A DNA stretch of 64,000 bases, taken from IMG/VR virus record IMGVR_UViG_3300007735_000801; one strand, written 5' to 3'. The notes under the pieces were generated by a model. The model saw only the letters and a list, made by a program, of their open reading frames with translations, was not told the origin of the DNA and did no database searches. The stretch is from a virus. Positions 1 to 64,000 of this stretch are shown here, in pieces (the stretch's first letter is position 1; every line of letters starts with the position of its first letter). The position numbers were made by a program, and so were the translations under genes.

Positions 1-774
1 TACAAAAATGGTATTCCTTTAGAAATGTACATTGATTCTGTTTCTGGATTTGATGGTCAGGGAGATATTGCTAGTAAATTTGGTATCGAAATTAGAGACA
101 ACATTATGTTGACTCTTTCCAAGAAACGATTTAAGGAAGAAGTACAAACTAGATTTGTTAGTATAACCAGACCACGAGAAGGCGATTTAATTTATTTTCC
201 TTTAGCAAAAGCTATATTTGAAATTAATTTTGTTGAACACGAAAATCCATTTTATCAATTTGGAAAATTATTTTCATACAAATTAACCTGTGAACTCTTC
301 ACTTATAATCAAGAAGAAGTTACAACAGGAACTACAGAAATTGATAATGTTGTAAATCAAAATCAAGAATTTTTTACACTATTATCTCTATTACCAACAG
401 TATCTGGACAAACTCAGGGATTATATACTGGAGAAAAGGTGTATCAGGTCAATGGTGTTACTGGTAGCGGAGCAACATTATCGAATGCTACTTGGACTGG
501 TTATATTGCGTATCCTGGCACTACAGGACTTGCTTATGTTAGTGCTACTAGTGGTAATATATTAAATTCAGCAACATTATCTTATACTATTAGGGGTGAT
601 TCTAGTAATTTGGAATTCTATGTTATATCTAAACAAACTGGAGTTACGTTAGCAATTGTTAATGATGAGGATAGAAGTATACAAGGAGATAATGCTGATA
701 TTTCTTTAGAATCAAAAATTAAAGGTTTAATAAATTATACCGAAACCGATCCTTTTTCAGAAGGTAAATATTAA
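1..774 (+). CDS. gp14: Neck protein gp14 (5'-truncated by window edge)
   Basis: Frame open from base 1; RPREGDLIYFP, FEINFVEHENPFYQFGK and C-terminal DPFSE motifs; directly upstream of gp15. Confidence 0.9.
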   Translation, partial: YKNGIPLEMYIDSVSGFDGQGDIASKFGIEIRDNIMLTLSKKRFKEEVQTRFVSITRPREGDLIYFPLAKAIFEINFVEHENPFYQFGKLFSYKLTCELFTYNQEEVTTGTTEIDNVVNQNQEFFTLLSLLPTVSGQTQGLYTGEKVYQVNGVTGSGATLSNATWTGYIAYPGTTGLAYVSATSGNILNSATLSYTIRGDSSNLEFYVISKQTGVTLAIVNDEDRSIQGDNADISLESKIKGLINYTETDPFSEGKY

Positions 775-1460
775 TGTTTACTTATTATAAAAACGATTCA
801 GTTCGAAAATTGGTTATTGGTTTTGGTAATTTATTTAATGGTATTCAAATTGAACAGACCAATACCGATAATAGTAAACGAATATTTAATGTTCCATTAT
901 CTTATGCTTCTAAAGAAAAATTTATTAAGCGTTTAACCGAACATAGTTCGATTAGTGAAAATACTCGTATTGAAATTGGTGTTCCACAGATGTCATTTGA
1001 ATTGGTTGGATTAGTCTATGATCCTGCTCGTCGAATGAATAAGTTGTCTACAATGACACAGGTTAGTGCTGACCAAAATTCACTTGCTGCATCTTTTACA
1101 GAAACTCCTTATAATTTTACATTTAACTTGTACGTATACACCAGAAATATTGAAGAAAATTTGCAAATATTAGAACAAATATTACCGTATTTTTCTCCAG
1201 AATTTGTTATCTCTTTGAATATGACTGATATGCATCAGGCTGTTGATGTTCCTATAGTTCTTGCTCAAACAAATCTAACACAGGAATATGAGGGAGATTT
1301 TTCTACTAGACGAAATATTGTATCAACATATCAATTTACTGCTAAATCGTATGTGTACGGAAACACTAATCAGAATTTTGCTACAACCTTGAGAAATGTC
1401 AATATAAATACTAGTGATAATCCGTTTACCTTTAGTGATTCTTATGGTCTAACTGCATGA
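774..1460 (+). CDS. gp15: Tail sheath stabiliser/terminator gp15
   Basis: RKLVIGFGNLFN, VPLSYASKEKF, PQMSFE, QILEQILPYFSP motifs; synteny. Confidence 0.92.
   Translation: MFTYYKNDSVRKLVIGFGNLFNGIQIEQTNTDNSKRIFNVPLSYASKEKFIKRLTEHSSISENTRIEIGVPQMSFELVGLVYDPARRMNKLSTMTQVSADQNSLAASFTETPYNFTFNLYVYTRNIEENLQILEQILPYFSPEFVISLNMTDMHQAVDVPIVLAQTNLTQEYEGDFSTRRNIVSTYQFTAKSYVYGNTNQNFATTLRNVNINTSDNPFTFSDSYGLTA
1403..1410 (+). promoter_or_regulatory. T4-type late promoter TATAAATA upstream of terminase genes
   Basis: Exact consensus inside gp15 3' end, 46 nt before gp16 start. Confidence 0.6.
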
Positions 1461-1897
1461 GTGATAATGATATTATTTCTAAATCTCTAGACTTGGCATT
1501 TTCTGGTATAACTGCCGAAGCTATTGTCCCTCCAAAAACAACCAATATTGATGGTGATTTTGATTATGCTCGTGAAAATATCAAACAATTAATTGCCAAT
1601 GGATCTGATGCTATCGATGAGATTATTAAAATTGCCAAGGCTGGCGATAATCCAAGAGCATTTGAAGTGGTAAGTTTATTATTAAAAACCGTGGCAGATA
1701 TGAATAAAGATCTGATTGATCTATACCAGAAGACTAAAGTTGTAAAAAAAGAAGAAACAACAATCAACAACACAACAAATCAATCTATATTTGTTGGATC
1801 TACTAGTCAACTACAGGATCTCATTAATAAAGATCGTAGTCGTATTAAGTCTATTAAGAGTCAACAATTTTTAGAGAATGATGAAAATGGGATCTAA
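1457..1897 (+). CDS. gp16: Terminase small subunit gp16
   Basis: DFDYARENI, PRAFEV, NQSIFVGSTSQLQ motifs; precedes gp17. Confidence 0.92.
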   Translation: MSDNDIISKSLDLAFSGITAEAIVPPKTTNIDGDFDYARENIKQLIANGSDAIDEIIKIAKAGDNPRAFEVVSLLLKTVADMNKDLIDLYQKTKVVKKEETTINNTTNQSIFVGSTSQLQDLINKDRSRIKSIKSQQFLENDENGI

Positions 1898-3572
1898 GAA
1901 AAAGCATGGGTATTTGGGCAATCCAAATCTCAAACAAATTAGTACTGATGTAGAGTTCACAAAAGAACAAGTTGCAGAGTACATGAAATGTGCCAGCGAT
2001 CCTGTTTATTTCATTAAAAAATATATTAAAATTGTTACTCTAGATAAGGGTCTTGAGCCTTTTGAGTTGTATGATTATCAGGAAAAGATGGTGGAAACTA
2101 TTCAAGATAATCGTTATATTATTGCAAAACTACCACGACAATGCGGTAAAACTACAACTGTTGTGGCTTGGTGTGTACATTATATTCTGTTTAATCAGAG
2201 CGTAAATGTGGCTATTTTGGCTAATAAACTGAAGACTGCCATGGAAATTATGAAGCGTGTCAAGGAAGCATACGAGTACCTTCCAAAATGGCTTCAACAA
2301 GGCGTAGTGGAATGGAACAAGACTTCTATTCAGATTGAAAACGGATCTCGTGTTTTGGCTTCTGCTACATCTGCTAGTGCTGTCCGTGGTGGTTCATACA
2401 ATGTTCTGGTGCTTGATGAGTTTGCCCACGTTCCTTCTAACATTGCAGATGAATTCTTTAGCTCGGTATACCCGACCATTACGTCTGGTCAAACAACCAA
2501 AGTTATTATTGTGTCTACGCCTAACGGTATGAACATGTTTTATAATTTGTGGCAAGGAGCCACACGCAAATCAGAAGAAGAAGGTAAGAGCGAATACGTT
2601 CCTATTGAGGTTCATTGGAGCCAAGTACCTCTATACTCTGGCGGTCCTCTTCGTGACGAAAAATGGAAAGAAAGAACCATAAAGCAATTGGGTGGTGGAG
2701 CTGGTGGAGAGCAGCGTTTCGACAGTGAGTACAATTGTGATTTCATCGGCTCTTCTAATACTCTAATTTCTACAGCAAAGCTTCATACTCTAACACATAA
2801 AAAACCAAAAACCAAATCCAAAGAAGGTCTCTGGGTCTACGAAGAACCTGTAGCAAATAAACCTTACATCATGACTGTAGACACTTCCAGAGGACAAGGA
2901 AAAGATTACAGCGCAATCTTGGTATTTGACGTATCAGATACTCCGTATAAGATGGTGGCAAAATACAGAAATAATATTATTTCTCCCATGTTGTTTCCTA
3001 CCATGATTGATGCTCTTGGCAGGAAATACAACACAGCCTATGTTTTGGTGGAAGTAAATGATATTGGTAGCCAAGTAGCAGACATTCTTCACTATGACTT
3101 GGAATACGAACATGTTCTTATGAGTACCAATAAAGGCAGAAGTGGTCAAGTACTAAATGGAGGGTTTGGTAAAGGACAGACTCTTTTCGGTGTTCGAACC
3201 ACCACGCCAGTTAAGAAATTAGGATGTTCTATTCTTAAGAGTTTAATTGAACAGGACAAACTTCTGGTAGAAGACGAAGAAGTTATTTCCGAACTGTTGA
3301 CCTTCATATCAAAACATAATAGTTATGCGGCAGACGATATGCACACAGACGACCTTGTGATGTGTATGGTGTTGTTTGCTTGGTTGACAAAGCAACCGTA
3401 TTTTAAAGAATTGACTAATGTGGACATCAGAAAAGAACTTTTCGAAGGTGAAATTAAAAAAATTGAAGAAGACGACTGGTTCAGTTTCGGGTTTATTTCC
3501 AATGTAGACGACGAAGAACCCCCTCAATCGCAGCCAGATTCAGAAGAACGTGACTTTTGGTCTAAAGCGTAA
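1878..3572 (+). CDS. gp17: Terminase large subunit gp17
   Basis: YLGNPNLK, Walker A PRQCGKTT, Walker B LDEFA, STPNG, nuclease motifs VDTSRG and DDLVM; start could be 1878, 1881 or 1887. Confidence 0.97.
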   Translation: MMKMGSKKKHGYLGNPNLKQISTDVEFTKEQVAEYMKCASDPVYFIKKYIKIVTLDKGLEPFELYDYQEKMVETIQDNRYIIAKLPRQCGKTTTVVAWCVHYILFNQSVNVAILANKLKTAMEIMKRVKEAYEYLPKWLQQGVVEWNKTSIQIENGSRVLASATSASAVRGGSYNVLVLDEFAHVPSNIADEFFSSVYPTITSGQTTKVIIVSTPNGMNMFYNLWQGATRKSEEEGKSEYVPIEVHWSQVPLYSGGPLRDEKWKERTIKQLGGGAGGEQRFDSEYNCDFIGSSNTLISTAKLHTLTHKKPKTKSKEGLWVYEEPVANKPYIMTVDTSRGQGKDYSAILVFDVSDTPYKMVAKYRNNIISPMLFPTMIDALGRKYNTAYVLVEVNDIGSQVADILHYDLEYEHVLMSTNKGRSGQVLNGGFGKGQTLFGVRTTTPVKKLGCSILKSLIEQDKLLVEDEEVISELLTFISKHNSYAADDMHTDDLVMCMVLFAWLTKQPYFKELTNVDIRKELFEGEIKKIEEDDWFSFGFISNVDDEEPPQSQPDSEERDFWSKA

Positions 3573-3583
3573 ACTCCTAGAAA

Positions 3584-3591
3584 TATAAATA
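3584..3591 (+). promoter_or_regulatory. Late promoter TATAAATA for tail operon
   Basis: Exact consensus in the gp17-gp18 intergenic region. Confidence 0.8.
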
Positions 3592-3624
3592 ACGAGTAGA
3601 ACTAACTAAATCTTAGGAGAAAAG

Positions 3625-3699
3625 ATGTCGCAATTATCAAATAACTTACAACTTGAATTTGTTTATTATCAATACTCTAATCAAAAGGAATATCGCTAA
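3625..3699 (+). CDS. Putative 24-aa leader peptide MSQLSNNLQLEFVYYQYSNQKEYR
   Basis: AGGAG SD upstream; TAATG stop/start overlap with the sheath gene. Confidence 0.35.
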   Translation: MSQLSNNLQLEFVYYQYSNQKEYR

Positions 3700-4865
3700 T
3701 GGCAACACCTGAATCTGATTCTCCTCTTATTGCTGGCGTAGTATCTTTTAATGGACTAATTCCTATATTTGGGAATACTGGTGCTAACGGAACCACAGCC
3801 GAAACTAGTATTGGTTTAATGACAATTCCTTCATATAATGATTGGATTGCTCGTTTAAATTCCAGTCCATATCAGACCACAGGTCCTACAGGTGCTTGGG
3901 TTAATGAGTGGTGGGCTGTATATAATTATCTACAATACGGTGGAATTTGTTTGGTTGGTGGAACAGGAACTACTGGAGATTATTATGGTGGAACTGGAGG
4001 AGTTTTAACTGCTTCTAACACCCCATTACACAACAAGAGCATAAGTACTTTTGACGTAGTATTCGATGCAGGAAATACGTATTCTGCTCAAGCAGCCTAT
4101 AGTATTGCTACCACGAGACGAGATTGTGTTGCTTATATTGGAAATTACCAGAGTATTACTGGACTTCCTTTAGGTGCAACTTATTCAGGTGAAACTGCAG
4201 ATTTTGGTGTGACTCAAGGTACGACTGGTACAGAGTATGTGGCTTTTATTGCTGGTCGAAAGAAATTTTTAAGTGATGTTGGACAGTCTACTGGCGTAGT
4301 GTTTACTGCGAATTTAAGTCCAGATGCTGCTGGTTGTGCTGCTCGTACCGCAGCATCCACTTCGTTGTGGGTTCCACCTGCAGGAAAAATTCGTGGCAGA
4401 ATTCTTAGTGTAATTAACTTGCAACAAAATTTCACTGTATCAGATGCCGATTATTTGTATGCTGGTAATGTAAATCCAGTGAAAACTTTTCCAGGAGAAG
4501 GTACGTTTCTGATGGGTAATAAAACATCATATTCTAGTACTAGTGGATTAGGGTATATAAATATAGTAGCAATGATTGCTTATTTAAAGAAACAATTATT
4601 AATTATTGCTAATTCGCTTTTATTTGAAGCAAATACTGTGGAGTTAAGACAACAGTTTCTTTCTCGTGCCACTCCAATATTAGAATCTATTAAATCTGGT
4701 AACGGCATCTCAGCATACACAATTGTTTCAGATTCAAGTAATAATACGCCAACAACAATGGCAGCAAATAAATTGATTGTTGATATTACTATAAAACCAA
4801 CTTCATCTGTTCAAACAATAAGTATCACTGTTGTTAATAGTGATACCTCCGAAGTCTTAATATAA
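3699..4865 (+). CDS. gp18: Tail sheath protein gp18-like, unusually short (388 aa)
   Basis: NYLQYGG, WVPPAGKIRG, LYAGNVNPV, GNKT, LLFEAN and ITIKP sheath motifs; canonical position before tube gene. Confidence 0.82.
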   Translation: MATPESDSPLIAGVVSFNGLIPIFGNTGANGTTAETSIGLMTIPSYNDWIARLNSSPYQTTGPTGAWVNEWWAVYNYLQYGGICLVGGTGTTGDYYGGTGGVLTASNTPLHNKSISTFDVVFDAGNTYSAQAAYSIATTRRDCVAYIGNYQSITGLPLGATYSGETADFGVTQGTTGTEYVAFIAGRKKFLSDVGQSTGVVFTANLSPDAAGCAARTAASTSLWVPPAGKIRGRILSVINLQQNFTVSDADYLYAGNVNPVKTFPGEGTFLMGNKTSYSSTSGLGYINIVAMIAYLKKQLLIIANSLLFEANTVELRQQFLSRATPILESIKSGNGISAYTIVSDSSNNTPTTMAANKLIVDITIKPTSSVQTISITVVNSDTSEVLI

Positions 4866-4879
4866 GGATATAGAAACAC

Positions 4880-5440
4880 ATGGCAACTAATCATTCAATC
4901 TCTGATTTTATCAATGGTTTTGGTGGCGGAACACGTCAAAATCGTTTTCTTATAACGGGAGATATTGGTAGCGACAGTAGTCCTAAAACTACTAATTTTA
5001 CTAACAATGTGTTTTATGTAAGAACTGCAACTCTCCCTAATTCCACATTAGGAGGAATTCCTATAAATTATCGAGGAAGAACTGTGGTATATCCTGGTGA
5101 ACGAGTTTATAGTCCTTGGCAAATAACGGTATTAGACGATAAGCCTTCAGGAAAAACAAAATTATTTGAATCATTTCACGCTTGGAGTAATGGTATAAAC
5201 AATCATTTACTTAATACCACATCATCATCAGGACTTGATCCAAGCAATCATTTTGCTAATACTAATTGGACCGTAGAGCAACTAGATACTAATGGTGGTA
5301 CTACACTTACAGGTAGAAAGTTTACTTTATTTAATTGCTGGCCCCAAACGGTAGGTGATTTAGCCCTAGATATGGGAGCAGATAATACTCTTGCTAGTTT
5401 TGCGGTTACTATTTTTTATAGTCATTATTCGATTACTTAA
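4880..5440 (+). CDS. gp19: Tail tube protein gp19
   Basis: GGTRQNRF, YRGRTVVYPGER, WQITVLDD, NCWP motifs. Confidence 0.9.
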   Translation: MATNHSISDFINGFGGGTRQNRFLITGDIGSDSSPKTTNFTNNVFYVRTATLPNSTLGGIPINYRGRTVVYPGERVYSPWQITVLDDKPSGKTKLFESFHAWSNGINNHLLNTTSSSGLDPSNHFANTNWTVEQLDTNGGTTLTGRKFTLFNCWPQTVGDLALDMGADNTLASFAVTIFYSHYSIT

Positions 5441-5460
5441 TTTATGAAAAGTGAGAATTT

Positions 5461-7059
5461 ATGGAATTAGAACTATTCGGCTTTACAATCGGAAAAAAGA
5501 AACAAGATGCTCCACCAGAGAATCGTGATGTAATAACCCCAGATTCATATGATGGATCTTATGTCCTAGAGACTGGTGGTGTGTTTGGTACATTTGCAGA
5601 TTTTTCTGGAAATGCCAGAGACGAAAATCAATTAATTGCCCATTATCGCTCCATGGCATTGTACCCAGAAGTAGATTCTGCCATTGAAGACATTGTTAAC
5701 GAAGCAATTGTTTTGGATACTGATCGAAAACCAATAAAGATTGATTTAGACCGTGTAAATTTATCTGAAACAATTAAAACTAAAATGCATAGCGAGTATA
5801 ATCACTTGCTAAAGCTTTTAGATTTTTCTAATAAATCCCACGATATATTTCGTCGCTGGTTTATTGATGCCAAAACTTTCTACTTCAAGAAAATTGATAA
5901 GAATGATATTCGAAAAGGTATCATTGAACTAGTTCCTATTGATCCTGTAAAGATTAAAAAAGTTAGAAAGATTGAAAAGGATAAAGCTGTTTACGGTGGT
6001 GCTGCTCCTTTCTCTCCTATTAAAAGTATTCAAGAATATTATGTTTACACCGACACAGATAAGGAAGCAAACTTTCCAACAAATCCAACAGGATGGAAAA
6101 TTGCACCAGACACTATTGCCTATGTGCACTCAGGTATTGTTGATTCTAGCACAAAGCGTGTAGTCGGTTATTTGCAGAAGGCTGTTCGTCCCCTAAATCT
6201 GCTTCGTCAAATCGAAGATGCCGTAGCCATCTACCGAATTTCTCGTGCACCAGAACGACGAGTATTTTACGTAGACGTAGGTAATTTGCCTAAGCAGAAG
6301 GCTGAGCAGTATCTTCGTGAAATCATGAACCGATATCGTAACAAGACTATTTACGATCCTAAGACTGGTGAAATCAAGGATGAGCGTAATCATATGAGCA
6401 TGCTTGAGGATTACTGGATGCCTCGACGTGAAGGTGGTCGTGGCACAGAAATCAGTACGCTTGATGGTGGTCAAAACCTTGGTCAGATGGATGATGTTAA
6501 CTATCTGTTACAAAAGCTGTACCGAGCTCTTGGTGTTCCCCTGTCACGCATGATGCCTGATGGTGGTTTCAACATGGGACGTAGTGCGGAAATTACTCGT
6601 GACGAAGTTAAATTTAATAAATTTATTGATCGTCTTCGACAACGATTCAGCACTATATTCTTGGATTTGTTGAAGACCCAAGTTATTCTTAAGGGTATAA
6701 TGACGGAAGAAGATTGGAATCGTGTCGTACAAGATATCGGTTTCAAGTTCAATAACGATTCATATTACAATGAACTTAAGACCAACGACATTCTGCGTGA
6801 GCGTCTTGATATCATTGCTGCCGTGACTCCTTACATTGGTCGTTTCTTTTCTGGTGAATATGTGCGCAAACACTTCTTAAGACAAACAGACGAAGACATT
6901 ATTGAAATTGATGCACAGATAAATAGAGAGATGCAGAAGCAACTTGAAGCCCAAGAAGCTCAAGCATATCAACAAATGTTGGCAGGAGAAGAACCTGGTC
7001 AAGAAGGCAAACCAGGCGAAGAACAGCAACAAGAAGGCGAACAAGCACCCCCACAATGA
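5461..7059 (+). CDS. gp20: Portal vertex protein gp20
   Basis: YRISRAPERRVFYVDVGNLPKQKAEQY, EDYWMPRREGGRGTEI. Confidence 0.98.
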   Translation: MELELFGFTIGKKKQDAPPENRDVITPDSYDGSYVLETGGVFGTFADFSGNARDENQLIAHYRSMALYPEVDSAIEDIVNEAIVLDTDRKPIKIDLDRVNLSETIKTKMHSEYNHLLKLLDFSNKSHDIFRRWFIDAKTFYFKKIDKNDIRKGIIELVPIDPVKIKKVRKIEKDKAVYGGAAPFSPIKSIQEYYVYTDTDKEANFPTNPTGWKIAPDTIAYVHSGIVDSSTKRVVGYLQKAVRPLNLLRQIEDAVAIYRISRAPERRVFYVDVGNLPKQKAEQYLREIMNRYRNKTIYDPKTGEIKDERNHMSMLEDYWMPRREGGRGTEISTLDGGQNLGQMDDVNYLLQKLYRALGVPLSRMMPDGGFNMGRSAEITRDEVKFNKFIDRLRQRFSTIFLDLLKTQVILKGIMTEEDWNRVVQDIGFKFNNDSYYNELKTNDILRERLDIIAAVTPYIGRFFSGEYVRKHFLRQTDEDIIEIDAQINREMQKQLEAQEAQAYQQMLAGEEPGQEGKPGEEQQQEGEQAPPQ

Positions 7060-7457
7060 GCACCGCACAACGTTTAGTTCAAATGATTCTTCGAGGTAAA
7101 CCTGATCAGTTTAATACTATTATTAAAGAGTATTTGAATGAGCGAGCTTCTGTCATGATGGAACAAGTGTATCTAGAAGAAAGTAAAAATATTTTAGAAA
7201 TCATAAAACCAATACAGACTCAATTGGAATTATCAAAGCCTGAACCAGTTTCAGTTACTCAGTTTATTCCTGAAAATTCCTATCAATTACGAGACGGAGC
7301 TGTTGGTATTCTAAACGAAACACAGCAAGAAGCTGTGGGTAAACTGTACAAAAGTCTAAATACTGATAATAGACAACGTTTGGTCAAGTTACTCTCAGAA
7401 TCACAAGAATCATTTAATCGAGTATTGAATTTAGCAAAAATAGAAAGCAAAAAATAA
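7056..7457 (+). CDS. Hypothetical prohead core-region protein
   Basis: Between portal and protease (gp67/gp68 slot); LNE/LEE/LSE motifs. Confidence 0.55.
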   Translation: MSTAQRLVQMILRGKPDQFNTIIKEYLNERASVMMEQVYLEESKNILEIIKPIQTQLELSKPEPVSVTQFIPENSYQLRDGAVGILNETQQEAVGKLYKSLNTDNRQRLVKLLSESQESFNRVLNLAKIESKK

Positions 7458-7468
7458 GGAAACTATCC

Positions 7469-7861
7469 ATGGAAAACACTGATCAAATTCACTCATTTAT
7501 TCGTCTAGTCATGAACGAAAATCTCGCTCAGGCTCAATCTGTTATTCGAGAAGCTCTCAATACTAAGTTGAGCGAAGCTCTTGATGAAAAGTTTGAAGCT
7601 TATGCTCCTGCTATTTTTGAAGAGTTTGATGCCAAGAAGGCAGACAAAAACGACGATGGTACACTGAGTGATTGGGAGGTAAATTCTACCAAATGGGCTG
7701 AAGAAGGCGGCGACGAAGGCGGCGAAGAAGAAGGCGAAGAAGAAGGCGAAGAAGAAACTGACGAAGGCGACGAACAACCTATGCAAAATACGCCACCTAT
7801 TATGTCACAATATAGTGCTCCTACTGGTGGTGCTAGCACTGTTGGATCAGATGGATATTAA
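7469..7861 (+). CDS. Acidic prohead core protein (gp67-like position)
   Basis: Helical N-terminus, IFE site, EF-hand-like DKNDDGTLSDWE and poly-Glu tract; AAGGA SD. Confidence 0.6.
   Translation: MENTDQIHSFIRLVMNENLAQAQSVIREALNTKLSEALDEKFEAYAPAIFEEFDAKKADKNDDGTLSDWEVNSTKWAEEGGDEGGEEEGEEEGEEETDEGDEQPMQNTPPIMSQYSAPTGGASTVGSDGY
7700..7775 (+). repeat. Degenerate GAAGAAGGC tandem repeat encoding EEG/acidic tract
   Basis: gaagaaggcggcgacgaaggcggcgaagaagaaggcgaagaagaaggcgaa. Confidence 0.8.
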
Positions 7862-7864
7862 TCT

Positions 7865-8512
7865 ATGAAGCTAATAACCGAAACAATTGAAGAAGTAGAA
7901 TTTCTCACCGAAGCAGCCGAAGGCGGCGGTAAGAATTATTTCATTGAAGGTGTGTTTATGCAATCAGACACACTGAACAGAAATAAGCGTATGTATCCAC
8001 GTAACATTCTTCTTAATGAAATTGCACGGTATGACAGAGAATACGTTCAAAACAAAAGAGCATTTGGTGAATTAAATCATCCAACTAATCCTGTTGTTAA
8101 TCTAGATCGTGTTTCTCATATCATTCTTGAATTCAAGAGTAATGGTAAAGATGTTCAGGGACGAGCAAAAGTTATGGGAACTCCGATGGGCGAGATTGTT
8201 AAGAGTCTTATCAACGAAGGTGCTCGTTTAGGCGTATCTAGTCGTGGTATGGGTTCTTTAAGAGAACGAAACGGCTACAACGAAGTGTGTAATGATTTTC
8301 TCTTAAGTGCCGTAGATATTGTTGCTGATCCTAGTGCTCCTGGTGCATTTGTTAACGGCATCATGGAAGGCAAAGAATGGATCTGGAACAATGGCATTTT
8401 GGAAGAGCGTCAAGCCGAAGAGTATCGTCGAGAGATCAAGAAAACCTCAAGTCGTCAATTAGAATCAAAGGCAATCAAGTTGTTTGAAGATTTTCTAAGA
8501 AAATTAAAATGA
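7865..8512 (+). CDS. gp21: Prohead core protease gp21
   Basis: MKLITE, GELNHP, RVSH, GVSSRGMGS, DIVADPSAP. Confidence 0.97.
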   Translation: MKLITETIEEVEFLTEAAEGGGKNYFIEGVFMQSDTLNRNKRMYPRNILLNEIARYDREYVQNKRAFGELNHPTNPVVNLDRVSHIILEFKSNGKDVQGRAKVMGTPMGEIVKSLINEGARLGVSSRGMGSLRERNGYNEVCNDFLLSAVDIVADPSAPGAFVNGIMEGKEWIWNNGILEERQAEEYRREIKKTSSRQLESKAIKLFEDFLRKLK

Positions 8513-9963
8513 TTAAATCAAATTTCCAGTTAGAAAAAGAAAAAGAACGATCTATTTTAGATTGCATTACTTCTATTACTGGAAAGTTAAACGAAGCTAC
8601 AGTTGTTGGATTTAGTGCACCAATGGGTGGTATTGCTAACGCACAGCCGTCTTGGGCTACTCAGCGAGCAAAGGCATTAACTAATCCTTCTTTGCCTCTT
8701 CCTTTGCAGCCTGGACAAAGCACACCATTTATTGCTAGACCACCTTTTGTTCCACAAACACAATCCTCACAGCAACCACAGGGGTCGAATCGAGCACAAA
8801 TTGCTAGACCAGATTTAAACAATATACGGTATGATAACAAAAAAAGGAATGATCAATTTCCTGATCCAACAAAACCAAACTATGATAATGTGATTGATAT
8901 ATTACCTGATTCTGATTCATATAATGCAGGAAAATATCAATCTACTCAACAAAATACACCAACAGCAGATCAGAGAGTTCGAGCAGCTGGAGAAGCTCAA
9001 GCAGCGGAATCTGCAAAAGAAATAAACATGACTCCCGAAGAAAGAGACGCAAGAAGAGTTGCAAGAGAAGCAGCAGAAGACCGAAATGAAGGATCTTATG
9101 TTCAATACGACAGTGATGAACCTGGTAAACCAACATACGTTCCTGGAGAAAAAGATACAATTCATAAACGTTTACAGGCTCAAAGAAATCGACGAAATGC
9201 ACGAGAAGCTGAACGCTTAGACGCAGAAGAAAAGGCTCAGGAAAATAGAGAAAAAGAACGTGATATAAACAGACGAAGATATTCTCGTCCTATTTACAAT
9301 CAAGATGGAAGTGTAACAGACAGTTATACTGGAAAAAACATTGGCAATCAAGGAAGAAATCGATCAGATAATCAAGGTGACGGTGGCGGTGGTAGCTCTA
9401 TTCCTGAAAGTTTTAAAGGATCCCTAAATCGTTTAGACGAAATTGCTGCTGGTATTACTGCTATAGCTGGAACAGAGTTAGGTAAACACATTAAAGATTT
9501 TGCTGTGAATGCAGGTAGCGAAGCAATAAATTTTGCTAAAAATTACGCACCAAAGATTGGTTATATTGCATTAACTCCTCCTAGAACACTGGCTGCTGCT
9601 GCAACAGGCAGATTGAGTGGTCTTGGTTATTCTAAAGAGGGAGCAATAGATACATTTAACTATTACCGAAATATGATTGGCGGATTAGGTAAGGCTGGTG
9701 GCACTCTTTTAACTGGTCTTGCAGGAACAGCCGCAGGACAAAAAGTTGGAACTGCTGCAGGAAAAGCTGCAGGAAAAGTAGCTTCGTGGGTTGGTCCATT
9801 AGGTATTAAAGTAGGCAAAGATGTTGTGGGTGCATTAGACCCAGCGGGACATGTTGATGCCTTTGCCGACGAAGCTGCGTTAAATACTGGAGCGGCTCTA
9901 TGGGATCCAAGAATGCTCAGTTATAACATTAAATCAAAACCATTAGCTCAAGAAAAGAACTAA
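8509..9963 (+). CDS. Hypothetical 484-aa low-complexity protein, candidate internal head protein
   Basis: Inserted between gp21 and gp22; KLNE and RLDE sites; Gly/Ala-rich C-terminal part. Confidence 0.6.
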   Translation: MIKSNFQLEKEKERSILDCITSITGKLNEATVVGFSAPMGGIANAQPSWATQRAKALTNPSLPLPLQPGQSTPFIARPPFVPQTQSSQQPQGSNRAQIARPDLNNIRYDNKKRNDQFPDPTKPNYDNVIDILPDSDSYNAGKYQSTQQNTPTADQRVRAAGEAQAAESAKEINMTPEERDARRVAREAAEDRNEGSYVQYDSDEPGKPTYVPGEKDTIHKRLQAQRNRRNAREAERLDAEEKAQENREKERDINRRRYSRPIYNQDGSVTDSYTGKNIGNQGRNRSDNQGDGGGGSSIPESFKGSLNRLDEIAAGITAIAGTELGKHIKDFAVNAGSEAINFAKNYAPKIGYIALTPPRTLAAAATGRLSGLGYSKEGAIDTFNYYRNMIGGLGKAGGTLLTGLAGTAAGQKVGTAAGKAAGKVASWVGPLGIKVGKDVVGALDPAGHVDAFADEAALNTGAALWDPRMLSYNIKSKPLAQEKN

Positions 9964-10010
9964 ATAATTTACTCGTTTTTAACATTTTTACTACTAGAAA
10001 TATTGAATAA

Positions 10011-10018
10011 TATAAATA
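10011..10018 (+). promoter_or_regulatory. Late promoter TATAAATA for gp22-gp23
   Basis: Exact consensus, followed by AAGGA SD. Confidence 0.85.
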
Positions 10019-10040
10019 ACAAGGATTAAGGAACTAATAT

Positions 10041-10958
10041 ATGCAACCACAAAATAACAATGTCGCTCAACCGTCTAATGTATTGATTGATGCACGTACC
10101 TATACTCAAGATGCTTCTGGTAAGGGAGTAGTTCTGGGTACCGAAGATACAAGCTGGCTTAATGGTCGTGCTCAACAACTTCAAGGTGCTAATCGTCAAC
10201 CATTCAGTAGTGGTGTTGATGCGCCTCCTCCACAAGGAGCACAGGCTGCAATGAACGAACAACTTCAGAACCTTTTCTCTGGTGAAAACCTCTCCGAAGA
10301 TTTCATGGGCAAAGCTTCCGTTGTATTTGAAGCTGCACTCAATGAGCGTACCGAAGCTATTCGTCAGAGTGTTCTTTCTGAGAGTGCCGCTCTTGTTGAA
10401 CAAGAAGTTGGCAATGCAGTAAATGAACTGGCTACTCGTTTAGACGAGTATCTCAGTTACGCTGTTGATGAATGGATGAAGGAAAACAAGTTGGCTGTTG
10501 AAAGCGGTATTCGTACAGAAATTTCCGAAAGCTTTATCAATGGTCTCAAGTCTTTGTTTGAAACACACTACATTGAAGTTCCAGAAAGCAAGCAAGATAT
10601 TCTTGAAGACCTGTTCTCTGATAATCAAGAACTTGAAACAAGTCTTAATGAACAAATTCAAACCAATATGCGTATCAAGCAAGAATTAGAACAAACTGCT
10701 GCTCGTGGCATTTTCATGGAAGCAGTTTCCGATCTAACACAAGTTGATGCAGAGCGTCTCGCAAGTCTCGCAAACAGCATTGCATATAACAGTCCACAAG
10801 AATTCCACAACAAGCTTGTGGTTCTTAAAGAAAATTATCTCAAAGCAGCACCAGTTGCCGCAAGAGAACCAGAAACATTGACAGAACAACGAATCGCTCC
10901 ACGTGGAAACGATCCGATGGCTGCTTATGTAAACGTACTTGGTCGCTTAAGTCACTAA
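10041..10958 (+). CDS. gp22: Prohead core scaffold gp22
   Basis: LSEDFMGKASVVFEAA, YLSYAVDEWMKEN, LFETHYIEVPE. Confidence 0.93.
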   Translation: MQPQNNNVAQPSNVLIDARTYTQDASGKGVVLGTEDTSWLNGRAQQLQGANRQPFSSGVDAPPPQGAQAAMNEQLQNLFSGENLSEDFMGKASVVFEAALNERTEAIRQSVLSESAALVEQEVGNAVNELATRLDEYLSYAVDEWMKENKLAVESGIRTEISESFINGLKSLFETHYIEVPESKQDILEDLFSDNQELETSLNEQIQTNMRIKQELEQTAARGIFMEAVSDLTQVDAERLASLANSIAYNSPQEFHNKLVVLKENYLKAAPVAAREPETLTEQRIAPRGNDPMAAYVNVLGRLSH

Positions 10959-10996
10959 ATTAAATCTAACATTATACTCAAAAGGAGATAAACAAA

Positions 10997-12370
10997 ATGG
11001 ATTTCAGTCAAACATCACCATACGACACTTTACTAGAAAAGTGGGAACCACTCATCAATCACGAGTCAATTCCTTCGATTCAAGACTCTTACAAGCGTAA
11101 GGTCACTGCTGTTCTCTTGGAGAATCAAGAAAACGCATTGCGTCAACAATACATCACTGAAGTTTCAGCCAATAACATGGGTGGTAACTTCTCAAACGCT
11201 CAGGTCGGATCTGCAGGCGGTCTCGCAGGTTATGATCCAATCTTGATTAGCTTGGTTCGTCGTTCCATGCCAAACTTGATGGCTTACGACATTGCAGGCG
11301 TTCAGCCAATGAGTGCTCCAACAGGACTCATCTTTGCAATGCGCAGTAAGTACGATAGTCAAACTGGTAGGGAAGCTCTCTTCCAAGAATCGTTTGCTCA
11401 GTTCGGTGGTAGTGGTAACACTTCTACTGGTGCTGCAACAATGGCAAGCCAAGGCGTTATTCCTTACGGAGCAACCGCTGGTGCTGCTGGCAACGTTAGA
11501 GGTACTACTTTTGCAATAGGTAGTTTCCGTGGCATGTTAACCTCAGATGGTGAAGCTCTTGGTGGTGCAACTAAGACTTTCAACGAAATGGCGTTCAGCA
11601 TTGAACGTATTGCTGTTGAAGCTCGTACTCGTGCTCTCAAGGCTGAATACACCACTGAATTGGCTCAAGATTTGAAGGCTGTACACGGTTTGGATGCTGA
11701 GAGTGAACTTGCTAATATTCTTAGCAGCGAAATTCTCAACGAAATCAATCGTGAATTGATGTACACCCTCTATCGTGTAGCCAAGACTGGTGCTGCTCAA
11801 GTCGATTTGACTACTGCTGGTATTTACGATCTCAACACGGATTCAGATGGTCGCTGGAGCGCAGAACGCTTCCGTGGTCTCATGTTCCAAATTGAACGTG
11901 AAGCAAATCAGATCGCCAAGGAAACTCGTCGTGGTAAGGGCAACTTTGTTGTCTGCTCCTCAGACGTAGCTTCTGCTTTGGCGATGGGTGGTTTCCTCAA
12001 CGTAAGCCCTGCACTAAACGTGCAACTCGAAGTTGATGACACTGGCAATACTTTTGCTGGTATCCTCAATGGCAAGTTCAAGGTCTACATTGATCCATAT
12101 GCTGCAACTGGTATTAACTTCTGCATGGTTGGTTATCGTGGCGCAAGCCCATACGATGCTGGCGTGTTCTACTGCCCATACGTTCCTCTCCAAATGGTAA
12201 GAGCCGTTGATCAGAATACGTTCCAACCAAAGATTGGTTTCAAGACTCGTTACGGTATGGTAGCAAATCCTTTCTCGGAAAACACAAGCATTGATGCTGT
12301 TGGACAGAATCAATACTATCGTATCTTCCGTGTAGATAACCTCCATGGTAACACAGGTTACGGTTCATAA
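10997..12370 (+). CDS. gp23: Major capsid protein gp23
   Basis: LLENQE, GVQPMSAPTGLIFAMR, RALKAEYTTELAQDLKAVHGLDAE, YCPYVPL, GFKTRYG; probable propeptide cleavage at YITE/V. Confidence 0.99.
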   Translation: MDFSQTSPYDTLLEKWEPLINHESIPSIQDSYKRKVTAVLLENQENALRQQYITEVSANNMGGNFSNAQVGSAGGLAGYDPILISLVRRSMPNLMAYDIAGVQPMSAPTGLIFAMRSKYDSQTGREALFQESFAQFGGSGNTSTGAATMASQGVIPYGATAGAAGNVRGTTFAIGSFRGMLTSDGEALGGATKTFNEMAFSIERIAVEARTRALKAEYTTELAQDLKAVHGLDAESELANILSSEILNEINRELMYTLYRVAKTGAAQVDLTTAGIYDLNTDSDGRWSAERFRGLMFQIEREANQIAKETRRGKGNFVVCSSDVASALAMGGFLNVSPALNVQLEVDDTGNTFAGILNGKFKVYIDPYAATGINFCMVGYRGASPYDAGVFYCPYVPLQMVRAVDQNTFQPKIGFKTRYGMVANPFSENTSIDAVGQNQYYRIFRVDNLHGNTGYGS

Positions 12371-12399
12371 TCTGAACTTTAACTAACACTAACGATTAT

Positions 12400-12428
12400 G
12401 GGGAGGCTCTAATGAGCCTCCCCTTTTT
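12400..12428 (+). terminator. Rho-independent terminator after gp23
   Basis: GGGGAGGCTC-TAAT-GAGCCTCCCC-TTTTT, 10-bp stem plus U tract. Confidence 0.92.
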
Positions 12429-12432
12429 GTTA

Positions 12433-12440
12433 TATAAATA
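12433..12440 (+). promoter_or_regulatory. Late promoter TATAAATA, 4 nt before ATG
   Basis: TATAAATA-ctat-ATG(12445), no SD. Confidence 0.8.
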
Positions 12441-12444
12441 CTAT

Positions 12445-12945
12445 ATGGCAACAAACCCAGCAACACATAATGCACTCATAGTCAATTACTTTCAATTTGT
12501 TTTGACTAGAGTTCCTAACATGACATACTTTTGTCAGAGTGCAAATCTTCCAGGACTAGCATTTGGCTCAGCAGAACAGCCAACTATTTTAGGTCATCCA
12601 GTTAAAGTTCCTACAGGAGCATTTAGATTTGAAGATCTTGATTTAACTTTTCGTGTTGATGAGAATTTAACTAATTGGAGAGAGATTCATACTTGGATTA
12701 AAACTACTGGAAATTACGAATCTGATGAACATACTCTTCCGTATAACGAAAAAACCTCAGATGCTCGTTTGTTGATAACAAATAGTTCATATCGTCCAAA
12801 AATTGCTGTTCAATTTAAACACGTATTTCCTATTTCGTTGAGTGGTTTGAATTTCAATACTACGGCTATCGATTCTCTGGAAATGACTGCTAGTGTGAAA
12901 TTTGCATTCACTGGTTATGAAATTGAAACTTTGTCTAATCCCTAA
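12445..12945 (+). CDS. gp3: Tail tube terminator/completion protein gp3
   Basis: YFCQSANLPG, FRVDENLTNWREIHTW, FKHVFPISLSGL; start moved downstream of the terminator. Confidence 0.85.
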   Translation: MATNPATHNALIVNYFQFVLTRVPNMTYFCQSANLPGLAFGSAEQPTILGHPVKVPTGAFRFEDLDLTFRVDENLTNWREIHTWIKTTGNYESDEHTLPYNEKTSDARLLITNSSYRPKIAVQFKHVFPISLSGLNFNTTAIDSLEMTASVKFAFTGYEIETLSNP

Positions 12946-12962
12946 TTTTTAAGGAATATATT

Positions 12963-13397
12963 ATGAATATTAATGATGTGAAAGAAATGGTTAAATCTGA
13001 TTTGGGTATTGATCAAACTGCTCTAGACACAGAGTCTAGTAGAACACCTCAATTACATAACAAGTATTTGGTTTTATTTATGGATGAACGAATAAAACTA
13101 AAGAGACTAGAAAATGAATTATCTGTACTCAGAAGAAACAAGTGGTTGTATTACACAGGACGTATGAGCAAAGAAGAGCTTGTTCAGTTTAATTGGGAAC
13201 CGTTTGAATTAAATGTGTTAAAGACTGAGGCTAATGATCTCATAGACTCTGATGATGAGTATATCAGAATGTCTCAAAAGGCAGATTTTCAAAAAGAAAT
13301 TGTTAATTATTTGGAAGGTGTCGTTAAAATAGTCCAGAACCGTCAATGGCAGATACGAGCCATGATAGACTGGATCAAGTTTACTCAGGGGGCTTAA
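12963..13397 (+). CDS. uvsY: Recombination mediator UvsY
   Basis: PQLHNKYL, KWLYYTG, RQWQIRAMIDW. Confidence 0.9.
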   Translation: MNINDVKEMVKSDLGIDQTALDTESSRTPQLHNKYLVLFMDERIKLKRLENELSVLRRNKWLYYTGRMSKEELVQFNWEPFELNVLKTEANDLIDSDDEYIRMSQKADFQKEIVNYLEGVVKIVQNRQWQIRAMIDWIKFTQGA

Positions 13398-14905
13398 TGG
13401 CAGACCTGGATATTACACAACCAGATGCAGTTATGGTCAAGGTTGATTGTGATCGTTCTTTAGCGAAAGAACTGAATTCTTATTTTACTTTCACTATGCC
13501 TAATTTCAAGTATACCCCAGCCTATAAGAACAAGATTTGGGACGGTAAAATACGTCTTTTCAACCTGTTTACCCAGTCCATGTACGCTGGATTAGTGGAA
13601 CCTTTGATTAAGTTTGCCAAAGATCGAGGGTATTCCTACTCCTTTACTCCAAGAACGTACCAGAAGCCATCTAATGCCCTTATAAGCGATTTTATAGAGA
13701 ACTTGCCCATCCAGGCTAACGGCTCCACAATCAAACCCCACGATTACCAGGTTGAAGCCGTCCTACACAGCCTGGGGCATTCTAGAGCCCTTCTGGTGAG
13801 TCCTACAGGCAGCGGTAAGTCTCTAATCCTGTATCTTCTGTGTCGCTGGATTCTAGAAACCCATAATACAGGTAAATTGCTTATAATTGTTCCTACCACC
13901 AGCCTAGTCTCCCAGATGTTGGCAGATTTCCGAGAATACGCCAAATTAGACACTTGGAAGGCAGATCGTAACATTCACACCATTATGGCAGGCAAGGACA
14001 AGGACACAAATAAACGTATCATTATATCCACGTGGCAGAGCATCTATAAACAACCAGAAACTTGGTTCAACGACTTTGTCGGTGTGTTTGGAGACGAAGT
14101 GCATCTGTTTAGTGCTAAATCCCTGACTGGTATTATGACCAAAGCCAAGAACACAGATTATCGAATAGGTACCACTGGAACCCTAAGCGGAATGCAGATT
14201 CATCAGTTTGTTATTGAAGGCTTATTCGGACCTGTATATAACACTACAACTACTAAAAAATTAATTGATAAAGATCTATTGTCTAGTATCAATATTGACT
14301 GTTTAAAGCTTCAGTATACCGCAGAAGAAATTCAGAAAACAAAACGAATGGAATACCAGGACGAGATTCGTTTTGTGGTTACTCATAAAGGACGAAATAA
14401 ATTTATTAAAAATTTATGTAACAGTCTAACAGGTAACACCCTAGTTCTTTTTAATTTTGTGGAGCTTCAAGGAAAGCCATTATATGAGTTGATAGTAAAC
14501 GATTCCAATAAATCTATTTATTTTATTCACGGAGAAACTGATGTGGAAACTCGTGAAGAGATCCGAAAAATTGTAGATAAAGGAACAGATTCTGTTTTAA
14601 TTGCTTCTTACGGAACTTGTTCTACTGGAATTAATATACGAAATATTAATAATATTGTGTTTGCTTCTCCCTCTAAGTCTGTTATTCGTGTACTCCAGTC
14701 CATTGGACGAGGTTTACGTAAAACAGAAACAAAATCTAAAATGAAATTATTTGATATTGCAGACGACTTGTCCTACAAAACTTACGAGAACCATGGCATG
14801 AAACATTTGGAACAACGATTTAAAATATATACTAATGAAGGATTTCCTTTTAAGATTGTTCCTATTCAGTTGCCCAAGGAGACTAATGATGAGAACCCCC
14901 TATAA
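13397..14905 (+). CDS. uvsW: SF2 DNA helicase UvsW
   Basis: WDGKIRLF, SPTGSGKS, DEVH, QSIGRGLR; TAATG overlap with uvsY. Confidence 0.95.
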   Translation: MADLDITQPDAVMVKVDCDRSLAKELNSYFTFTMPNFKYTPAYKNKIWDGKIRLFNLFTQSMYAGLVEPLIKFAKDRGYSYSFTPRTYQKPSNALISDFIENLPIQANGSTIKPHDYQVEAVLHSLGHSRALLVSPTGSGKSLILYLLCRWILETHNTGKLLIIVPTTSLVSQMLADFREYAKLDTWKADRNIHTIMAGKDKDTNKRIIISTWQSIYKQPETWFNDFVGVFGDEVHLFSAKSLTGIMTKAKNTDYRIGTTGTLSGMQIHQFVIEGLFGPVYNTTTTKKLIDKDLLSSINIDCLKLQYTAEEIQKTKRMEYQDEIRFVVTHKGRNKFIKNLCNSLTGNTLVLFNFVELQGKPLYELIVNDSNKSIYFIHGETDVETREEIRKIVDKGTDSVLIASYGTCSTGINIRNINNIVFASPSKSVIRVLQSIGRGLRKTETKSKMKLFDIADDLSYKTYENHGMKHLEQRFKIYTNEGFPFKIVPIQLPKETNDENPL

Positions 14906-15644
14906 ATTAATTAAGATGATGTCTGGTGAAGAATTGATTGCTACCATTCGTAAAGGCAGAAATGGTAGACTTATACTTACGAGACCTATGGTCTTTGAAT
15001 CCACACTATCTGCTGACATGATGGGTAGAGTAAAGGAAATATTTACTCTAAGAAATTGGATTATTCTTTCTTCTGATACCACAGTAACTATTTCAGAAGC
15101 ATCTGTTGTTTCTGTTAGCACTCCTAGTAACGATATTGAGATCTTATATGATGCGGAAAAGAATAAAGAAGATCAACAAAAACTTAATCCTAAATCAACC
15201 AAGCCATCAGTTAATCCAAAACTTCCATCTTTAATGGATTTATTTGGGGATCTTCCAGAAATTTCCACAGATTATCCAACCTCTTTAACTTCACCTATTT
15301 CTAAGAAAGAAGAGGATGCTTTGTTTCATAAAATGGATAAAATTATGAAAGATATGGGAATGGATTTTAATTCAGAAAACCCAAAGAAAAACCTTGCAAA
15401 ACCTGATTTTGATGATACAATAGTGTATATGAATCTAGTGTTTTCCCCCAATGTTATTCTTAAACTTTTAAAGAGTGGAATGCTCAAGCGTTCCGATCTG
15501 GGTAAAATAATAAATGAATTAACCGATGGCAACGGTGAAGGTATGAGCGTTGATAAATTTACAAGTAAGAATAAGAAAAAAGAAGATTTTGGTAATAAGT
15601 GGACTGATTGGAATCCAGATCCAAAGTCTAATGATTATCAGTAA
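14886..15644 (+). CDS. Conserved T4-like hypothetical protein (Sm-like N-terminus)
   Basis: KLIKMMSGEELIA N-terminus; uvsW-gp55 slot. Confidence 0.55.
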   Translation: MMRTPYKLIKMMSGEELIATIRKGRNGRLILTRPMVFESTLSADMMGRVKEIFTLRNWIILSSDTTVTISEASVVSVSTPSNDIEILYDAEKNKEDQQKLNPKSTKPSVNPKLPSLMDLFGDLPEISTDYPTSLTSPISKKEEDALFHKMDKIMKDMGMDFNSENPKKNLAKPDFDDTIVYMNLVFSPNVILKLLKSGMLKRSDLGKIINELTDGNGEGMSVDKFTSKNKKKEDFGNKWTDWNPDPKSNDYQ

Positions 15645-15715
15645 TATCAATTATTGTTTGATTCTCTATTTTCTCATTCATACCAGACACACAAGTATAC
15701 ACGAAAATTTTAATT

Positions 15716-16303
15716 ATGTCAAGTGAAAAATCTAAAAAATCTAAAAATATTGTAGACCCCCCGATTGTAGCCCAAAAACGGCTCACCAAGGACAGCGACC
15801 ACTATGTGGATAACAAGAAGTTCCTTGCTGAGATGGTTATTTGGAAACGCCAAATACGAGAAGCAGAAGAAGTAGAAGATGACAAGCCGCCAGTATCTAC
15901 CTATATTGGCGAATGCTTTATGAAGATTGCGGAACGCCTTTCCTCCAAGCATAACTTTGCGAATTATCCGTATCGAGAAGAGATGGTGGGAGATGCTATT
16001 GAGAACTGTCTCATGTATGCACACAACTTTAATCCTAAGAAATCCAAGAATCCGTTCTCGTATTTCACTCAAATAATCTATTACGCCTTCCTCAGACGCA
16101 TAGAAAAAGAAAAAAAGCAAAATTATATCAAGTTTAAGTTGACTGAGCACCTAGATGATGGTACAATGCATAAGTGGTGTAAAACTAATTACTTTGAAAA
16201 GGATGATCCACGAGAAGCATTAAGTGAACATTTCTCTATTACAGAAAAGGATATAGAGAAGTATGAACCTAAGTTACGAAAAAAGCGCAAACATAAATCA
16301 TGA
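15716..16303 (+). CDS. gp55: Late-transcription sigma factor gp55
   Basis: HYVDNKKF, YIGECFMKIAERLS, NPFSYFTQIIYYAFLRRIEKEKKQ. Confidence 0.95.
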   Translation: MSSEKSKKSKNIVDPPIVAQKRLTKDSDHYVDNKKFLAEMVIWKRQIREAEEVEDDKPPVSTYIGECFMKIAERLSSKHNFANYPYREEMVGDAIENCLMYAHNFNPKKSKNPFSYFTQIIYYAFLRRIEKEKKQNYIKFKLTEHLDDGTMHKWCKTNYFEKDDPREALSEHFSITEKDIEKYEPKLRKKRKHKS

Positions 16304-17343
16304 AAATATGCATTATTGGTGACTCGCATTTCGGAGCAAGATCCGATTCGCCGTTATTTTTAAATTATTTCTTTAAGTTTTTTGATAATGAATTGTTTCC
16401 TTATCTAAAAGCAAACGATATCAATACAGTCATTCATTTAGGTGATCTGTTTGATCGTCGTAAGTTTGTAAATTTTCATACACTAAAGCATGTAAGAGAA
16501 CGATTCATGAATTGGTTTGAAACCAACAATGTGGATCTTCACTGTATTCTCGGAAACCATGATGTGTTCTACAAGAATACCAATCATCTAAATTCCCCAA
16601 AGGAATTGTTTGTTGATTGTTATTCAAAATTCCATCTGTATGAACAGACTACAGAACTAGTAGTAGCAGATGGTACCAAGTTCTTGATGGTTCCTTGGAT
16701 TAATGACGAGAATAAATCAGCCGTAATCAAGGCTATTGAAGCCAGCACAGCACCAGTAGTATGTGGTCATTTTGAACTGAATGGTTATGAAATGATATCT
16801 AGTATCAAATGCTCTAGTGGAATGGAAGATAAATTCCTACAAAAGTTTGAATTAGTTCTTTCTGGTCACTTCCACACAAAGAGTTCTAAAGGAAACATTC
16901 ATTATCTTGGAACTCAATACGAAATGACTACTGCTGACCTTCACCAAGATAAAGGCTTCCATGTGTACGATACAGAAACTCGTGAACTAACATTTATCAA
17001 GAATCCACATAAAATGTACTATAGTATTGAATGGACAGATAAACGAGATTTTAGTGACTTGGATCCTACGGTATACAAAAACACTTATGTTCGAGTACTA
17101 GTATTAAACAAAAAAAATGAAAGAAAATTTGACGAGTTCATAGATCTGTTGTATACTGGAGAGCCAGCAAGCATCACAATCATTGAAGACATAGTAACCA
17201 AGGACGACGAAAATAGTCCAGAGTTTGATATTGCTGAAGATACTTTGAGTCTGATTAATCGAGAAATTGAATTTTTAGAATCTGATAACACAGAACAATT
17301 AAAAGAAATTATGCGTCAAGTCTATATGGAAACTCTTTCATGA
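16300..17343 (+). CDS. gp47: Recombination nuclease gp47 (Mre11/SbcD-like)
   Basis: DSHFG, GDLFD, GNHD, GHFH metallophosphoesterase motifs. Confidence 0.95.
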   Translation: MKICIIGDSHFGARSDSPLFLNYFFKFFDNELFPYLKANDINTVIHLGDLFDRRKFVNFHTLKHVRERFMNWFETNNVDLHCILGNHDVFYKNTNHLNSPKELFVDCYSKFHLYEQTTELVVADGTKFLMVPWINDENKSAVIKAIEASTAPVVCGHFELNGYEMISSIKCSSGMEDKFLQKFELVLSGHFHTKSSKGNIHYLGTQYEMTTADLHQDKGFHVYDTETRELTFIKNPHKMYYSIEWTDKRDFSDLDPTVYKNTYVRVLVLNKKNERKFDEFIDLLYTGEPASITIIEDIVTKDDENSPEFDIAEDTLSLINREIEFLESDNTEQLKEIMRQVYMETLS

Positions 17344-19055
17344 TCGTATTCAAGACTGTTCGATTTAAAAATTTTGGTTCATTTGGAAACAGCTTTACCG
17401 AAGTTAAGTTAGGAGAGAAATCCACCACTCTAGTATGTGGTAGTAATGGTAACGGCAAATCCTTTGCTTTATTGGATTCTATTGCCTTTGCATTATATGG
17501 AAGACCATTTCGTAACATCAATATCCCGCAACTAGTTAATTCCGTAAACAAAAAGAATTGCGTGGTAGAGATCAATTTCAGTATTGGAAAGAATGAATTT
17601 AAGGTAGTTCGTGGTCTAGCCCCAAAATTATTTGAAATCTATAAAGACGGTAATCTACTAAATCAAGATGCAAAGATTAAAGATTATCAGGAAGTATTAG
17701 AATCTCAGATATTAGGAATGAACTTTAAGACGTTCTCTCAGGTTGTTGTATTAGGAAGTTCATCGTTTGTTCCGTTCATGCAATTAACTCCTACTGATCG
17801 CCGTCAGGTTATAGAGAACATATTAGATATTAGCATATTCTCTCAAATGAATGTTGTAGTTAAAGATAAGGTTAATGGGGTTAAGTCTGAACTAGACGCA
17901 ACCAATACTCAAATAGAAGTAACTAAAGCACAAATTGCAGACACCAAAGAAACTATTCAGTCTCTAGTAAAGAACACACAACAGATTATAGAAGAACGTA
18001 AAGCAGCACAGGCGCAACTAAAAGCCGAAATGGTTGTCATACAGACTGATATAGATGAGTTGTCAGAGCCATTAAAGATTTCTGGTACCTCAATACAGAA
18101 CGAATTAAAGGAAGTTCAAAAGAAACGAACAGATGCTCAAAAGATTCTTGGCAAAATTGAACAGGCTAAAGAGAGTATTAACGAAGATATTGAATTCTTT
18201 AATAATAATGAAACCTGCTCTTTATGTAAACAGGGAATTGCCCATGACCACAAAGATGCCCTACTAACACAAAGAAAAACAAAGTTGGATGAGTACCAGC
18301 AAGGTACTCAGGATATAAACACACAAATTGCAAAGACCGAGAAACAAATAGAAGAGATTCAGGGTCGATTAAACGAACACCAAACTAATGTTATTCGTTT
18401 GGCTAATAAACGAGAAACCTTAAAGAGTCTTAATACTAGTCACGCAAATCTTGAATTGAACAATGCCAAGACATACTCCCAAGAAGAGATTGCCAAGTTT
18501 GAGAGTAAACTCGTAGAATTAGAAAATAAAGAAGTTGATCTGATTGATAAAAAGTATAAAGTCCTAAAGACTCTGAAATGCTACGATCAACTTATAAATT
18601 TATTTAAAGATAGTGGCATTAAATCAAAAATTATTAAGTATTATATCCCTTTAATCAACAAACATGTAAACAAGTACTTGACAAGCATGGATTTCTATGC
18701 TATATTTAATCTGGACGAAGAGTTCAAAGAAATCATCAAGAGTCGCCACCGAGACATATTCACATATGAATCATTTAGTGAAGGCGAAAAAATGCGTATA
18801 GATTTGGCACTGCTTCTTACTTGGCGAGAAATTGCTCGATTAAAGAATAGTGTTTCCACCAACCTTCTGATTCTAGATGAAGTTTTTGATTCTAGTTTAG
18901 ACGGTACTGGAACTGATGAGTTTATGAAATTGATATCTTCGTTTGGATCTAAGGTTAATGTATTTGTCATCAGTCATAAAACTGATCAATTACTAGATAG
19001 ATTTGGTTCAATAATTCAATTCGAAAAGAAACGAAACTTTAGCAGATTAGTATGA
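17340..19055 (+). CDS. gp46: Recombination ATPase gp46 (Rad50/SbcC-like)
   Basis: GSNGNGKS, CSLC zinc hook, FSEGEK, LDEVFD. Confidence 0.96.
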   Translation: MIVFKTVRFKNFGSFGNSFTEVKLGEKSTTLVCGSNGNGKSFALLDSIAFALYGRPFRNINIPQLVNSVNKKNCVVEINFSIGKNEFKVVRGLAPKLFEIYKDGNLLNQDAKIKDYQEVLESQILGMNFKTFSQVVVLGSSSFVPFMQLTPTDRRQVIENILDISIFSQMNVVVKDKVNGVKSELDATNTQIEVTKAQIADTKETIQSLVKNTQQIIEERKAAQAQLKAEMVVIQTDIDELSEPLKISGTSIQNELKEVQKKRTDAQKILGKIEQAKESINEDIEFFNNNETCSLCKQGIAHDHKDALLTQRKTKLDEYQQGTQDINTQIAKTEKQIEEIQGRLNEHQTNVIRLANKRETLKSLNTSHANLELNNAKTYSQEEIAKFESKLVELENKEVDLIDKKYKVLKTLKCYDQLINLFKDSGIKSKIIKYYIPLINKHVNKYLTSMDFYAIFNLDEEFKEIIKSRHRDIFTYESFSEGEKMRIDLALLLTWREIARLKNSVSTNLLILDEVFDSSLDGTGTDEFMKLISSFGSKVNVFVISHKTDQLLDRFGSIIQFEKKRNFSRLV

Positions 19056-19780
19056 AACGAAAACAAACAAAACACAAACGTATCAAGCGTGGCGATTCTG
19101 TAGACTCTCTACTGATCAAGAATGAACCTTCTTGGGAGGATGTGGCTACTCTAACTCCAGAGCAAATTGATGCCAGAATTCTCAAGGCAACCAGTTGGTA
19201 TAGTTACAGTTGCAAAAATGAGGTGTATAAGCCTTGGGTGATTGATTGGATGCAAAGAAACAAATACTCCAAATCAGATGTTCGTGACGCAATCAAGGTA
19301 TCAGATACACACCCATCCATAATGAGTATAGGTAAATACTGCAGAATCATGAATCTTGGCGGAAAGTTTGTTGATAAAGTTCTAGACAATATTAAATCAG
19401 AAATACAACATATTATCAAACTTGGTCAAGTAGTTAAACCAAAGGTAGTAAAAGAACAAGTCTCAATCCAAGAGCATATCCGAAAGAAAACCGAAGGATA
19501 TCTGTGCACAATGAACGAAAGAATTGATGAATTATATCTTGCAGTATGTGAAGACGAAGCTACTAAATTTGACCACGAAGGCTGGTTGGAAGTTGAAGAC
19601 ATAAATCATATTCATTGGAAAAAGATGTCTAAGATACTTGATCCGTTCATTAATGAATTGAAACTAGCATATTCTGGAAAAGATCAAGAGTTAAAAGAAG
19701 CCTATGAATACCTTGGTAAGAAAAAGATTAAAGTTATGATAAATACCCTAGAGGATTTTAAAGAAATATTAAATGGCTAA
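19052..19780 (+). CDS. Conserved hypothetical protein
   Basis: 242-aa ORF coupled to gp46; WYSY and ELKEAY motifs. Confidence 0.6.
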   Translation: MKRKQTKHKRIKRGDSVDSLLIKNEPSWEDVATLTPEQIDARILKATSWYSYSCKNEVYKPWVIDWMQRNKYSKSDVRDAIKVSDTHPSIMSIGKYCRIMNLGGKFVDKVLDNIKSEIQHIIKLGQVVKPKVVKEQVSIQEHIRKKTEGYLCTMNERIDELYLAVCEDEATKFDHEGWLEVEDINHIHWKKMSKILDPFINELKLAYSGKDQELKEAYEYLGKKKIKVMINTLEDFKEILNG

Positions 19781-20093
19781 TTTCAAAGGAATATTTCGAG
19801 TTAGTGGTGCAGACGGTCAATGCATTCAATATGCACAAGGGGACATTGTATATAAAAAGGGAGAAGCGTACATTGCTGAACGTACTCCAGATCTTTGCAC
19901 ATCCCCAGAGCATAAGTTATCAGGATGGCAACCCCTAGCATCAGAACGAGCAGGAACCACAGTAACATTCTTTAGTTCTGTTACTCCACCAAGTCGAGTT
20001 TCTCAAGGAGACGAATGGTGGGATCCTAGCACCGCCAAATTGTACAAATATATAATTGATACAAATAGTGAACAATGGGTACAAATTTATTGA
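19773..20093 (+). CDS. Small virion-associated protein (CBM5/12-like N-part plus GDxWW fibre module)
   Basis: YAQGDIVYKKGEAYIA...P...W and PPSRVSQGDEWWDPSTAKLY; GATAAATA box at 19738. Confidence 0.5.
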   Translation: MANFKGIFRVSGADGQCIQYAQGDIVYKKGEAYIAERTPDLCTSPEHKLSGWQPLASERAGTTVTFFSSVTPPSRVSQGDEWWDPSTAKLYKYIIDTNSEQWVQIY

Positions 20094-20117
20094 CTTTTGT
20101 TTTTTACGTGATATAAT
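20090..20117 (+). promoter_or_regulatory. Host sigma70-type promoter TTGACT-N16-TATAAT (extended -10 TG)
   Basis: Near-consensus; rnh ATG lies 6 nt after the -10 box. Confidence 0.7.
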
Positions 20118-20123
20118 TACATT

Positions 20124-20960
20124 ATGCTTCTTATCGACAATAATCAAATAATTTTAGCAAACATCTTTCAGGCTGCTAAAGACACAGATAACTTTAACGA
20201 AGACTATATTCGTCATACTGTGCTTAATTCTTATCGTAAATACCGAATGATGTTTCGTGAATACGGCGAGTTAGTTGTGTGTAACGATAGTTGTAATTAT
20301 TGGAGAAAACAATGGTTTCCCCATTACAAGCAGAATCGTAAGAAGACACAAGATGCAGCAGCAGACCAATGGAAAGAAGTCTATTCTATTCTAGACGTTA
20401 TTCGAGACGAAATCAAAGAGATCTTCCCGTATCCTAATATTCGTATTCAGGGAGCAGAAGCAGACGACATTATCTTTGCCCTAACCAAGCGATTTGCTCA
20501 ACAAGAAAAGATTATGATCTTGTCTAACGATAAAGACTTTCAACAACTTCAGATTTTTCCTAACGTAAAGCAATACAGCACAAACAAAAAAGAATTTATG
20601 GAGTGTGCTGATCCTCGTGGATATTTACTAGAACATATTATCAAAGGCGATTCCTCTGACGGTGTTCCTAATATGCTGTCTGATGATGACACCTTTATGA
20701 CTGACGGAAAGCGTCAAACAGTAATGACAGCCAAACGATTAGAGGCACTAAAGAAACAATCAGAAGAATCTTCTTTTTACAATATGCCCAACTATATAAG
20801 GAATAAGACGATGATTGATTTGTCTTCTATTCCAAAAGCACTAGAAGAGAGTATTTTAGATTCATACCAAGAACAACAAGGAAAAGGTCGAGAAAAATTG
20901 TTTAATTATTTTATTGATCACAAGTTAAAGGAGCTACTTCCAAGTATTGAGGAATTTTGA
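20124..20960 (+). CDS. rnh: RNase H / 5'-3' exonuclease
   Basis: YWRK..FPHYK.NR, EADDII, SNDKDFQQL, GDSSDGVPN. Confidence 0.95.
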   Translation: MLLIDNNQIILANIFQAAKDTDNFNEDYIRHTVLNSYRKYRMMFREYGELVVCNDSCNYWRKQWFPHYKQNRKKTQDAAADQWKEVYSILDVIRDEIKEIFPYPNIRIQGAEADDIIFALTKRFAQQEKIMILSNDKDFQQLQIFPNVKQYSTNKKEFMECADPRGYLLEHIIKGDSSDGVPNMLSDDDTFMTDGKRQTVMTAKRLEALKKQSEESSFYNMPNYIRNKTMIDLSSIPKALEESILDSYQEQQGKGREKLFNYFIDHKLKELLPSIEEF

Positions 20961-21140
20961 ATGGCAAACGAACAAGAACCAGAATCGGAGTATGAACAAT
21001 TCAAACGCTTACAGAAGGAACGAAAGAAAGCGAAGAAAACTAAACATCGTCCAGACGCAAGAAAGTGGCTGAATGATTTACGACACGGACACAATAGTGA
21101 TGATGAAGATTACCAAAGTTTTGAAAGATTTAACAAGTAA
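20961..21140 (+). CDS. Hypothetical 59-aa charged protein (not in ORF track)
   Basis: MANEQEPESEYEQFKRLQKERKKAKK...ERFNK*; GAGGA SD; fills rnh-gp45 gap. Confidence 0.6.
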   Translation: MANEQEPESEYEQFKRLQKERKKAKKTKHRPDARKWLNDLRHGHNSDDEDYQSFERFNK

Positions 21141-21154
21141 AGGATGACTATATT

Positions 21155-21841
21155 ATGACAAGTACAACAACCAGTATCTCTAAGCAGACGTTTAACATTT
21201 TAAAGAATTTCAGCAGCATTAACTCTAACTTGTTTGTGAAGGCGGGAAATAAAATTACCACCATTTCACCAAGCAAGAACGTGATGGCAGAAGCCATCGT
21301 AGAGGAAACATTTGATTCCGAGTTTGGACTTTGGGATCTGAACAAGTTTCTTGGTATTGTTTCTCTTCTCGAAGATCCTGAGTTTATGTTTGAAGAGAAG
21401 TGTGTGGTAGTGACAGGAGTTAATGGTTCCTCGGTAAAGTATTACTTTGCTGATCCAGCACTTCTGACGTATCCAACCAAGCAAGTGAAGACTCCAGCGG
21501 TTGCTATTACTTTTGACCTGATGGCAGATCAGTTCCGTGAACTTCAACGATCAGGTGCTGCTCTTCAACTTTCCGATCTCTGCATCATCTCCAAGGGCAG
21601 TGAAGTATTAGCAGTAGTCAAGGATCTAAAGGATCCTACCACTAATGTCTTTACCTTACCAGTAGGCAGCAATCCAGAAGAAGCAACATTCTCGTTCAAC
21701 TTTAAGTTGGATAACCTGAAGTTGTTTGAAGGTGACTATAGTGTGGAAATTAGCAAGACCGTGATCTCGCAATTCACACACAAGAATCTGGATCTAAAGT
21801 ATTGGATTGCCATGGAAAACACCAGCACATACAGCGAATAA
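21155..21841 (+). CDS. gp45: Sliding clamp gp45
   Basis: ILKNFSSIN, FGLWDLNKFL, YWIAME. Confidence 0.94.
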   Translation: MTSTTTSISKQTFNILKNFSSINSNLFVKAGNKITTISPSKNVMAEAIVEETFDSEFGLWDLNKFLGIVSLLEDPEFMFEEKCVVVTGVNGSSVKYYFADPALLTYPTKQVKTPAVAITFDLMADQFRELQRSGAALQLSDLCIISKGSEVLAVVKDLKDPTTNVFTLPVGSNPEEATFSFNFKLDNLKLFEGDYSVEISKTVISQFTHKNLDLKYWIAMENTSTYSE

Positions 21842-21844
21842 TCC

Positions 21845-22807
21845 ATGATAATAACCGCAAATAATGCGATTGGTTTGTTGGTCGAGAAGTATAGACCACA
21901 AACCATTCAAGATTGTGTACTTCCTGCAAATATCAAAAAGATTTTTCAGGATATAGTAAACTCAAAGGATTGTCCTAATCTTATGCTATCGGGCAAGCCA
22001 GGTCTAGGTAAAACTAGCGTGGCTAAAGCCCTTTGCAATGAACTAGGAGCAGACTTTATTATTATCAATTGTTCTGAAGACGGAAATATCGATACTTTGC
22101 GAACAAAGATTCGCCAGTTTGCAAGTACGGTATCTCTGTCAGAAGACGCAAATCAGAAGATTGTTATTCTGGATGAGTTTGATTATTCTAATGTGAATAG
22201 TATTCAGCCTGCCCTTCGTGGAGCCATTGAAGAGTTCTCTAAGACTTGTCGGTTTATTATTACGTGCAACTACAAGAATCGTATCATCGAGCCTATTCAT
22301 TCTCGTTGTACGGGTATTGACTTTAACTTTGCACACAAAGACCGACCAGAACTAGCCAAGCAGTTTCTAGAACGATGTCAGGGTATTCTGGAAGCAGAAG
22401 AGATTACCTACGACGTAAAGATTCTGTCTAAAGTCATTGTGAAATTCTTTCCAGATTTTCGTCGTGTTCTGAACGAACTTCAACGATACTCTGCGGCAGG
22501 AACCATTGATGTAGGTATTCTGAGCACAGCAGGGGAACTGGATGTGAAGCAACTGATGGGGTTTATGAAAGAGAAGAACTTCAACGAGGTCAGAAAATGG
22601 GTGGCAAACAACACCAACCATGTTCCACAGGATCTCTTCAGGAAGGTCTACGATAGCCTATACGACTTCCTAGAGCCTTCTACCATACCACAGGCGGTTT
22701 TGATCATTGCAGAGTATCAATACAAGGCTAGTTTTGTGAGTGATCAGGAGATCAATATGTGTGCTTTCATGGTGGAAGTCATGATGACTTGCGGGTTCAA
22801 GAAGTAA
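21845..22807 (+). CDS. gp44: Clamp loader large subunit gp44
   Basis: EKYRP, GKPGLGKT, ILDEFD, HSRC, FPDFRR. Confidence 0.96.
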   Translation: MIITANNAIGLLVEKYRPQTIQDCVLPANIKKIFQDIVNSKDCPNLMLSGKPGLGKTSVAKALCNELGADFIIINCSEDGNIDTLRTKIRQFASTVSLSEDANQKIVILDEFDYSNVNSIQPALRGAIEEFSKTCRFIITCNYKNRIIEPIHSRCTGIDFNFAHKDRPELAKQFLERCQGILEAEEITYDVKILSKVIVKFFPDFRRVLNELQRYSAAGTIDVGILSTAGELDVKQLMGFMKEKNFNEVRKWVANNTNHVPQDLFRKVYDSLYDFLEPSTIPQAVLIIAEYQYKASFVSDQEINMCAFMVEVMMTCGFKK

Positions 22808-23190
22808 TGGATCCATTTATTTTCCTTAATTCTATAAACCAATCCAAGGTTCCCTTGATGGACGAAGATCATCTATGCGAAAAAGAGTATGTTCCGTACA
22901 TGACTAATCGTGGATTATCCTACTTTTCAGACACAATCTTCTACGCAAATACGATGAACCGTCACGGTAATATTGACAAGAAGCTTCAGTTTGATTATCT
23001 TCGTATTTCGGTTCGTCCACGAAAGCGGTTTAGTAAGTGGCTGAAGCCTGAACAAGATGATCGTATTGATGCCTTGAAAGCATTGTACGGGTATTCCAAT
23101 ACCAGAGCCAGAGAAGTGGTAGATTTGCTGTCCGAAGACGACTGGAAACAAATTCGCAGCCTTTTAGATCAGGGTGGAGCCAAACTTTAA
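22807..23190 (+). CDS. gp62: Clamp loader small subunit gp62
   Basis: FLNSIN, YVPYMTNRGLS, RPRKRFSKW, YGYS, terminal GG. Confidence 0.92.
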   Translation: MDPFIFLNSINQSKVPLMDEDHLCEKEYVPYMTNRGLSYFSDTIFYANTMNRHGNIDKKLQFDYLRISVRPRKRFSKWLKPEQDDRIDALKALYGYSNTRAREVVDLLSEDDWKQIRSLLDQGGAKL

Positions 23191-23194
23191 TTTA

Positions 23195-23202
23195 TATAAA
23201 TA
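23195..23202 (+). promoter_or_regulatory. Late promoter TATAAATA upstream of regA and the glycan island
   Basis: Exact consensus in the gp62-regA gap, followed by an 8-bp inverted repeat (23204-23234). Confidence 0.7.
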
Positions 23203-23246
23203 CTTATGTTATTGTATGAATTAATTTAACATAAAGCGAATTTGAT

Positions 23247-23657
23247 ATGGAAACTGATGATAATGATATATTTGATGGGCTAGGTGTAGAAATTACACTC
23301 AAAAGCAAAGACGATTTTCTTAAGGTTCGAGAAACTCTAACTCGCATGGGAGTCTCGTCTAAAAAAGAAAAGAAATTATTTCAAAGTTGCCATATTCTGC
23401 ATAAGCGTGGCAGGTATGCTATTATGCACTTTAAAGAATTATTGGATTTGGATGGTCTGGAAACAGACATATCAGATTCTGATATTGGTCGTAGAAATGT
23501 TATAGTTAAACTTTTAGTGGAATGGGGTTTAGTAACGGCAGTAGATCCTGAGGAATACAAAGAACCTCAACTTTCTCTTGCTCAGCTAAAAATCATTCCA
23601 CATAAAGAAAAGAAAGATTGGGTTCTGGTTCCGAAATACCATATAGGAAATTCTTAA
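23247..23657 (+). CDS. regA: Translational repressor RegA
   Basis: DDFLKVRETLTRMG, QSCHILHKRGRYAIMHFKEL, WVLVPKY. Confidence 0.97.
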   Translation: METDDNDIFDGLGVEITLKSKDDFLKVRETLTRMGVSSKKEKKLFQSCHILHKRGRYAIMHFKELLDLDGLETDISDSDIGRRNVIVKLLVEWGLVTAVDPEEYKEPQLSLAQLKIIPHKEKKDWVLVPKYHIGNS

Positions 23658-23659
23658 TT

Positions 23660-24298
23660 ATGCAAACTGAAGTGATTAGTTTTTATAGTGATTTAGATGG
23701 ATCGACATATTACAGTGATCACGCAAAACGATTAAAAAACCAATTAGATCGTTTAGGTTTAAAGTCGGATATTCGTGAAAAGAAATCACTAGGATCTTAC
23801 CAAAAGAATTGTTTAAGTAAACCACAATTCATCTATTATATGTTAGTACAAAAACAACAACCAATTTTGTGGTTGGATGTAGATTCTGACGTAAGACAAT
23901 CATTAAATGTATTTGATTTGTTTCAAGACAATACTGATCTTGCGTTTTCTTGTTCTTTACCTAAATTATATGCAGCAAAAGCATCACCAATATATTTGGC
24001 GTTTAACAGTAAAGTGTTAGAGTTTTTACAACACTGGATACATGTTGCTAGAAATTTTGAAGAAACTGGTAAATGGTTTGATCATGAAGCCCTATTAGGA
24101 ATCATTAATAAGTTCTATACTCAAGAAGGATTTAGAATGAAGTTTGTTGGTCCTGAATATTGCGTTTGGCCTGGAGAAGAAGCAGCTAATTCTGTTATTG
24201 TTATGGGATTAGCTGATGTGGAATCTAAAAAACAATCTTTGCGTGAATTAGGTATTAATGAGGAAGCAATTGCATGGCAGAGTCCAGGAACAAAGTAA
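23660..24298 (+). CDS. GT-A fold nucleotide-diphosphosugar transferase
   Basis: KPQFI...PILWLDVD (DxD), DHEAL, EYC. Confidence 0.65.
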   Translation: MQTEVISFYSDLDGSTYYSDHAKRLKNQLDRLGLKSDIREKKSLGSYQKNCLSKPQFIYYMLVQKQQPILWLDVDSDVRQSLNVFDLFQDNTDLAFSCSLPKLYAAKASPIYLAFNSKVLEFLQHWIHVARNFEETGKWFDHEALLGIINKFYTQEGFRMKFVGPEYCVWPGEEAANSVIVMGLADVESKKQSLRELGINEEAIAWQSPGTK

Positions 24299-25140
24299 GA
24301 GGAATTGGATTACCGTTTGACCCACAATACTCATCTTGCTCTAATATAAAACCAAAAGATTTTGATTGGGTTACTACAGCAGGCGATTGGGTTGTGCATA
24401 TAGACGAATGTCTATTAATGCAACCAGATAGTACTCCAAAAGAAAAACGTTTTGGGTGGGTATGCGAATCCAAGTATATCGTCCCTAATGTATATACATT
24501 TTTGACGCACAAACATAAAGAGATGTTTGAAGAATATTATACTAACATATTCACCTGTGATCAAGAATTATTAAATCTAGATGAACGATTTGTTTATTGT
24601 CCTAACGGAAGCAATTATCCTTGGGTGCCTAAAGAGAAATGGGAAGTATATAATAAAACTAAATTATGTTCAATGTTTTGTTCTCCCAAATTAATGACAG
24701 AAGGACATGTTCACAGGCATCAAATAGCAAGACTGGCACTGGATGCTAACATTAGTGTGTTTGGTGGAGTTCACGGAACCCAAAGAACAGTAACGGATCC
24801 TCGTAATCCATGGAATACTAAAATTGATGGTTTAAAAGACTATATGTTTAGTATTATTATGGAGAATGGAGTGTACGATTCATACTGGACGGAAAAGGTT
24901 ACAGATTGTTTTGCTACAGGAACTATACCAATTTACTGGGGATCCAAGAAATTACTTGACTTCTTCGAATCTGATGGTATAATTATGTTAGAGTCTGGGA
25001 AAGAACAAGAAATCATGGAATCATTAACCCCAGAACTTTACGAAAAAATGAAACCAAGTGTTGAGAATAATTTTCTTAAAGTTAAAGGGATGCAAATGGC
25101 AGATGATGTATTGTTTGAAAGAATCCAATGTTCACACTAG
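24274..25140 (+). CDS. GT10 (alpha-1,3-fucosyltransferase-like) glycosyltransferase
   Basis: YMFSIIMENG...YWTEKVTDCFATGTIPIYWG GT10 motif. Confidence 0.85.
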   Translation: MAESRNKVRGIGLPFDPQYSSCSNIKPKDFDWVTTAGDWVVHIDECLLMQPDSTPKEKRFGWVCESKYIVPNVYTFLTHKHKEMFEEYYTNIFTCDQELLNLDERFVYCPNGSNYPWVPKEKWEVYNKTKLCSMFCSPKLMTEGHVHRHQIARLALDANISVFGGVHGTQRTVTDPRNPWNTKIDGLKDYMFSIIMENGVYDSYWTEKVTDCFATGTIPIYWGSKKLLDFFESDGIIMLESGKEQEIMESLTPELYEKMKPSVENNFLKVKGMQMADDVLFERIQCSH

Positions 25141-25904
25141 AAACCAGAGTAATAAGTAGAATTAAATCATCACGAAGACCTACAATACAGAAGCATCTTG
25201 AATCCAAAGATGTTTCTTTTTCGTTTTTTGATGCAGCAGATAAATTTAGCATTACAAGAAACGATTTAACCTTTAGTTATAAATGGCATAATATTTCTGT
25301 TAATACGGATAATAATTACGGAGATTCTTTTAATGGTAGAAAATGGGTAAATATTGGTGAGATCGGTTGTCTATTCAGTCATTATTCTTTATGGAAAGAA
25401 TTGGCAGAAAGCGAATACGATGCTACTTTGATTCTAGAAGATGATGCTAAATTGTTATTCACTGGAGAGCAATTAACAGAATTTACAAAAACTCAAAATC
25501 TTGATGGAATAGATTTGATATTTTGCCAAAGAAATTCACCAAACTTTGTTACAGGTAAACGAGCATTTGAACACCTAACTAATAAAATCGAAATATTGGC
25601 TACTACACAAGCATCCTTTTGGGAAATTTGTGAAGGAACTGCTGGTTATATCTTAACTAAAGCAGGAGCCAAGAAATTAATAGCACCAATCGAACAATTT
25701 GGTTTTTTGTTTCCAGCGGATAATCATATTCTTAGGTGTACACAAAAACCACCAATCGGTCTTGCTATTTTTGGAGGAATGAATGCATTCCTAACCACGA
25801 AAGAACTCCAAATAGAATTAAGTGAATATGCTAAGACAAGCGAAATTCATGATAAAAAAGAAGAAACTATAACCATGGTTGGTAATATAAAATTTAAAGA
25901 TTGA
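25128..25904 (+). CDS. GT25 glycosyltransferase
   Basis: FFDAAD, GEIGCLFSHYSLW, LILEDDA, GTAGYILTKAGAKKL, PAD. Confidence 0.88.
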   Translation: MFTLETRVISRIKSSRRPTIQKHLESKDVSFSFFDAADKFSITRNDLTFSYKWHNISVNTDNNYGDSFNGRKWVNIGEIGCLFSHYSLWKELAESEYDATLILEDDAKLLFTGEQLTEFTKTQNLDGIDLIFCQRNSPNFVTGKRAFEHLTNKIEILATTQASFWEICEGTAGYILTKAGAKKLIAPIEQFGFLFPADNHILRCTQKPPIGLAIFGGMNAFLTTKELQIELSEYAKTSEIHDKKEETITMVGNIKFKD

Positions 25905-25936
25905 ATTGTCGTATAGATAATAAGAGTGAATTTTTT

Positions 25937-26836
25937 ATGAATAAGCAAGTTTTATTATTGGGTGGTAACGGTTATATTGGTAGTAGATTATACGACCATT
26001 TATGTGATTTGAATTATGATGTAACTAATGTAGATCTTTGTTGGTTTGGAAAAATCCACAAGAATACTCACGAAGAGAATTATAATAATTTATCTAAAGA
26101 ATTTATCAATAAATTTTCTCATATTATTTTGTTAGCAGCACATTCTTCTGTTTCCATGTGCAGCCATTCTTTAATTCCTTGCTTTCAAAATAATGTTGTA
26201 AATTTTATTAAACTTATAGAAAAACTTAATGACGATCAGACACTATTGTATAGTAGCACTGCTGCAGTATACGGCAACAATAATAACTTAGTTGACGAGA
26301 CGTATCCATTAGCCAGTGGTATAAATTATTACGACTATACCAAAATTTGTAATGAAAATATTATAAACCTATACCCAAACAAGAATGTAATTGGGCTACG
26401 GTTTGGTTCTCTTGGTGGATTTTCTAAAAACTTCAGAGGAGAAAATCTATTAAATTCATTATCATTATCTTCGCTTAGAACCAAAAAGATCACTGTTTCT
26501 AATCCTGATAAATTTAGGTCAGTTCTTGGCATGAATGATTTGTGCAGGGTATTTTCTAATATCTTGAATAGCGACAATATCAAAAACAAAGTATACAATA
26601 TCACATCAATCAATTCAAAGATTATCCAATTTGCAGAAACAATTCAGAATTTGAGTAAATGTGAGTTAGTCGTGAATGATTCTTTTCCAACAAATTATAG
26701 TTTTAATTGTGATAATTCTTTATTTGAAAAGGATTATAACTTTAAATTTCAAGACACTGTAGAAACCATTTACAACGACATAATAAATAATGCTGATAAT
26801 ATAATCAGTAATGTCAAAAGAGAAAGCAGAGAATAA
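25937..26836 (+). CDS. NAD-dependent sugar epimerase/dehydratase (extended SDR)
   Basis: GGNGYIG, SSTAAVYG, YDYTK (YxxxK), GLRFG. Confidence 0.88.
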   Translation: MNKQVLLLGGNGYIGSRLYDHLCDLNYDVTNVDLCWFGKIHKNTHEENYNNLSKEFINKFSHIILLAAHSSVSMCSHSLIPCFQNNVVNFIKLIEKLNDDQTLLYSSTAAVYGNNNNLVDETYPLASGINYYDYTKICNENIINLYPNKNVIGLRFGSLGGFSKNFRGENLLNSLSLSSLRTKKITVSNPDKFRSVLGMNDLCRVFSNILNSDNIKNKVYNITSINSKIIQFAETIQNLSKCELVVNDSFPTNYSFNCDNSLFEKDYNFKFQDTVETIYNDIINNADNIISNVKRESRE

Positions 26837-26837
26837 A

Positions 26838-28061
26838 ATGTTAAAAAGTGATTGCAGAAGTTGTGGTAATATTAATCTAAAATCTATAGTTTCTTTAGGT
26901 CTTTCCCCTTTAGCAAACAATCTATTAAACGATATTAATGATACTGATAATCTATATCCATTGGATGTAGTGTATTGCGATAAGTGTCATAATTCTCAGC
27001 TTTCGTATGTGATTCCTCCAGAACAACTATTTGATACTTATTTGTATGTGTCTTCTACAACCAAGACATTTAGGGATCATTTTAGAAATGCAGCAGAAAC
27101 GTATATTAAAGAATTTAATCTGAATTCAGATTCAGTTGTTGTTGATATTGGCAGCAATGATGGTGTTGGATTGGTCGGATTTAAAGAAGCAAATGTAAAG
27201 GTAGTTGGAGTAGACCCTGCAGTAAATCTTGCCAAACTTGCCAACGATAATGGTATTGAAACCATCAATTCTTATTTTGATACAGATACTGCTGAAAAAA
27301 TTATTAACAAGTTTGGGAAGGTAGATCTAGTTACCGCATCTAATGTTTTTGCACATTCAGATGTAGTTAAAGAGATTACCAGAAATGTATTCAGTATGCT
27401 CAAGGACGATGGTTGCTTTATCATTGAAGTTCAGTATCTATTGGACACTATTAAAGATGTTACTTTTGATAACATATACCACGAACATGTTAGTTATTGG
27501 TCGGTAACTTCTCTCAGTAATTTCTTTAATAGTTTTGGTTATTCTGTTGTAAAGGCACAACACATCGACACCCATGGTGGATCTATTAGAGTATACGTAA
27601 AACGACAAAATTCAAACGTAGATGCTAGCGTTGATAAGTTCTTAACGGAAGAAAAGAATTTTGGTATACTGAATGGTGAAGTATATAATCAATTCTTTGA
27701 AAATATTAAAACTATAAAGAAAAATATCAATATCAATCTTCATGCGTTAAAGGAAAAGGGATTAAAGATTATTGGTTACGGATCTCCAGCAAAGGCAACA
27801 ACAGCATTAAACTATTTTGGAGTTGGCACAAACTATATTGATTATATTGTTGAAGACAATAAACTAAAGCATAATAAAATTTTGCCTGGTGTAAAGATTC
27901 CTATTTTTCCAAAAGATAAAATAAAGGAAGATAAACCAGATGTTATTGTGATTATGGCTTGGAATTTTGCAGAAGAAATCAAACGAAACAACAAAGAGTT
28001 GATTGATTCTGGAATTAGATTCATTAGTATCAAAGATCTTCAGAGCGAGAATTTCCAATAA
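26838..28061 (+). CDS. NDP-hexose C-methyltransferase
   Basis: CRSC...CDKC Zn site, DIGSNDG, NVFAH, IYHEH, HGGSIR, GYGSPAK, MAWNF. Confidence 0.9.
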   Translation: MLKSDCRSCGNINLKSIVSLGLSPLANNLLNDINDTDNLYPLDVVYCDKCHNSQLSYVIPPEQLFDTYLYVSSTTKTFRDHFRNAAETYIKEFNLNSDSVVVDIGSNDGVGLVGFKEANVKVVGVDPAVNLAKLANDNGIETINSYFDTDTAEKIINKFGKVDLVTASNVFAHSDVVKEITRNVFSMLKDDGCFIIEVQYLLDTIKDVTFDNIYHEHVSYWSVTSLSNFFNSFGYSVVKAQHIDTHGGSIRVYVKRQNSNVDASVDKFLTEEKNFGILNGEVYNQFFENIKTIKKNININLHALKEKGLKIIGYGSPAKATTALNYFGVGTNYIDYIVEDNKLKHNKILPGVKIPIFPKDKIKEDKPDVIVIMAWNFAEEIKRNNKELIDSGIRFISIKDLQSENFQ

Positions 28062-28745
28062 ATGAAAATCTCTATTGCGGTTCCAACATACGAATGCCAC
28101 GGAATGGGTTGGTTATTCATTTCAGAATTATTGAATAGTATCAAGAAACAAGATTATTCAGATTACGAAGTAGTAATAAGTGATCAGAGTACTGATGATA
28201 TAACCAAGAATTTAGTAGAAATGTATTCAAAACACATGAATATACTATACGTAGATTCTACACATTTAACCAGAAAAATAGGATCTAATCTTAATAATGC
28301 AATCAAGCATTGTACTGGCGATCTAATAAAACCAATGTGTGCTGATGATTTTTTTATAGACAATAATGCTCTTACCAAGATTGTAAAAAAGTTCTATGAA
28401 AATACAGACAAGACTTGGTTGGTTAGTGGATGTGTTCATTGCCAATCAATTCATTTTCTTTATCAAAAAATGATACCTTATTATCAACATAAAATTCATC
28501 ATGGGGCTAATACTATTAGTTCACCAAGCGTATTAACGATGAAAACTAAAGAATATTTTGATGAAAAATTATCACTATTAATTGATTGTGAAATGTACAA
28601 GAGGTTATACACAAAATATAATCTTCCAATGATCATCGAGGAACCTTTAATTTGTAATCGTATGCACGATAAACAAATGCAAAACAAAGATTCAGATCTT
28701 TTACAACCAGAAAAAGCATACTGTATTGGTATTTACGGAGAATAA
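28062..28745 (+). CDS. GT2 glycosyltransferase
   Basis: ISIAVPTYE, VVISDQS, MCADD, ISSPSV. Confidence 0.85.
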   Translation: MKISIAVPTYECHGMGWLFISELLNSIKKQDYSDYEVVISDQSTDDITKNLVEMYSKHMNILYVDSTHLTRKIGSNLNNAIKHCTGDLIKPMCADDFFIDNNALTKIVKKFYENTDKTWLVSGCVHCQSIHFLYQKMIPYYQHKIHHGANTISSPSVLTMKTKEYFDEKLSLLIDCEMYKRLYTKYNLPMIIEEPLICNRMHDKQMQNKDSDLLQPEKAYCIGIYGE

Positions 28746-28746
28746 T

Positions 28747-29571
28747 ATGAGTAGAGTATGCGTATTAGTTGTGAGTCATAATTATCCAGAATTAACCGAT
28801 TCTTTATGTGAATCCATTATTCAACGAACCAAAGGTGTTGATTATGATCTGCACGTAATTGAGACTGGTTCACAGATAAACAATTGTTCCAAGTATGCTA
28901 CATTGTGGGTATCTGACGGTTGCAGAATGACCAGAGGTTTTAATTTATTAAAATCGTATGCAGACTCTGTTCTTAAATATAAAACTGGTGAAAAGTATGA
29001 TGCCTATATGTTGTTTGTGAATGATGCTAAATTCATAGACGATAAAGATCTAGTAACTATACTATACAACGAAATGGCATCTTTGCCTGATTGTGGTCAA
29101 ATTAGTCCATACCAATCTAACATCTATGCACCACATAAACGATTAGGTAAAATGACAGATTCAGAAACAAGAAAAGAAAGTTTTTCAGAAATTATCTGTC
29201 CCATGATTTCCGCAAAGGCATGGGATGCTTGTGGAGATAATTTTTTAGATAACATATTCTTTTATGGATGGGGTCTTGATTATGATATGCCATACCAATT
29301 ACACAATGCTGGATACAGGACATATATAACAGATAAGATTGGCATTTTTCATGATCCGTTTACATCATACAAGAACAAAGAAAAAACAAAGCAAACTATG
29401 GACGGCAGTCAGTTTATTCAATTAGCAAGAGTGAATATGCACGAAGGATTTAATAAAAAATATGGAGCAGGTTGGATGCAGCAATTGATGAATGCGATTC
29501 CTGCAGATGTTTCTAAAGAAGCCTTATATCTTTGGTTGTCTATGAATGATGGATTTAGAGGTACTCTGTGA
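28747..29571 (+). CDS. GT2-like glycosyltransferase
   Basis: VVSHNYP, VIETGS, FVND, GWGLDYD. Confidence 0.7.
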   Translation: MSRVCVLVVSHNYPELTDSLCESIIQRTKGVDYDLHVIETGSQINNCSKYATLWVSDGCRMTRGFNLLKSYADSVLKYKTGEKYDAYMLFVNDAKFIDDKDLVTILYNEMASLPDCGQISPYQSNIYAPHKRLGKMTDSETRKESFSEIICPMISAKAWDACGDNFLDNIFFYGWGLDYDMPYQLHNAGYRTYITDKIGIFHDPFTSYKNKEKTKQTMDGSQFIQLARVNMHEGFNKKYGAGWMQQLMNAIPADVSKEALYLWLSMNDGFRGTL

Positions 29572-30179
29572 TTAATACTATATTATTTGATCTTGATGGA
29601 GTATTGGTAGATGCATGTGATTGGCATTATCATTCCTTAAATCATGCTCTTTCTTCGTTTGGGCATTCCCCAATCAATAAAGAAGACCACATGTCCACAT
29701 ATAACGGTCTTCCTACTCATGTAAAATTAGGTATGCTTGGTATTGCAGAAGATCAGGCAAAGAAAATTAATGCGGCAAAACAAGACTTTACCTTGGATGT
29801 GATTAGGAAAACTGCAAAAATAATGTCAGAGAAAATAGAATTACACAAATATTTAAAATCTAATAATATTCGAATTGGCTGTGTTACTAATTCTATTCGC
29901 AAAACTGCAGAAGAGATGTTATCCAAAACAGGTCAATTAGAATTTATGGACATACTCATAACAAATGAAGATGTATCAAGAAATAAGCCTTACCCAGATT
30001 GTTATAATTTAGCAATAGATAAATTAGATGCAATTGGTTCTGAGGTATTATGTGTCGAAGATTCTGAAAAAGGAATCAAAGCTGCCAAAGCTTCCGCAGC
30101 TAAACATTTACTAATCGTTGAAGACTCTAGCAAAGTCAATCTACATACACTAGTTACTTTTTTAAAGGATTCAATATAA
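29568..30179 (+). CDS. HAD-family phosphatase (beta-PGM-like)
   Basis: FDLDGVLVD, VTNS, KPYPD, VEDS. Confidence 0.92.
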   Translation: MINTILFDLDGVLVDACDWHYHSLNHALSSFGHSPINKEDHMSTYNGLPTHVKLGMLGIAEDQAKKINAAKQDFTLDVIRKTAKIMSEKIELHKYLKSNNIRIGCVTNSIRKTAEEMLSKTGQLEFMDILITNEDVSRNKPYPDCYNLAIDKLDAIGSEVLCVEDSEKGIKAAKASAAKHLLIVEDSSKVNLHTLVTFLKDSI

Positions 30180-30739
30180 TGCAAAACCTAGATTCGTATA
30201 TTTCACATTTAAATTTTAAAGCACAGATTGGACAGGACAAAATCGTATTAGACATTTTGGGTCCAAAATACAATGGCACCTTTGTTGATATTGGTTGTTC
30301 TGAACCACTAAGCATAAGTAATACTTTTCTTTTTGAAGCAACATTCAATTGGACTGGTATTGGAGTTGATATTCAAGATTATGTGGGAGATGGAGGAGAA
30401 ACTTGGAAATCTCACAGACCACAAACCAAGCATGTCTTGGCTGATGCTTTGGCTATTGATTATGCCAAGTTGTTCGAAGAAAATAATATGCCAGAAACTA
30501 TTGATTATTTGTCTTTAGATTTGGAACCGCCTGATTTGACTCTGGAATGCTTGATGAAGATTCCTTTCGATAAGTATAAATTCAATGTTATAACATTTGA
30601 AACTGATGAGTATCGAGAGGGTGGTCAACGAAGAGTTGATGTAAGTAGATCTCATATGGAAAAATATGATTATAAATTGCTTGGTTGCGTAAATCGCCAA
30701 GATGATGTTTACGTACATAATAGTTTTAAAAAGGCTTAA
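30179..30739 (+). CDS. FkbM-like SAM methyltransferase
   Basis: QIGQD, FVDIG, SNT, WTGIGVD, IDYLSLDLE. Confidence 0.8.
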   Translation: MQNLDSYISHLNFKAQIGQDKIVLDILGPKYNGTFVDIGCSEPLSISNTFLFEATFNWTGIGVDIQDYVGDGGETWKSHRPQTKHVLADALAIDYAKLFEENNMPETIDYLSLDLEPPDLTLECLMKIPFDKYKFNVITFETDEYREGGQRRVDVSRSHMEKYDYKLLGCVNRQDDVYVHNSFKKA

Positions 30740-30740
30740 A

Positions 30741-31454
30741 ATGAAAATATTGATTCCCATGGCTGGGGAAGGAAGCAGATTTGCCAAAGAGGGCTACACT
30801 TTTCCTAAGCCTTTAATTGATGTTGACGGCAAACCGATGATTCAGGTTGTTGTGGAAAATTTAGATTTTGATGCCACATATATTTTCTTGGTTCGTAAAG
30901 AACATTTAGAAAAATATAGTGGTCTCAGAACTACATTAGACCGAATCACTAACGGCAAATTTCAGATTGTGGAAGTAGATGGTTTAACTGAAGGTGCAGC
31001 CTGTACTGCACTATTAGCTAAACATTTAATAAACGACGACGAAGAATTGTTAATTGCTAATTCTGATCAGGTATTAGAATATTCTATAGAGAATTTTAAA
31101 TTACTAAAATCATTAACCCCAGCCGAAGGTATCGTATTTACATTTAATGCCGTTCATCCTAAATGGTCTTTTGTTAGAGTTAATTCTCGTGGTATTATTA
31201 CGGAACTACAAGAAAAGAATCCAATCTCAAATATTGCAACTTGCGGTATTTATTGGTATAAAAAGGGATCAGAGTTTGTTAAATATGCAGAACAAATGAT
31301 CGATAAAAATATTAGAGTAAACAATGAGTTTTATATTGCTCCTGTATACAATGAATATGTTGCTGATAGGAAAATGCTTATTCCCTTTTATGTAGACAAG
31401 ATGCACGGAATTGGTACTCCCGAAGACCTTAATACCTACCTTAAACAAAAATGA
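30741..31454 (+). CDS. Sugar-phosphate nucleotidyltransferase
   Basis: IPMAGEGSRF...PKPLI, TEGAACT, ANSD, EK, GTPEDL. Confidence 0.9.
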   Translation: MKILIPMAGEGSRFAKEGYTFPKPLIDVDGKPMIQVVVENLDFDATYIFLVRKEHLEKYSGLRTTLDRITNGKFQIVEVDGLTEGAACTALLAKHLINDDEELLIANSDQVLEYSIENFKLLKSLTPAEGIVFTFNAVHPKWSFVRVNSRGIITELQEKNPISNIATCGIYWYKKGSEFVKYAEQMIDKNIRVNNEFYIAPVYNEYVADRKMLIPFYVDKMHGIGTPEDLNTYLKQK

Positions 31455-31762
31455 ATATTAAAGATTTTACTAAAGGTTGGTTGGTTGGTGATTTTTCTCC
31501 ATGTTTATTTAATAATAAAGATATAGAGATTGGTGTTAAGTATTATAAAAAGGGTGATAAAGATGAAAATCATTATCATAAAATAGCCACAGAATATACC
31601 GTTGTAATTTCTGGAGAAGTAAAAATGCAAAATAAAACATTTTCTTCTGGAGATATTATAATAATTGAACCAAATTTAGAGAATCAATTTGACTGTTTGG
31701 AAGATGCGTGTATACTTGTTATTAAGACACCATCTGTAGTCGGAGATAAATATATTAACTGA
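31451..31762 (+). CDS. Cupin-domain protein
   Basis: KGWLVGDF, HYHKIATE, GDIIII. Confidence 0.8.
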   Translation: MNIKDFTKGWLVGDFSPCLFNNKDIEIGVKYYKKGDKDENHYHKIATEYTVVISGEVKMQNKTFSSGDIIIIEPNLENQFDCLEDACILVIKTPSVVGDKYIN

Positions 31763-31773
31763 GAGAATTTTTT

Positions 31774-32532
31774 ATGATGCCAAAAACTGGAATTGCACTT
31801 TTAAATTATAATTTACCAAATGAGACTGATTTTGTTTATGAAAATTTAGTAAAGAATTTAACTAAAACTAATTACGAAATTTGTGTGGTAGATAATGCTT
31901 CAGACAAAGCTCCTCCCTCTAAGTATACAACAATCAAAAGTATTGTCAATACCAGAACAATGGGAGCCATATTGCTTGGAGCACATTATTTTAATCGAAA
32001 ACCTGACGTAAAGTATGTTTTCTATATGCACAACGATATGACATTCCGAGAATCGCCAGACATTTTATATGACATGGTGATGCATATGGAAGCAAATCCT
32101 CAAATTGCAGTAATCCACCCAGCACTAAATCAAGACGCAACTCCTGTATACATTGGTGATCGATTTACTGTATATAATCCAAATAATAAAGAATTATTCA
32201 GAAGAGTAATGCCTAATCATGCTAATGTGATTAATATGGACGACACATCCCCTATTCTTGTTCGTAAAGATGATTGGAATAGTGTTGGTGGTCAAGATCC
32301 AAGATTAACTCGTTGTTATGGTGCTGGTAAAGATTTTTATACTAATCTGCATCGTCTAGGAAAAGAAATTTACATGTATGATGGTGTAGTTATAGATCAT
32401 CACGGTCAATACACATACAAAAAGCAAATGGGAGACGAAACTTATAATAACCTAGACCGAGAAGCTTACTTAGAAATGAATCCTGTTATGAGTGAAAAAT
32501 ATGGAAATAATTGGAAAGAAGTATTTCGATGA
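31774..32532 (+). CDS. GT2-like glycosyltransferase
   Basis: LLNYN, VVDNASD, MHND, W..VGG.D. Confidence 0.75.
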   Translation: MMPKTGIALLNYNLPNETDFVYENLVKNLTKTNYEICVVDNASDKAPPSKYTTIKSIVNTRTMGAILLGAHYFNRKPDVKYVFYMHNDMTFRESPDILYDMVMHMEANPQIAVIHPALNQDATPVYIGDRFTVYNPNNKELFRRVMPNHANVINMDDTSPILVRKDDWNSVGGQDPRLTRCYGAGKDFYTNLHRLGKEIYMYDGVVIDHHGQYTYKKQMGDETYNNLDREAYLEMNPVMSEKYGNNWKEVFR

Positions 32533-33308
32533 ATGATTTAACTATAGTTGTTCCTTTAGGGATTTCCACTCCAGGAACTCCCGTTATTCAATTTTTGCAA
32601 TGGTGTATAGAATCTCTTCAAAAGCAAGAAACCAGCCGCAAGTATGAGATCGTGTTTGCCTGTGATGATAATGTATCCCAAGAAGTTAAAGATTTATTAA
32701 ATTCTACTGGCTGTTCTATTAGTTGGCATGATCCGTATTCATTTTTCCGAAAAGGTTCTATATGGAAAAAGATCATTACTGAATGGCAGAAGGTAGATTC
32801 AAAATTTGTTTCATTTTGCCACTATGATGATCTTTGGTCTTCAAACAAAGTAGACAGTCAATTAAATATGATGAATATGGAAGGATTAGATTTAAGTTGG
32901 AGTAATGTTCAGGTTGTGGATGAAAATAATAAAATTCTTACTATTACAAATAGTAGAGGATTTTTAAATGAAACCACAATAAGAAAAGGACCATCGTATG
33001 CGTTTTCTCATTCCACTATTGTTTCTAAAGACAAGTTTTTAGAAAGTGGTATTATGGAATATCTGGATCGGTCTGCTCCAATATATGAAGGTTTGCATTA
33101 TTTGTTTTGTCATAAATTAAAGGGTAATAGAGATCATAATTCTACATTCTATCACAGAGTCCACGGCTCTTCTGTGTCAAACAATCTTCATACCGAAACA
33201 CCTGAAATATCTAAAATTAGAGAAATTGCAGAGTATTCTTTGGATGAAGTTTTTCAGGACGAAAAGTCAATAAACATAGACGAGATTATTAGACAAATAT
33301 ATCCATGA
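32529..33308 (+). CDS. GT2-like glycosyltransferase
   Basis: LTIVVP, CIESL, FACDD, CHYDDLW, HRVH. Confidence 0.75.
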   Translation: MNDLTIVVPLGISTPGTPVIQFLQWCIESLQKQETSRKYEIVFACDDNVSQEVKDLLNSTGCSISWHDPYSFFRKGSIWKKIITEWQKVDSKFVSFCHYDDLWSSNKVDSQLNMMNMEGLDLSWSNVQVVDENNKILTITNSRGFLNETTIRKGPSYAFSHSTIVSKDKFLESGIMEYLDRSAPIYEGLHYLFCHKLKGNRDHNSTFYHRVHGSSVSNNLHTETPEISKIREIAEYSLDEVFQDEKSINIDEIIRQIYP

Positions 33309-33991
33309 AATGGTCTTTCGTTATATCGTATTTGGATGGAATCTATCTGGAACAGATTATTAATTCTATTAGGAATCAAAATAATCTAACCAAGGATAAG
33401 TTTGAAATAATATTAATTGGACCAGATAACGAAGCTCTACATAAAGTTAAACCACTAATTAATAATAATATTATATTCAACGAAACATTAGTTCCTGGTT
33501 GGATTACTATGAAGAAAAATCTAGCAGTTCAGAATGCAAATTTTGAAAATGTTTGTATTATGCATGACTATGTTGGGTTGTGTGAGAACTGGTATAATGG
33601 TTATTTAAATTTTGAAAATGATTGGGATGTTTGCTCGAATCCTATTCGTACATCAAAAGGCTCTCGGTATTGGGATTGGATTACTCTGAAGAGACCAATA
33701 GAATTTATTTCATATGATGACTTGTCGCAAACCAAAACTAACATGTATGTTGGCGGAACCTATTGGTGTGCTAAAAGAAAATTTATGTTAGAAAACCCGT
33801 TAGATGTTCGACGAGTCTGGGGACAAGGAGAAGATGTTGAGTGGGCTATGCGTTGTAAAGATAAGTGGAATTATACATTTAATCCATTTTCTGTGGTACG
33901 ACTATTGAGGGATAAAGAAATAACAATTCCAGATCCAGCATCAGACCCAAATCCATCTAGAGTTTACAGCACTATGAGAATTCAAAAATAA
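33305..33991 (+). CDS. GT2-like glycosyltransferase
   Basis: WITMKKN, IMHDY, WGQGEDVEW. Confidence 0.72.
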   Translation: MKWSFVISYLDGIYLEQIINSIRNQNNLTKDKFEIILIGPDNEALHKVKPLINNNIIFNETLVPGWITMKKNLAVQNANFENVCIMHDYVGLCENWYNGYLNFENDWDVCSNPIRTSKGSRYWDWITLKRPIEFISYDDLSQTKTNMYVGGTYWCAKRKFMLENPLDVRRVWGQGEDVEWAMRCKDKWNYTFNPFSVVRLLRDKEITIPDPASDPNPSRVYSTMRIQK

Positions 33992-34416
33992 TGATTAAGA
34001 TTATATCACATCGAGGCAATTTGTTGGGAAAGACTCCAGACGAAAATAAACCAGCATATATTGACACCGCAATATCAGAAGGATTTGATGTTGAAGTAGA
34101 TGTATGGCTGGTAGACCACAAATGGTATTTGGGTCATGATGAACCTCAATACGAAACCGATATAAAATTTTTATCAAATTACAGATTATGGTGTCACGCA
34201 AAAAACACAGAAGCCCTAGATGTTCTGTTGAAAAATGATGTTCATTGTTTCTGGCACGAAACAGATAAATTTACCATTACCAGTAAAGGAGTTCCTTGGG
34301 GATATCCTGGAAATTATATGGAATACGGAATTACTGTTGAATTGGGTTCTAAAATTAAAATACCAAACGTATTTGGTGTATGCACAGATTATCCGTTAGA
34401 TTGGATTAAAAAATAA
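33991..34416 (+). CDS. Glycerophosphodiester phosphodiesterase/PLC-like protein
   Basis: ISHRGN, EN.P, GFDVEVDVW, LGHD, WCHAKN, GVCTDY. Confidence 0.8.
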   Translation: MIKIISHRGNLLGKTPDENKPAYIDTAISEGFDVEVDVWLVDHKWYLGHDEPQYETDIKFLSNYRLWCHAKNTEALDVLLKNDVHCFWHETDKFTITSKGVPWGYPGNYMEYGITVELGSKIKIPNVFGVCTDYPLDWIKK

Positions 34417-34452
34417 TGAAATGTCACATATATAACCATGGAGATTTAAATT

Positions 34453-35691
34453 ATGCCTAAAATATGCTTATCAATGATTGTTAAGAATGAAACTCACATT
34501 ATCAAAGAATGCCTTGATTCCATCTACAAGTACGTAGACTACTGGGTCATTGTGGATACTGGTTCCACTGACGGAACTCAAGAATTAATTAAAACATATT
34601 TTGCAGAGAAGGGTATTCCTGGAGAACTTCATGAACGCCCATGGGTAAGCTTTGGTGATAATCGCACAGAAGCTCTGCAACTCTGTGACGGCAAAGCAGA
34701 CTGGGCATGGATGATTGATGCTGACGACTATGTTGAAGGTGATTTTAAGTTTCCGTTCTCTGCAGGTGACGCAGAAGGATTTGCTCTTGCGTTTGGTCGT
34801 GGGGAATTTAGCTGGTGGAGAACACAAATTTTTCGTACAGGTATTGGCTGGAAGTATCAAGGCATTCTTCACGAGTATCCTACCAAGGACGGAGATGCTC
34901 CGCCACGCATTGCAAAGCTTGAAGGAACCTATAAGATTGTTGCTCGTACTGTCGGTGCTCGTAACGTAGGTATTGATCCTATTGAAAAGTATAAGCGAGA
35001 TGCTGTCATGTTGGAAGAGGCTTTGGCAAAGGAGCCAACCAATCTTCGATACCAATTCTATCTGGCTCAAAGTTACTTTGATTCGCAACAATGGGAAAAG
35101 GCGGAAGCGGCGTATATTAAACGTGTAGAAATGGGTGGATGGGAAGAAGAACAATACTATTCTCAGTTCCGTGTTGGTATGTGTCGTGGTCTTGCGAATA
35201 AACCTTGGTTAGAAATTCAACAAGCATTCTTAGAGGCTTGGGAACTTCGTCCAACACGTGCAGAACCCCTCTACCAAATTGCTCGTGTCTATCGACTCAT
35301 GAATCATCCACGGTTATCGTTTTTGTACGCTAAAATGGCTTTAGATATTCCTTTCCCGAAGGATGACATTTTGTTTATTAGCGAAGATGTGTACAAGTAT
35401 GGTGTTTTAGATGAAATTGCGTCTACGGCATTCTATGCAGGAAAGGCTCATATGGGATACGCTGCCTGTAAGAAGCTTTTGACGGAATCCAGATTGCCAG
35501 CAGAACACAAGGAACGAGTTGAAACCAATCTTCAACAATATTTAAAATTCTTTGAACACACCAACCAAATGGAGTCCATTCGTCAAATGGATGAACAGGC
35601 TGCAAAACAGAGCCAAAAAAAGGATCATAAACCTGCTCTTTTTCCAGCACAAAAAAAGAAGTTCAAAAGCAGAAAAACCGTACATCGATAA
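34453..35691 (+). CDS. GT2 + TPR glycosyltransferase (protein-glycosyltransferase architecture)
   Basis: ICLSMIVKNE, VDTGSTD, IDADD, HEY; TPR helices FYLAQSYFD, RPTRAEPLY. Confidence 0.88.
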   Translation: MPKICLSMIVKNETHIIKECLDSIYKYVDYWVIVDTGSTDGTQELIKTYFAEKGIPGELHERPWVSFGDNRTEALQLCDGKADWAWMIDADDYVEGDFKFPFSAGDAEGFALAFGRGEFSWWRTQIFRTGIGWKYQGILHEYPTKDGDAPPRIAKLEGTYKIVARTVGARNVGIDPIEKYKRDAVMLEEALAKEPTNLRYQFYLAQSYFDSQQWEKAEAAYIKRVEMGGWEEEQYYSQFRVGMCRGLANKPWLEIQQAFLEAWELRPTRAEPLYQIARVYRLMNHPRLSFLYAKMALDIPFPKDDILFISEDVYKYGVLDEIASTAFYAGKAHMGYAACKKLLTESRLPAEHKERVETNLQQYLKFFEHTNQMESIRQMDEQAAKQSQKKDHKPALFPAQKKKFKSRKTVHR

Positions 35692-35693
35692 AG

Positions 35694-35701
35694 CCTAAAT
35701 A
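35694..35701 (+). promoter_or_regulatory. Late promoter variant CCTAAATA, 4 nt before ATG
   Basis: CCTAAATA-acgt-ATG(35706). Confidence 0.65.
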
Positions 35702-35705
35702 ACGT

Positions 35706-36125
35706 ATGACCGCAAAATACGACTTATCAATCAATCAAGGTGCAAATTTTAATATATTTGTACAGTATTTGGACTCTTCTGATAATCCAGTAAACCTGGC
35801 TTCCTATACGGCAGCACTACAGATTCGTCGTGCCAAGGAAACATCGTATCCTATACTGTATGCCACCACTAATGGAGTTACTGTGGGATTCACTGGAGGC
35901 AGCGGAATCACTGGCGGTGTTAGCGGTATTGGTGGCATTAGTCTGAATACCAACTATGATGGTACTGCCCTGACAGGAGGCATCTATATCAAAGTAGGTC
36001 CTTCTAGCACTGCTTATTTTCCAGTAGGTCGTCATCTGTATGATCTGGATTTGATTATAGGAACAACTTACACCAATCGTTTACTAGAAGGTCGTGCAGA
36101 CGTTACTGGAGAAACAACCAGATGA
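35706..36125 (+). CDS. Virion structural beta-sandwich protein (fibre/baseplate-associated)
   Basis: YDLSINQGANF, PVNLASYTAALQIR, YDL, RLLEG pattern seen in T4-like fibre-associated proteins. Confidence 0.6.
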   Translation: MTAKYDLSINQGANFNIFVQYLDSSDNPVNLASYTAALQIRRAKETSYPILYATTNGVTVGFTGGSGITGGVSGIGGISLNTNYDGTALTGGIYIKVGPSSTAYFPVGRHLYDLDLIIGTTYTNRLLEGRADVTGETTR

Positions 36126-36244
36126 AGTTGAAAATCCGAGAAACATATCAATTGCTGACTGCTTTATTTGTGTATGTAAATAACAATCAAATTCTGAAAA
36201 TTAAAATTTCAGAACGAGCAAAGTTTAATACTCTATATTTGTAA
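36122..36244 (+). CDS. Hypothetical 40-aa protein (not in ORF track)
   Basis: ATGA overlap with the upstream gene; fills the gap to the collagen gene. Confidence 0.4.
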   Translation: MKLKIRETYQLLTALFVYVNNNQILKIKISERAKFNTLYL

Positions 36245-36247
36245 TGT

Positions 36248-37495
36248 ATGAAACGTTTCCAAAAATATTTTCATGTTGAAGAGACCATTCCAGGATATGT
36301 GGAAGGTCAATATTCGTATGGTTCTAAATTTGTTTTAACAGAATCTTGGAACGATTATCTGCAAGGTTCTGAATTCACACTAACCGACAACGAAATTCCA
36401 GACAAGGTTTATCGACACGGAGTCGGAATAGCTTCAGGTCAATTTCGTGATAAAAATGGAAATATAATTTCCATAACAGGAAATCACCATAATCTTCAAA
36501 ATTTATTTCAATATCGTCCTCAACCAGAAATTGCTTATCCAGAAACACAAACCAGAATAGAACGAGAGGTTGTTCGAGAAACTGGTATTCCTGGACCTAA
36601 GGGAGAAAAGGGAGAAGACGGATGGGCTGGTCCTCAAGGAGAACGAGGTCCTCGTGGAGAACAAGGCGTTCAGGGTATTCAGGGGTTACGAGGAGTTGCT
36701 GGAGAGAAGGGCGAAAAGGGAGACAAGGGAGTTACTGGAGATAGAGGAGAAACTGGATGGACTGGGTATCCAGGAGACAAGGGTCTACAGGGAGTAGACG
36801 GTCCTACTGGTCCAAAGGGAGAAAAGGGCGATCAAGGCATTCAGGGTGTTCGGGGCGAGCAGGGCGTACAGGGAGAACAGGGTATTCCAGGCATTCAGGG
36901 CAAGGACGGCTCACAGGGCATCCAAGGGCTTCCTGGAGCCTCTGGCAAGGATGGTAAAGACGGCAAAACAGGCAAATCTGGACCTCGTGGAGCCCAAGGA
37001 ACACAGGGCAAAGCGGGTCCGAAGGGTGATCAGGGCGCAAAGGGAGATCAGGGTCCGATTGGTCCAGAAGGTGCTCAAGGTCCTACTGGAGAATCTCCAG
37101 TATTGACTGCCCAGTATCCTCTGATATTGGAGGACAATGAATTAACCTTTGATCCTAAGAAAATACAAGAATTTTTATCCAGTTTAATTAAAAGCAAAAG
37201 TGATGCTGATCGAGTCTCCCATAACATGGGAATGATGGCTAGTTCTGGTGGTGGTGCGGTTGGCATCTATAAAGACCGAGCCAGAATTATTAAATCAGTA
37301 AACGATATTAATTTTATTGGCGATAATATTGTGGTGACTCGCAAAGGCAAACAAGTTGATGTGAGTGTTACTGCTGTTGGAGCATTCTACGAATCCGCTA
37401 CTAGTCCTGTAGCCACTTTAATAGACGGAGATCGTTGGTGGAATACTGATACAGGTAGACTATATACTTGGATCGGAATTTGGGCTGAAATTTAA
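36248..37495 (+). CDS. Collagen-like fibre protein
   Basis: 57 uninterrupted Gly-X-Y triplets; C-terminal GDRWWNTDTGRLY module. Confidence 0.9.
   Translation: MKRFQKYFHVEETIPGYVEGQYSYGSKFVLTESWNDYLQGSEFTLTDNEIPDKVYRHGVGIASGQFRDKNGNIISITGNHHNLQNLFQYRPQPEIAYPETQTRIEREVVRETGIPGPKGEKGEDGWAGPQGERGPRGEQGVQGIQGLRGVAGEKGEKGDKGVTGDRGETGWTGYPGDKGLQGVDGPTGPKGEKGDQGIQGVRGEQGVQGEQGIPGIQGKDGSQGIQGLPGASGKDGKDGKTGKSGPRGAQGTQGKAGPKGDQGAKGDQGPIGPEGAQGPTGESPVLTAQYPLILEDNELTFDPKKIQEFLSSLIKSKSDADRVSHNMGMMASSGGGAVGIYKDRARIIKSVNDINFIGDNIVVTRKGKQVDVSVTAVGAFYESATSPVATLIDGDRWWNTDTGRLYTWIGIWAEI
36584..37096 (+). repeat. (Gly-X-Y)57 collagen repeat
   Basis: Counted from GIP GPK to GPT GES. Confidence 0.92.
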
Positions 37496-37497
37496 CG

Positions 37498-37505
37498 TAT
37501 AAATA
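37498..37505 (+). promoter_or_regulatory. Late promoter TATAAATA, 5 nt before ATG
   Basis: TATAAATA-ctgta-ATG(37511). Confidence 0.8.
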
Positions 37506-37510
37506 CTGTA

Positions 37511-40345
37511 ATGGCAATAAATTTTCCTAATAGTCCTAGTTCTGGTAATACCTACGCATATAATGGCATAATATGGTCGTGGAATGGTGCAGCATGGGAT
37601 AAACAGAGTACTGCAGGTGGCGGTGTAACAGGAGCAACTGGTGCTACAGGATCACAAGGAGTAACAGGCGCAACAGGTACTAATGGAACAAATGGCGCAA
37701 CAGGCGCAACTGGTGCAACAGGTGCAAACTTTACTGGCTATGACTACGAAATTCATGTTAGTCAAGTAGATGGAAATGACACTACAGGTAATGGTGATTT
37801 ACTAACACCCGTTGCTTCTATTACTAAGGCACTGACTTTAGTAGATTCACAGCGTAAAACCATCATTGTTCACCCAGGAACTTACACCGAAAGCCCTTCA
37901 ATAACTGTTCAGTACACGACCATAACTGGTCCTGGTCTTATTGGTGGAAACATCGTAATTTCTGGAACTATAAGCACAAACACAGGTTGCACTATTTCAG
38001 GTATAAAGATGACCAACCTGACTGTGACTACACCTAGCGGTACAGGAAATGTAAACATCCTTAACTGTGAAGTTTCTGGAATTTTCACAAAAAGCAGTAG
38101 TGCTGACTACACCGTTCTTCGTTTGTGTGACCTCACCTCTGCAAGTATTACTGGAGCAGGTTTAGTAGCCATCTTCGGTGGTAATCCAAACTTTATAACA
38201 GTTAATAATGCTAGTGCAAATGTAATCCTTAAAAGTGCGGTTACTGTTTCACCAGTTCTAACTGCTGGAACACTAAGTATTGTAGATTCCGTTGTGGCTG
38301 CTGCAGTAACCAACGCTGTTACATCGGCTGCCTCAAGTGTGATTACCTTAGCAAACTCTCAACTACTAACCTCAGCACTAAACAATGTCGCACCAATTGT
38401 CCTAAATGGCTTCTACTCAATCTTGAACTGTGTGTACAACAAACCAACCTCAACTCTGGCTGCTTTATCTGCAACTGGCGGTTCATATAACTCTATTGAT
38501 TACTTCCAATACATCAACGCCGATAAGTTTATTACTCAAGGCGGAACATCCTCTCAGTTCGTAAAGGGTGATGGCTCTCTTGATTCCAATGTGGTGATCT
38601 CGTTCAACGGACTCACAGGTGCTGTGACAGGCGTTACGGCAGGTGGTGCAAATACATTCACTGGACTCAATAGTTTCAGTGCAGGTATTAGTGCCGCAGG
38701 CGGTGTAACATTCAGCGGAGCCTTCTCTGGCACAACAGGCTCATTCTCAAAACTGTTGACTGCGAGTGGTGGACTGAGTGCATCGGGTGCAACCTTTTCT
38801 GGTACAATCTCGGCAGCACAATTTTCAGGAGTATTAACATCTTGCACAGGATTGCCTGTAAGCACAGGCATCACTGGTTTTGGTAGTGGAATAGCAACAT
38901 TTCTTGCAACACCAACTTCGGCAAACTTAAAGACCGCACTCACAGACGAAACTGGAACTGGAAAAGTTATGTTTTCTACAGATCCAATAGTTACGGAATC
39001 ACTTAGTGTTACAGATCCAGTTGGAAATATTGGAGCACTTTTAAAATTTAGTTCAAATAATGCACTTGATTCGATATATTATGGTGTTAATTTTGGATCA
39101 ATAGGAACAACAAGTCTCTCATTTATTATGGATGATTTTACTGATCCAACATATCGCTACATGCAGATTGATGCTGACAAAATCATTACAATAGGTGATG
39201 TTAATGGTGTTTGTGGTGGCACTAATTTATCAATAAATAATACGACTCAAACTATCGCCGTTACTGGTAGACTGACTGCATCGGGTGCAACATTCTCAGG
39301 AAATATCTCTGCACCAAACATTGTAAACTCATGGAATGGTGCAACAGGTGCAGTGACATTCACCAACTATGTGACATCATTCAACGGCAAGACAGGTGCG
39401 GTTCAAGGAGTGTCTGCTGCTGTGGCAGGAACAGGTATTTCCGTATCAGGTGCAACAGGATCGGTTACCATTACGAACACAGGTGTTCAATCATTCAACG
39501 GTGTCACAGGTGCACTTCAGGGAGTGTCGTCATTTAATGGTGCAACAGGCGCAGTCACTTTTACTAATTATGTGGCATCATTCAACGGTGTCACAGGTGC
39601 TGTTACTGGAGTAACAACTTCAACAGCAAATACATTCACTGCACTTCAAACATTTAATTCAGGTATCTCTGCCGCAGGTGGTGTAACATTCAGTGGAACT
39701 TTCTCTGGCTCAACAGGCTCATTCTCTAAACTACTGACTGCGAGTGCGGGTCTGTCTGCCACAACTGGAACATTCTCAACTAGTATTAACACTCCTATTA
39801 TTTTTACTCCTACAATTTATTACAACTCTAGCAATTACATTGATCTTTCTGATACCACAGTAAGAATAGGCGACCCACTAGGAGAGGATACTGGTCAGTA
39901 CATATATTATGAACAAGGCGAGGGTACACTATACGGAAATGAAAGTGCTCTTACAAATTTTAGCACATTAACTCTTACATCCGCAGCAACTATCGGAGAT
40001 CACGCCACCATAGGCGCAGGTGGTGGTCTAGTAGATTCCGCATCCACTGCTCTTGGCACAACAGCAGCAAATCAAATAATTTCACAGACAGTACTTTATA
40101 CAAATTATAGATCAGTGGAATTTTTCGTTCAGGCTTCCACGGCAGGAGGCGCATACGAAGCACTCAAGATCATGGTGGTGCACGACGGAACAACCACATA
40201 CAACACTCAATACGGTGTTGTTCGTAGTGGTGCAACCCTTGGCACATATACCACAATTCTTGTCTCAAGTAAACTCAGATTACGAGTCACTCCAACCACA
40301 GTGAACACCACATACAAAGTTATGATCACGGCATTGCCTGTATAA
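37511..40345 (+). CDS. Tail fibre/spike protein (944 aa)
   Basis: MAINFP.SP..G N-terminus, GATGATG repeats, beta-helix-like region (GNDTTGNG...PVASITKA...VHPGTYTE), six S(F/W)NGxTGA(V/L) repeats. Confidence 0.85.
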   Translation: MAINFPNSPSSGNTYAYNGIIWSWNGAAWDKQSTAGGGVTGATGATGSQGVTGATGTNGTNGATGATGATGANFTGYDYEIHVSQVDGNDTTGNGDLLTPVASITKALTLVDSQRKTIIVHPGTYTESPSITVQYTTITGPGLIGGNIVISGTISTNTGCTISGIKMTNLTVTTPSGTGNVNILNCEVSGIFTKSSSADYTVLRLCDLTSASITGAGLVAIFGGNPNFITVNNASANVILKSAVTVSPVLTAGTLSIVDSVVAAAVTNAVTSAASSVITLANSQLLTSALNNVAPIVLNGFYSILNCVYNKPTSTLAALSATGGSYNSIDYFQYINADKFITQGGTSSQFVKGDGSLDSNVVISFNGLTGAVTGVTAGGANTFTGLNSFSAGISAAGGVTFSGAFSGTTGSFSKLLTASGGLSASGATFSGTISAAQFSGVLTSCTGLPVSTGITGFGSGIATFLATPTSANLKTALTDETGTGKVMFSTDPIVTESLSVTDPVGNIGALLKFSSNNALDSIYYGVNFGSIGTTSLSFIMDDFTDPTYRYMQIDADKIITIGDVNGVCGGTNLSINNTTQTIAVTGRLTASGATFSGNISAPNIVNSWNGATGAVTFTNYVTSFNGKTGAVQGVSAAVAGTGISVSGATGSVTITNTGVQSFNGVTGALQGVSSFNGATGAVTFTNYVASFNGVTGAVTGVTTSTANTFTALQTFNSGISAAGGVTFSGTFSGSTGSFSKLLTASAGLSATTGTFSTSINTPIIFTPTIYYNSSNYIDLSDTTVRIGDPLGEDTGQYIYYEQGEGTLYGNESALTNFSTLTLTSAATIGDHATIGAGGGLVDSASTALGTTAANQIISQTVLYTNYRSVEFFVQASTAGGAYEALKIMVVHDGTTTYNTQYGVVRSGATLGTYTTILVSSKLRLRVTPTTVNTTYKVMITALPV
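38600..39760 (+). repeat. ~180-bp internal duplication in fibre gene (about 38600-38782 and 39578-39760)
   Basis: SFNG.TGAVTGVT...ANTFT.L..F..GISAAGGVTFSG.FSG.TGSFSKLLTAS.GLSA occurs twice. Confidence 0.85.
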
Positions 40346-40360
40346 ATATAGGAGAACAAC

Positions 40361-40543
40361 ATGGCAGACACAATACTTCCATTCAATGTTTCTACAGGTA
40401 TTGTACAGAATATTATTATATGGGACGGAAACGGTGTGCTTTCGCCGTATTCAAACGATCAGTTAATTCAAATAGGGGAAAATGAATTATGTGATATTGG
40501 ATACACATTTACTGCAAATAATGATCCAAAATTTTCTGCATGA
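40361..40543 (+). CDS. Small fibre-associated/assembly protein
   Basis: GIVQNIIIWDG...CDIGYT pattern; TATAAATA at 40341 and AGGAG SD. Confidence 0.55.
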   Translation: MADTILPFNVSTGIVQNIIIWDGNGVLSPYSNDQLIQIGENELCDIGYTFTANNDPKFSA

Positions 40544-40743
40544 TACACGAATTTCAACAGCCTGTTCCCGTATTAACTCCACTGGGAGCAGGTTATATTC
40601 TATATGTTAAAACAAGTGGCATGTGGGAAAATGACATATTCACTGTGGCAATGGAGTCTGATGGTCAATTGCTGCATTTTCAAACTTCACAACTAAAAGT
40701 TTGGAGAAATGAAACTTTTGGTATTTGTAAAAAATTTGAATAA
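40540..40743 (+). CDS. Hypothetical protein
   Basis: 67-aa ORF with ATGA overlap. Confidence 0.55.
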   Translation: MIHEFQQPVPVLTPLGAGYILYVKTSGMWENDIFTVAMESDGQLLHFQTSQLKVWRNETFGICKKFE

Positions 40744-40750
40744 TTTTGAC

Positions 40751-40778
40751 TTGACTTTGCCTTTTCCTAGGGTATATT
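40751..40778 (+). promoter_or_regulatory. sigma70-type promoter TTGACT-N16-TATATT for the polymerase operon
   Basis: Intergenic, at the point where replication genes resume. Confidence 0.55.
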
Positions 40779-40823
40779 TGATTTAATGTTTGCTAGACAT
40801 TAAACCAACCAAAGGAAAATACT

Positions 40824-41306
40824 ATGAATCGTGAAGATCTGCTCAATATCCATGAAACCCTTACTCTCCGTGCTCGTGAACTGATGGACAAGAAAAATCG
40901 TGACTATGCTGGTCGTGGAGGCACAGAACCCTTCGCAAACTTTACTCGTGTCGAGTCTATGGGTATCTGCTCAACAGAACTTGGAATGTTGGTGCGAATC
41001 ACAGATAAATTGAGTCGTCTTTCTTCGTTTGCAGAAAGCGGTAAACTTGCAGTGGAAAATGAATCATTTGAAGACACAATTATTGATGTGATCAATTACA
41101 TGGTTCTGTTCTATGCTTACCTGCAAGACAAGACGGATAAGAGAAATATTTCAGATTATAAGCCTACGCAACTAGTTCCTCAACAACTATTAAACGAAGC
41201 AGTAAAGAAATTTAATCGAGAATATCAAATGGAAATTGAAAAAAGTATTAACGATAATGCCACTATGTTCGGAGATGTACGCCTTCCAACCACCAATTAT
41301 AAATGA
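40824..41306 (+). CDS. DUF1599/Nmad1-like all-alpha nucleotide-modification-associated protein
   Basis: KKNRDYA...PFANF...VRITDKLSRL...EDTIIDVINY. Confidence 0.75.
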   Translation: MNREDLLNIHETLTLRARELMDKKNRDYAGRGGTEPFANFTRVESMGICSTELGMLVRITDKLSRLSSFAESGKLAVENESFEDTIIDVINYMVLFYAYLQDKTDKRNISDYKPTQLVPQQLLNEAVKKFNREYQMEIEKSINDNATMFGDVRLPTTNYK

Positions 41307-43876
41307 GTGAATTCTATACATCGGTTCATCTTGTCGGAAACGACATTAAAGAAATCTATTACTGTAACGGAAAGCGAAGCACAAGAACTGTTCGTTTCCA
41401 GCCTACACTATTCACACCTTCCCTGAAGCGTGACGTAGAGTGGCATACACTAGAAGGAATTCCCCTTGAAGCGTATAAACCTGGAGATGTGGCTGACTGT
41501 AGAGAAGTATTTACCACATACGAAAATGTTGAAAACTTTCAGATATACGGCAACGAAGATTATGTTGCCCAGTATATTGCGGAACGATACTCTGGAGAAA
41601 TTCCTTATAATTATGCAGACCTGCGTGTTGCATTTCTAGACATTGAAACCGAGTGCGAAGACGGATTTCCTTCTCTGACCGAATACAATGAGCGAGTGAG
41701 TGCCATCACCGTGGAGATGGACGGTGTTCGCCATTCGTTTGCCATTCACGACTTCAGTATTCCTGATGTGGAATGTCATGTGTTTGGGGACGAACAAGAC
41801 ATGCTTGAAAGTTTTGTGGAGTACTGGGAACAGAATTATCCTGATATTGTGACTGGCTGGAACATCAGATTCTTTGATATTCCGTATCTCTATGGTCGTA
41901 TTGCCAAGATCATAGACCAAAAGACTGCGAAGCGATTGTCTCCGTTTCGTCAAGTGCGTGATCGAGTAATTAATCGCAAGGGCAAGGATCATAATGTGTA
42001 CGACTTGGTTGGTGTTGCCACCATGGATTACTATGAGTTGTACATTAAATTCACGTACACGAATCAAGAGTCGTACAGCCTGAATAATATTGCCAGCGTG
42101 GAACTGGGAGAAGCCAAGACCAATTACGAAGAGTATGACGGCATCAAGGACTTCTACACCAAGGATTGGCAGAAGTTCATGGAGTACAATAATCAAGACG
42201 TTGTGTTGGTGCAGCGACTGGACAAGAAGTTGAAACTAATGGAACTGGTTGTGGCAATGGCATACAACGCCAAGGTTAATTTCATGGACATCTTTTCTCA
42301 GGTTAAGACTTGGGACTCTATTATCTACCACCACCTGAACGATAAAAAGATTGCAATTCCCCTAAAGGTTTCAGGAGAAGAACAAGACACCCAGTTTCAG
42401 GGAGCGTATGTTAAAGAACCTATAGTGGGCTTGCACGAATGGGTAGTGGCATTCGATTTAGATAGTTTATATCCTCACTTAATTATTAATTATAATATGT
42501 CTCCAGAGACCAAGCATAAGATGGGTAAACGAAATACCCTGAAGCCTGAAGACATTCTACACCCAGAATCGTATGATGCACAAACAAATTTTATTCGCCT
42601 AGAGGATCATCAGAAGTTTGCCAAAGAAAATAACATTGCCATCACTTCTAACGGCATCTACTTCAAAAGAGAGAAGCAAGGCTTTCTTCCTGAACTGATG
42701 GAAACCATGTATTCAGAGCGAAAGATGTACAAGGAAAAGATGTTGGACTGCAAGGCAGAACTTAAAAGTCTGCCAAGCACGGCAACCAAGAAGGAACGAG
42801 AACTTCTAGAGTACAAGATCTCCAAGTATAATAATTTTCAGTTGTGCCGCAAGATTCAACTTAACTCGGCTTACGGTGCCATTGGAAATCGATGGTTCCG
42901 CTATTACGATCTAGATATTGCAGAAGCAATTACCATTTCTGGGCAGTTAAGTATTCGTTGGATCGAGAAAGCACTGAATGAGTTTGTCAACAAGATGGTT
43001 GGTACCACAGGAAAAGACTATGTGGCAGCATCAGACACCGATTCCATCTACCTGTGTCTGGACAAAGTGGTCCAGAAAGTGTTTGGTGGCAAGATGCCGT
43101 CTCAAGAACGAATTGCCGAAGTAATACAAAAGATTTGCGAAGATAAGATTGAACCTTATATCGAAGCCAAATATCAAGAACTTGCCAATACCATGAATGC
43201 CTACAAGCAAAAGATGCACATGAAGCGAGAGTCTATTTCCACCAAGGGTATTTGGACTGCCAAGAAACGATACATGCTGAATAACATCATGGGCGAAGAC
43301 GGAGTATTATTAAAGATTCCTGAACTGAAGATTGTTGGTATCGAGACGGCAAGGAGTTCTACACCACTAATGGTGCGTACAGCACTGAAGACTGCTATTA
43401 GTATTGTTATGAATAAGACGGAATTAGACGTTCAGGAATTTGCCAAAGATTTCAGGAATAAATTTAACAAGGCTTCCATACAGGACATTGCGTTTCCTCG
43501 CAGCGTGTCTGGTCTGGATCGATACGAATGTACTACGGCAGTGTATAAGAAGGGAACTCCTATTGCGGTGAAGGCATCCCTGTTATTCAATGATTATTTG
43601 GAAAAGAATAATCTAGAAAAGAAATACAGAAAAATTGCTGAGGCAGATAAAATTAAATTTATTTACTTGACGGAACCTAATCCGTTCTCTATAGTGAGCG
43701 GAAAAGAACAAGTAATTGCATTTATGCAGCATATTCCTAAAGAACTCCACCTAGATAAGTATGTGAATCGAGACCTACAATTCGAAAAATCTTTCAAAGA
43801 TCCCTTGACAAGGATCTTAGAGGTGATACAATGGAGTGTAGAGAAAATTAGTACCTTGGAGAGTTGCTTCGAATGA
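41303..43876 (+). CDS. gp43: Family B DNA polymerase gp43
   Basis: DIETE exonuclease motif, FDLDSLYP, KIQLNSAYG, SDTDS, KKRY. Confidence 0.98.
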   Translation: MSEFYTSVHLVGNDIKEIYYCNGKRSTRTVRFQPTLFTPSLKRDVEWHTLEGIPLEAYKPGDVADCREVFTTYENVENFQIYGNEDYVAQYIAERYSGEIPYNYADLRVAFLDIETECEDGFPSLTEYNERVSAITVEMDGVRHSFAIHDFSIPDVECHVFGDEQDMLESFVEYWEQNYPDIVTGWNIRFFDIPYLYGRIAKIIDQKTAKRLSPFRQVRDRVINRKGKDHNVYDLVGVATMDYYELYIKFTYTNQESYSLNNIASVELGEAKTNYEEYDGIKDFYTKDWQKFMEYNNQDVVLVQRLDKKLKLMELVVAMAYNAKVNFMDIFSQVKTWDSIIYHHLNDKKIAIPLKVSGEEQDTQFQGAYVKEPIVGLHEWVVAFDLDSLYPHLIINYNMSPETKHKMGKRNTLKPEDILHPESYDAQTNFIRLEDHQKFAKENNIAITSNGIYFKREKQGFLPELMETMYSERKMYKEKMLDCKAELKSLPSTATKKERELLEYKISKYNNFQLCRKIQLNSAYGAIGNRWFRYYDLDIAEAITISGQLSIRWIEKALNEFVNKMVGTTGKDYVAASDTDSIYLCLDKVVQKVFGGKMPSQERIAEVIQKICEDKIEPYIEAKYQELANTMNAYKQKMHMKRESISTKGIWTAKKRYMLNNIMGEDGVLLKIPELKIVGIETARSSTPLMVRTALKTAISIVMNKTELDVQEFAKDFRNKFNKASIQDIAFPRSVSGLDRYECTTAVYKKGTPIAVKASLLFNDYLEKNNLEKKYRKIAEADKIKFIYLTEPNPFSIVSGKEQVIAFMQHIPKELHLDKYVNRDLQFEKSFKDPLTRILEVIQWSVEKISTLESCFE
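43805..43832 (+). promoter_or_regulatory. sigma70-type promoter TTGACA-N16-TACAAT (TG extended) inside gp43 3' end
   Basis: Near-consensus, positioned to drive uvsX-gp41-gp61. Confidence 0.55.
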
Positions 43877-43992
43877 TAACAATGGAATTTATTTGTGTAA
43901 CAATTCTTTTTGTATTATTTGTTTGTTTGGCTTTGGTTGGATTGTGTGAAACAGTTGAGATACTTAAGAACGAAAGAAAAGGAAAAAAATGA
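43873..43992 (+). CDS. 39-aa single-TM peptide (not in ORF track)
   Basis: [39 protein letters not shown]; ATGA overlaps at both ends. Confidence 0.5.
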
Positions 43993-45005
43993 GCTTTTTG
44001 AATGATATTATTAAAAATTCAGGTAACGAATACGCTTGCACAGTGGAAGACGGTATTGACGGCAGTGATGTTAAGGGTTTTATTGATACAGGCAGTTACG
44101 CATTTAATGCATTGGTGAGCGGTTCTCTCTACGGAGGAATCCCGAACAACAAGATTATTGCTTTGGCTGGCGAGTCTGCCACAGGCAAAACCTACTTTGC
44201 TATTGGTATGGTGAAGCGATTCCTGGAAAATAATAAAGATGCTGTGGTTCTTTACTTTGACACAGAACAAGCCGTTACCTCAGACATGTTTATCAGTCGT
44301 GGCATTGACTCTAAGCGTGTGGCTATCTTCCCTGTAGCAACTGTGGAAGAATTTCGCAAGCAACTTATCACCATTGCCGACAAGTACCTAGAGCAAGATA
44401 TCGCCAAGCGAAAGCCTATGATGGTTGTGCTTGACTCTCTGGGAATGTTGTCTACAAGCAAGGAAATCAACGACACAACAGAAGGCAAGGAAGTCCGAGA
44501 CATGACTCGTGCTCAAGTTATTAAGAGTACGTTCCGTGTGCTTACCCTGAAGTTGGGTAAGGCTGGAATTCCTCTAATCATGACCAACCACACATATGAT
44601 GTTATTGGATCCTATGTTCCAACCAAGGAAATGGGCGGAGGTTCAGGTCTCAAGTACGCTGCATCCACCATTGTATTCTTGTCAAAGAAGAAGGACAAGG
44701 ATTCGGAAGGTCAGGTTATTGGCAACATTATTCACTGCAAGTTATACAAGAGTCGCCTAACTAAAGAGAATCAAATGATTGATGTTCGACTCAATTACGA
44801 CAGCGGCTTAAATCTTTATTACGGATTACTTGACTTAGCTCTAAAGCATGGTATATTTAAGAAGGTCTCAACTCGCATTGAACTTCCTAACGGAGACAAG
44901 GCTTTTGAGAAGACAATTAATGAAGATCCTGAGAAGTTTTTTACCCCAGACGTAATGGCACAACTAGAACTTGCAGCAGCAAAAGAATTTAAATACGGTC
45001 AATAA
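43989..45005 (+). CDS. uvsX: RecA-like recombinase UvsX
   Basis: [33 protein letters not shown]. Confidence 0.96.
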
Positions 45006-45008
45006 AAT

Positions 45009-46412
45009 ATGAAAGATTTTGAGCATGTCCTTTTAGAAGGACTTCTCTTTCGAGAAGACTTCTACAAGAAAGTTATTCCATTCATTAGTTTGGAATACTT
45101 TCATCGAAACCCAGTGCAGATGTTGTACACCTGCATTCACGACTTTGTTATTCAGTATAACAGTTGTCCTTCAAAAGAGGCAATCAGTATCTGTCTAGAA
45201 AAGCATAAGGGTATCAGTCAGGCAGACTATGATATCTGCATCGAAATGCTAGAGTCGTTTCAGAAAGAAGAAGCAGATAAGCACAACATTGATTGGTTGG
45301 TGGAAGAAACCGAGAAGTTTTGTAAAGAGAAGGCTCTATACAACGGCATCATGGAATCTATTCACATCATTGACGGCAAGAGCAAGGACAAGACCAAGAC
45401 GGCTATTCCTGACATCTTGAGCAAGGCTTTGTCTGTGTCTTTCGATACTCATATCGGACACGATTACCTAGAGGATACGGAACTTCGATACGATTTCTAT
45501 CACAAGGTAGAGCAACGAGTTCCGTTTGATCTAGAGTATCTGAACACAATTACAGCAGGCGGTACACCAAACAAGACGCTCAATATTGTTATGGCTGGAA
45601 CTGGAGTCGGCAAGTCTTTATTCTTGTGTCATCATGCGGCTAACTGTATCTCGCAGGGCAAGAATGTTCTCTACATTACTTGTGAAATGGCAGAAGAAAG
45701 AATTGCAGAGCGCATCGACGCAAATCTGTTGGATACCACACTTGATTCCTTGCGTGATCTTAGCAAAGAAATCTACGACAAAAGAATCAACAACATGAAG
45801 CAAACAGTCAAGGGTAAACTTATTATTAAAGAGTATCCTACTGCAAGTTCCAGTGTGAATCATTTTCGTGTGCTGTTGGACGAGTTGTGGCTCAAGAAGA
45901 AGTTCAAGCCTGATGTAATTTTTATAGATTATTTAAATATCTGTGCATCTTCTAGAATGAAGCAGGGTACGAATGTAAACTCATACACCTACATCAAAGC
46001 CATTGCAGAAGAACTACGAGGATTGGCAACAGAACGAAATGTTCCTATCTGGTCAGCCACACAAGTTAATCGTGTTGGATTTGGTAATTCAGATTTTGGT
46101 TTGGAAGATACGAGTGAATCGTTTGGTCTTCCTGCTACTGCTGATTTCATGATTGCCCTGATTGCCACAGAACGCCTAGACGAAATCAATCAGATCATGG
46201 TTAAGCAGTTAAAGAATCGATACAACGACACCGTTGCTAATCGTAAGTTTGTTCTTGGTATCAATCGAGCCAAGATGAAATTGTACGACATTCCCAAATC
46301 AGAACAGCCTCAGTTATCAGACAGCAATCCACAAGATCCTCCTGATAATGATGAAGATCGATTTAATAACAAGTTCAAGAAGTCAAGTAAATTTACAGGA
46401 TGGAAAGTATGA
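45009..46412 (+). CDS. gp41: Replicative helicase gp41
   Basis: AGTGVGKS, IIKEYPT, IDYLN, SATQ, SESFGLPATAD, KQLKNRY. Confidence 0.97.
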   Translation: MKDFEHVLLEGLLFREDFYKKVIPFISLEYFHRNPVQMLYTCIHDFVIQYNSCPSKEAISICLEKHKGISQADYDICIEMLESFQKEEADKHNIDWLVEETEKFCKEKALYNGIMESIHIIDGKSKDKTKTAIPDILSKALSVSFDTHIGHDYLEDTELRYDFYHKVEQRVPFDLEYLNTITAGGTPNKTLNIVMAGTGVGKSLFLCHHAANCISQGKNVLYITCEMAEERIAERIDANLLDTTLDSLRDLSKEIYDKRINNMKQTVKGKLIIKEYPTASSSVNHFRVLLDELWLKKKFKPDVIFIDYLNICASSRMKQGTNVNSYTYIKAIAEELRGLATERNVPIWSATQVNRVGFGNSDFGLEDTSESFGLPATADFMIALIATERLDEINQIMVKQLKNRYNDTVANRKFVLGINRAKMKLYDIPKSEQPQLSDSNPQDPPDNDEDRFNNKFKKSSKFTGWKV

Positions 46413-47473
46413 GTATATACATCGACAAAAAGTTTGTTAATTTTGTAGGAGCAAGTCTAGAGAAGTTTGCTTGGAAGAAGGATACTCTTGCTTGTTGTCG
46501 CTGTCCTATCTGCGGAGACTCCTCTAAAAATAAAAACAAGACTAGAGGATTCTTCTTTGTTAACAAGAATAAGTACTTCTACAAGTGTCACAACTGCGGA
46601 GTTTCTTGCAACTTGTACGGATTCCTAGAGAAAGTTTCTCCTTCGCTGTGTAAGGAATATTCTTTGGAAGTCTGGAAGGATGGGGATGGTATGAAGACGA
46701 AAAAGAAAATAGAGCCAGCAGTAACGGTCAAGAAGGTAAAGAAAAAGTATACAATAGAATTGCCTTTGGTATCAGAACTCCCACCAAATCATCCGTGCAG
46801 AACGTTTGTAGAACTCAGGAAGATTCCTAGAACTGCATGGAAGTATCTGTATTATGCAGAAGACTTTATAACGTGGGTAGGAACAATTAATCCTAAAGCC
46901 CATTTGGTGTTGGATAAATGTACACAACATTTTAATACTCCTTTAGGCTCTCGTCTAGTTATTCCTATTGTAAACGAAAACGGAGAATTAGTTGGAGCAA
47001 CAGGCAGAGTTATTACTGTTCCTAGTGATCCTAAACTGGTAAATCTGCAACGATATATTATTGTTAAAACGGAAGAATATGAAAACGACCACAAAGGTTG
47101 GTTTGGTCTAGATCGTGTAGATACAGGAACAGTTTATGTGGTAGAAGGTCCTTTGGATTCTTTATTCGTTCCTAATTGTGTTGCCATGCTTGGACTTAGT
47201 GATGTTTTAAATGTTCCCAGTCATTTGAAATCTAGGTCACTAGTATATGTTATAGATAATGAACCAAGGAGCAAAACAGTAGTGTCAACAATAGAAAAAT
47301 TATTAGAACAAGATAAGAAGGTTTGTATTTGGCCCGACCATATTAAGCAGAAGGATCTGAACGACATGATTTTGGCTGGTATGTCTGAAAAAGAATTACT
47401 ACAAACCATTAAAGAAAATACAGTGTCTGGTCTATCAGGAAAAATCAAATTTAACAACTGGAAAAAAATATGA
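46409..47473 (+). CDS. gp61: DNA primase gp61
   Basis: CPICGDS...CHNC zinc finger, VEGPLDS, DNEPR, KDLND. Confidence 0.95.
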   Translation: MSIYIDKKFVNFVGASLEKFAWKKDTLACCRCPICGDSSKNKNKTRGFFFVNKNKYFYKCHNCGVSCNLYGFLEKVSPSLCKEYSLEVWKDGDGMKTKKKIEPAVTVKKVKKKYTIELPLVSELPPNHPCRTFVELRKIPRTAWKYLYYAEDFITWVGTINPKAHLVLDKCTQHFNTPLGSRLVIPIVNENGELVGATGRVITVPSDPKLVNLQRYIIVKTEEYENDHKGWFGLDRVDTGTVYVVEGPLDSLFVPNCVAMLGLSDVLNVPSHLKSRSLVYVIDNEPRSKTVVSTIEKLLEQDKKVCIWPDHIKQKDLNDMILAGMSEKELLQTIKENTVSGLSGKIKFNNWKKI

Positions 47474-47706
47474 AAGAAATGGATTTTGAATCTGAAGATG
47501 CTGCTTTAATTTTTTGTTTTCTTTTAATTGAATATGTAAAAGGAACCGATCCAGAATTATTTAAAAAGGCTCATGCCTATGCTAAAGATAATACTGGTAT
47601 TGATATAACAAATTTTGAAATTGATCTAGATGATATTGGTGACGAAGACAACAACGATGATGATGATGAAGAAGATTTCGAGGACGACGATGAAGAAGAA
47701 GATTAA
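47470..47706 (+). CDS. Small very acidic protein
   Basis: 78 aa with D/E-dominated C-terminal third. Confidence 0.6.
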   Translation: MKEMDFESEDAALIFCFLLIEYVKGTDPELFKKAHAYAKDNTGIDITNFEIDLDDIGDEDNNDDDDEEDFEDDDEEED

Positions 47707-48370
47707 AGTTTTAGATCATGGACATGTAGAGTATGTCGAACATATGGGAAGCGACTTGACTGTGGTCAATGCTGCTCGTGTATCATTCAATAAAGAGAGC
47801 GAATGGTCTGATGAAGAAGATACTCTTGCAGATAAAGATATAAAATTAATCAATTATCTAGCAAAGCATCATCACTGGACACCATTTGCCCATCCTCAAA
47901 TTACACTAAGAGTCAAGGCACCTATCTTTATAAGAACACAATTGTTTAAGCATAAGGTAGGAATGGTGGAGAATGAAATGTCACGACGATACGTTACGGA
48001 TACACCAGAGTTCTATTCTCCTACTTGGAGAAATGCTCCAATCAATGGAGCAAAACAAGGAAGTTATGATTTTGTTGATCCAGTTCTGAGTATGGAATTG
48101 GATCACATGAATGAACGTATCATTGAAAGCGCACTACAGACATATCAATATTTACTGGAGAATGGTGTGGCACCAGAACAAGCACGTGCCATTCTTCCAC
48201 AAAGCACATACACCGAATGGTGGTGGACTGGATCACTCTCTGCATTTGCTCGTATATTTAAACAACGCTCAGATGCTCACGCACAATGGGAAGTTCAACA
48301 ATACGCTTCTGCTATTGGAGAAATAATTGAACCATTGTTTACCAACTCTTGGAATGTTCTTACTAAATAA
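47690..48370 (+). CDS. thyX: Flavin-dependent thymidylate synthase
   Basis: VVNAARVSF, HWTPF, KHK...NEMSRRY (variant of RHR motif), EQARAILP, HAQWE. Confidence 0.94.
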   Translation: MKKKIKVLDHGHVEYVEHMGSDLTVVNAARVSFNKESEWSDEEDTLADKDIKLINYLAKHHHWTPFAHPQITLRVKAPIFIRTQLFKHKVGMVENEMSRRYVTDTPEFYSPTWRNAPINGAKQGSYDFVDPVLSMELDHMNERIIESALQTYQYLLENGVAPEQARAILPQSTYTEWWWTGSLSAFARIFKQRSDAHAQWEVQQYASAIGEIIEPLFTNSWNVLTK

Positions 48371-48395
48371 TTTATAAATTAAAAGGAAACTTATC

Positions 48396-50321
48396 ATGCA
48401 TTTACCAACACAATTTCAACAATTCATCCACCTTTCTCGCTACAGCCGCTGGCTAGAAGAGGAGAATCGTCGTGAGACCTGGGAAGAAACTGTTAATCGT
48501 TACTTCCGTTTCTTTGATGGTCATCTAAAAGAAAATACTAAATGTAAGTTAGACAAAGCAGTAAGAGAAGAGTTACGCCAAGCAATTCTTAATCTAGAGG
48601 TCATGCCTTCCATGCGCTCCCTGATGACTGCAGGAGAAGCACTAGAGCGAGACCATACAGCAGGATACAACTGTTCGTATGTGGCAGTTAATCGAGTACG
48701 AGCATTTGACGAAATTTTATATATTTTAATGTGTGGCACAGGAGTTGGATTCTCCGTAGAAAGGCAATACGTTGAAAAATTACCAACAATTGCAGAGCAG
48801 TTTACTGATTCGGACACTACAATTATTGTACAGGATTCAAAGGCTGGTTGGGCTAAGGCTTACAAGGAATTGGTGTCCTTACTTATTGGAGGTCAAGTTC
48901 CAAAATGGGATGTCTCTAAAGTACGGGCTCATGGGGCGAGGCTTAAAACTTTTGGAGGTAGAGCCAGTGGACCTCAACCATTGGTTGATCTCTTTAGGTT
49001 CACTGTGGATACTTTTAAACGTGCCGCTGGACGCAAACTCACAAGTATCGAATGCCATGATATTGTCTGTAAGGTTGCGGAGGTTGTGGTGGTGGGAGGA
49101 GTCCGTCGATCTGCTCTTATCAGTCTATCAAACCTCACCGATGAACGTATGCGTGATGCAAAAACTGGAGCATGGTGGGAAGCCAATCCACAACGGGCAC
49201 TTGCGAATAATAGCGTAGTGTATAATGAACGACCAGAGATTGGTACCTTCATGGAGGAATGGGTTTCCCTGTATAAGAGCAAGAGTGGTGAGCGAGGTAT
49301 TTTTAATCGTGCCGCTGCTCAGAAGCAAACAGAGGGATTGGGTGATCGTCGTGATGCCACCTACGAGTTTGGAACAAATCCGTGCAGTGAAATCATTCTT
49401 CGTGACCGACAATTCTGTAATCTTACCGAGGTGGTTGTTCGTGCAGATGATACGATTGAGTCATTGACACGTAAGTGTCGTCTCGCCGCTATTCTTGGTA
49501 CATGGCAAGCGTCCCTGACTCACTTCCCATACCTGTCTAGCGAATTTACAAAAAATTGTGAAGAAGAAGCCCTATTGGGAGTGTCTCTTACAGGTATTTT
49601 AGATAATCATATTATGCGTGGTGAATCCCAAGACGATATTGCTGTGTTGCTTGCCGACCTGAAGAAGGTAGCAATAACAACAAATGCGGAATGGGCAAAG
49701 AAGTTAGGTATCAATGCAGCGGCTGCTATTACCTGCGTGAAGCCAAGCGGAACAGTGTCACAACTTGTTGACGCAGCCAGCGGTATTCATGCTCGTCACA
49801 ACGAATACTATGTTCGTACTGTTCGTGCAGATCGCAAAGATCCTCTGTGTCAAATGATGACAGATAAGGGATTTCCTGCAGAGCCTGATGTAACCAAGCC
49901 TGATCATGTTATGGTATTTTCGTTTCCTATGAAAGCGGTAGGATCAGTGACACGTAATGATATGTCTGCTCTGGATCACCTAGAGTTGTGGTTGACGTAT
50001 CAAAAGTATTGGTGTGAACATAAGCCGTCCATTACCGTAACAGTTCGTGAAGAAGAATGGATGGAAGTTGGTGCCTGGGTATATAAGCACTTTGATGAAG
50101 TTAGTGGTATCAGTTTCTTGCCACACAGCGACCATTCGTATCGTCAGGCACCATACCAAGACTGTACCAAGGAAGAATACGAAGCTCTATTGCTAAAGAT
50201 TCCTACAAATGTAGACTGGTCAGAACTCAAGAACTACGAAAAGGTAGATACAACTAGTGGCACACAAACATTTGCGTGTACTGGTGATAAGTGTGAACTA
50301 GTAGATCTAACTAGTAATTAA
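48396..50321 (+). CDS. nrdJ: Class II (adenosylcobalamin-dependent) ribonucleotide reductase
   Basis: PSMR, YNC, VVGGVRRSA, GTNPCSEI, CNL, TCVKPSGT, C-terminal CTGDKC; no nrdB adjacent. Confidence 0.92.
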   Translation: MHLPTQFQQFIHLSRYSRWLEEENRRETWEETVNRYFRFFDGHLKENTKCKLDKAVREELRQAILNLEVMPSMRSLMTAGEALERDHTAGYNCSYVAVNRVRAFDEILYILMCGTGVGFSVERQYVEKLPTIAEQFTDSDTTIIVQDSKAGWAKAYKELVSLLIGGQVPKWDVSKVRAHGARLKTFGGRASGPQPLVDLFRFTVDTFKRAAGRKLTSIECHDIVCKVAEVVVVGGVRRSALISLSNLTDERMRDAKTGAWWEANPQRALANNSVVYNERPEIGTFMEEWVSLYKSKSGERGIFNRAAAQKQTEGLGDRRDATYEFGTNPCSEIILRDRQFCNLTEVVVRADDTIESLTRKCRLAAILGTWQASLTHFPYLSSEFTKNCEEEALLGVSLTGILDNHIMRGESQDDIAVLLADLKKVAITTNAEWAKKLGINAAAAITCVKPSGTVSQLVDAASGIHARHNEYYVRTVRADRKDPLCQMMTDKGFPAEPDVTKPDHVMVFSFPMKAVGSVTRNDMSALDHLELWLTYQKYWCEHKPSITVTVREEEWMEVGAWVYKHFDEVSGISFLPHSDHSYRQAPYQDCTKEEYEALLLKIPTNVDWSELKNYEKVDTTSGTQTFACTGDKCELVDLTSN

Positions 50322-52453
50322 AAAGAAGAATCTCTTGAAGTATCTGATCTCTGATGTTGGGATTTTCTGAGAATCAGAGTATGAGCAATTGTTGACGGAT
50401 CTAATTGATTCAACGGACCATGAGTTTTTGGATCATGAGGAACCACTCCTGCAAGAGCAGGATGGAACTTTTCACCATCTTTGTTGAGTTTTTGTGAACC
50501 GTGAATCTTACCCATGCTTGACATAATGGCTTGAAGGCTTGCTTGTGCCGCAGGATTATCTGGAAATATTTGTTGTCCAACAGGCATAATCATTTGTGTC
50601 CCTTGCTCTTTGCTGCGCCTATTTCTTTGATCAAGAGATACATCAGCTTCTTGACCGCCACCTTTGTCTTGACTTTCAGGTTCACTTATTGTTCCGCCTT
50701 CAAGTGCGGAATGTATATGTTCCATGCCTTTTCTGTCTGTGCGATATGATTCAGGATTAATCAAACCCGATTGTATTGCACGTCTAACTTTATCCATGCC
50801 CCAGTGTTCTTGTTCCATTAATTTTTGTGCCAACACTTGGCGATAGTGTTCAACAATTTGCTGCTTTTCTGGAGTAAAAGATTCCCATTGATGTTCGGTA
50901 TGATATTTACCACCTGGCATTTTATCAAATCCTTGAGCAGCATCATTATCTTCAACAAACTTCTTTTCATCTGGAGACAATTGATGATAAGAAGCAGAAT
51001 TCCAGCGAACTCTCTTCAAGTCTTCTTGATTAGTTGCTGGTCGTTGAACATGGCGTTGATTCAGTTGACCAGCAGGAATACCTGGCTCAGTTATTTGAAC
51101 TGGTGTTACTCCACGAGCTGGAGGAGATGCCGCAACCTTTTCTGCACCAGATCTATCTGTAATCTGTTTTGCTGTTGAAATCAATTGTTGATCAACAGTT
51201 TGCTTCTTTGGAGATGCAGACGTTTCTGTTCCAATTTCTCGTCCAACAAAAGTGTCTGGATAATAATATTTCTTTCCTGCTGCGCCAGCTGATCCAGCTC
51301 CACCTGCCGAGCCAGCTCCACCTGCTGAGCCAACTCCACCTGCCGAGCCAACTCCACCAGATGTTCTAGAATTATTAGAATTATTATCGTCTTGTGATGG
51401 AACATAAGGAATACCTGGTGTTCCCTTTGGATAACCAAGAACTTTTGCTGCACCAGCTGCTAGTACACCAATTTCAGCAGCTGTTCTCAATAAATTGCCG
51501 TTTGGTTTTGGTGTAGTGGAACCAGGCATTTTAGTTCCTTCGATACCCTTAATAACAGGATTAGGTACAGGATCTGGCATTGGGGGCGGATACTTTGGAC
51601 CACCGTCTCCTCTTTCTTTCCATTGTGTGTCTCCTGGAGTTGGGCGAGGAACTTCAAAGCGTTCACTACCACCTGTACTAGTTCCCTCTTTTCCTGTAGC
51701 TAGAGTATTATGAGAATTAATAGGTTCTTGAGTCTTTATAACAGGAACAGCCCTTCCTTGACCTGGTCCTACTGCTAGAGGATAATTAACCTCTCCAGTC
51801 TTAGGAAATAATGGCTGAGATCTTCCTAAATTTAATAAATTATTTTTCCAATTAGGATCAAACTTATACATTGTGCCAGGATAAGAAATAGGAGACATTC
51901 GATCACCTCCAACAGTAACCTTTACTCCTGACTTGTCCACACCACCAGCAATTTCAGCAGCGGTGCGTAAATCTCTTGGGGTATTGTTAATTGTAGAAAT
52001 AGGTTCCGCTGATGCATTAGGATCAAATGGATCTGATGCCATTCGTTGTTTTGGATCTAAAGGTATACTTTGCTTGGCGACTCTAGTTCCTTTTTTGGTT
52101 AATCTTAAACCAGCTGCATCACGCATAATTTCAGTAGTTGTCTTGGGTGGTTTAGGAGAATATATCTTTCCTGTTGCAGTTGTTAGAGTAGGAGTCGCAA
52201 TTCCAGAAAATAGATCAGGTTCTACAGCCTTTGCTGCTGCTGCTGCTTCCATTTCTGCTGCTTTTGTTGCTGCTGCTGCTTCTTTTTCTATTGCCTTCTC
52301 TCCTGCCTTTAATAGATCTTTTCCTAGAAATTCCTCTCCAGCCTTTATGGCTGCTTTTATTCCTGCCTTAATTGCTCCTGCTTGTTCATTAAGATTGGTA
52401 CGATTCCAAATGGCTTTAATTAGATCGGTTTCACTGTTTACTGGTTTTTGCAT
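50318..52453 (-). CDS. Hypothetical 711-aa low-complexity protein, candidate internal virion protein
   Basis: NLNE and LME sites, Ala/Lys-rich helix, GGxGSA repeats; CCTAAATA box at 52476-52483 and AAGGA SD. Confidence 0.6.
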   Translation of the reverse strand: MQKPVNSETDLIKAIWNRTNLNEQAGAIKAGIKAAIKAGEEFLGKDLLKAGEKAIEKEAAAATKAAEMEAAAAAKAVEPDLFSGIATPTLTTATGKIYSPKPPKTTTEIMRDAAGLRLTKKGTRVAKQSIPLDPKQRMASDPFDPNASAEPISTINNTPRDLRTAAEIAGGVDKSGVKVTVGGDRMSPISYPGTMYKFDPNWKNNLLNLGRSQPLFPKTGEVNYPLAVGPGQGRAVPVIKTQEPINSHNTLATGKEGTSTGGSERFEVPRPTPGDTQWKERGDGGPKYPPPMPDPVPNPVIKGIEGTKMPGSTTPKPNGNLLRTAAEIGVLAAGAAKVLGYPKGTPGIPYVPSQDDNNSNNSRTSGGVGSAGGVGSAGGAGSAGGAGSAGAAGKKYYYPDTFVGREIGTETSASPKKQTVDQQLISTAKQITDRSGAEKVAASPPARGVTPVQITEPGIPAGQLNQRHVQRPATNQEDLKRVRWNSASYHQLSPDEKKFVEDNDAAQGFDKMPGGKYHTEHQWESFTPEKQQIVEHYRQVLAQKLMEQEHWGMDKVRRAIQSGLINPESYRTDRKGMEHIHSALEGGTISEPESQDKGGGQEADVSLDQRNRRSKEQGTQMIMPVGQQIFPDNPAAQASLQAIMSSMGKIHGSQKLNKDGEKFHPALAGVVPHDPKTHGPLNQLDPSTIAHTLILRKSQHQRSDTSRDSSF
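51287..51358 (-). repeat. 4 x 18-bp tandem repeat encoding GG(V/A)GSA
   Basis: Visible ccagctccacctgccgag-type units. Confidence 0.85.
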
Positions 52454-52516
52454 AAAGGGTTCCTTTTTTCTACTTTATTTAGGCTTTTTATACTTTGTCC
52501 GTATACATACTATTGT

Positions 52517-53281
52517 ATGAAATACCTCAGGCTTGCTGCAATAAGTTTCGCAGTAGTCTTCGTGGTGCTCCTCTTGAGGCACAAAGAAGCAAAGCCTGTA
52601 CTACCTAAAATCAATCTTCCTAGTCCAGCAACCATAGTTGATGATATCCTAGAGATAGACAGTTATCCAGGTTTCACTGTGGTAACTGATGACTGTGCAG
52701 ATACCTATAAATGTGTGGGAGAAATCTTGGTTACTGGTGGTCGCTTCATTGGCAGTGGAACATTGATTGCTCCTAAAGTAGTGGTTACTGCGGCACACGT
52801 AATTAAAGATTCTGAACTAGAGTATTTTCGAACAAACAACCAGTGCTACAAGATTAGAAAATCTGTGGCACACCCAGATTATACAGAGGAAGGAAGTGGT
52901 AAAAATGATATCGGTTTACTTTTCTTGGAGGAAGCGTGTCTAGAAACTCCTGCAGAGTTACAGACAGATCCCCAAGACCTAAAGCGAGGAGAACTGTTAA
53001 CAACAGTTGGATTCTCTCATAAAATTAAAAAAATTAGTAATGAACACACTTTCTGGTATTATGGAACAATTGTGGAGCAACCAACCTATATTCGTTTTCT
53101 TGCCTACAAAGGAAACATCTGGCTTGGTGATTCTGGTGGTGCCGTATTCGAAGACGGCGGCAAGCTGACAGGAGTAATATCTGCACTTATGATTATGGAG
53201 TACTCTGTGGTGGATCAGATTGCTGCACGAGTAGACCTGTACGTTCCTTGGATCAGACAGATGGAGAAGATCAATGAGTAG
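52517..53281 (+). CDS. Membrane-anchored/secreted trypsin-like (S1) serine protease
   Basis: N-terminal hydrophobic segment; TAAHV, NDIGL, GDSGG triad; TATACATA box 7 nt upstream. Confidence 0.9.
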   Translation: MKYLRLAAISFAVVFVVLLLRHKEAKPVLPKINLPSPATIVDDILEIDSYPGFTVVTDDCADTYKCVGEILVTGGRFIGSGTLIAPKVVVTAAHVIKDSELEYFRTNNQCYKIRKSVAHPDYTEEGSGKNDIGLLFLEEACLETPAELQTDPQDLKRGELLTTVGFSHKIKKISNEHTFWYYGTIVEQPTYIRFLAYKGNIWLGDSGGAVFEDGGKLTGVISALMIMEYSVVDQIAARVDLYVPWIRQMEKINE

Positions 53282-53354
53282 GGTTCAACGAGGTTTAGTT
53301 GCAGTCTGTAGCTTTCTAGTCGGAGTTATTCTGGCTAGAGTGCTGGGATTTTAG
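53274..53354 (+). CDS. 26-aa hydrophobic peptide (not in ORF track)
   Basis: MSRVQRGLVAVCSFLVGVILARVLGF; GGAG SD; overlaps protease stop. Confidence 0.4.
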   Translation: MSRVQRGLVAVCSFLVGVILARVLGF

Positions 53355-53834
53355 TTAGTGTGTATGTCTTTCGTAATCTTCTCTGGCAATGTTTAGTGGC
53401 TTATCGTATCTGAATGGTTTAGTAGGAATTATTAATGTTGGATCGAATATAGGATTTCTACGTGCCTCTGAGGCAACTCTAGGATCTGGGTGTTCTCCTG
53501 CTACACGAACAGTCCATAAATCATTTATTCCTCTAGGATGACGAAGACCTGCCAAAGCAACTTCAGCATCTGGATTTTTTACTGCATTACGAGTTGTCTG
53601 CCAATATGCAAAACGATGGTTTAGTGCTGCCATAACAGCTGCTGGATCTGAATGTTTTGATGCAAATGCAGTTGTTTCGTAATTTGATTCTGGATCACTT
53701 AATGCGGCTATTACAACTGCAGGATCTGAATGTTGTGCTTGAATATTTAGTTGTTCTGTGGTGGTAGAGCGACTTGGGCGATGTTCTTTTGGAGACTCTT
53801 CTGCTTCGTTTAAATATTCTAGAAAGTTTTTCAT
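53355..53834 (-). CDS. Candidate internal head protein with HEAT/LRV-like repeats
   Basis: MKNFLEYLNE N-terminus; four (H/N)(S/P)D(P/A)...A(L/R)...P repeats; TATAAATA 6 nt upstream. Confidence 0.7.
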   Translation of the reverse strand: MKNFLEYLNEAEESPKEHRPSRSTTTEQLNIQAQHSDPAVVIAALSDPESNYETTAFASKHSDPAAVMAALNHRFAYWQTTRNAVKNPDAEVALAGLRHPRGINDLWTVRVAGEHPDPRVASEARRNPIFDPTLIIPTKPFRYDKPLNIAREDYERHTH

Positions 53835-53843
53835 ATACCCTAT

Positions 53844-54458
53844 TTATACTTCACTAGTAGGAAGCATTCCCCTTGAAGATCTTTGATTATTTATTTTTCT
53901 TAATCTTTGGTCTTCATCTGATTTAATTTTATTTGTTTCTGCTTGTTGTGCAATATTTTTATTTGATTGTTGTTGCTGTTTAGTGTAATCATCTGGAGCA
54001 ATTACATTTTTAATGGAATTATAAATAACTCCTGGAGTTTCTTTTACTGCATTTATTATATTATTTCGATACTCACTCACTTTTTCAGTAGAATTAAGAG
54101 GAGTATATACCGAAGGAAAATTAACTCCCTTAGCAGTTCTGTCAGAAGCAGCTTTAAATCCTGCTTGGTTTCCTACTAATCCGCCAGATTCTTCTCTATT
54201 ATGATCAAATCTTAAACCTAAATCTGAATTTAATCTTTTTTCTGTACTCATTCTAGAATCATCTTCTCCTGGTTTTGCCATAAATCCTAGTTTACTATTA
54301 GCTAATGTCCAATAATTTGTTGTATGATCTCCACCATATAGATCTGCCATAAATCCAACATTACGGTTACCTTCTCCCCATTCAGCATCATCGGGAGTAA
54401 CAAAAAATGGACTTTTTGGTTTAGATTCTTCTCTTAAAAATTCGATAAAGCTTTTCAT
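53844..54458 (-). CDS. Candidate internal head protein
   Basis: MKSFIEFLRE N-terminus; TATAAATA 6 nt upstream. Confidence 0.65.
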   Translation of the reverse strand: MKSFIEFLREESKPKSPFFVTPDDAEWGEGNRNVGFMADLYGGDHTTNYWTLANSKLGFMAKPGEDDSRMSTEKRLNSDLGLRFDHNREESGGLVGNQAGFKAASDRTAKGVNFPSVYTPLNSTEKVSEYRNNIINAVKETPGVIYNSIKNVIAPDDYTKQQQQSNKNIAQQAETNKIKSDEDQRLRKINNQRSSRGMLPTSEV

Positions 54459-54464
54459 ATACTA

Positions 54465-54482
54465 TATTTATACTCCTAAATA
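54465..54482. promoter_or_regulatory. Back-to-back divergent late promoters
   Basis: TATAAATA on - (54465-54472) and CCTAAATA on + (54475-54482) in a 29-bp gap. Confidence 0.7.
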
Positions 54483-54487
54483 CCTAT

Positions 54488-55045
54488 GTGATTATCGCAG
54501 GTATAGATTATTCCATGACAAGTCCAAGCATCTGTGTGTTCAACTCCACAGAGCCTTTCAAGTTTCAGAGATGTTCCTTCTACTTTCTGAGCGATGTAAA
54601 GAAAAATCAAAAATTATTCCTGACCAATATTCGTGGAGATCCGTTTGATGACTGGAACTCTGATTTTGCTCGATTTGAAAGCATATCAGACTGGGCACTA
54701 CAGATGTGCATAGGATGCGACCAGATAGCCCTAGAAGGGTATGCATACGGTGCAAAGGGTAAAGTGTTTCATATTGCAGAGAACACTGGCGTTCTCAAAT
54801 ATCGTCTGCATCAACTAAGTATTCCAGTAGAAGTGATTCCTCCGAGTGCCGTAAAGAAGCAGGCTGCTGGCAAGGGCAACGCAAACAAAGAAGAGATGTA
54901 TCAGGCATTTCTAATGGAGACTGGAATAGATCTGAAGGGAACTATTAGTCCAGACAAGAAAGATGTCGGAAACCCCGTTTCCGACATCGTGGATTCTTAT
55001 TATATCTGTAAGAGTCTCTACACCAAACTTAAGAGTTTGGGTTGA
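54488..55045 (+). CDS. RuvC-like Holliday junction resolvase
   Basis: IAGIDYS, IALEGYAYG, IAENTGVLK, PSAVKK.A.GKGNA.KEEM, DIVDSY. Confidence 0.82.
   Translation: MIIAGIDYSMTSPSICVFNSTEPFKFQRCSFYFLSDVKKNQKLFLTNIRGDPFDDWNSDFARFESISDWALQMCIGCDQIALEGYAYGAKGKVFHIAENTGVLKYRLHQLSIPVEVIPPSAVKKQAAGKGNANKEEMYQAFLMETGIDLKGTISPDKKDVGNPVSDIVDSYYICKSLYTKLKSLG
54956..54988 (-). terminator. Putative terminator for the - strand operon, embedded in the resolvase gene
   Basis: Perfect 12-bp stem GATGTCGGAAAC/GTTTCCGACATC followed on - by TTTCTT. Confidence 0.55.
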
Positions 55046-55065
55046 TCTTAAAGACTTTCAGAGTA

Positions 55066-56454
55066 TTAATTATCCAAGCCGTAACGCTTAATATGAGTGT
55101 CTAAATCAGTATCGTCTGGATGGTTAGCAGACGGATCGCCGTCACGCAAATCCACAGGAATCAATTCTTTTTCTGCTTTAGAAACTAAACCATCACCATT
55201 TAGATCTTGAGCACCTGCTGGTCTACCTTTACCAAGTTTTACTCTGAAAGGATTTGCTGCACGAGCCTTGGCAAATTCTTCTGGAGAAGCACCTGCTGGT
55301 GTACCTCCACCTGGTGTATTTTCGTGCATCGGCATACGATTGCCGTTCACCCAGAGTCCTGGATTTTGTGCGTCTTGGCTTTTGGTTTGCATACTCTGGA
55401 GATGTGTCAAGAACATAGATCTGTTTGTGTTTTCTTGCATTGGAGCAGACTTTGATTTAGGTTTATCTGCCTTTGATTTATTTCTGTTGTTCCATGCTTT
55501 CATCATATCATCAACCATTTTACCTCGTTCTTCAACACTAGCATTGGGAAAACCTTTTTTTATTTGATTTGTAAAAGTAATAAGAGGTAAACCTATAGGA
55601 TGATTTTCGTTTTCTTCTTGAAGACCAGCAACAACAGCTTTTGCTGCGTTTTGATCTTGTTCGTAAGCCGAGTCTGGTGAATAGACTGGTAGACCCTGAG
55701 CCCTTCGTCGTTTTATTGCTGCTGCTCTTTGGTCTAGTTCGTCGTATGTTGAATCTTTAGCGTATTCAAGTGGATTTCTTGTGTTGGTAACAACCTTGTC
55801 TTGGTCTTGTAACTGTGCTCGTACTCTATCAGCCTTTACTGATGCATCAATTTCAGCAGAAAGTGCAGCACTTCTAGCTGCTTCTTCTGGTGTAACTTCT
55901 CTGTTGCCGTCTGCGTCAACTGGAGGAACAACAAGCTGAAGGTAATTATTTCGACCAGATTTTGGTTTAAAAAATGAACTAGTAGATGGATCTAATTTTC
56001 TGGCAAGTTCTTCTTGCATCGGTTCAGGTTGCATTGCTCCAGGAGCTCTACCACCACTAAGATTACCTCTTGCAATTTGCTTAGCCATAAGTTCTATTTC
56101 TGCATCTGCTACATTAGTTAATGGATTATAAATATCAGGATTACCATTTGGATTCATTCTAGCATCTTCTCTGTATAAGTTTTCAACATTTACTCTAGCT
56201 GGATTTCTATTACCAGAATTAGCATTCCAAACTTGCCGTGTTGTTGGGCTCATTGATCTGGCTGCTGCTCCTGTAGTGGATGCAGGTAAACCATCCAATC
56301 CATTACCCATTGGATCTATTACTTTTTCCTTATCCATATTACCTTTTCCTTCTTGGATAGGCATGCGATTGCCATTCACCCAGAGTCCTGGGTTCTGTGA
56401 GTTCTGGCTATTGGTTTGCATACTCTTTAAAAAAGATAGAAACATTGGGTTCAT
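55066..56454 (-). CDS. Hypothetical 462-aa protein with duplicated 32-aa module
   Basis: MFL..L.SMQT.SQ..QNPGLWVNGNRMP..E twice; ACTAAATA box at 56476-56483 and AAGGA SD. Confidence 0.7.
   Translation of the reverse strand: MNPMFLSFLKSMQTNSQNSQNPGLWVNGNRMPIQEGKGNMDKEKVIDPMGNGLDGLPASTTGAAARSMSPTTRQVWNANSGNRNPARVNVENLYREDARMNPNGNPDIYNPLTNVADAEIELMAKQIARGNLSGGRAPGAMQPEPMQEELARKLDPSTSSFFKPKSGRNNYLQLVVPPVDADGNREVTPEEAARSAALSAEIDASVKADRVRAQLQDQDKVVTNTRNPLEYAKDSTYDELDQRAAAIKRRRAQGLPVYSPDSAYEQDQNAAKAVVAGLQEENENHPIGLPLITFTNQIKKGFPNASVEERGKMVDDMMKAWNNRNKSKADKPKSKSAPMQENTNRSMFLTHLQSMQTKSQDAQNPGLWVNGNRMPMHENTPGGGTPAGASPEEFAKARAANPFRVKLGKGRPAGAQDLNGDGLVSKAEKELIPVDLRDGDPSANHPDDTDLDTHIKRYGLDN
55321..56445 (-). 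repeat. 96-bp direct repeat (56350-56445 and 55321-55416)
   Basis: Shared ttcacccagagtcctgg and ttggtttgcatactct blocks. Confidence 0.85.
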
Positions 56455-56486
56455 TTTATTCCTTTGGTTATACTGTATTTAGTGTT

Positions 56487-56780
56487 TTAACAATTCCACT
56501 TGCGAAGAGCCAGTGCTTTACGAGTAGGCTCTCCATTTGGTTTTTTCATGGCTCCAGGCATTCCGCCCATTCTGGCACAAAAAGATTTTCTTCTTTTTGC
56601 TGCTTTAGAGCCCTTTTTTAGTTTAGAAGGAGGTGTTGTTACTGCCGTCTGTAATTTACTTCCAGGATGTTCCCTTCGGTAAGAACGAATACCTTCAGGA
56701 TTCAAACCACCCTCAGGATTCTTTCCTTCTTTGCGTGTCCATGCCGCAGTTTCGTTTAGGTATTCTTGAAACGATTTCAT
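56487..56780 (-). CDS. Basic small protein (DUF6321-like) with capsid-targeting-like N-terminus
   Basis: MKSFQEYLNE then AWTRKEGKNPEGGLN...RRKSFCARM...ALRKWNC. Confidence 0.72.
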   Translation of the reverse strand: MKSFQEYLNETAAWTRKEGKNPEGGLNPEGIRSYRREHPGSKLQTAVTTPPSKLKKGSKAAKRRKSFCARMGGMPGAMKKPNGEPTRKALALRKWNC

Positions 56781-57475
56781 GCTGGTGTTACTTTCTTTCC
56801 AAATGCTCCGTGCATTCCTACTCTAGACTTTTCTGCCTTCTTCTTTTTTAGCTCTTCGGAAGACATCTCTCCTGTTGTCTTTGGTGTACTTTTATTTATT
56901 CTTTTGGTTGGTCTGCAGTATTCGTTTTTTCCACCTGCACCACAAGCTTTACCGCTCTTCGTGTCTTTCCACTTCTCTGCTCCCCATCGTTTAAGGTTTG
57001 CTCCACTTTTAGTTTTGCGAACATCACCCTTTGATTTACGACATTTAGCAGTTGCTTGTGCTGCTCTGGCACTCCACTTGCCGTAACTTGCCATTACCTT
57101 TCGATAACAAGCATCCCGTTCTTCGGTTAGTTTTGGTGGAATTTTTTGACCATTAAAAAATGTACTAATAATACCAGTTGGGTGTGGTTCATCTGAAACA
57201 AAATGTCTTCCTGTTATTGGGTGTTTAATAACATATTGAACTTTATTCTCACTAGATAATGTTGCATCTTTTTCTGCTGTAGCTAAATCATCTGTGGAAT
57301 TTGTTACAGGTTTATCTGTTGAAGTCTTTGTATACCCAGGCAAAGAAGTTAAATTATATCTTCTTGCTGTTGCATTACCAGAATCAGAAAGTTGCCATGC
57401 TCTGCTACCTCTTTGTAGTGCAAAACTTCTAGCAAATGATTTTTCTTCGGTTAGATATTCTTTAAAAGATTTCAT
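56777..57475 (-). CDS. Basic multi-module protein (DUF5872-like C-terminus) with capsid-targeting-like N-terminus
   Basis: MKSFKEYLTE; KLTE then DACYRKV...CRK; LKRWGAEKW...CG...CRP..R....TPKT. Confidence 0.7.
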   Translation of the reverse strand: MKSFKEYLTEEKSFARSFALQRGSRAWQLSDSGNATARRYNLTSLPGYTKTSTDKPVTNSTDDLATAEKDATLSSENKVQYVIKHPITGRHFVSDEPHPTGIISTFFNGQKIPPKLTEERDACYRKVMASYGKWSARAAQATAKCRKSKGDVRKTKSGANLKRWGAEKWKDTKSGKACGAGGKNEYCRPTKRINKSTPKTTGEMSSEELKKKKAEKSRVGMHGAFGKKVTPA

Positions 57476-57714
57476 GAATCTGCATTAATCTTTTTTCGTT
57501 TAACCAACACAGTCCATCCCCAGGCTACTGCCAAGAAGAGAACAGGAAGATACCACAAAATCCATCCCCAACCATTTCGTTGAGAAATGGTGTCTGCGTG
57601 TTGTGCCGCATTGGTGGAAATATCAGGAATGATTACAGGAGTTGTGTTGCAGGCAGTAAAAAAACAAAAAATTGTCAACGCCAATACCAAACGAGCCTTT
57701 GTGATAAGTTTCAT
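57472..57714 (-). CDS. Lipoprotein with C-terminal TM helix (spanin-like architecture)
   Basis: Signal peptide ending FTA-C; C-terminal Trp-rich TM followed by KRKK. Confidence 0.55.
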   Translation of the reverse strand: MKLITKARLVLALTIFCFFTACNTTPVIIPDISTNAAQHADTISQRNGWGWILWYLPVLFLAVAWGWTVLVKRKKINADS

Positions 57715-57723
57715 ATAATCTCC

Positions 57724-58161
57724 TTAAGATTTATTGCTGGCTGCAGCTGATCCAAAATAAAATCCTACAATTGAAAGTAAGATCTGTCGATTTTCACTAG
57801 TGAACAAATACCCATTTATTTCCACAAAGAATTTTCGTGTAGAAGAAGGAATCAAACCAAACAGTCCCTCTGGTGTGGTTGCATCAACTTCCACAAATGT
57901 TGGTGTGCCAAAGAACGGCAATATGAATGGAGCAAGTAGTGTGGCAAACAGAACTCCCAAGACAATAACTTGGCGCACAACACGTCCAGCATCCACTGAG
58001 ACACGCTGCACGGCTTTATCTTGATTCTCAGTTGTCTGCTTGTTCGCAGCCATGAGTTGATTAAACATCTCTTTTTGGTCTTGACTCTTCTGAGCCATGT
58101 AACGAAAAAGGAATCCAGTGAATCCGCCACCAATGAGTGAAATTAGTTCAGTTGGTATCAT
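57724..58161 (-). CDS. Multi-TM membrane protein, holin candidate
   Basis: Two to three hydrophobic segments, terminal ILLSIVGFYFGS; CCTAAATA box at 58177-58184 and AGGAG SD. Confidence 0.6.
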   Translation of the reverse strand: MIPTELISLIGGGFTGFLFRYMAQKSQDQKEMFNQLMAANKQTTENQDKAVQRVSVDAGRVVRQVIVLGVLFATLLAPFILPFFGTPTFVEVDATTPEGLFGLIPSSTRKFFVEINGYLFTSENRQILLSIVGFYFGSAAASNKS

Positions 58162-58708
58162 TTGATTCTCCTGTAGTATTTAGGCTATTCTTCTTTCTAC
58201 GTCCCATATATCGTCCTGCACTTTGTTGTATTCGTTTTTGAACGGAAACAGGGATTCCAAGGTCATCAGGTTTCATTCCAGCTACGCCACCTGCGGCTAC
58301 GCTATTAGCAATAGGTGCAGCTGCTCCTTCTCCGTCTTCCTGTAAAAGACCGCAAGCTCGTAATTCACGCATTGCTCCTTCCAAGAACATGGCACCATTG
58401 CCGCCAGCTTTTTCACACTCTTCTGTGAACAGAGCAAGAGCTGCAGGAACATTAGTAAGATGAGCACGAACATAAGGATCAGGAACTTTGACTAGTAGAC
58501 GTTTTAAAGAGACAATTAGTTGTTCGAATGGAGTGAACTGTTGCAGTTCTCTCTGAGACAATTCCTCAACAGATTTTAATTGTTTTCCGTTAGCGTCAAT
58601 GATACCCATACTGTAAGCTGGCATTCTGGTGAATGGAGTTGTCAGGGCATCAATGAATTTATACAGAGTAAAATTAGTAATAATTTCAGTTAATTTACTA
58701 GGCTTCAT
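58148..58708 (-). CDS. Conserved T4-like hypothetical protein
   Basis: YKFI..LTTPF...PAY..GIID..GK.LK...T.F..L...LKR pattern; LQE site followed by APIANSVAAGGVAG. Confidence 0.7.
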   Translation of the reverse strand: MKPSKLTEIITNFTLYKFIDALTTPFTRMPAYSMGIIDANGKQLKSVEELSQRELQQFTPFEQLIVSLKRLLVKVPDPYVRAHLTNVPAALALFTEECEKAGGNGAMFLEGAMRELRACGLLQEDGEGAAAPIANSVAAGGVAGMKPDDLGIPVSVQKRIQQSAGRYMGRRKKNSLNTTGESNDTN

Positions 58709-59085
58709 ACAATTTCCTTTAAAACTTTCATTATTCGATGATCTAACGGAATATCATCTATTTTAACTTCTGGTACCCTTTTAGGTAGGATTTGTAGAAA
58801 GTACAGAAATGTTTTTAGGTATGAATGATATCTGGGTTCAGTTTTAAAGAACAGAATTCGTGAACAAGCTTCAACCCCAAACACATTATTAAGTATCAGT
58901 ATATGATTGAGCAGCAAACGATCTTTGAGTGTTTTCTTTAAATCATACTTATTAAATAACCGTTTAATGTATTTAATTCTATTTAAATCATCATAGAATT
59001 CTGAAATCCCTATACAGTTGGGATTGTCATACATTTTAATGGCATAAAGAAGAAAAGTGTCTTCACTCAAAGGTTCATAAAGCAT
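58705..59085 (-). CDS. Conserved T4-like hypothetical protein
   Basis: FLLYAIKMYDNP.C....EFYDDL.RIKYIKRL...RLLLNHI.IL.NVFG. Confidence 0.75.
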   Translation of the reverse strand: MLYEPLSEDTFLLYAIKMYDNPNCIGISEFYDDLNRIKYIKRLFNKYDLKKTLKDRLLLNHILILNNVFGVEACSRILFFKTEPRYHSYLKTFLYFLQILPKRVPEVKIDDIPLDHRIMKVLKEIV

Positions 59086-59088
59086 ATT

Positions 59089-59661
59089 TTAATTTTGTCT
59101 TTGTTTAATAAATCCGTGTGTATCCAATGGAGGAGTAATTGCGCCCATAGTTTTTTGACCTTGTTCTGGGTTATCGCCACTATAGCGTACAACATCAGCA
59201 GACATCTTGTATAGACCAGATGGTGCCTCTTGAATTCCCAAAGCAATGGCTAGATGATCTCCGTCAAGAGTATCCTCAACGCCATCAGTTGTCTTGAATC
59301 CATCCTTCATCAGGTTGTGTTCTGGTGTGGTACCAAACGTGCCACCAAAGCGACTAAGCTTCAGGTATTGTGTTTGACCAACATTCAATTCAGTCTTGCC
59401 ATTAAACTCAAAATCTAAACCAGCCAAGTTGATCTTGACTCGCATCAAAGACAAAGCTGCACGAGGTTCCAGATATTCACGTCCTGTGAATGCGTTCAAG
59501 AATGCTTGAATTCTCTGAACTTGTTGGTTGTCTTCGATACGGTGAATGCCGAAGTCGCTTTGAGCAGACTGCACACTTTGTGCTGGGTATCCCCCAAGAG
59601 CTCCGCCTTCGGTATTTTCACCTTCGTTTAATTGTAATCGTAAATCTTTGTATTTTTTCAT
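59089..59661 (-). CDS. Hypothetical protein, candidate head protein
   Basis: MKKYKDLRLQLNE N-terminus; TATAAATA at 59676-59683 and AGGAG SD. Confidence 0.65.
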   Translation of the reverse strand: MKKYKDLRLQLNEGENTEGGALGGYPAQSVQSAQSDFGIHRIEDNQQVQRIQAFLNAFTGREYLEPRAALSLMRVKINLAGLDFEFNGKTELNVGQTQYLKLSRFGGTFGTTPEHNLMKDGFKTTDGVEDTLDGDHLAIALGIQEAPSGLYKMSADVVRYSGDNPEQGQKTMGAITPPLDTHGFIKQRQN

Positions 59662-59710
59662 TTTTGTCTCCTTTGTATTTATACGGAATTAATCTAATCT
59701 TTATGTGCTA

Positions 59711-60847
59711 TTACTGAAATAGTCCTGGATTGGTTGCAGCATAGGCTGTTCTTGCGTCGCCTCTTTCACGTGCAGCCTTACCTTGTGCGTTTGTAGCACC
59801 TTGAGTGCCTGGAATATTTGCAACAGTTCTACGACTAGTAACAAACTTCTTTTGTCTGGTTTGCTTATCCGCTTCTTCTCTATTTCTGGCTACGGTTTTG
59901 CGGTTTCCACCAGTTCTAGATCTCTTTGTTATTTCTTTTTCTCGCTTTTCGTGTTCAGGACCAGCATGTCGTTGTCTTTGCATACCTTTTCTCTTTTTTC
60001 TACTAAGACTTGAATAATTCTCCTGAGAGGTAAATAAATCTTTACCCTTATGTCCGTTACCACTTCTAGCGTCTATTACTTGAGCGGTAGCAATTCGATG
60101 TGCTGCTTCTTCTTTTGTGTCTCCATTTTTTAATTGAGGATTAAAGCTTTTGCTGCGCAACATAGCGTCTGCACGACGATCACGATCACTAATTTCTGCC
60201 TTTGTCATAGAAAATTCGTTATCTTTGTTAACAACTTCTTCAGTAATATTGCCAAAGAATCTAGTCTTTAGGCGATCACACAACAACAAACTAATGTCTT
60301 CATTCACAGTGCGTTTACTAATTTCAACAGCAGCTAATTGTTTTAACGCCTTTTCTTTGGTTGGATGACTGCCTAATACTCGTCCACCGCCCTCTGTTGT
60401 TACAACGTATTTATCTCCACGCTTATGAATTTCTTCCTGAATCAATTCACCATCACTATTGTCCACAATAGTATGGGCATGTTTTCTCTTTTTCTCAGGC
60501 TTATCAATAATAATTTTAACATTTTCACAAATAATTTTAACTATATTTTGCGAGTAAACGACTTTCTTTAGAAATTCTCCTTCGTAAAGAGCACAATTAC
60601 CCTTGAATTGACCAAAAGTTCCAAAAAAAGTACCTTCATCCGACTCTAATAATGCCTTTTTTCCAATTAATTTATTTAAATTTAAATCAGAAATACTATT
60701 TACGTGCTCGGTAATGTATAGGTCTGGTTTGCCTTGCGGAGTAGTGTTTCCAAGATACTTAGCCTTTATCTTATCTTTAAGCTTGTTTGTCTTGTCTTGT
60801 TGATTGCAACCACAACCTTCGCATAGATTTGATAATTTTGTATTCAT
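59711..60847 (-). CDS. Hypothetical 378-aa modular basic protein
   Basis: LCE, ITE, LLE, ICE, IQE, VNE, ITE sites; IHKRGDKYVV...LGSHPTKEKALKQLAAVE module; ACTAAATA 5 nt upstream. Confidence 0.65.
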   Translation of the reverse strand: MNTKLSNLCEGCGCNQQDKTNKLKDKIKAKYLGNTTPQGKPDLYITEHVNSISDLNLNKLIGKKALLESDEGTFFGTFGQFKGNCALYEGEFLKKVVYSQNIVKIICENVKIIIDKPEKKRKHAHTIVDNSDGELIQEEIHKRGDKYVVTTEGGGRVLGSHPTKEKALKQLAAVEISKRTVNEDISLLLCDRLKTRFFGNITEEVVNKDNEFSMTKAEISDRDRRADAMLRSKSFNPQLKNGDTKEEAAHRIATAQVIDARSGNGHKGKDLFTSQENYSSLSRKKRKGMQRQRHAGPEHEKREKEITKRSRTGGNRKTVARNREEADKQTRQKKFVTSRRTVANIPGTQGATNAQGKAARERGDARTAYAATNPGLFQ

Positions 60848-60855
60848 AAAGGTAT

Positions 60856-61482
60856 TTAGTGTTTCTGTAAACCTAGTTGTATGGCTATTAGATTACGAAT
60901 TTTTCCGATTTCTTTGACTACAAGCTCTTTGTCTATTTCTTCTGCCTTTATAGAACTACACCATTGTACCAATACAAAGCCAGTTACTTGGTTTTTAACA
61001 CTTATTGGTAGCACCATAAACGCTTCTATGTTTCGGCTTTCGAAAAATTGTTTGAAATATGAATCTTTCAGGTCCGTAGTATAGGTAATAATTGGGGTAT
61101 TATCCAGAACCAAGCTTAATAGGGGAACAAACAGGGAGCAAAGACTGCCAGTCATTTGTCCAACACAGGACCCTATACCACGAATCAGAGATTCGTGAGT
61201 AACCGAGAACTTTCTCATGGAAATACCGTCCATAAAGTACTCTCCGTTATGAAACTGTAGTATTTGTGTTCTTGCAGAATCTGTTAGGATTCTAAGTTCT
61301 GTGAGAAGTTCGTGTATTTCGCTATGAACCACAAAAAAATTATCACTCCTAAACTGGGTTTTTATCTTGGACCAGCTCTTCCTAAAACCAATCAAAACAC
61401 CAATAGCAATTGCTGTGTAAACTGCCCAATCCTCGAAAACTCGCACAAAATCTTGAGAAATATTAAAATAACCATTTAACAT
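60856..61482 (-). CDS. Single-TM + GAF-like domain protein (T4 holin T-like architecture)
   Basis: One TM (WAVYTAIAIGVLIGF) then ARTQILQFHNG...THE...IEAFMVLPI...VTGFVLVQW. Confidence 0.6.
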   Translation of the reverse strand: MLNGYFNISQDFVRVFEDWAVYTAIAIGVLIGFRKSWSKIKTQFRSDNFFVVHSEIHELLTELRILTDSARTQILQFHNGEYFMDGISMRKFSVTHESLIRGIGSCVGQMTGSLCSLFVPLLSLVLDNTPIITYTTDLKDSYFKQFFESRNIEAFMVLPISVKNQVTGFVLVQWCSSIKAEEIDKELVVKEIGKIRNLIAIQLGLQKH

Positions 61483-61487
61483 ACAAA

Positions 61488-63761
61488 TTACTTCTTTCTT
61501 AACTTCTTTTTGAATTCAGAATATGGACTGTTACAAGTCCCAACTGGATCAGTTGCTCCAGGAGTATCCTTAATAAATTTTTCTCGTAAAGCGTCTGTGC
61601 CTTCAAAACCAGCACCATGATCTTCGTGCATGGCACGATTCTTACTGGCAGACATTGGTTCTAAGTTGTTCATGCTATTATTCTGAGGATTACCGTCTTT
61701 ATGGTTTACATCTTTACCGTCACCTTTATGAACTTTGCCCTTTTTAACCATTTTACGACGTGCAAGAACTCGTTTACTTCGATTAGCACGTTGTTTAGCA
61801 GTACCCTGATAATTGTCGTATTCACGACGATAGTTTCTTTTCTTGGCTTCGGCTAAGACAAACTGCTCACTAATAATACTTAGAGCAGATGTTACGTCTA
61901 AAACACCAAGATTAACTTGTTCCACCAAATAATCATTAGTTAATAGGTATGATTCCATGAGAGAATCTGCACCACGCTCAATGATATCTTCCACATCTCC
62001 CTCTTGATCAAAATTATATTTTACTGGAATAGAAATTTGTTTTTCGCTGGCAGTACCAGAATCAATGGTAATTGTATTACTGGTATCTGAATCACCAGTG
62101 TAGTAGTTTGCGTATACTAACGGTCTTCGAAATACTGCGTCAACCAATTCAATTTCAAATGCTTGCATAAATGCTTGCGGATTAGATATTTGATCTTTCA
62201 TCTTTTCAATATCAATCACAACATCCAGAGCAGATTCGTTTATCTGATTTATTTTCTGCATGAGAGATTGCAGGAATCCTCCACTAGAATCTGGCTTTGC
62301 CTGAAACTTTAAACGCATTTCTGAATCATCAGACTCAGCAAAACCATTAATAAATTCTGGATTTAATGGAATTATTTTTGCATCTGTACCATCTTTATTT
62401 GCAGACAACATTACTTGAGCAGATCCAGCTTGTCCTTCGAATTTACTGTTTCCTGTAATAGCTTCTTGAAGAAATGCAGTTTTTAAAGCAAAATTTTGAT
62501 TAAGATAATCTTCAATTAAATCACCAGCTTTACTGATTAAAGATTGTTGTCTGTTAGAAATAAATTCTTGTTGGCTTCTTTGTTTGGACAGTAACAATGC
62601 ACCTTGTTGTGTCATTGTAGATTGATTTGATTGAATATTATTTTTTGAAAAATCTTGTCTAAGATCTTGAACAAAATCTGTTAGCATTAAACCAAAAGAT
62701 TGCGTTAATTCTGCAGGATCAATAGCAGAAAGAGCAGAAATTAAAATCATTCCTGCTTCTCCCTTTAATCCAGGACGAATCTGTTCGCCAATTTTAACAG
62801 AAACTCCCATAGAACTATTTTCAGAAATACCAATCAATTCTACATTTGGCATTGATTCTGGTATTCCCATACTAGCCCATAATTGTCCAGTAGGATATTG
62901 TGGTTCTGCTGGACTGAATGTCATGCTGGCAGCTTCAGGAAAAGTTTTTGAAATTTCCTTAACAATGCGATTAATAGAATCGCCAAGTGTTCTGCTATTA
63001 TCCATAGCCTGTTGAAATTCTAGAGAAGGTTGTTGACCAGATAAACTATTCAAAGCATCGGGTAGCACTGAACTAATCTGAGCCACGTTGTGATCCCAAT
63101 CAGGATAAGTGGAAAACTCATCAGTAATTTCTTTACCATTCTTTGGTGCTCTTATTTGTGGTGGCGGTGGGGCTTGATTTTTGCCAGAAGATTCTTCTTT
63201 TTCGTTGCCAGCTTTTTCAATTTTACCTATTAATTTAATTGAAGTTTTAGTGTTGATAAAATTATCTTGACCAGAGTAATAAGTTAAATCACGACGACTA
63301 ACATTACCCTTATCATTTTTAGGAAGTTTACCCTTAACTAGAGTGTGAATATTTTTATCAAAATCACTACGTAAAATAATTTCTACTTTATTACTGTTAT
63401 TATTCTTAACAATAATAATTTGACTCATGATATCTGTCTGACCATCCTGACGACGACTTTCTCTTTTACGATCTCGTTCACGATTGGCGGGATTAACTTC
63501 TGGTCGCATCTTTTGCTTGTCACGCTTTAGGGGAGTTCTTTTGGATTCTGCTTCAAATAGTGATTGTATGAAATTTTCTTGTAGTTCGTTAGTTTTGTGT
63601 TTAAACATGGATGGACTCGATTCTTCTGTATTTTTTACATGAAATGGTTGTTGACGAAGCCATTCAAGCTCGTATTCTTTCGTAAAAAGAATGGCAGATT
63701 CTGTTAAAAAATCTGTATATTCTGCACGTTTAAACCAAGATGGGGTGTTATTAATAGGCAC
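61488..63761 (-). CDS. 757-aa multidomain protein with C-terminal HNH module
   Basis: GKDVNHKDGNPQNNSMNNL...SKNR; many LxE sites; CCTAAATA 5 nt before GTG. Confidence 0.7.
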   Translation of the reverse strand: MPINNTPSWFKRAEYTDFLTESAILFTKEYELEWLRQQPFHVKNTEESSPSMFKHKTNELQENFIQSLFEAESKRTPLKRDKQKMRPEVNPANRERDRKRESRRQDGQTDIMSQIIIVKNNNSNKVEIILRSDFDKNIHTLVKGKLPKNDKGNVSRRDLTYYSGQDNFINTKTSIKLIGKIEKAGNEKEESSGKNQAPPPPQIRAPKNGKEITDEFSTYPDWDHNVAQISSVLPDALNSLSGQQPSLEFQQAMDNSRTLGDSINRIVKEISKTFPEAASMTFSPAEPQYPTGQLWASMGIPESMPNVELIGISENSSMGVSVKIGEQIRPGLKGEAGMILISALSAIDPAELTQSFGLMLTDFVQDLRQDFSKNNIQSNQSTMTQQGALLLSKQRSQQEFISNRQQSLISKAGDLIEDYLNQNFALKTAFLQEAITGNSKFEGQAGSAQVMLSANKDGTDAKIIPLNPEFINGFAESDDSEMRLKFQAKPDSSGGFLQSLMQKINQINESALDVVIDIEKMKDQISNPQAFMQAFEIELVDAVFRRPLVYANYYTGDSDTSNTITIDSGTASEKQISIPVKYNFDQEGDVEDIIERGADSLMESYLLTNDYLVEQVNLGVLDVTSALSIISEQFVLAEAKKRNYRREYDNYQGTAKQRANRSKRVLARRKMVKKGKVHKGDGKDVNHKDGNPQNNSMNNLEPMSASKNRAMHEDHGAGFEGTDALREKFIKDTPGATDPVGTCNSPYSEFKKKLRKK

Positions 63762-63769
63762 TAAGTTAT

Positions 63770-64000
63770 TTAGGGATTTTCTGGTTTATCATTTAATGAC
63801 TCAATGGTAAACCCCTTAAATTGCTTTCGTTTGCCCGAAGAAACTTCCCACATAGCAGAACTATTTAAATTGTGTGTTTTACAGAAATTTTCAAAATTAT
63901 CGGTAATGTATCGAATACCTTCTTTGTCAACAAAGACGTATATCTTTCTAGGCTTCTTCTTTTCCCCATCTTGACGATGAAAGAATTGAATATCAGTTTT
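63770..64000 (-). CDS. C-terminal part of a protein with a NUMOD1-like DNA-binding module (truncated by window edge)
   Basis: YVFVDKEG...DNFENFCKTHNLNSSAMWEVSSGKRKQFKGF*, typical of homing-endonuclease C-termini. Confidence 0.55.
   Translation of the reverse strand, partial: KTDIQFFHRQDGEKKKPRKIYVFVDKEGIRYITDNFENFCKTHNLNSSAMWEVSSGKRKQFKGFTIESLNDKPENP

Follow-up and report, generated by a model that had tools for sequence, protein, structure and literature searches.

The window analysed here, a 64-kb stretch of DNA, belongs to an uncultured, distant T4-like myovirus whose own gp23 is ~57% identical to cyanomyovirus gp23. In a six-frame translation of the window, the pattern MKx[FYW]x[DE][FYW][LIVM]xE had exactly four matches, all of them ORF starts on the minus strand (53834, 54458, 56780 and 57475, with products of 159, 204, 97 and 232 aa, respectively). 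These are the same four ORFs, and the only ones, for which a preliminary description of this DNA had reported a common 10-aa start (hereafter, the tag). They were also said to be otherwise unrelated, and their payloads indeed lacked mutual BLAST similarity and fell into separate BLAST clusters. The genes lie in a ~13-kb block for which megablast against cultured phages gave no match. The features of the block and the head-assembly genes of the same phage are listed in Table 1.

Table 1 Tagged and leader-bearing genes, late-promoter boxes and head-assembly genes in the window
Feature	Position	Strand	Description
Small core-like protein, 133 aa	7056..7457	+	between portal and protease (gp67/gp68 position)
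gp21-type prohead protease (Peptidase_S77)	7865..8512	+	PF03420, 126 bits; phrog_207
gp23 major capsid protein	10997..12370	+	QYITE then V, residues 50-55, N-terminal propeptide region
711-aa protein	50318..52453	-	~23-residue N-leader ending LNE, hypervariable low-complexity body
Trypsin-fold protease	52517-53281	other strand	inside block
Tagged gene 1, 159 aa	53355..53834	-	tag, ~12-residue linker, alpha-solenoid of HEAT/LRV-like repeats
TATAAATA box, tagged gene 1	53841..53848	-	upstream of 53834
Tagged gene 2, 204 aa	53844..54458	-	tag, near-orphan payload
TATAAATA box, tagged gene 2	54465..54472	-	upstream of 54458
462-aa protein	55066..56454	-	conserved 35-residue N-leader ending IQE, hypervariable body
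Tagged gene 3, 97 aa	56487..56780	-	tag and DUF6321, pI 10.6
Tagged gene 4, 232 aa	56777..57475	-	tag, ~105-aa insert, second LTE-E site, DUF5872 (pI 10.0)
Conserved 190-aa protein	59089..59661	-	13-residue leader ending LNE
TATAAATA box, 190-aa gene	59676..59683	-	22 nt upstream of 59661
757-aa protein	61488..63761	-	GTG start, 21-residue leader, HNH-like motif near C-terminus

The codons differ between the tag copies (Ser AGC/TCG/TCT, Tyr TAT/TAC, Leu TTA/CTA), so the tag is conserved as a protein sequence. F4, an aromatic residue at position 7 (Y or F), L8 and E10 are present in all four tags. According to the mutational mapping of T4 as summarized in a review (PMC9026906), targeting depends on residues 4 and 7 and processing on residues 8 and 10, and the four tags match the T4 capsid targeting sequence (CTS) at every functional position given there. 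A DNA pattern control recovered both ipII and ipIII in T4, confirming that these genes start with the 10-mer quoted for them earlier. T4 gp61.1, a 54-aa ORF in an early region, starts with the exact pattern as well, and the motif alone is therefore no proof of packaging. Not all T4-like marine phages have the tag, as the pattern had no match in four cultured relatives (S-SSM7, S-PM2, Syn9 and HTVC008M).

The second half of the tag, [DEQ][FY][LI][TNRK]E, occurred nine times in the 72 predicted proteins, as against 0.7 expected from 300 shuffles (maximum 3), and seven of the nine sites were within the first 30 residues. Besides the four tags, the sites were those of gp23, the portal, the leader of the 757-aa protein, the N-terminus of the gp21-type protease, where EFLTE is followed by A, and the small core-like protein, whose internal KEYLNE is identical to the tag core. 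The YITE/V site attributed to gp23 in the preliminary description was found at residues 51-55; it falls in the stretch that links the conserved N-terminal helix to the body, where T4 gp23 has SFLTE followed by A, although the exact column alignment is ambiguous. A scaffold (PF25623, T4_CASP, 197 bits; phrog_237 match) and a portal are encoded in the same genome, and the S77 protease of the window is presumed to be the enzyme that processes the tag.

The four payloads differ in kind. In the AF2 model of the 159-aa protein (pLDDT 81), the tag is predicted to be a separate helix (residues 4-12) followed by a low-confidence linker and a confidently modelled helical-repeat body, in agreement with the HEAT-like repeats proposed earlier. 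Its tag is invariant in 12 homologues, and its repeats match those of a tagged 2120-aa protein in the relative L008. Pfam gave no match to a HEAT/LRV repeat in this protein even at E = 1, and Foldseek against the PDB returned for the solenoid only weak generic repeat proteins (designed, ankyrin, armadillo) with E values of at least 0.05. The 204-aa protein, for which only two homologues were found, has a payload that is probably disordered, judging from an Atlas model with a pLDDT of 0.42. The remaining two proteins carry the basic Cys-containing domains that had been anticipated, DUF6321 in the 97-aa protein (PF19846; 78.9 bits, cut-off 28.5, residues 19-95) and DUF5872 in the 232-aa protein (PF19197; 46.1 bits, cut-off 27.5, residues 137-218), both passing the Pfam gathering threshold. 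There are 3161 cluster representatives for DUF6321; in most of them the domain is C-terminal and the protein otherwise variable, and a short [ILV]xE-ended leader starts ~40% of the representatives sampled. The insert of the 232-aa gene is flanked by a 12-nt direct repeat encoding LTEE, and in the relatives L001 and L003 DUF5872 follows the tag without an insert. For both domains, a literature search returned only passing mentions in giant-virus papers.

Structure prediction followed by Foldseek, suggested at the outset for the payloads, provided the solenoid model of the 159-aa protein but no specific fold match. The model of the 97-aa DUF6321 protein (AF2 pLDDT 79) had no fold match with Foldseek against the PDB or with VIA-align wide; over both models, the best values were E = 0.05 and E = 2.4 (Foldseek, PDB) and Z = 3.6 (VIA-align wide, DUF6321). 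A PDB sequence search with the 232-aa protein gave chance-level rows only. Pfam and PHROGs had nothing for the 159-, 204-, 190-, 711- and 462-aa proteins, PADLOC found nothing among nine block proteins and the L003 payload, and across Pfam, PHROGs, PADLOC and the fold searches the payloads showed no resemblance to known internal proteins, anti-defence proteins or DNA-binding folds. Calling them injected effectors or anti-defence proteins, as the preliminary description did, was thus an over-statement, given that there was neither a match to a defence or anti-defence family nor a fold match pointing to a target.

The T4 late-promoter consensus, TATAAATA, was located 14-22 nt upstream of 53834, 54458 and 59661, and in two genes the gap between box and ATG is only 6 nt. 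The earlier statement that most of the five starts follow such boxes therefore applies to three, with the other two apparently inside an operon. Neither 56780 nor 57475 is preceded by its own box; both genes overlap their upstream neighbours, which suggests co-transcription, and the box of the 190-aa gene is probably used for the operon as far as 56487 as well. Boxes of the same sequence precede the tagged genes of the relative G001.

Several other proteins of the block have longer leaders. The similar fifth start noticed at 59661 is a 13-mer ending in LNE, and MKx[YF]KxL[KR]xxLxE starts 88 of 107 homologues of this 190-aa protein; tblastn of the protein against cultured phages found nothing. 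The leader of the 757-aa ORF, overlooked in the first reading, has EYxxFLTE followed by S at residues 14-22, and both leader and GTG start are kept in G001. For the 711-aa protein, the leader is conserved in relatives (there ending in LLE) and the body varies from 425 to 784 aa. The leader of the 462-aa protein is repeated internally, and in relatives the length ranges from 79 to 462 aa. Both of these hypervariable proteins are possible further cargo. The block as a whole was taken for one cargo cassette in the preliminary description, which is too broad, since the strict tag is on only four of ~16 genes (six if the 190-aa and 757-aa ORFs, whose longer leaders have a similar site at their end, are counted). 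Among the untagged genes are those for a RuvC-like resolvase and the trypsin-fold protease on the other strand, an 80-aa lipobox-plus-TM protein, a 145-aa membrane protein and DUF7207, along with others; the membrane genes are lysis-like.

In two tagged genes, nucleotide homology to the related IMG/VR contigs L001, L002 and L003 is lost at codon 11, beyond which the payload is a different one. For the 204-aa gene, the breakpoint with L003 is at nt 54426, in codon 11. L003 carries a payload of 323 aa on the same tag, and L001 carries none. In all, 132 tagged ORFs formed 35 payload clusters. The exact tag-coding pattern was present on >119 IMG/VR contigs, with a chance expectation roughly estimated at well under one, and the pattern read backwards as a control had no match in G001, the 25 largest tag-bearing contigs or five cultured phage genomes. 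S77 was detected in 12 of these 25 contigs, all of which are fragments, and in eight of the ten longest (at least 88.6 kb). A second cluster in G001 holds four more tagged genes, the tag count per genome being that of this relative only. Jumbo-phage contigs were considered as tag arsenals and rejected, as they have one exact tag each. The commonest tagged family in IMG/VR (~200 aa) matches phrog_14802, "virion structural protein", with which PA5oct gp202 and 121Q gp557 are grouped. PA5oct gp202, a homologue, carries a structural annotation based on ESI-MS/MS and is without the L-x-E end. This family was sought in the window phage and rejected, being absent from the window and G001, with only the tag in common.

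We consider it likely, with a probability of about 0.72, that the four tagged late proteins are head-packaged, protease-trimmed cargo of the T4 type. The earlier proposal of a portable T4-type targeting and cleavage tag on unrelated payloads is well supported at the sequence level, and a gp21-type protease is encoded by the same phage. Targeting, cleavage, head retention and injection are the steps that we infer, by analogy with T4. The leader would be a short helix, with aromatic residues at 4 and 7, that binds the scaffolding core during prohead assembly, by which the tagged protein would be built into the prohead. The S77 protease would cut after Glu10 in the context [EQD]-[FY]-[LI]-x-E, and the freed payload would remain inside the head alongside the DNA. 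Of the payloads, the basic DUF6321 and DUF5872 modules would probably ride on the DNA, and delivery to the host together with it is a candidate role for the alpha-solenoid and the disordered protein. Because homology ends at codon 11, promoter and tag may act as a fixed socket in which payloads are swapped by recombination. A broader version, which we regard as doubtful, is that in this lineage the socket captures cargo in general: every ORF that recombination places after codon 11 would become capsid cargo, cleavage sites would chain modules, the fast-changing set delivered with the DNA would in relatives include the 2120-aa solenoid, a lysozyme and nucleotidyltransferase-like enzymes, and DUF6321 would be widespread among aquatic phages as a cargo module that rides on the DNA.

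The payloads might instead be assembly-only accessories of the core or scaffold, targeted and cleaved and then degraded or expelled before DNA packaging like T4 gp22, gp67 and gp68, and so neither retained nor injected. The small core-like protein and the protease share the site context, the 204-aa payload is predicted to be disordered and the 232-aa protein has a second internal site, all of which would fit. However, T4 scaffold proteins undergo multiple cleavages and gp22 in the window has 11 [LI]xE sites, whereas only one or two occur in the solenoid, which is folded, and in the strongly basic DUF6321 and DUF5872 proteins. Hypervariable, exchangeable payloads also suit host-directed cargo better than an assembly machine, and we judge the assembly-only role to be improbable.

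Homology breakpoints exactly at the tag end are also in line with a mere recombination or expression cassette, in which promoter, start codon and the first 30 nt were copied for good late expression and the peptide had no sorting role; with only 6 nt between box and ATG in two genes, near-leaderless translation could depend on the opening codons. Yet the peptide is kept despite the synonymous differences between copies and agrees with the experimentally mapped T4 CTS at all the functional positions that the review lists, the same five-residue context is found inside gp23 and near the protease N-terminus, and two tagged genes (56780 and 57475) have no promoter box, which together make this explanation very unlikely. 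Recognition of the tag by other machinery, with no involvement of the capsid, seems the least credible. The block's trypsin-fold protease could be such a factor (an export route or a modifying enzyme would be others), and its gene is conserved between the variable cassettes in all relatives; but this protease has an N-terminal membrane anchor or signal, which makes activity outside the cytoplasm probable, the hydrophilic tag is not a signal peptide, and S77 is often encoded on tag-bearing contigs.

If the tag works as in T4, virion cargo would be predictable from sequence alone in uncultured aquatic T4-like phages. The head-cargo reading, if true, would provide a list of proteins reaching the host at DNA entry, which are candidate counter-defence, takeover or DNA-packing factors and include DUF6321 and DUF5872, two very abundant domains of unknown function. 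The near-identity of the tags suggests that T4-based protein-packaging tools may be transferable to other hosts, and the codon-11 breakpoints illustrate how new cargo is acquired.

Among known systems, the giant phages SPN3US and phiKZ have a different protease lineage, which cuts after (S/A/G)-x-E, and their ejection proteins are not known to have a common 10-residue leader. They are alike in that many head proteins are processed by the prohead protease and delivered with the DNA, as we infer here. Their ejection proteins bear propeptides (PMC5694885, PMC7411985). In other T-even phages, CTS-like leaders occur on variable basic proteins (Repoila et al. 1994, cited in PMC9026906); as far as the citing article describes them, a conserved leader on variable cargo and a plastic locus are common to both systems, and breakpoints at the leader boundary are observed here in the window lineage. 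Those phages are close enterobacterial relatives of T4, whereas the tags described here are in an uncultured aquatic lineage and in jumbo-phage contigs.

In T4 itself, the CTS of IPII and IPIII (also of IPI and Alt) is removed by the gp21 prohead protease (Mullaney & Black 1996, as reported in PMC9026906 and PMC3012670). Unlike in T4, no payload in the window is homologous to IPI, IPII, IPIII or Alt, there are more tagged genes (four, plus four in the second cluster of G001), the phage is very distant, one gene resembles a chain of two modules that has an internal site, and the system in the window is a predicted one. Both have a 10-residue leader with Met-Lys, an aromatic residue at 4, Glu at 6, an aromatic at 7, an aliphatic at 8 and Glu at 10, an S77 protease in the genome, the same gp23 site context, TATAAATA late boxes, and a leader kept on unrelated payloads in a hypervariable locus. 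The mechanism is already known from T4 and the cargo is new, and the near-identity of the tag between T4 and so distant a phage points to the sorting signal as an ancient feature that T4-type head assembly has conserved.

The 64-kb window carries a gene set for T4-type morphogenesis and replication. The nearest cultured gp23 sequences are those of cyanomyoviruses (~57% identity), and a nucleotide search of the 50318-63761 interval against cultured phages gave no match, so the source is read as an uncultured, distant T4-like myovirus. The 484-aa ORF of the head module had no family match and is an extra gene there, absent from T4. A low-GC (30-33%) stretch of ORFs was seen at 24000-34000, between replication and tail genes; these were taken as putative sugar-modification or glycosyltransferase-like genes and may represent a laterally acquired island.

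Genes of the head module and of the 50318-63761 interval, with positions in the window
Feature	Coordinates	Strand	Remark
Portal	5461-7059		
Two small ORFs	7056-7457, 7469-7861		gp67/gp68 position
Prohead protease	7865-8512		Peptidase_S77 (S77)
484-aa basic ORF	8509-9963	+	between protease and scaffold genes
Scaffold	10041-10958		T4_CASP
gp23	10997-12370		
RuvC-like gene		opposite to tagged genes	inside interval
Trypsin-fold serine protease	52517-53281	+	PF00089; N-terminal membrane anchor; inside interval
462-aa ORF	55066-56454	-	
80-aa protein	57472-57714	-	N-terminal lipobox (Cys22) and C-terminal TM helix, the unimolecular spanin layout
145-aa membrane protein	57724-58161	-	phrog_38283; adjoins the 80-aa protein
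757-aa protein	61488-63761	-	GTG start at 63761

The pattern MKx[FYW]x[DE][FYW][LIVM]xE matched four times in the six-frame translation of the window, each time at the very start of an ORF on the minus strand (53834, 54458, 56780 and 57475). BLAST clustering placed the four payloads, the protein parts behind this tag, in separate clusters, which bears out the 10-aa start on unrelated ORFs claimed in the preliminary description. Synonymous positions vary among the tag copies, indicating that selection acts on the peptide. The similar fifth start suggested at 59661 (190-aa protein) proved to be a 13-residue relative of the tag with LNE at its end, and MKx[YF]KxL[KR]xxLxE was the N-terminus in 88 of 107 homologues. 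The 757-aa ORF has a 21-residue leader ending in FLTE and followed by S; its GTG start and leader are kept in the related genome G001, with the genes only ~70% identical in nucleotides. Residues ~660-716 of the 757-aa protein, near its C-terminus, resemble the HNH_3 motif, with a score (24.9 bits) right at the Pfam cut-off.

Among the 72 predicted proteins, [DEQ][FY][LI][TNRK]E, which describes the second half of the tag, had nine matches; shuffling gave an expected 0.7, and no more than three in any of 300 shuffles. Besides the four tags, the sites are at the N-terminus of the S77 protease itself, in a small core-like protein, in the leader of the 757-aa protein, once inside the portal, and in the gp23 propeptide region (residues 50-54), which in T4 gp23 holds the maturation site, as expected from the matching gp23 site described earlier. 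The counterparts of gp23, the protease and the small core-like ORF are classical gp21 substrates in T4. That the tag shares its context with these three is, within this genome, the strongest argument for a candidate S77 cleavage site at the end of the tag.

The starts at 53834, 54458 and 59661 are preceded, at a distance of 14-22 nt, by T4 late-promoter-type boxes (TATAAATA), in line with the boxes claimed before most tagged starts. Such boxes also precede gp22, tail genes and the tagged genes of G001. Each of the genes at 56780 and 57475 overlaps the gene upstream of it; transcription from the 59661 box probably covers both. Because, in the stretches 53835-53848 and 54459-54472, the boxes end 6 nt before the ATG and no Shine-Dalgarno sequence is present, the presumed late mRNAs of the genes at 53834 and 54458 may be nearly leaderless.

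Relatives were drawn from IMG/VR (contigs L001-L003, and G001 with 153,850 bp and 85% completeness). The window and G001 are syntenic, with 77-93% nucleotide identity outside variable islands. The window and L003 are ~96% identical across the RuvC-like gene and the promoter box and on to codon 11 of the gene at 54458, where the identity ends; L003 carries the same leader with a 323-aa payload in place of the two tagged genes of the window, and L001 has no gene at this locus. At 57475, identity to all three contigs ends at codon 11. These two comparisons show an exchange of payloads behind a fixed tag. DUF5872 is joined directly to the tag in L001 and L003; the window gene at 57475 has a 105-residue insert between 12-nt direct repeats encoding LTEE, which places a second cleavage-type site ahead of DUF5872. 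In G001, a further cluster close to the left end comprises four tagged genes.

The AF2 model of the 159-aa protein (53834) was a confident alpha-solenoid, in which the tag is a helix of its own with a linker of low confidence after it. Its repeats match a tagged 2120-aa protein of contig L008, and a fold search with the model returned generic repeat proteins only. Two homologues and an Atlas model of very low confidence suggest that the 204-aa protein (54458) is probably disordered. DUF6321 (56780; 3161 cluster representatives) is highly conserved and mostly forms the C-terminal module of proteins that otherwise vary greatly, and 62 of 150 sampled representatives start with a 9- or 10-residue leader ending in [ILV]xE; fold searches with its model gave no match. 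Many sampled DUF6321 proteins are chains of small basic Cys-containing modules (CWxGY-type, CPHCGG-type, DUF5872-like) behind a 9-residue leader, M[KR]xx[DE][FIV][IL]xE. No payload matched PADLOC defence families.

The ~13-kb interval had been described as one expanded cargo cassette, a view that did not hold: it is not uniform and also contains RuvC-like, trypsin-fold protease, lysis-like and DUF7207 genes together with other conserved ORFs. The 80-aa and 145-aa proteins are probably encoded by lysis genes. The serine protease gene, at 90-93% nucleotide identity in all relatives, sits between variable tagged cassettes. ORFs of 711, 462 and 378 aa have a conserved N-terminal leader and then a hypervariable body, and might likewise be cargo, under different leaders. 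In the 462-aa ORF a 35-residue leader occurs twice (residues 1-35 and near ~345), both copies ending in x-E; relatives have versions of 79 to 462 aa.

An exact IMG/VR scan for the tag in a single codon version matched >119 contigs, against a roughly estimated chance expectation of well under one. A backwards-read control pattern gave 0 matches in the set covered, namely G001, the 25 largest tag-bearing contigs and five cultured phage genomes. Among the matches listed, 132 of 141 loose matches were at ORF starts, 132 distinct tagged ORFs (duplicates removed, window and G001 genes added) formed 35 payload clusters, S77 was encoded in 12 of the 25 largest tag-bearing contigs (all fragments), and multi-tag sets were confined to the lineage of the window and a few other contigs. 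The dominant tagged cluster among these matches was a ~200-aa protein matching phrog_14802, whose homologues include 121Q gp557 and PA5oct gp202, the latter annotated as structural from ESI-MS/MS; jumbo-type contigs had one exact tag each, on this family only. The family was rejected as a candidate in the window, where it is absent. The exact pattern had no match in four cultured marine relatives; in P-SSM7, the DUF6321 protein of gene 194 has an N-terminal leader close to that of T4. Elsewhere in IMG/VR the tag heads a lysozyme-domain protein (L083 6257), a cytidylyltransferase-like protein (L035 7073), an NTP_transf_2-like protein (weak match, L131 1178-2107), the 2120-aa solenoid (L008 2950-9312) and a 323-aa protein without assignment (L003 5536-6507).

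Mutational mapping of the T4 IPIII leader assigned targeting mainly to residues 4 and 7 and processing to residues 8 and 10 (review, PMC9026906). All four window tags have aromatic residues at 4 and 7, Leu 8 and Glu 10, and thus match every mapped position. Run on T4 as a positive control, the degenerate DNA pattern applied to the relatives gave three sites: ipII, ipIII and ORF 61.1. The last is uncharacterised and lies in an early region, so the motif by itself is no proof of packaging. ORF 61.1 (54 aa, NC_000866 18966-19130) lies beside the primase gene and starts with a 10-mer like the capsid targeting sequence, which fits the pattern of ipII and ipIII. From the proposal of head-packaged tagged cargo, the uniform 13-kb cassette was dropped and the T4-type capsid-targeting and processing tag retained, a reading well supported by sequence evidence (probability roughly 0.7). 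The mechanism is already known from T4; new here are the lineage, the cargo and how many genes are tagged.
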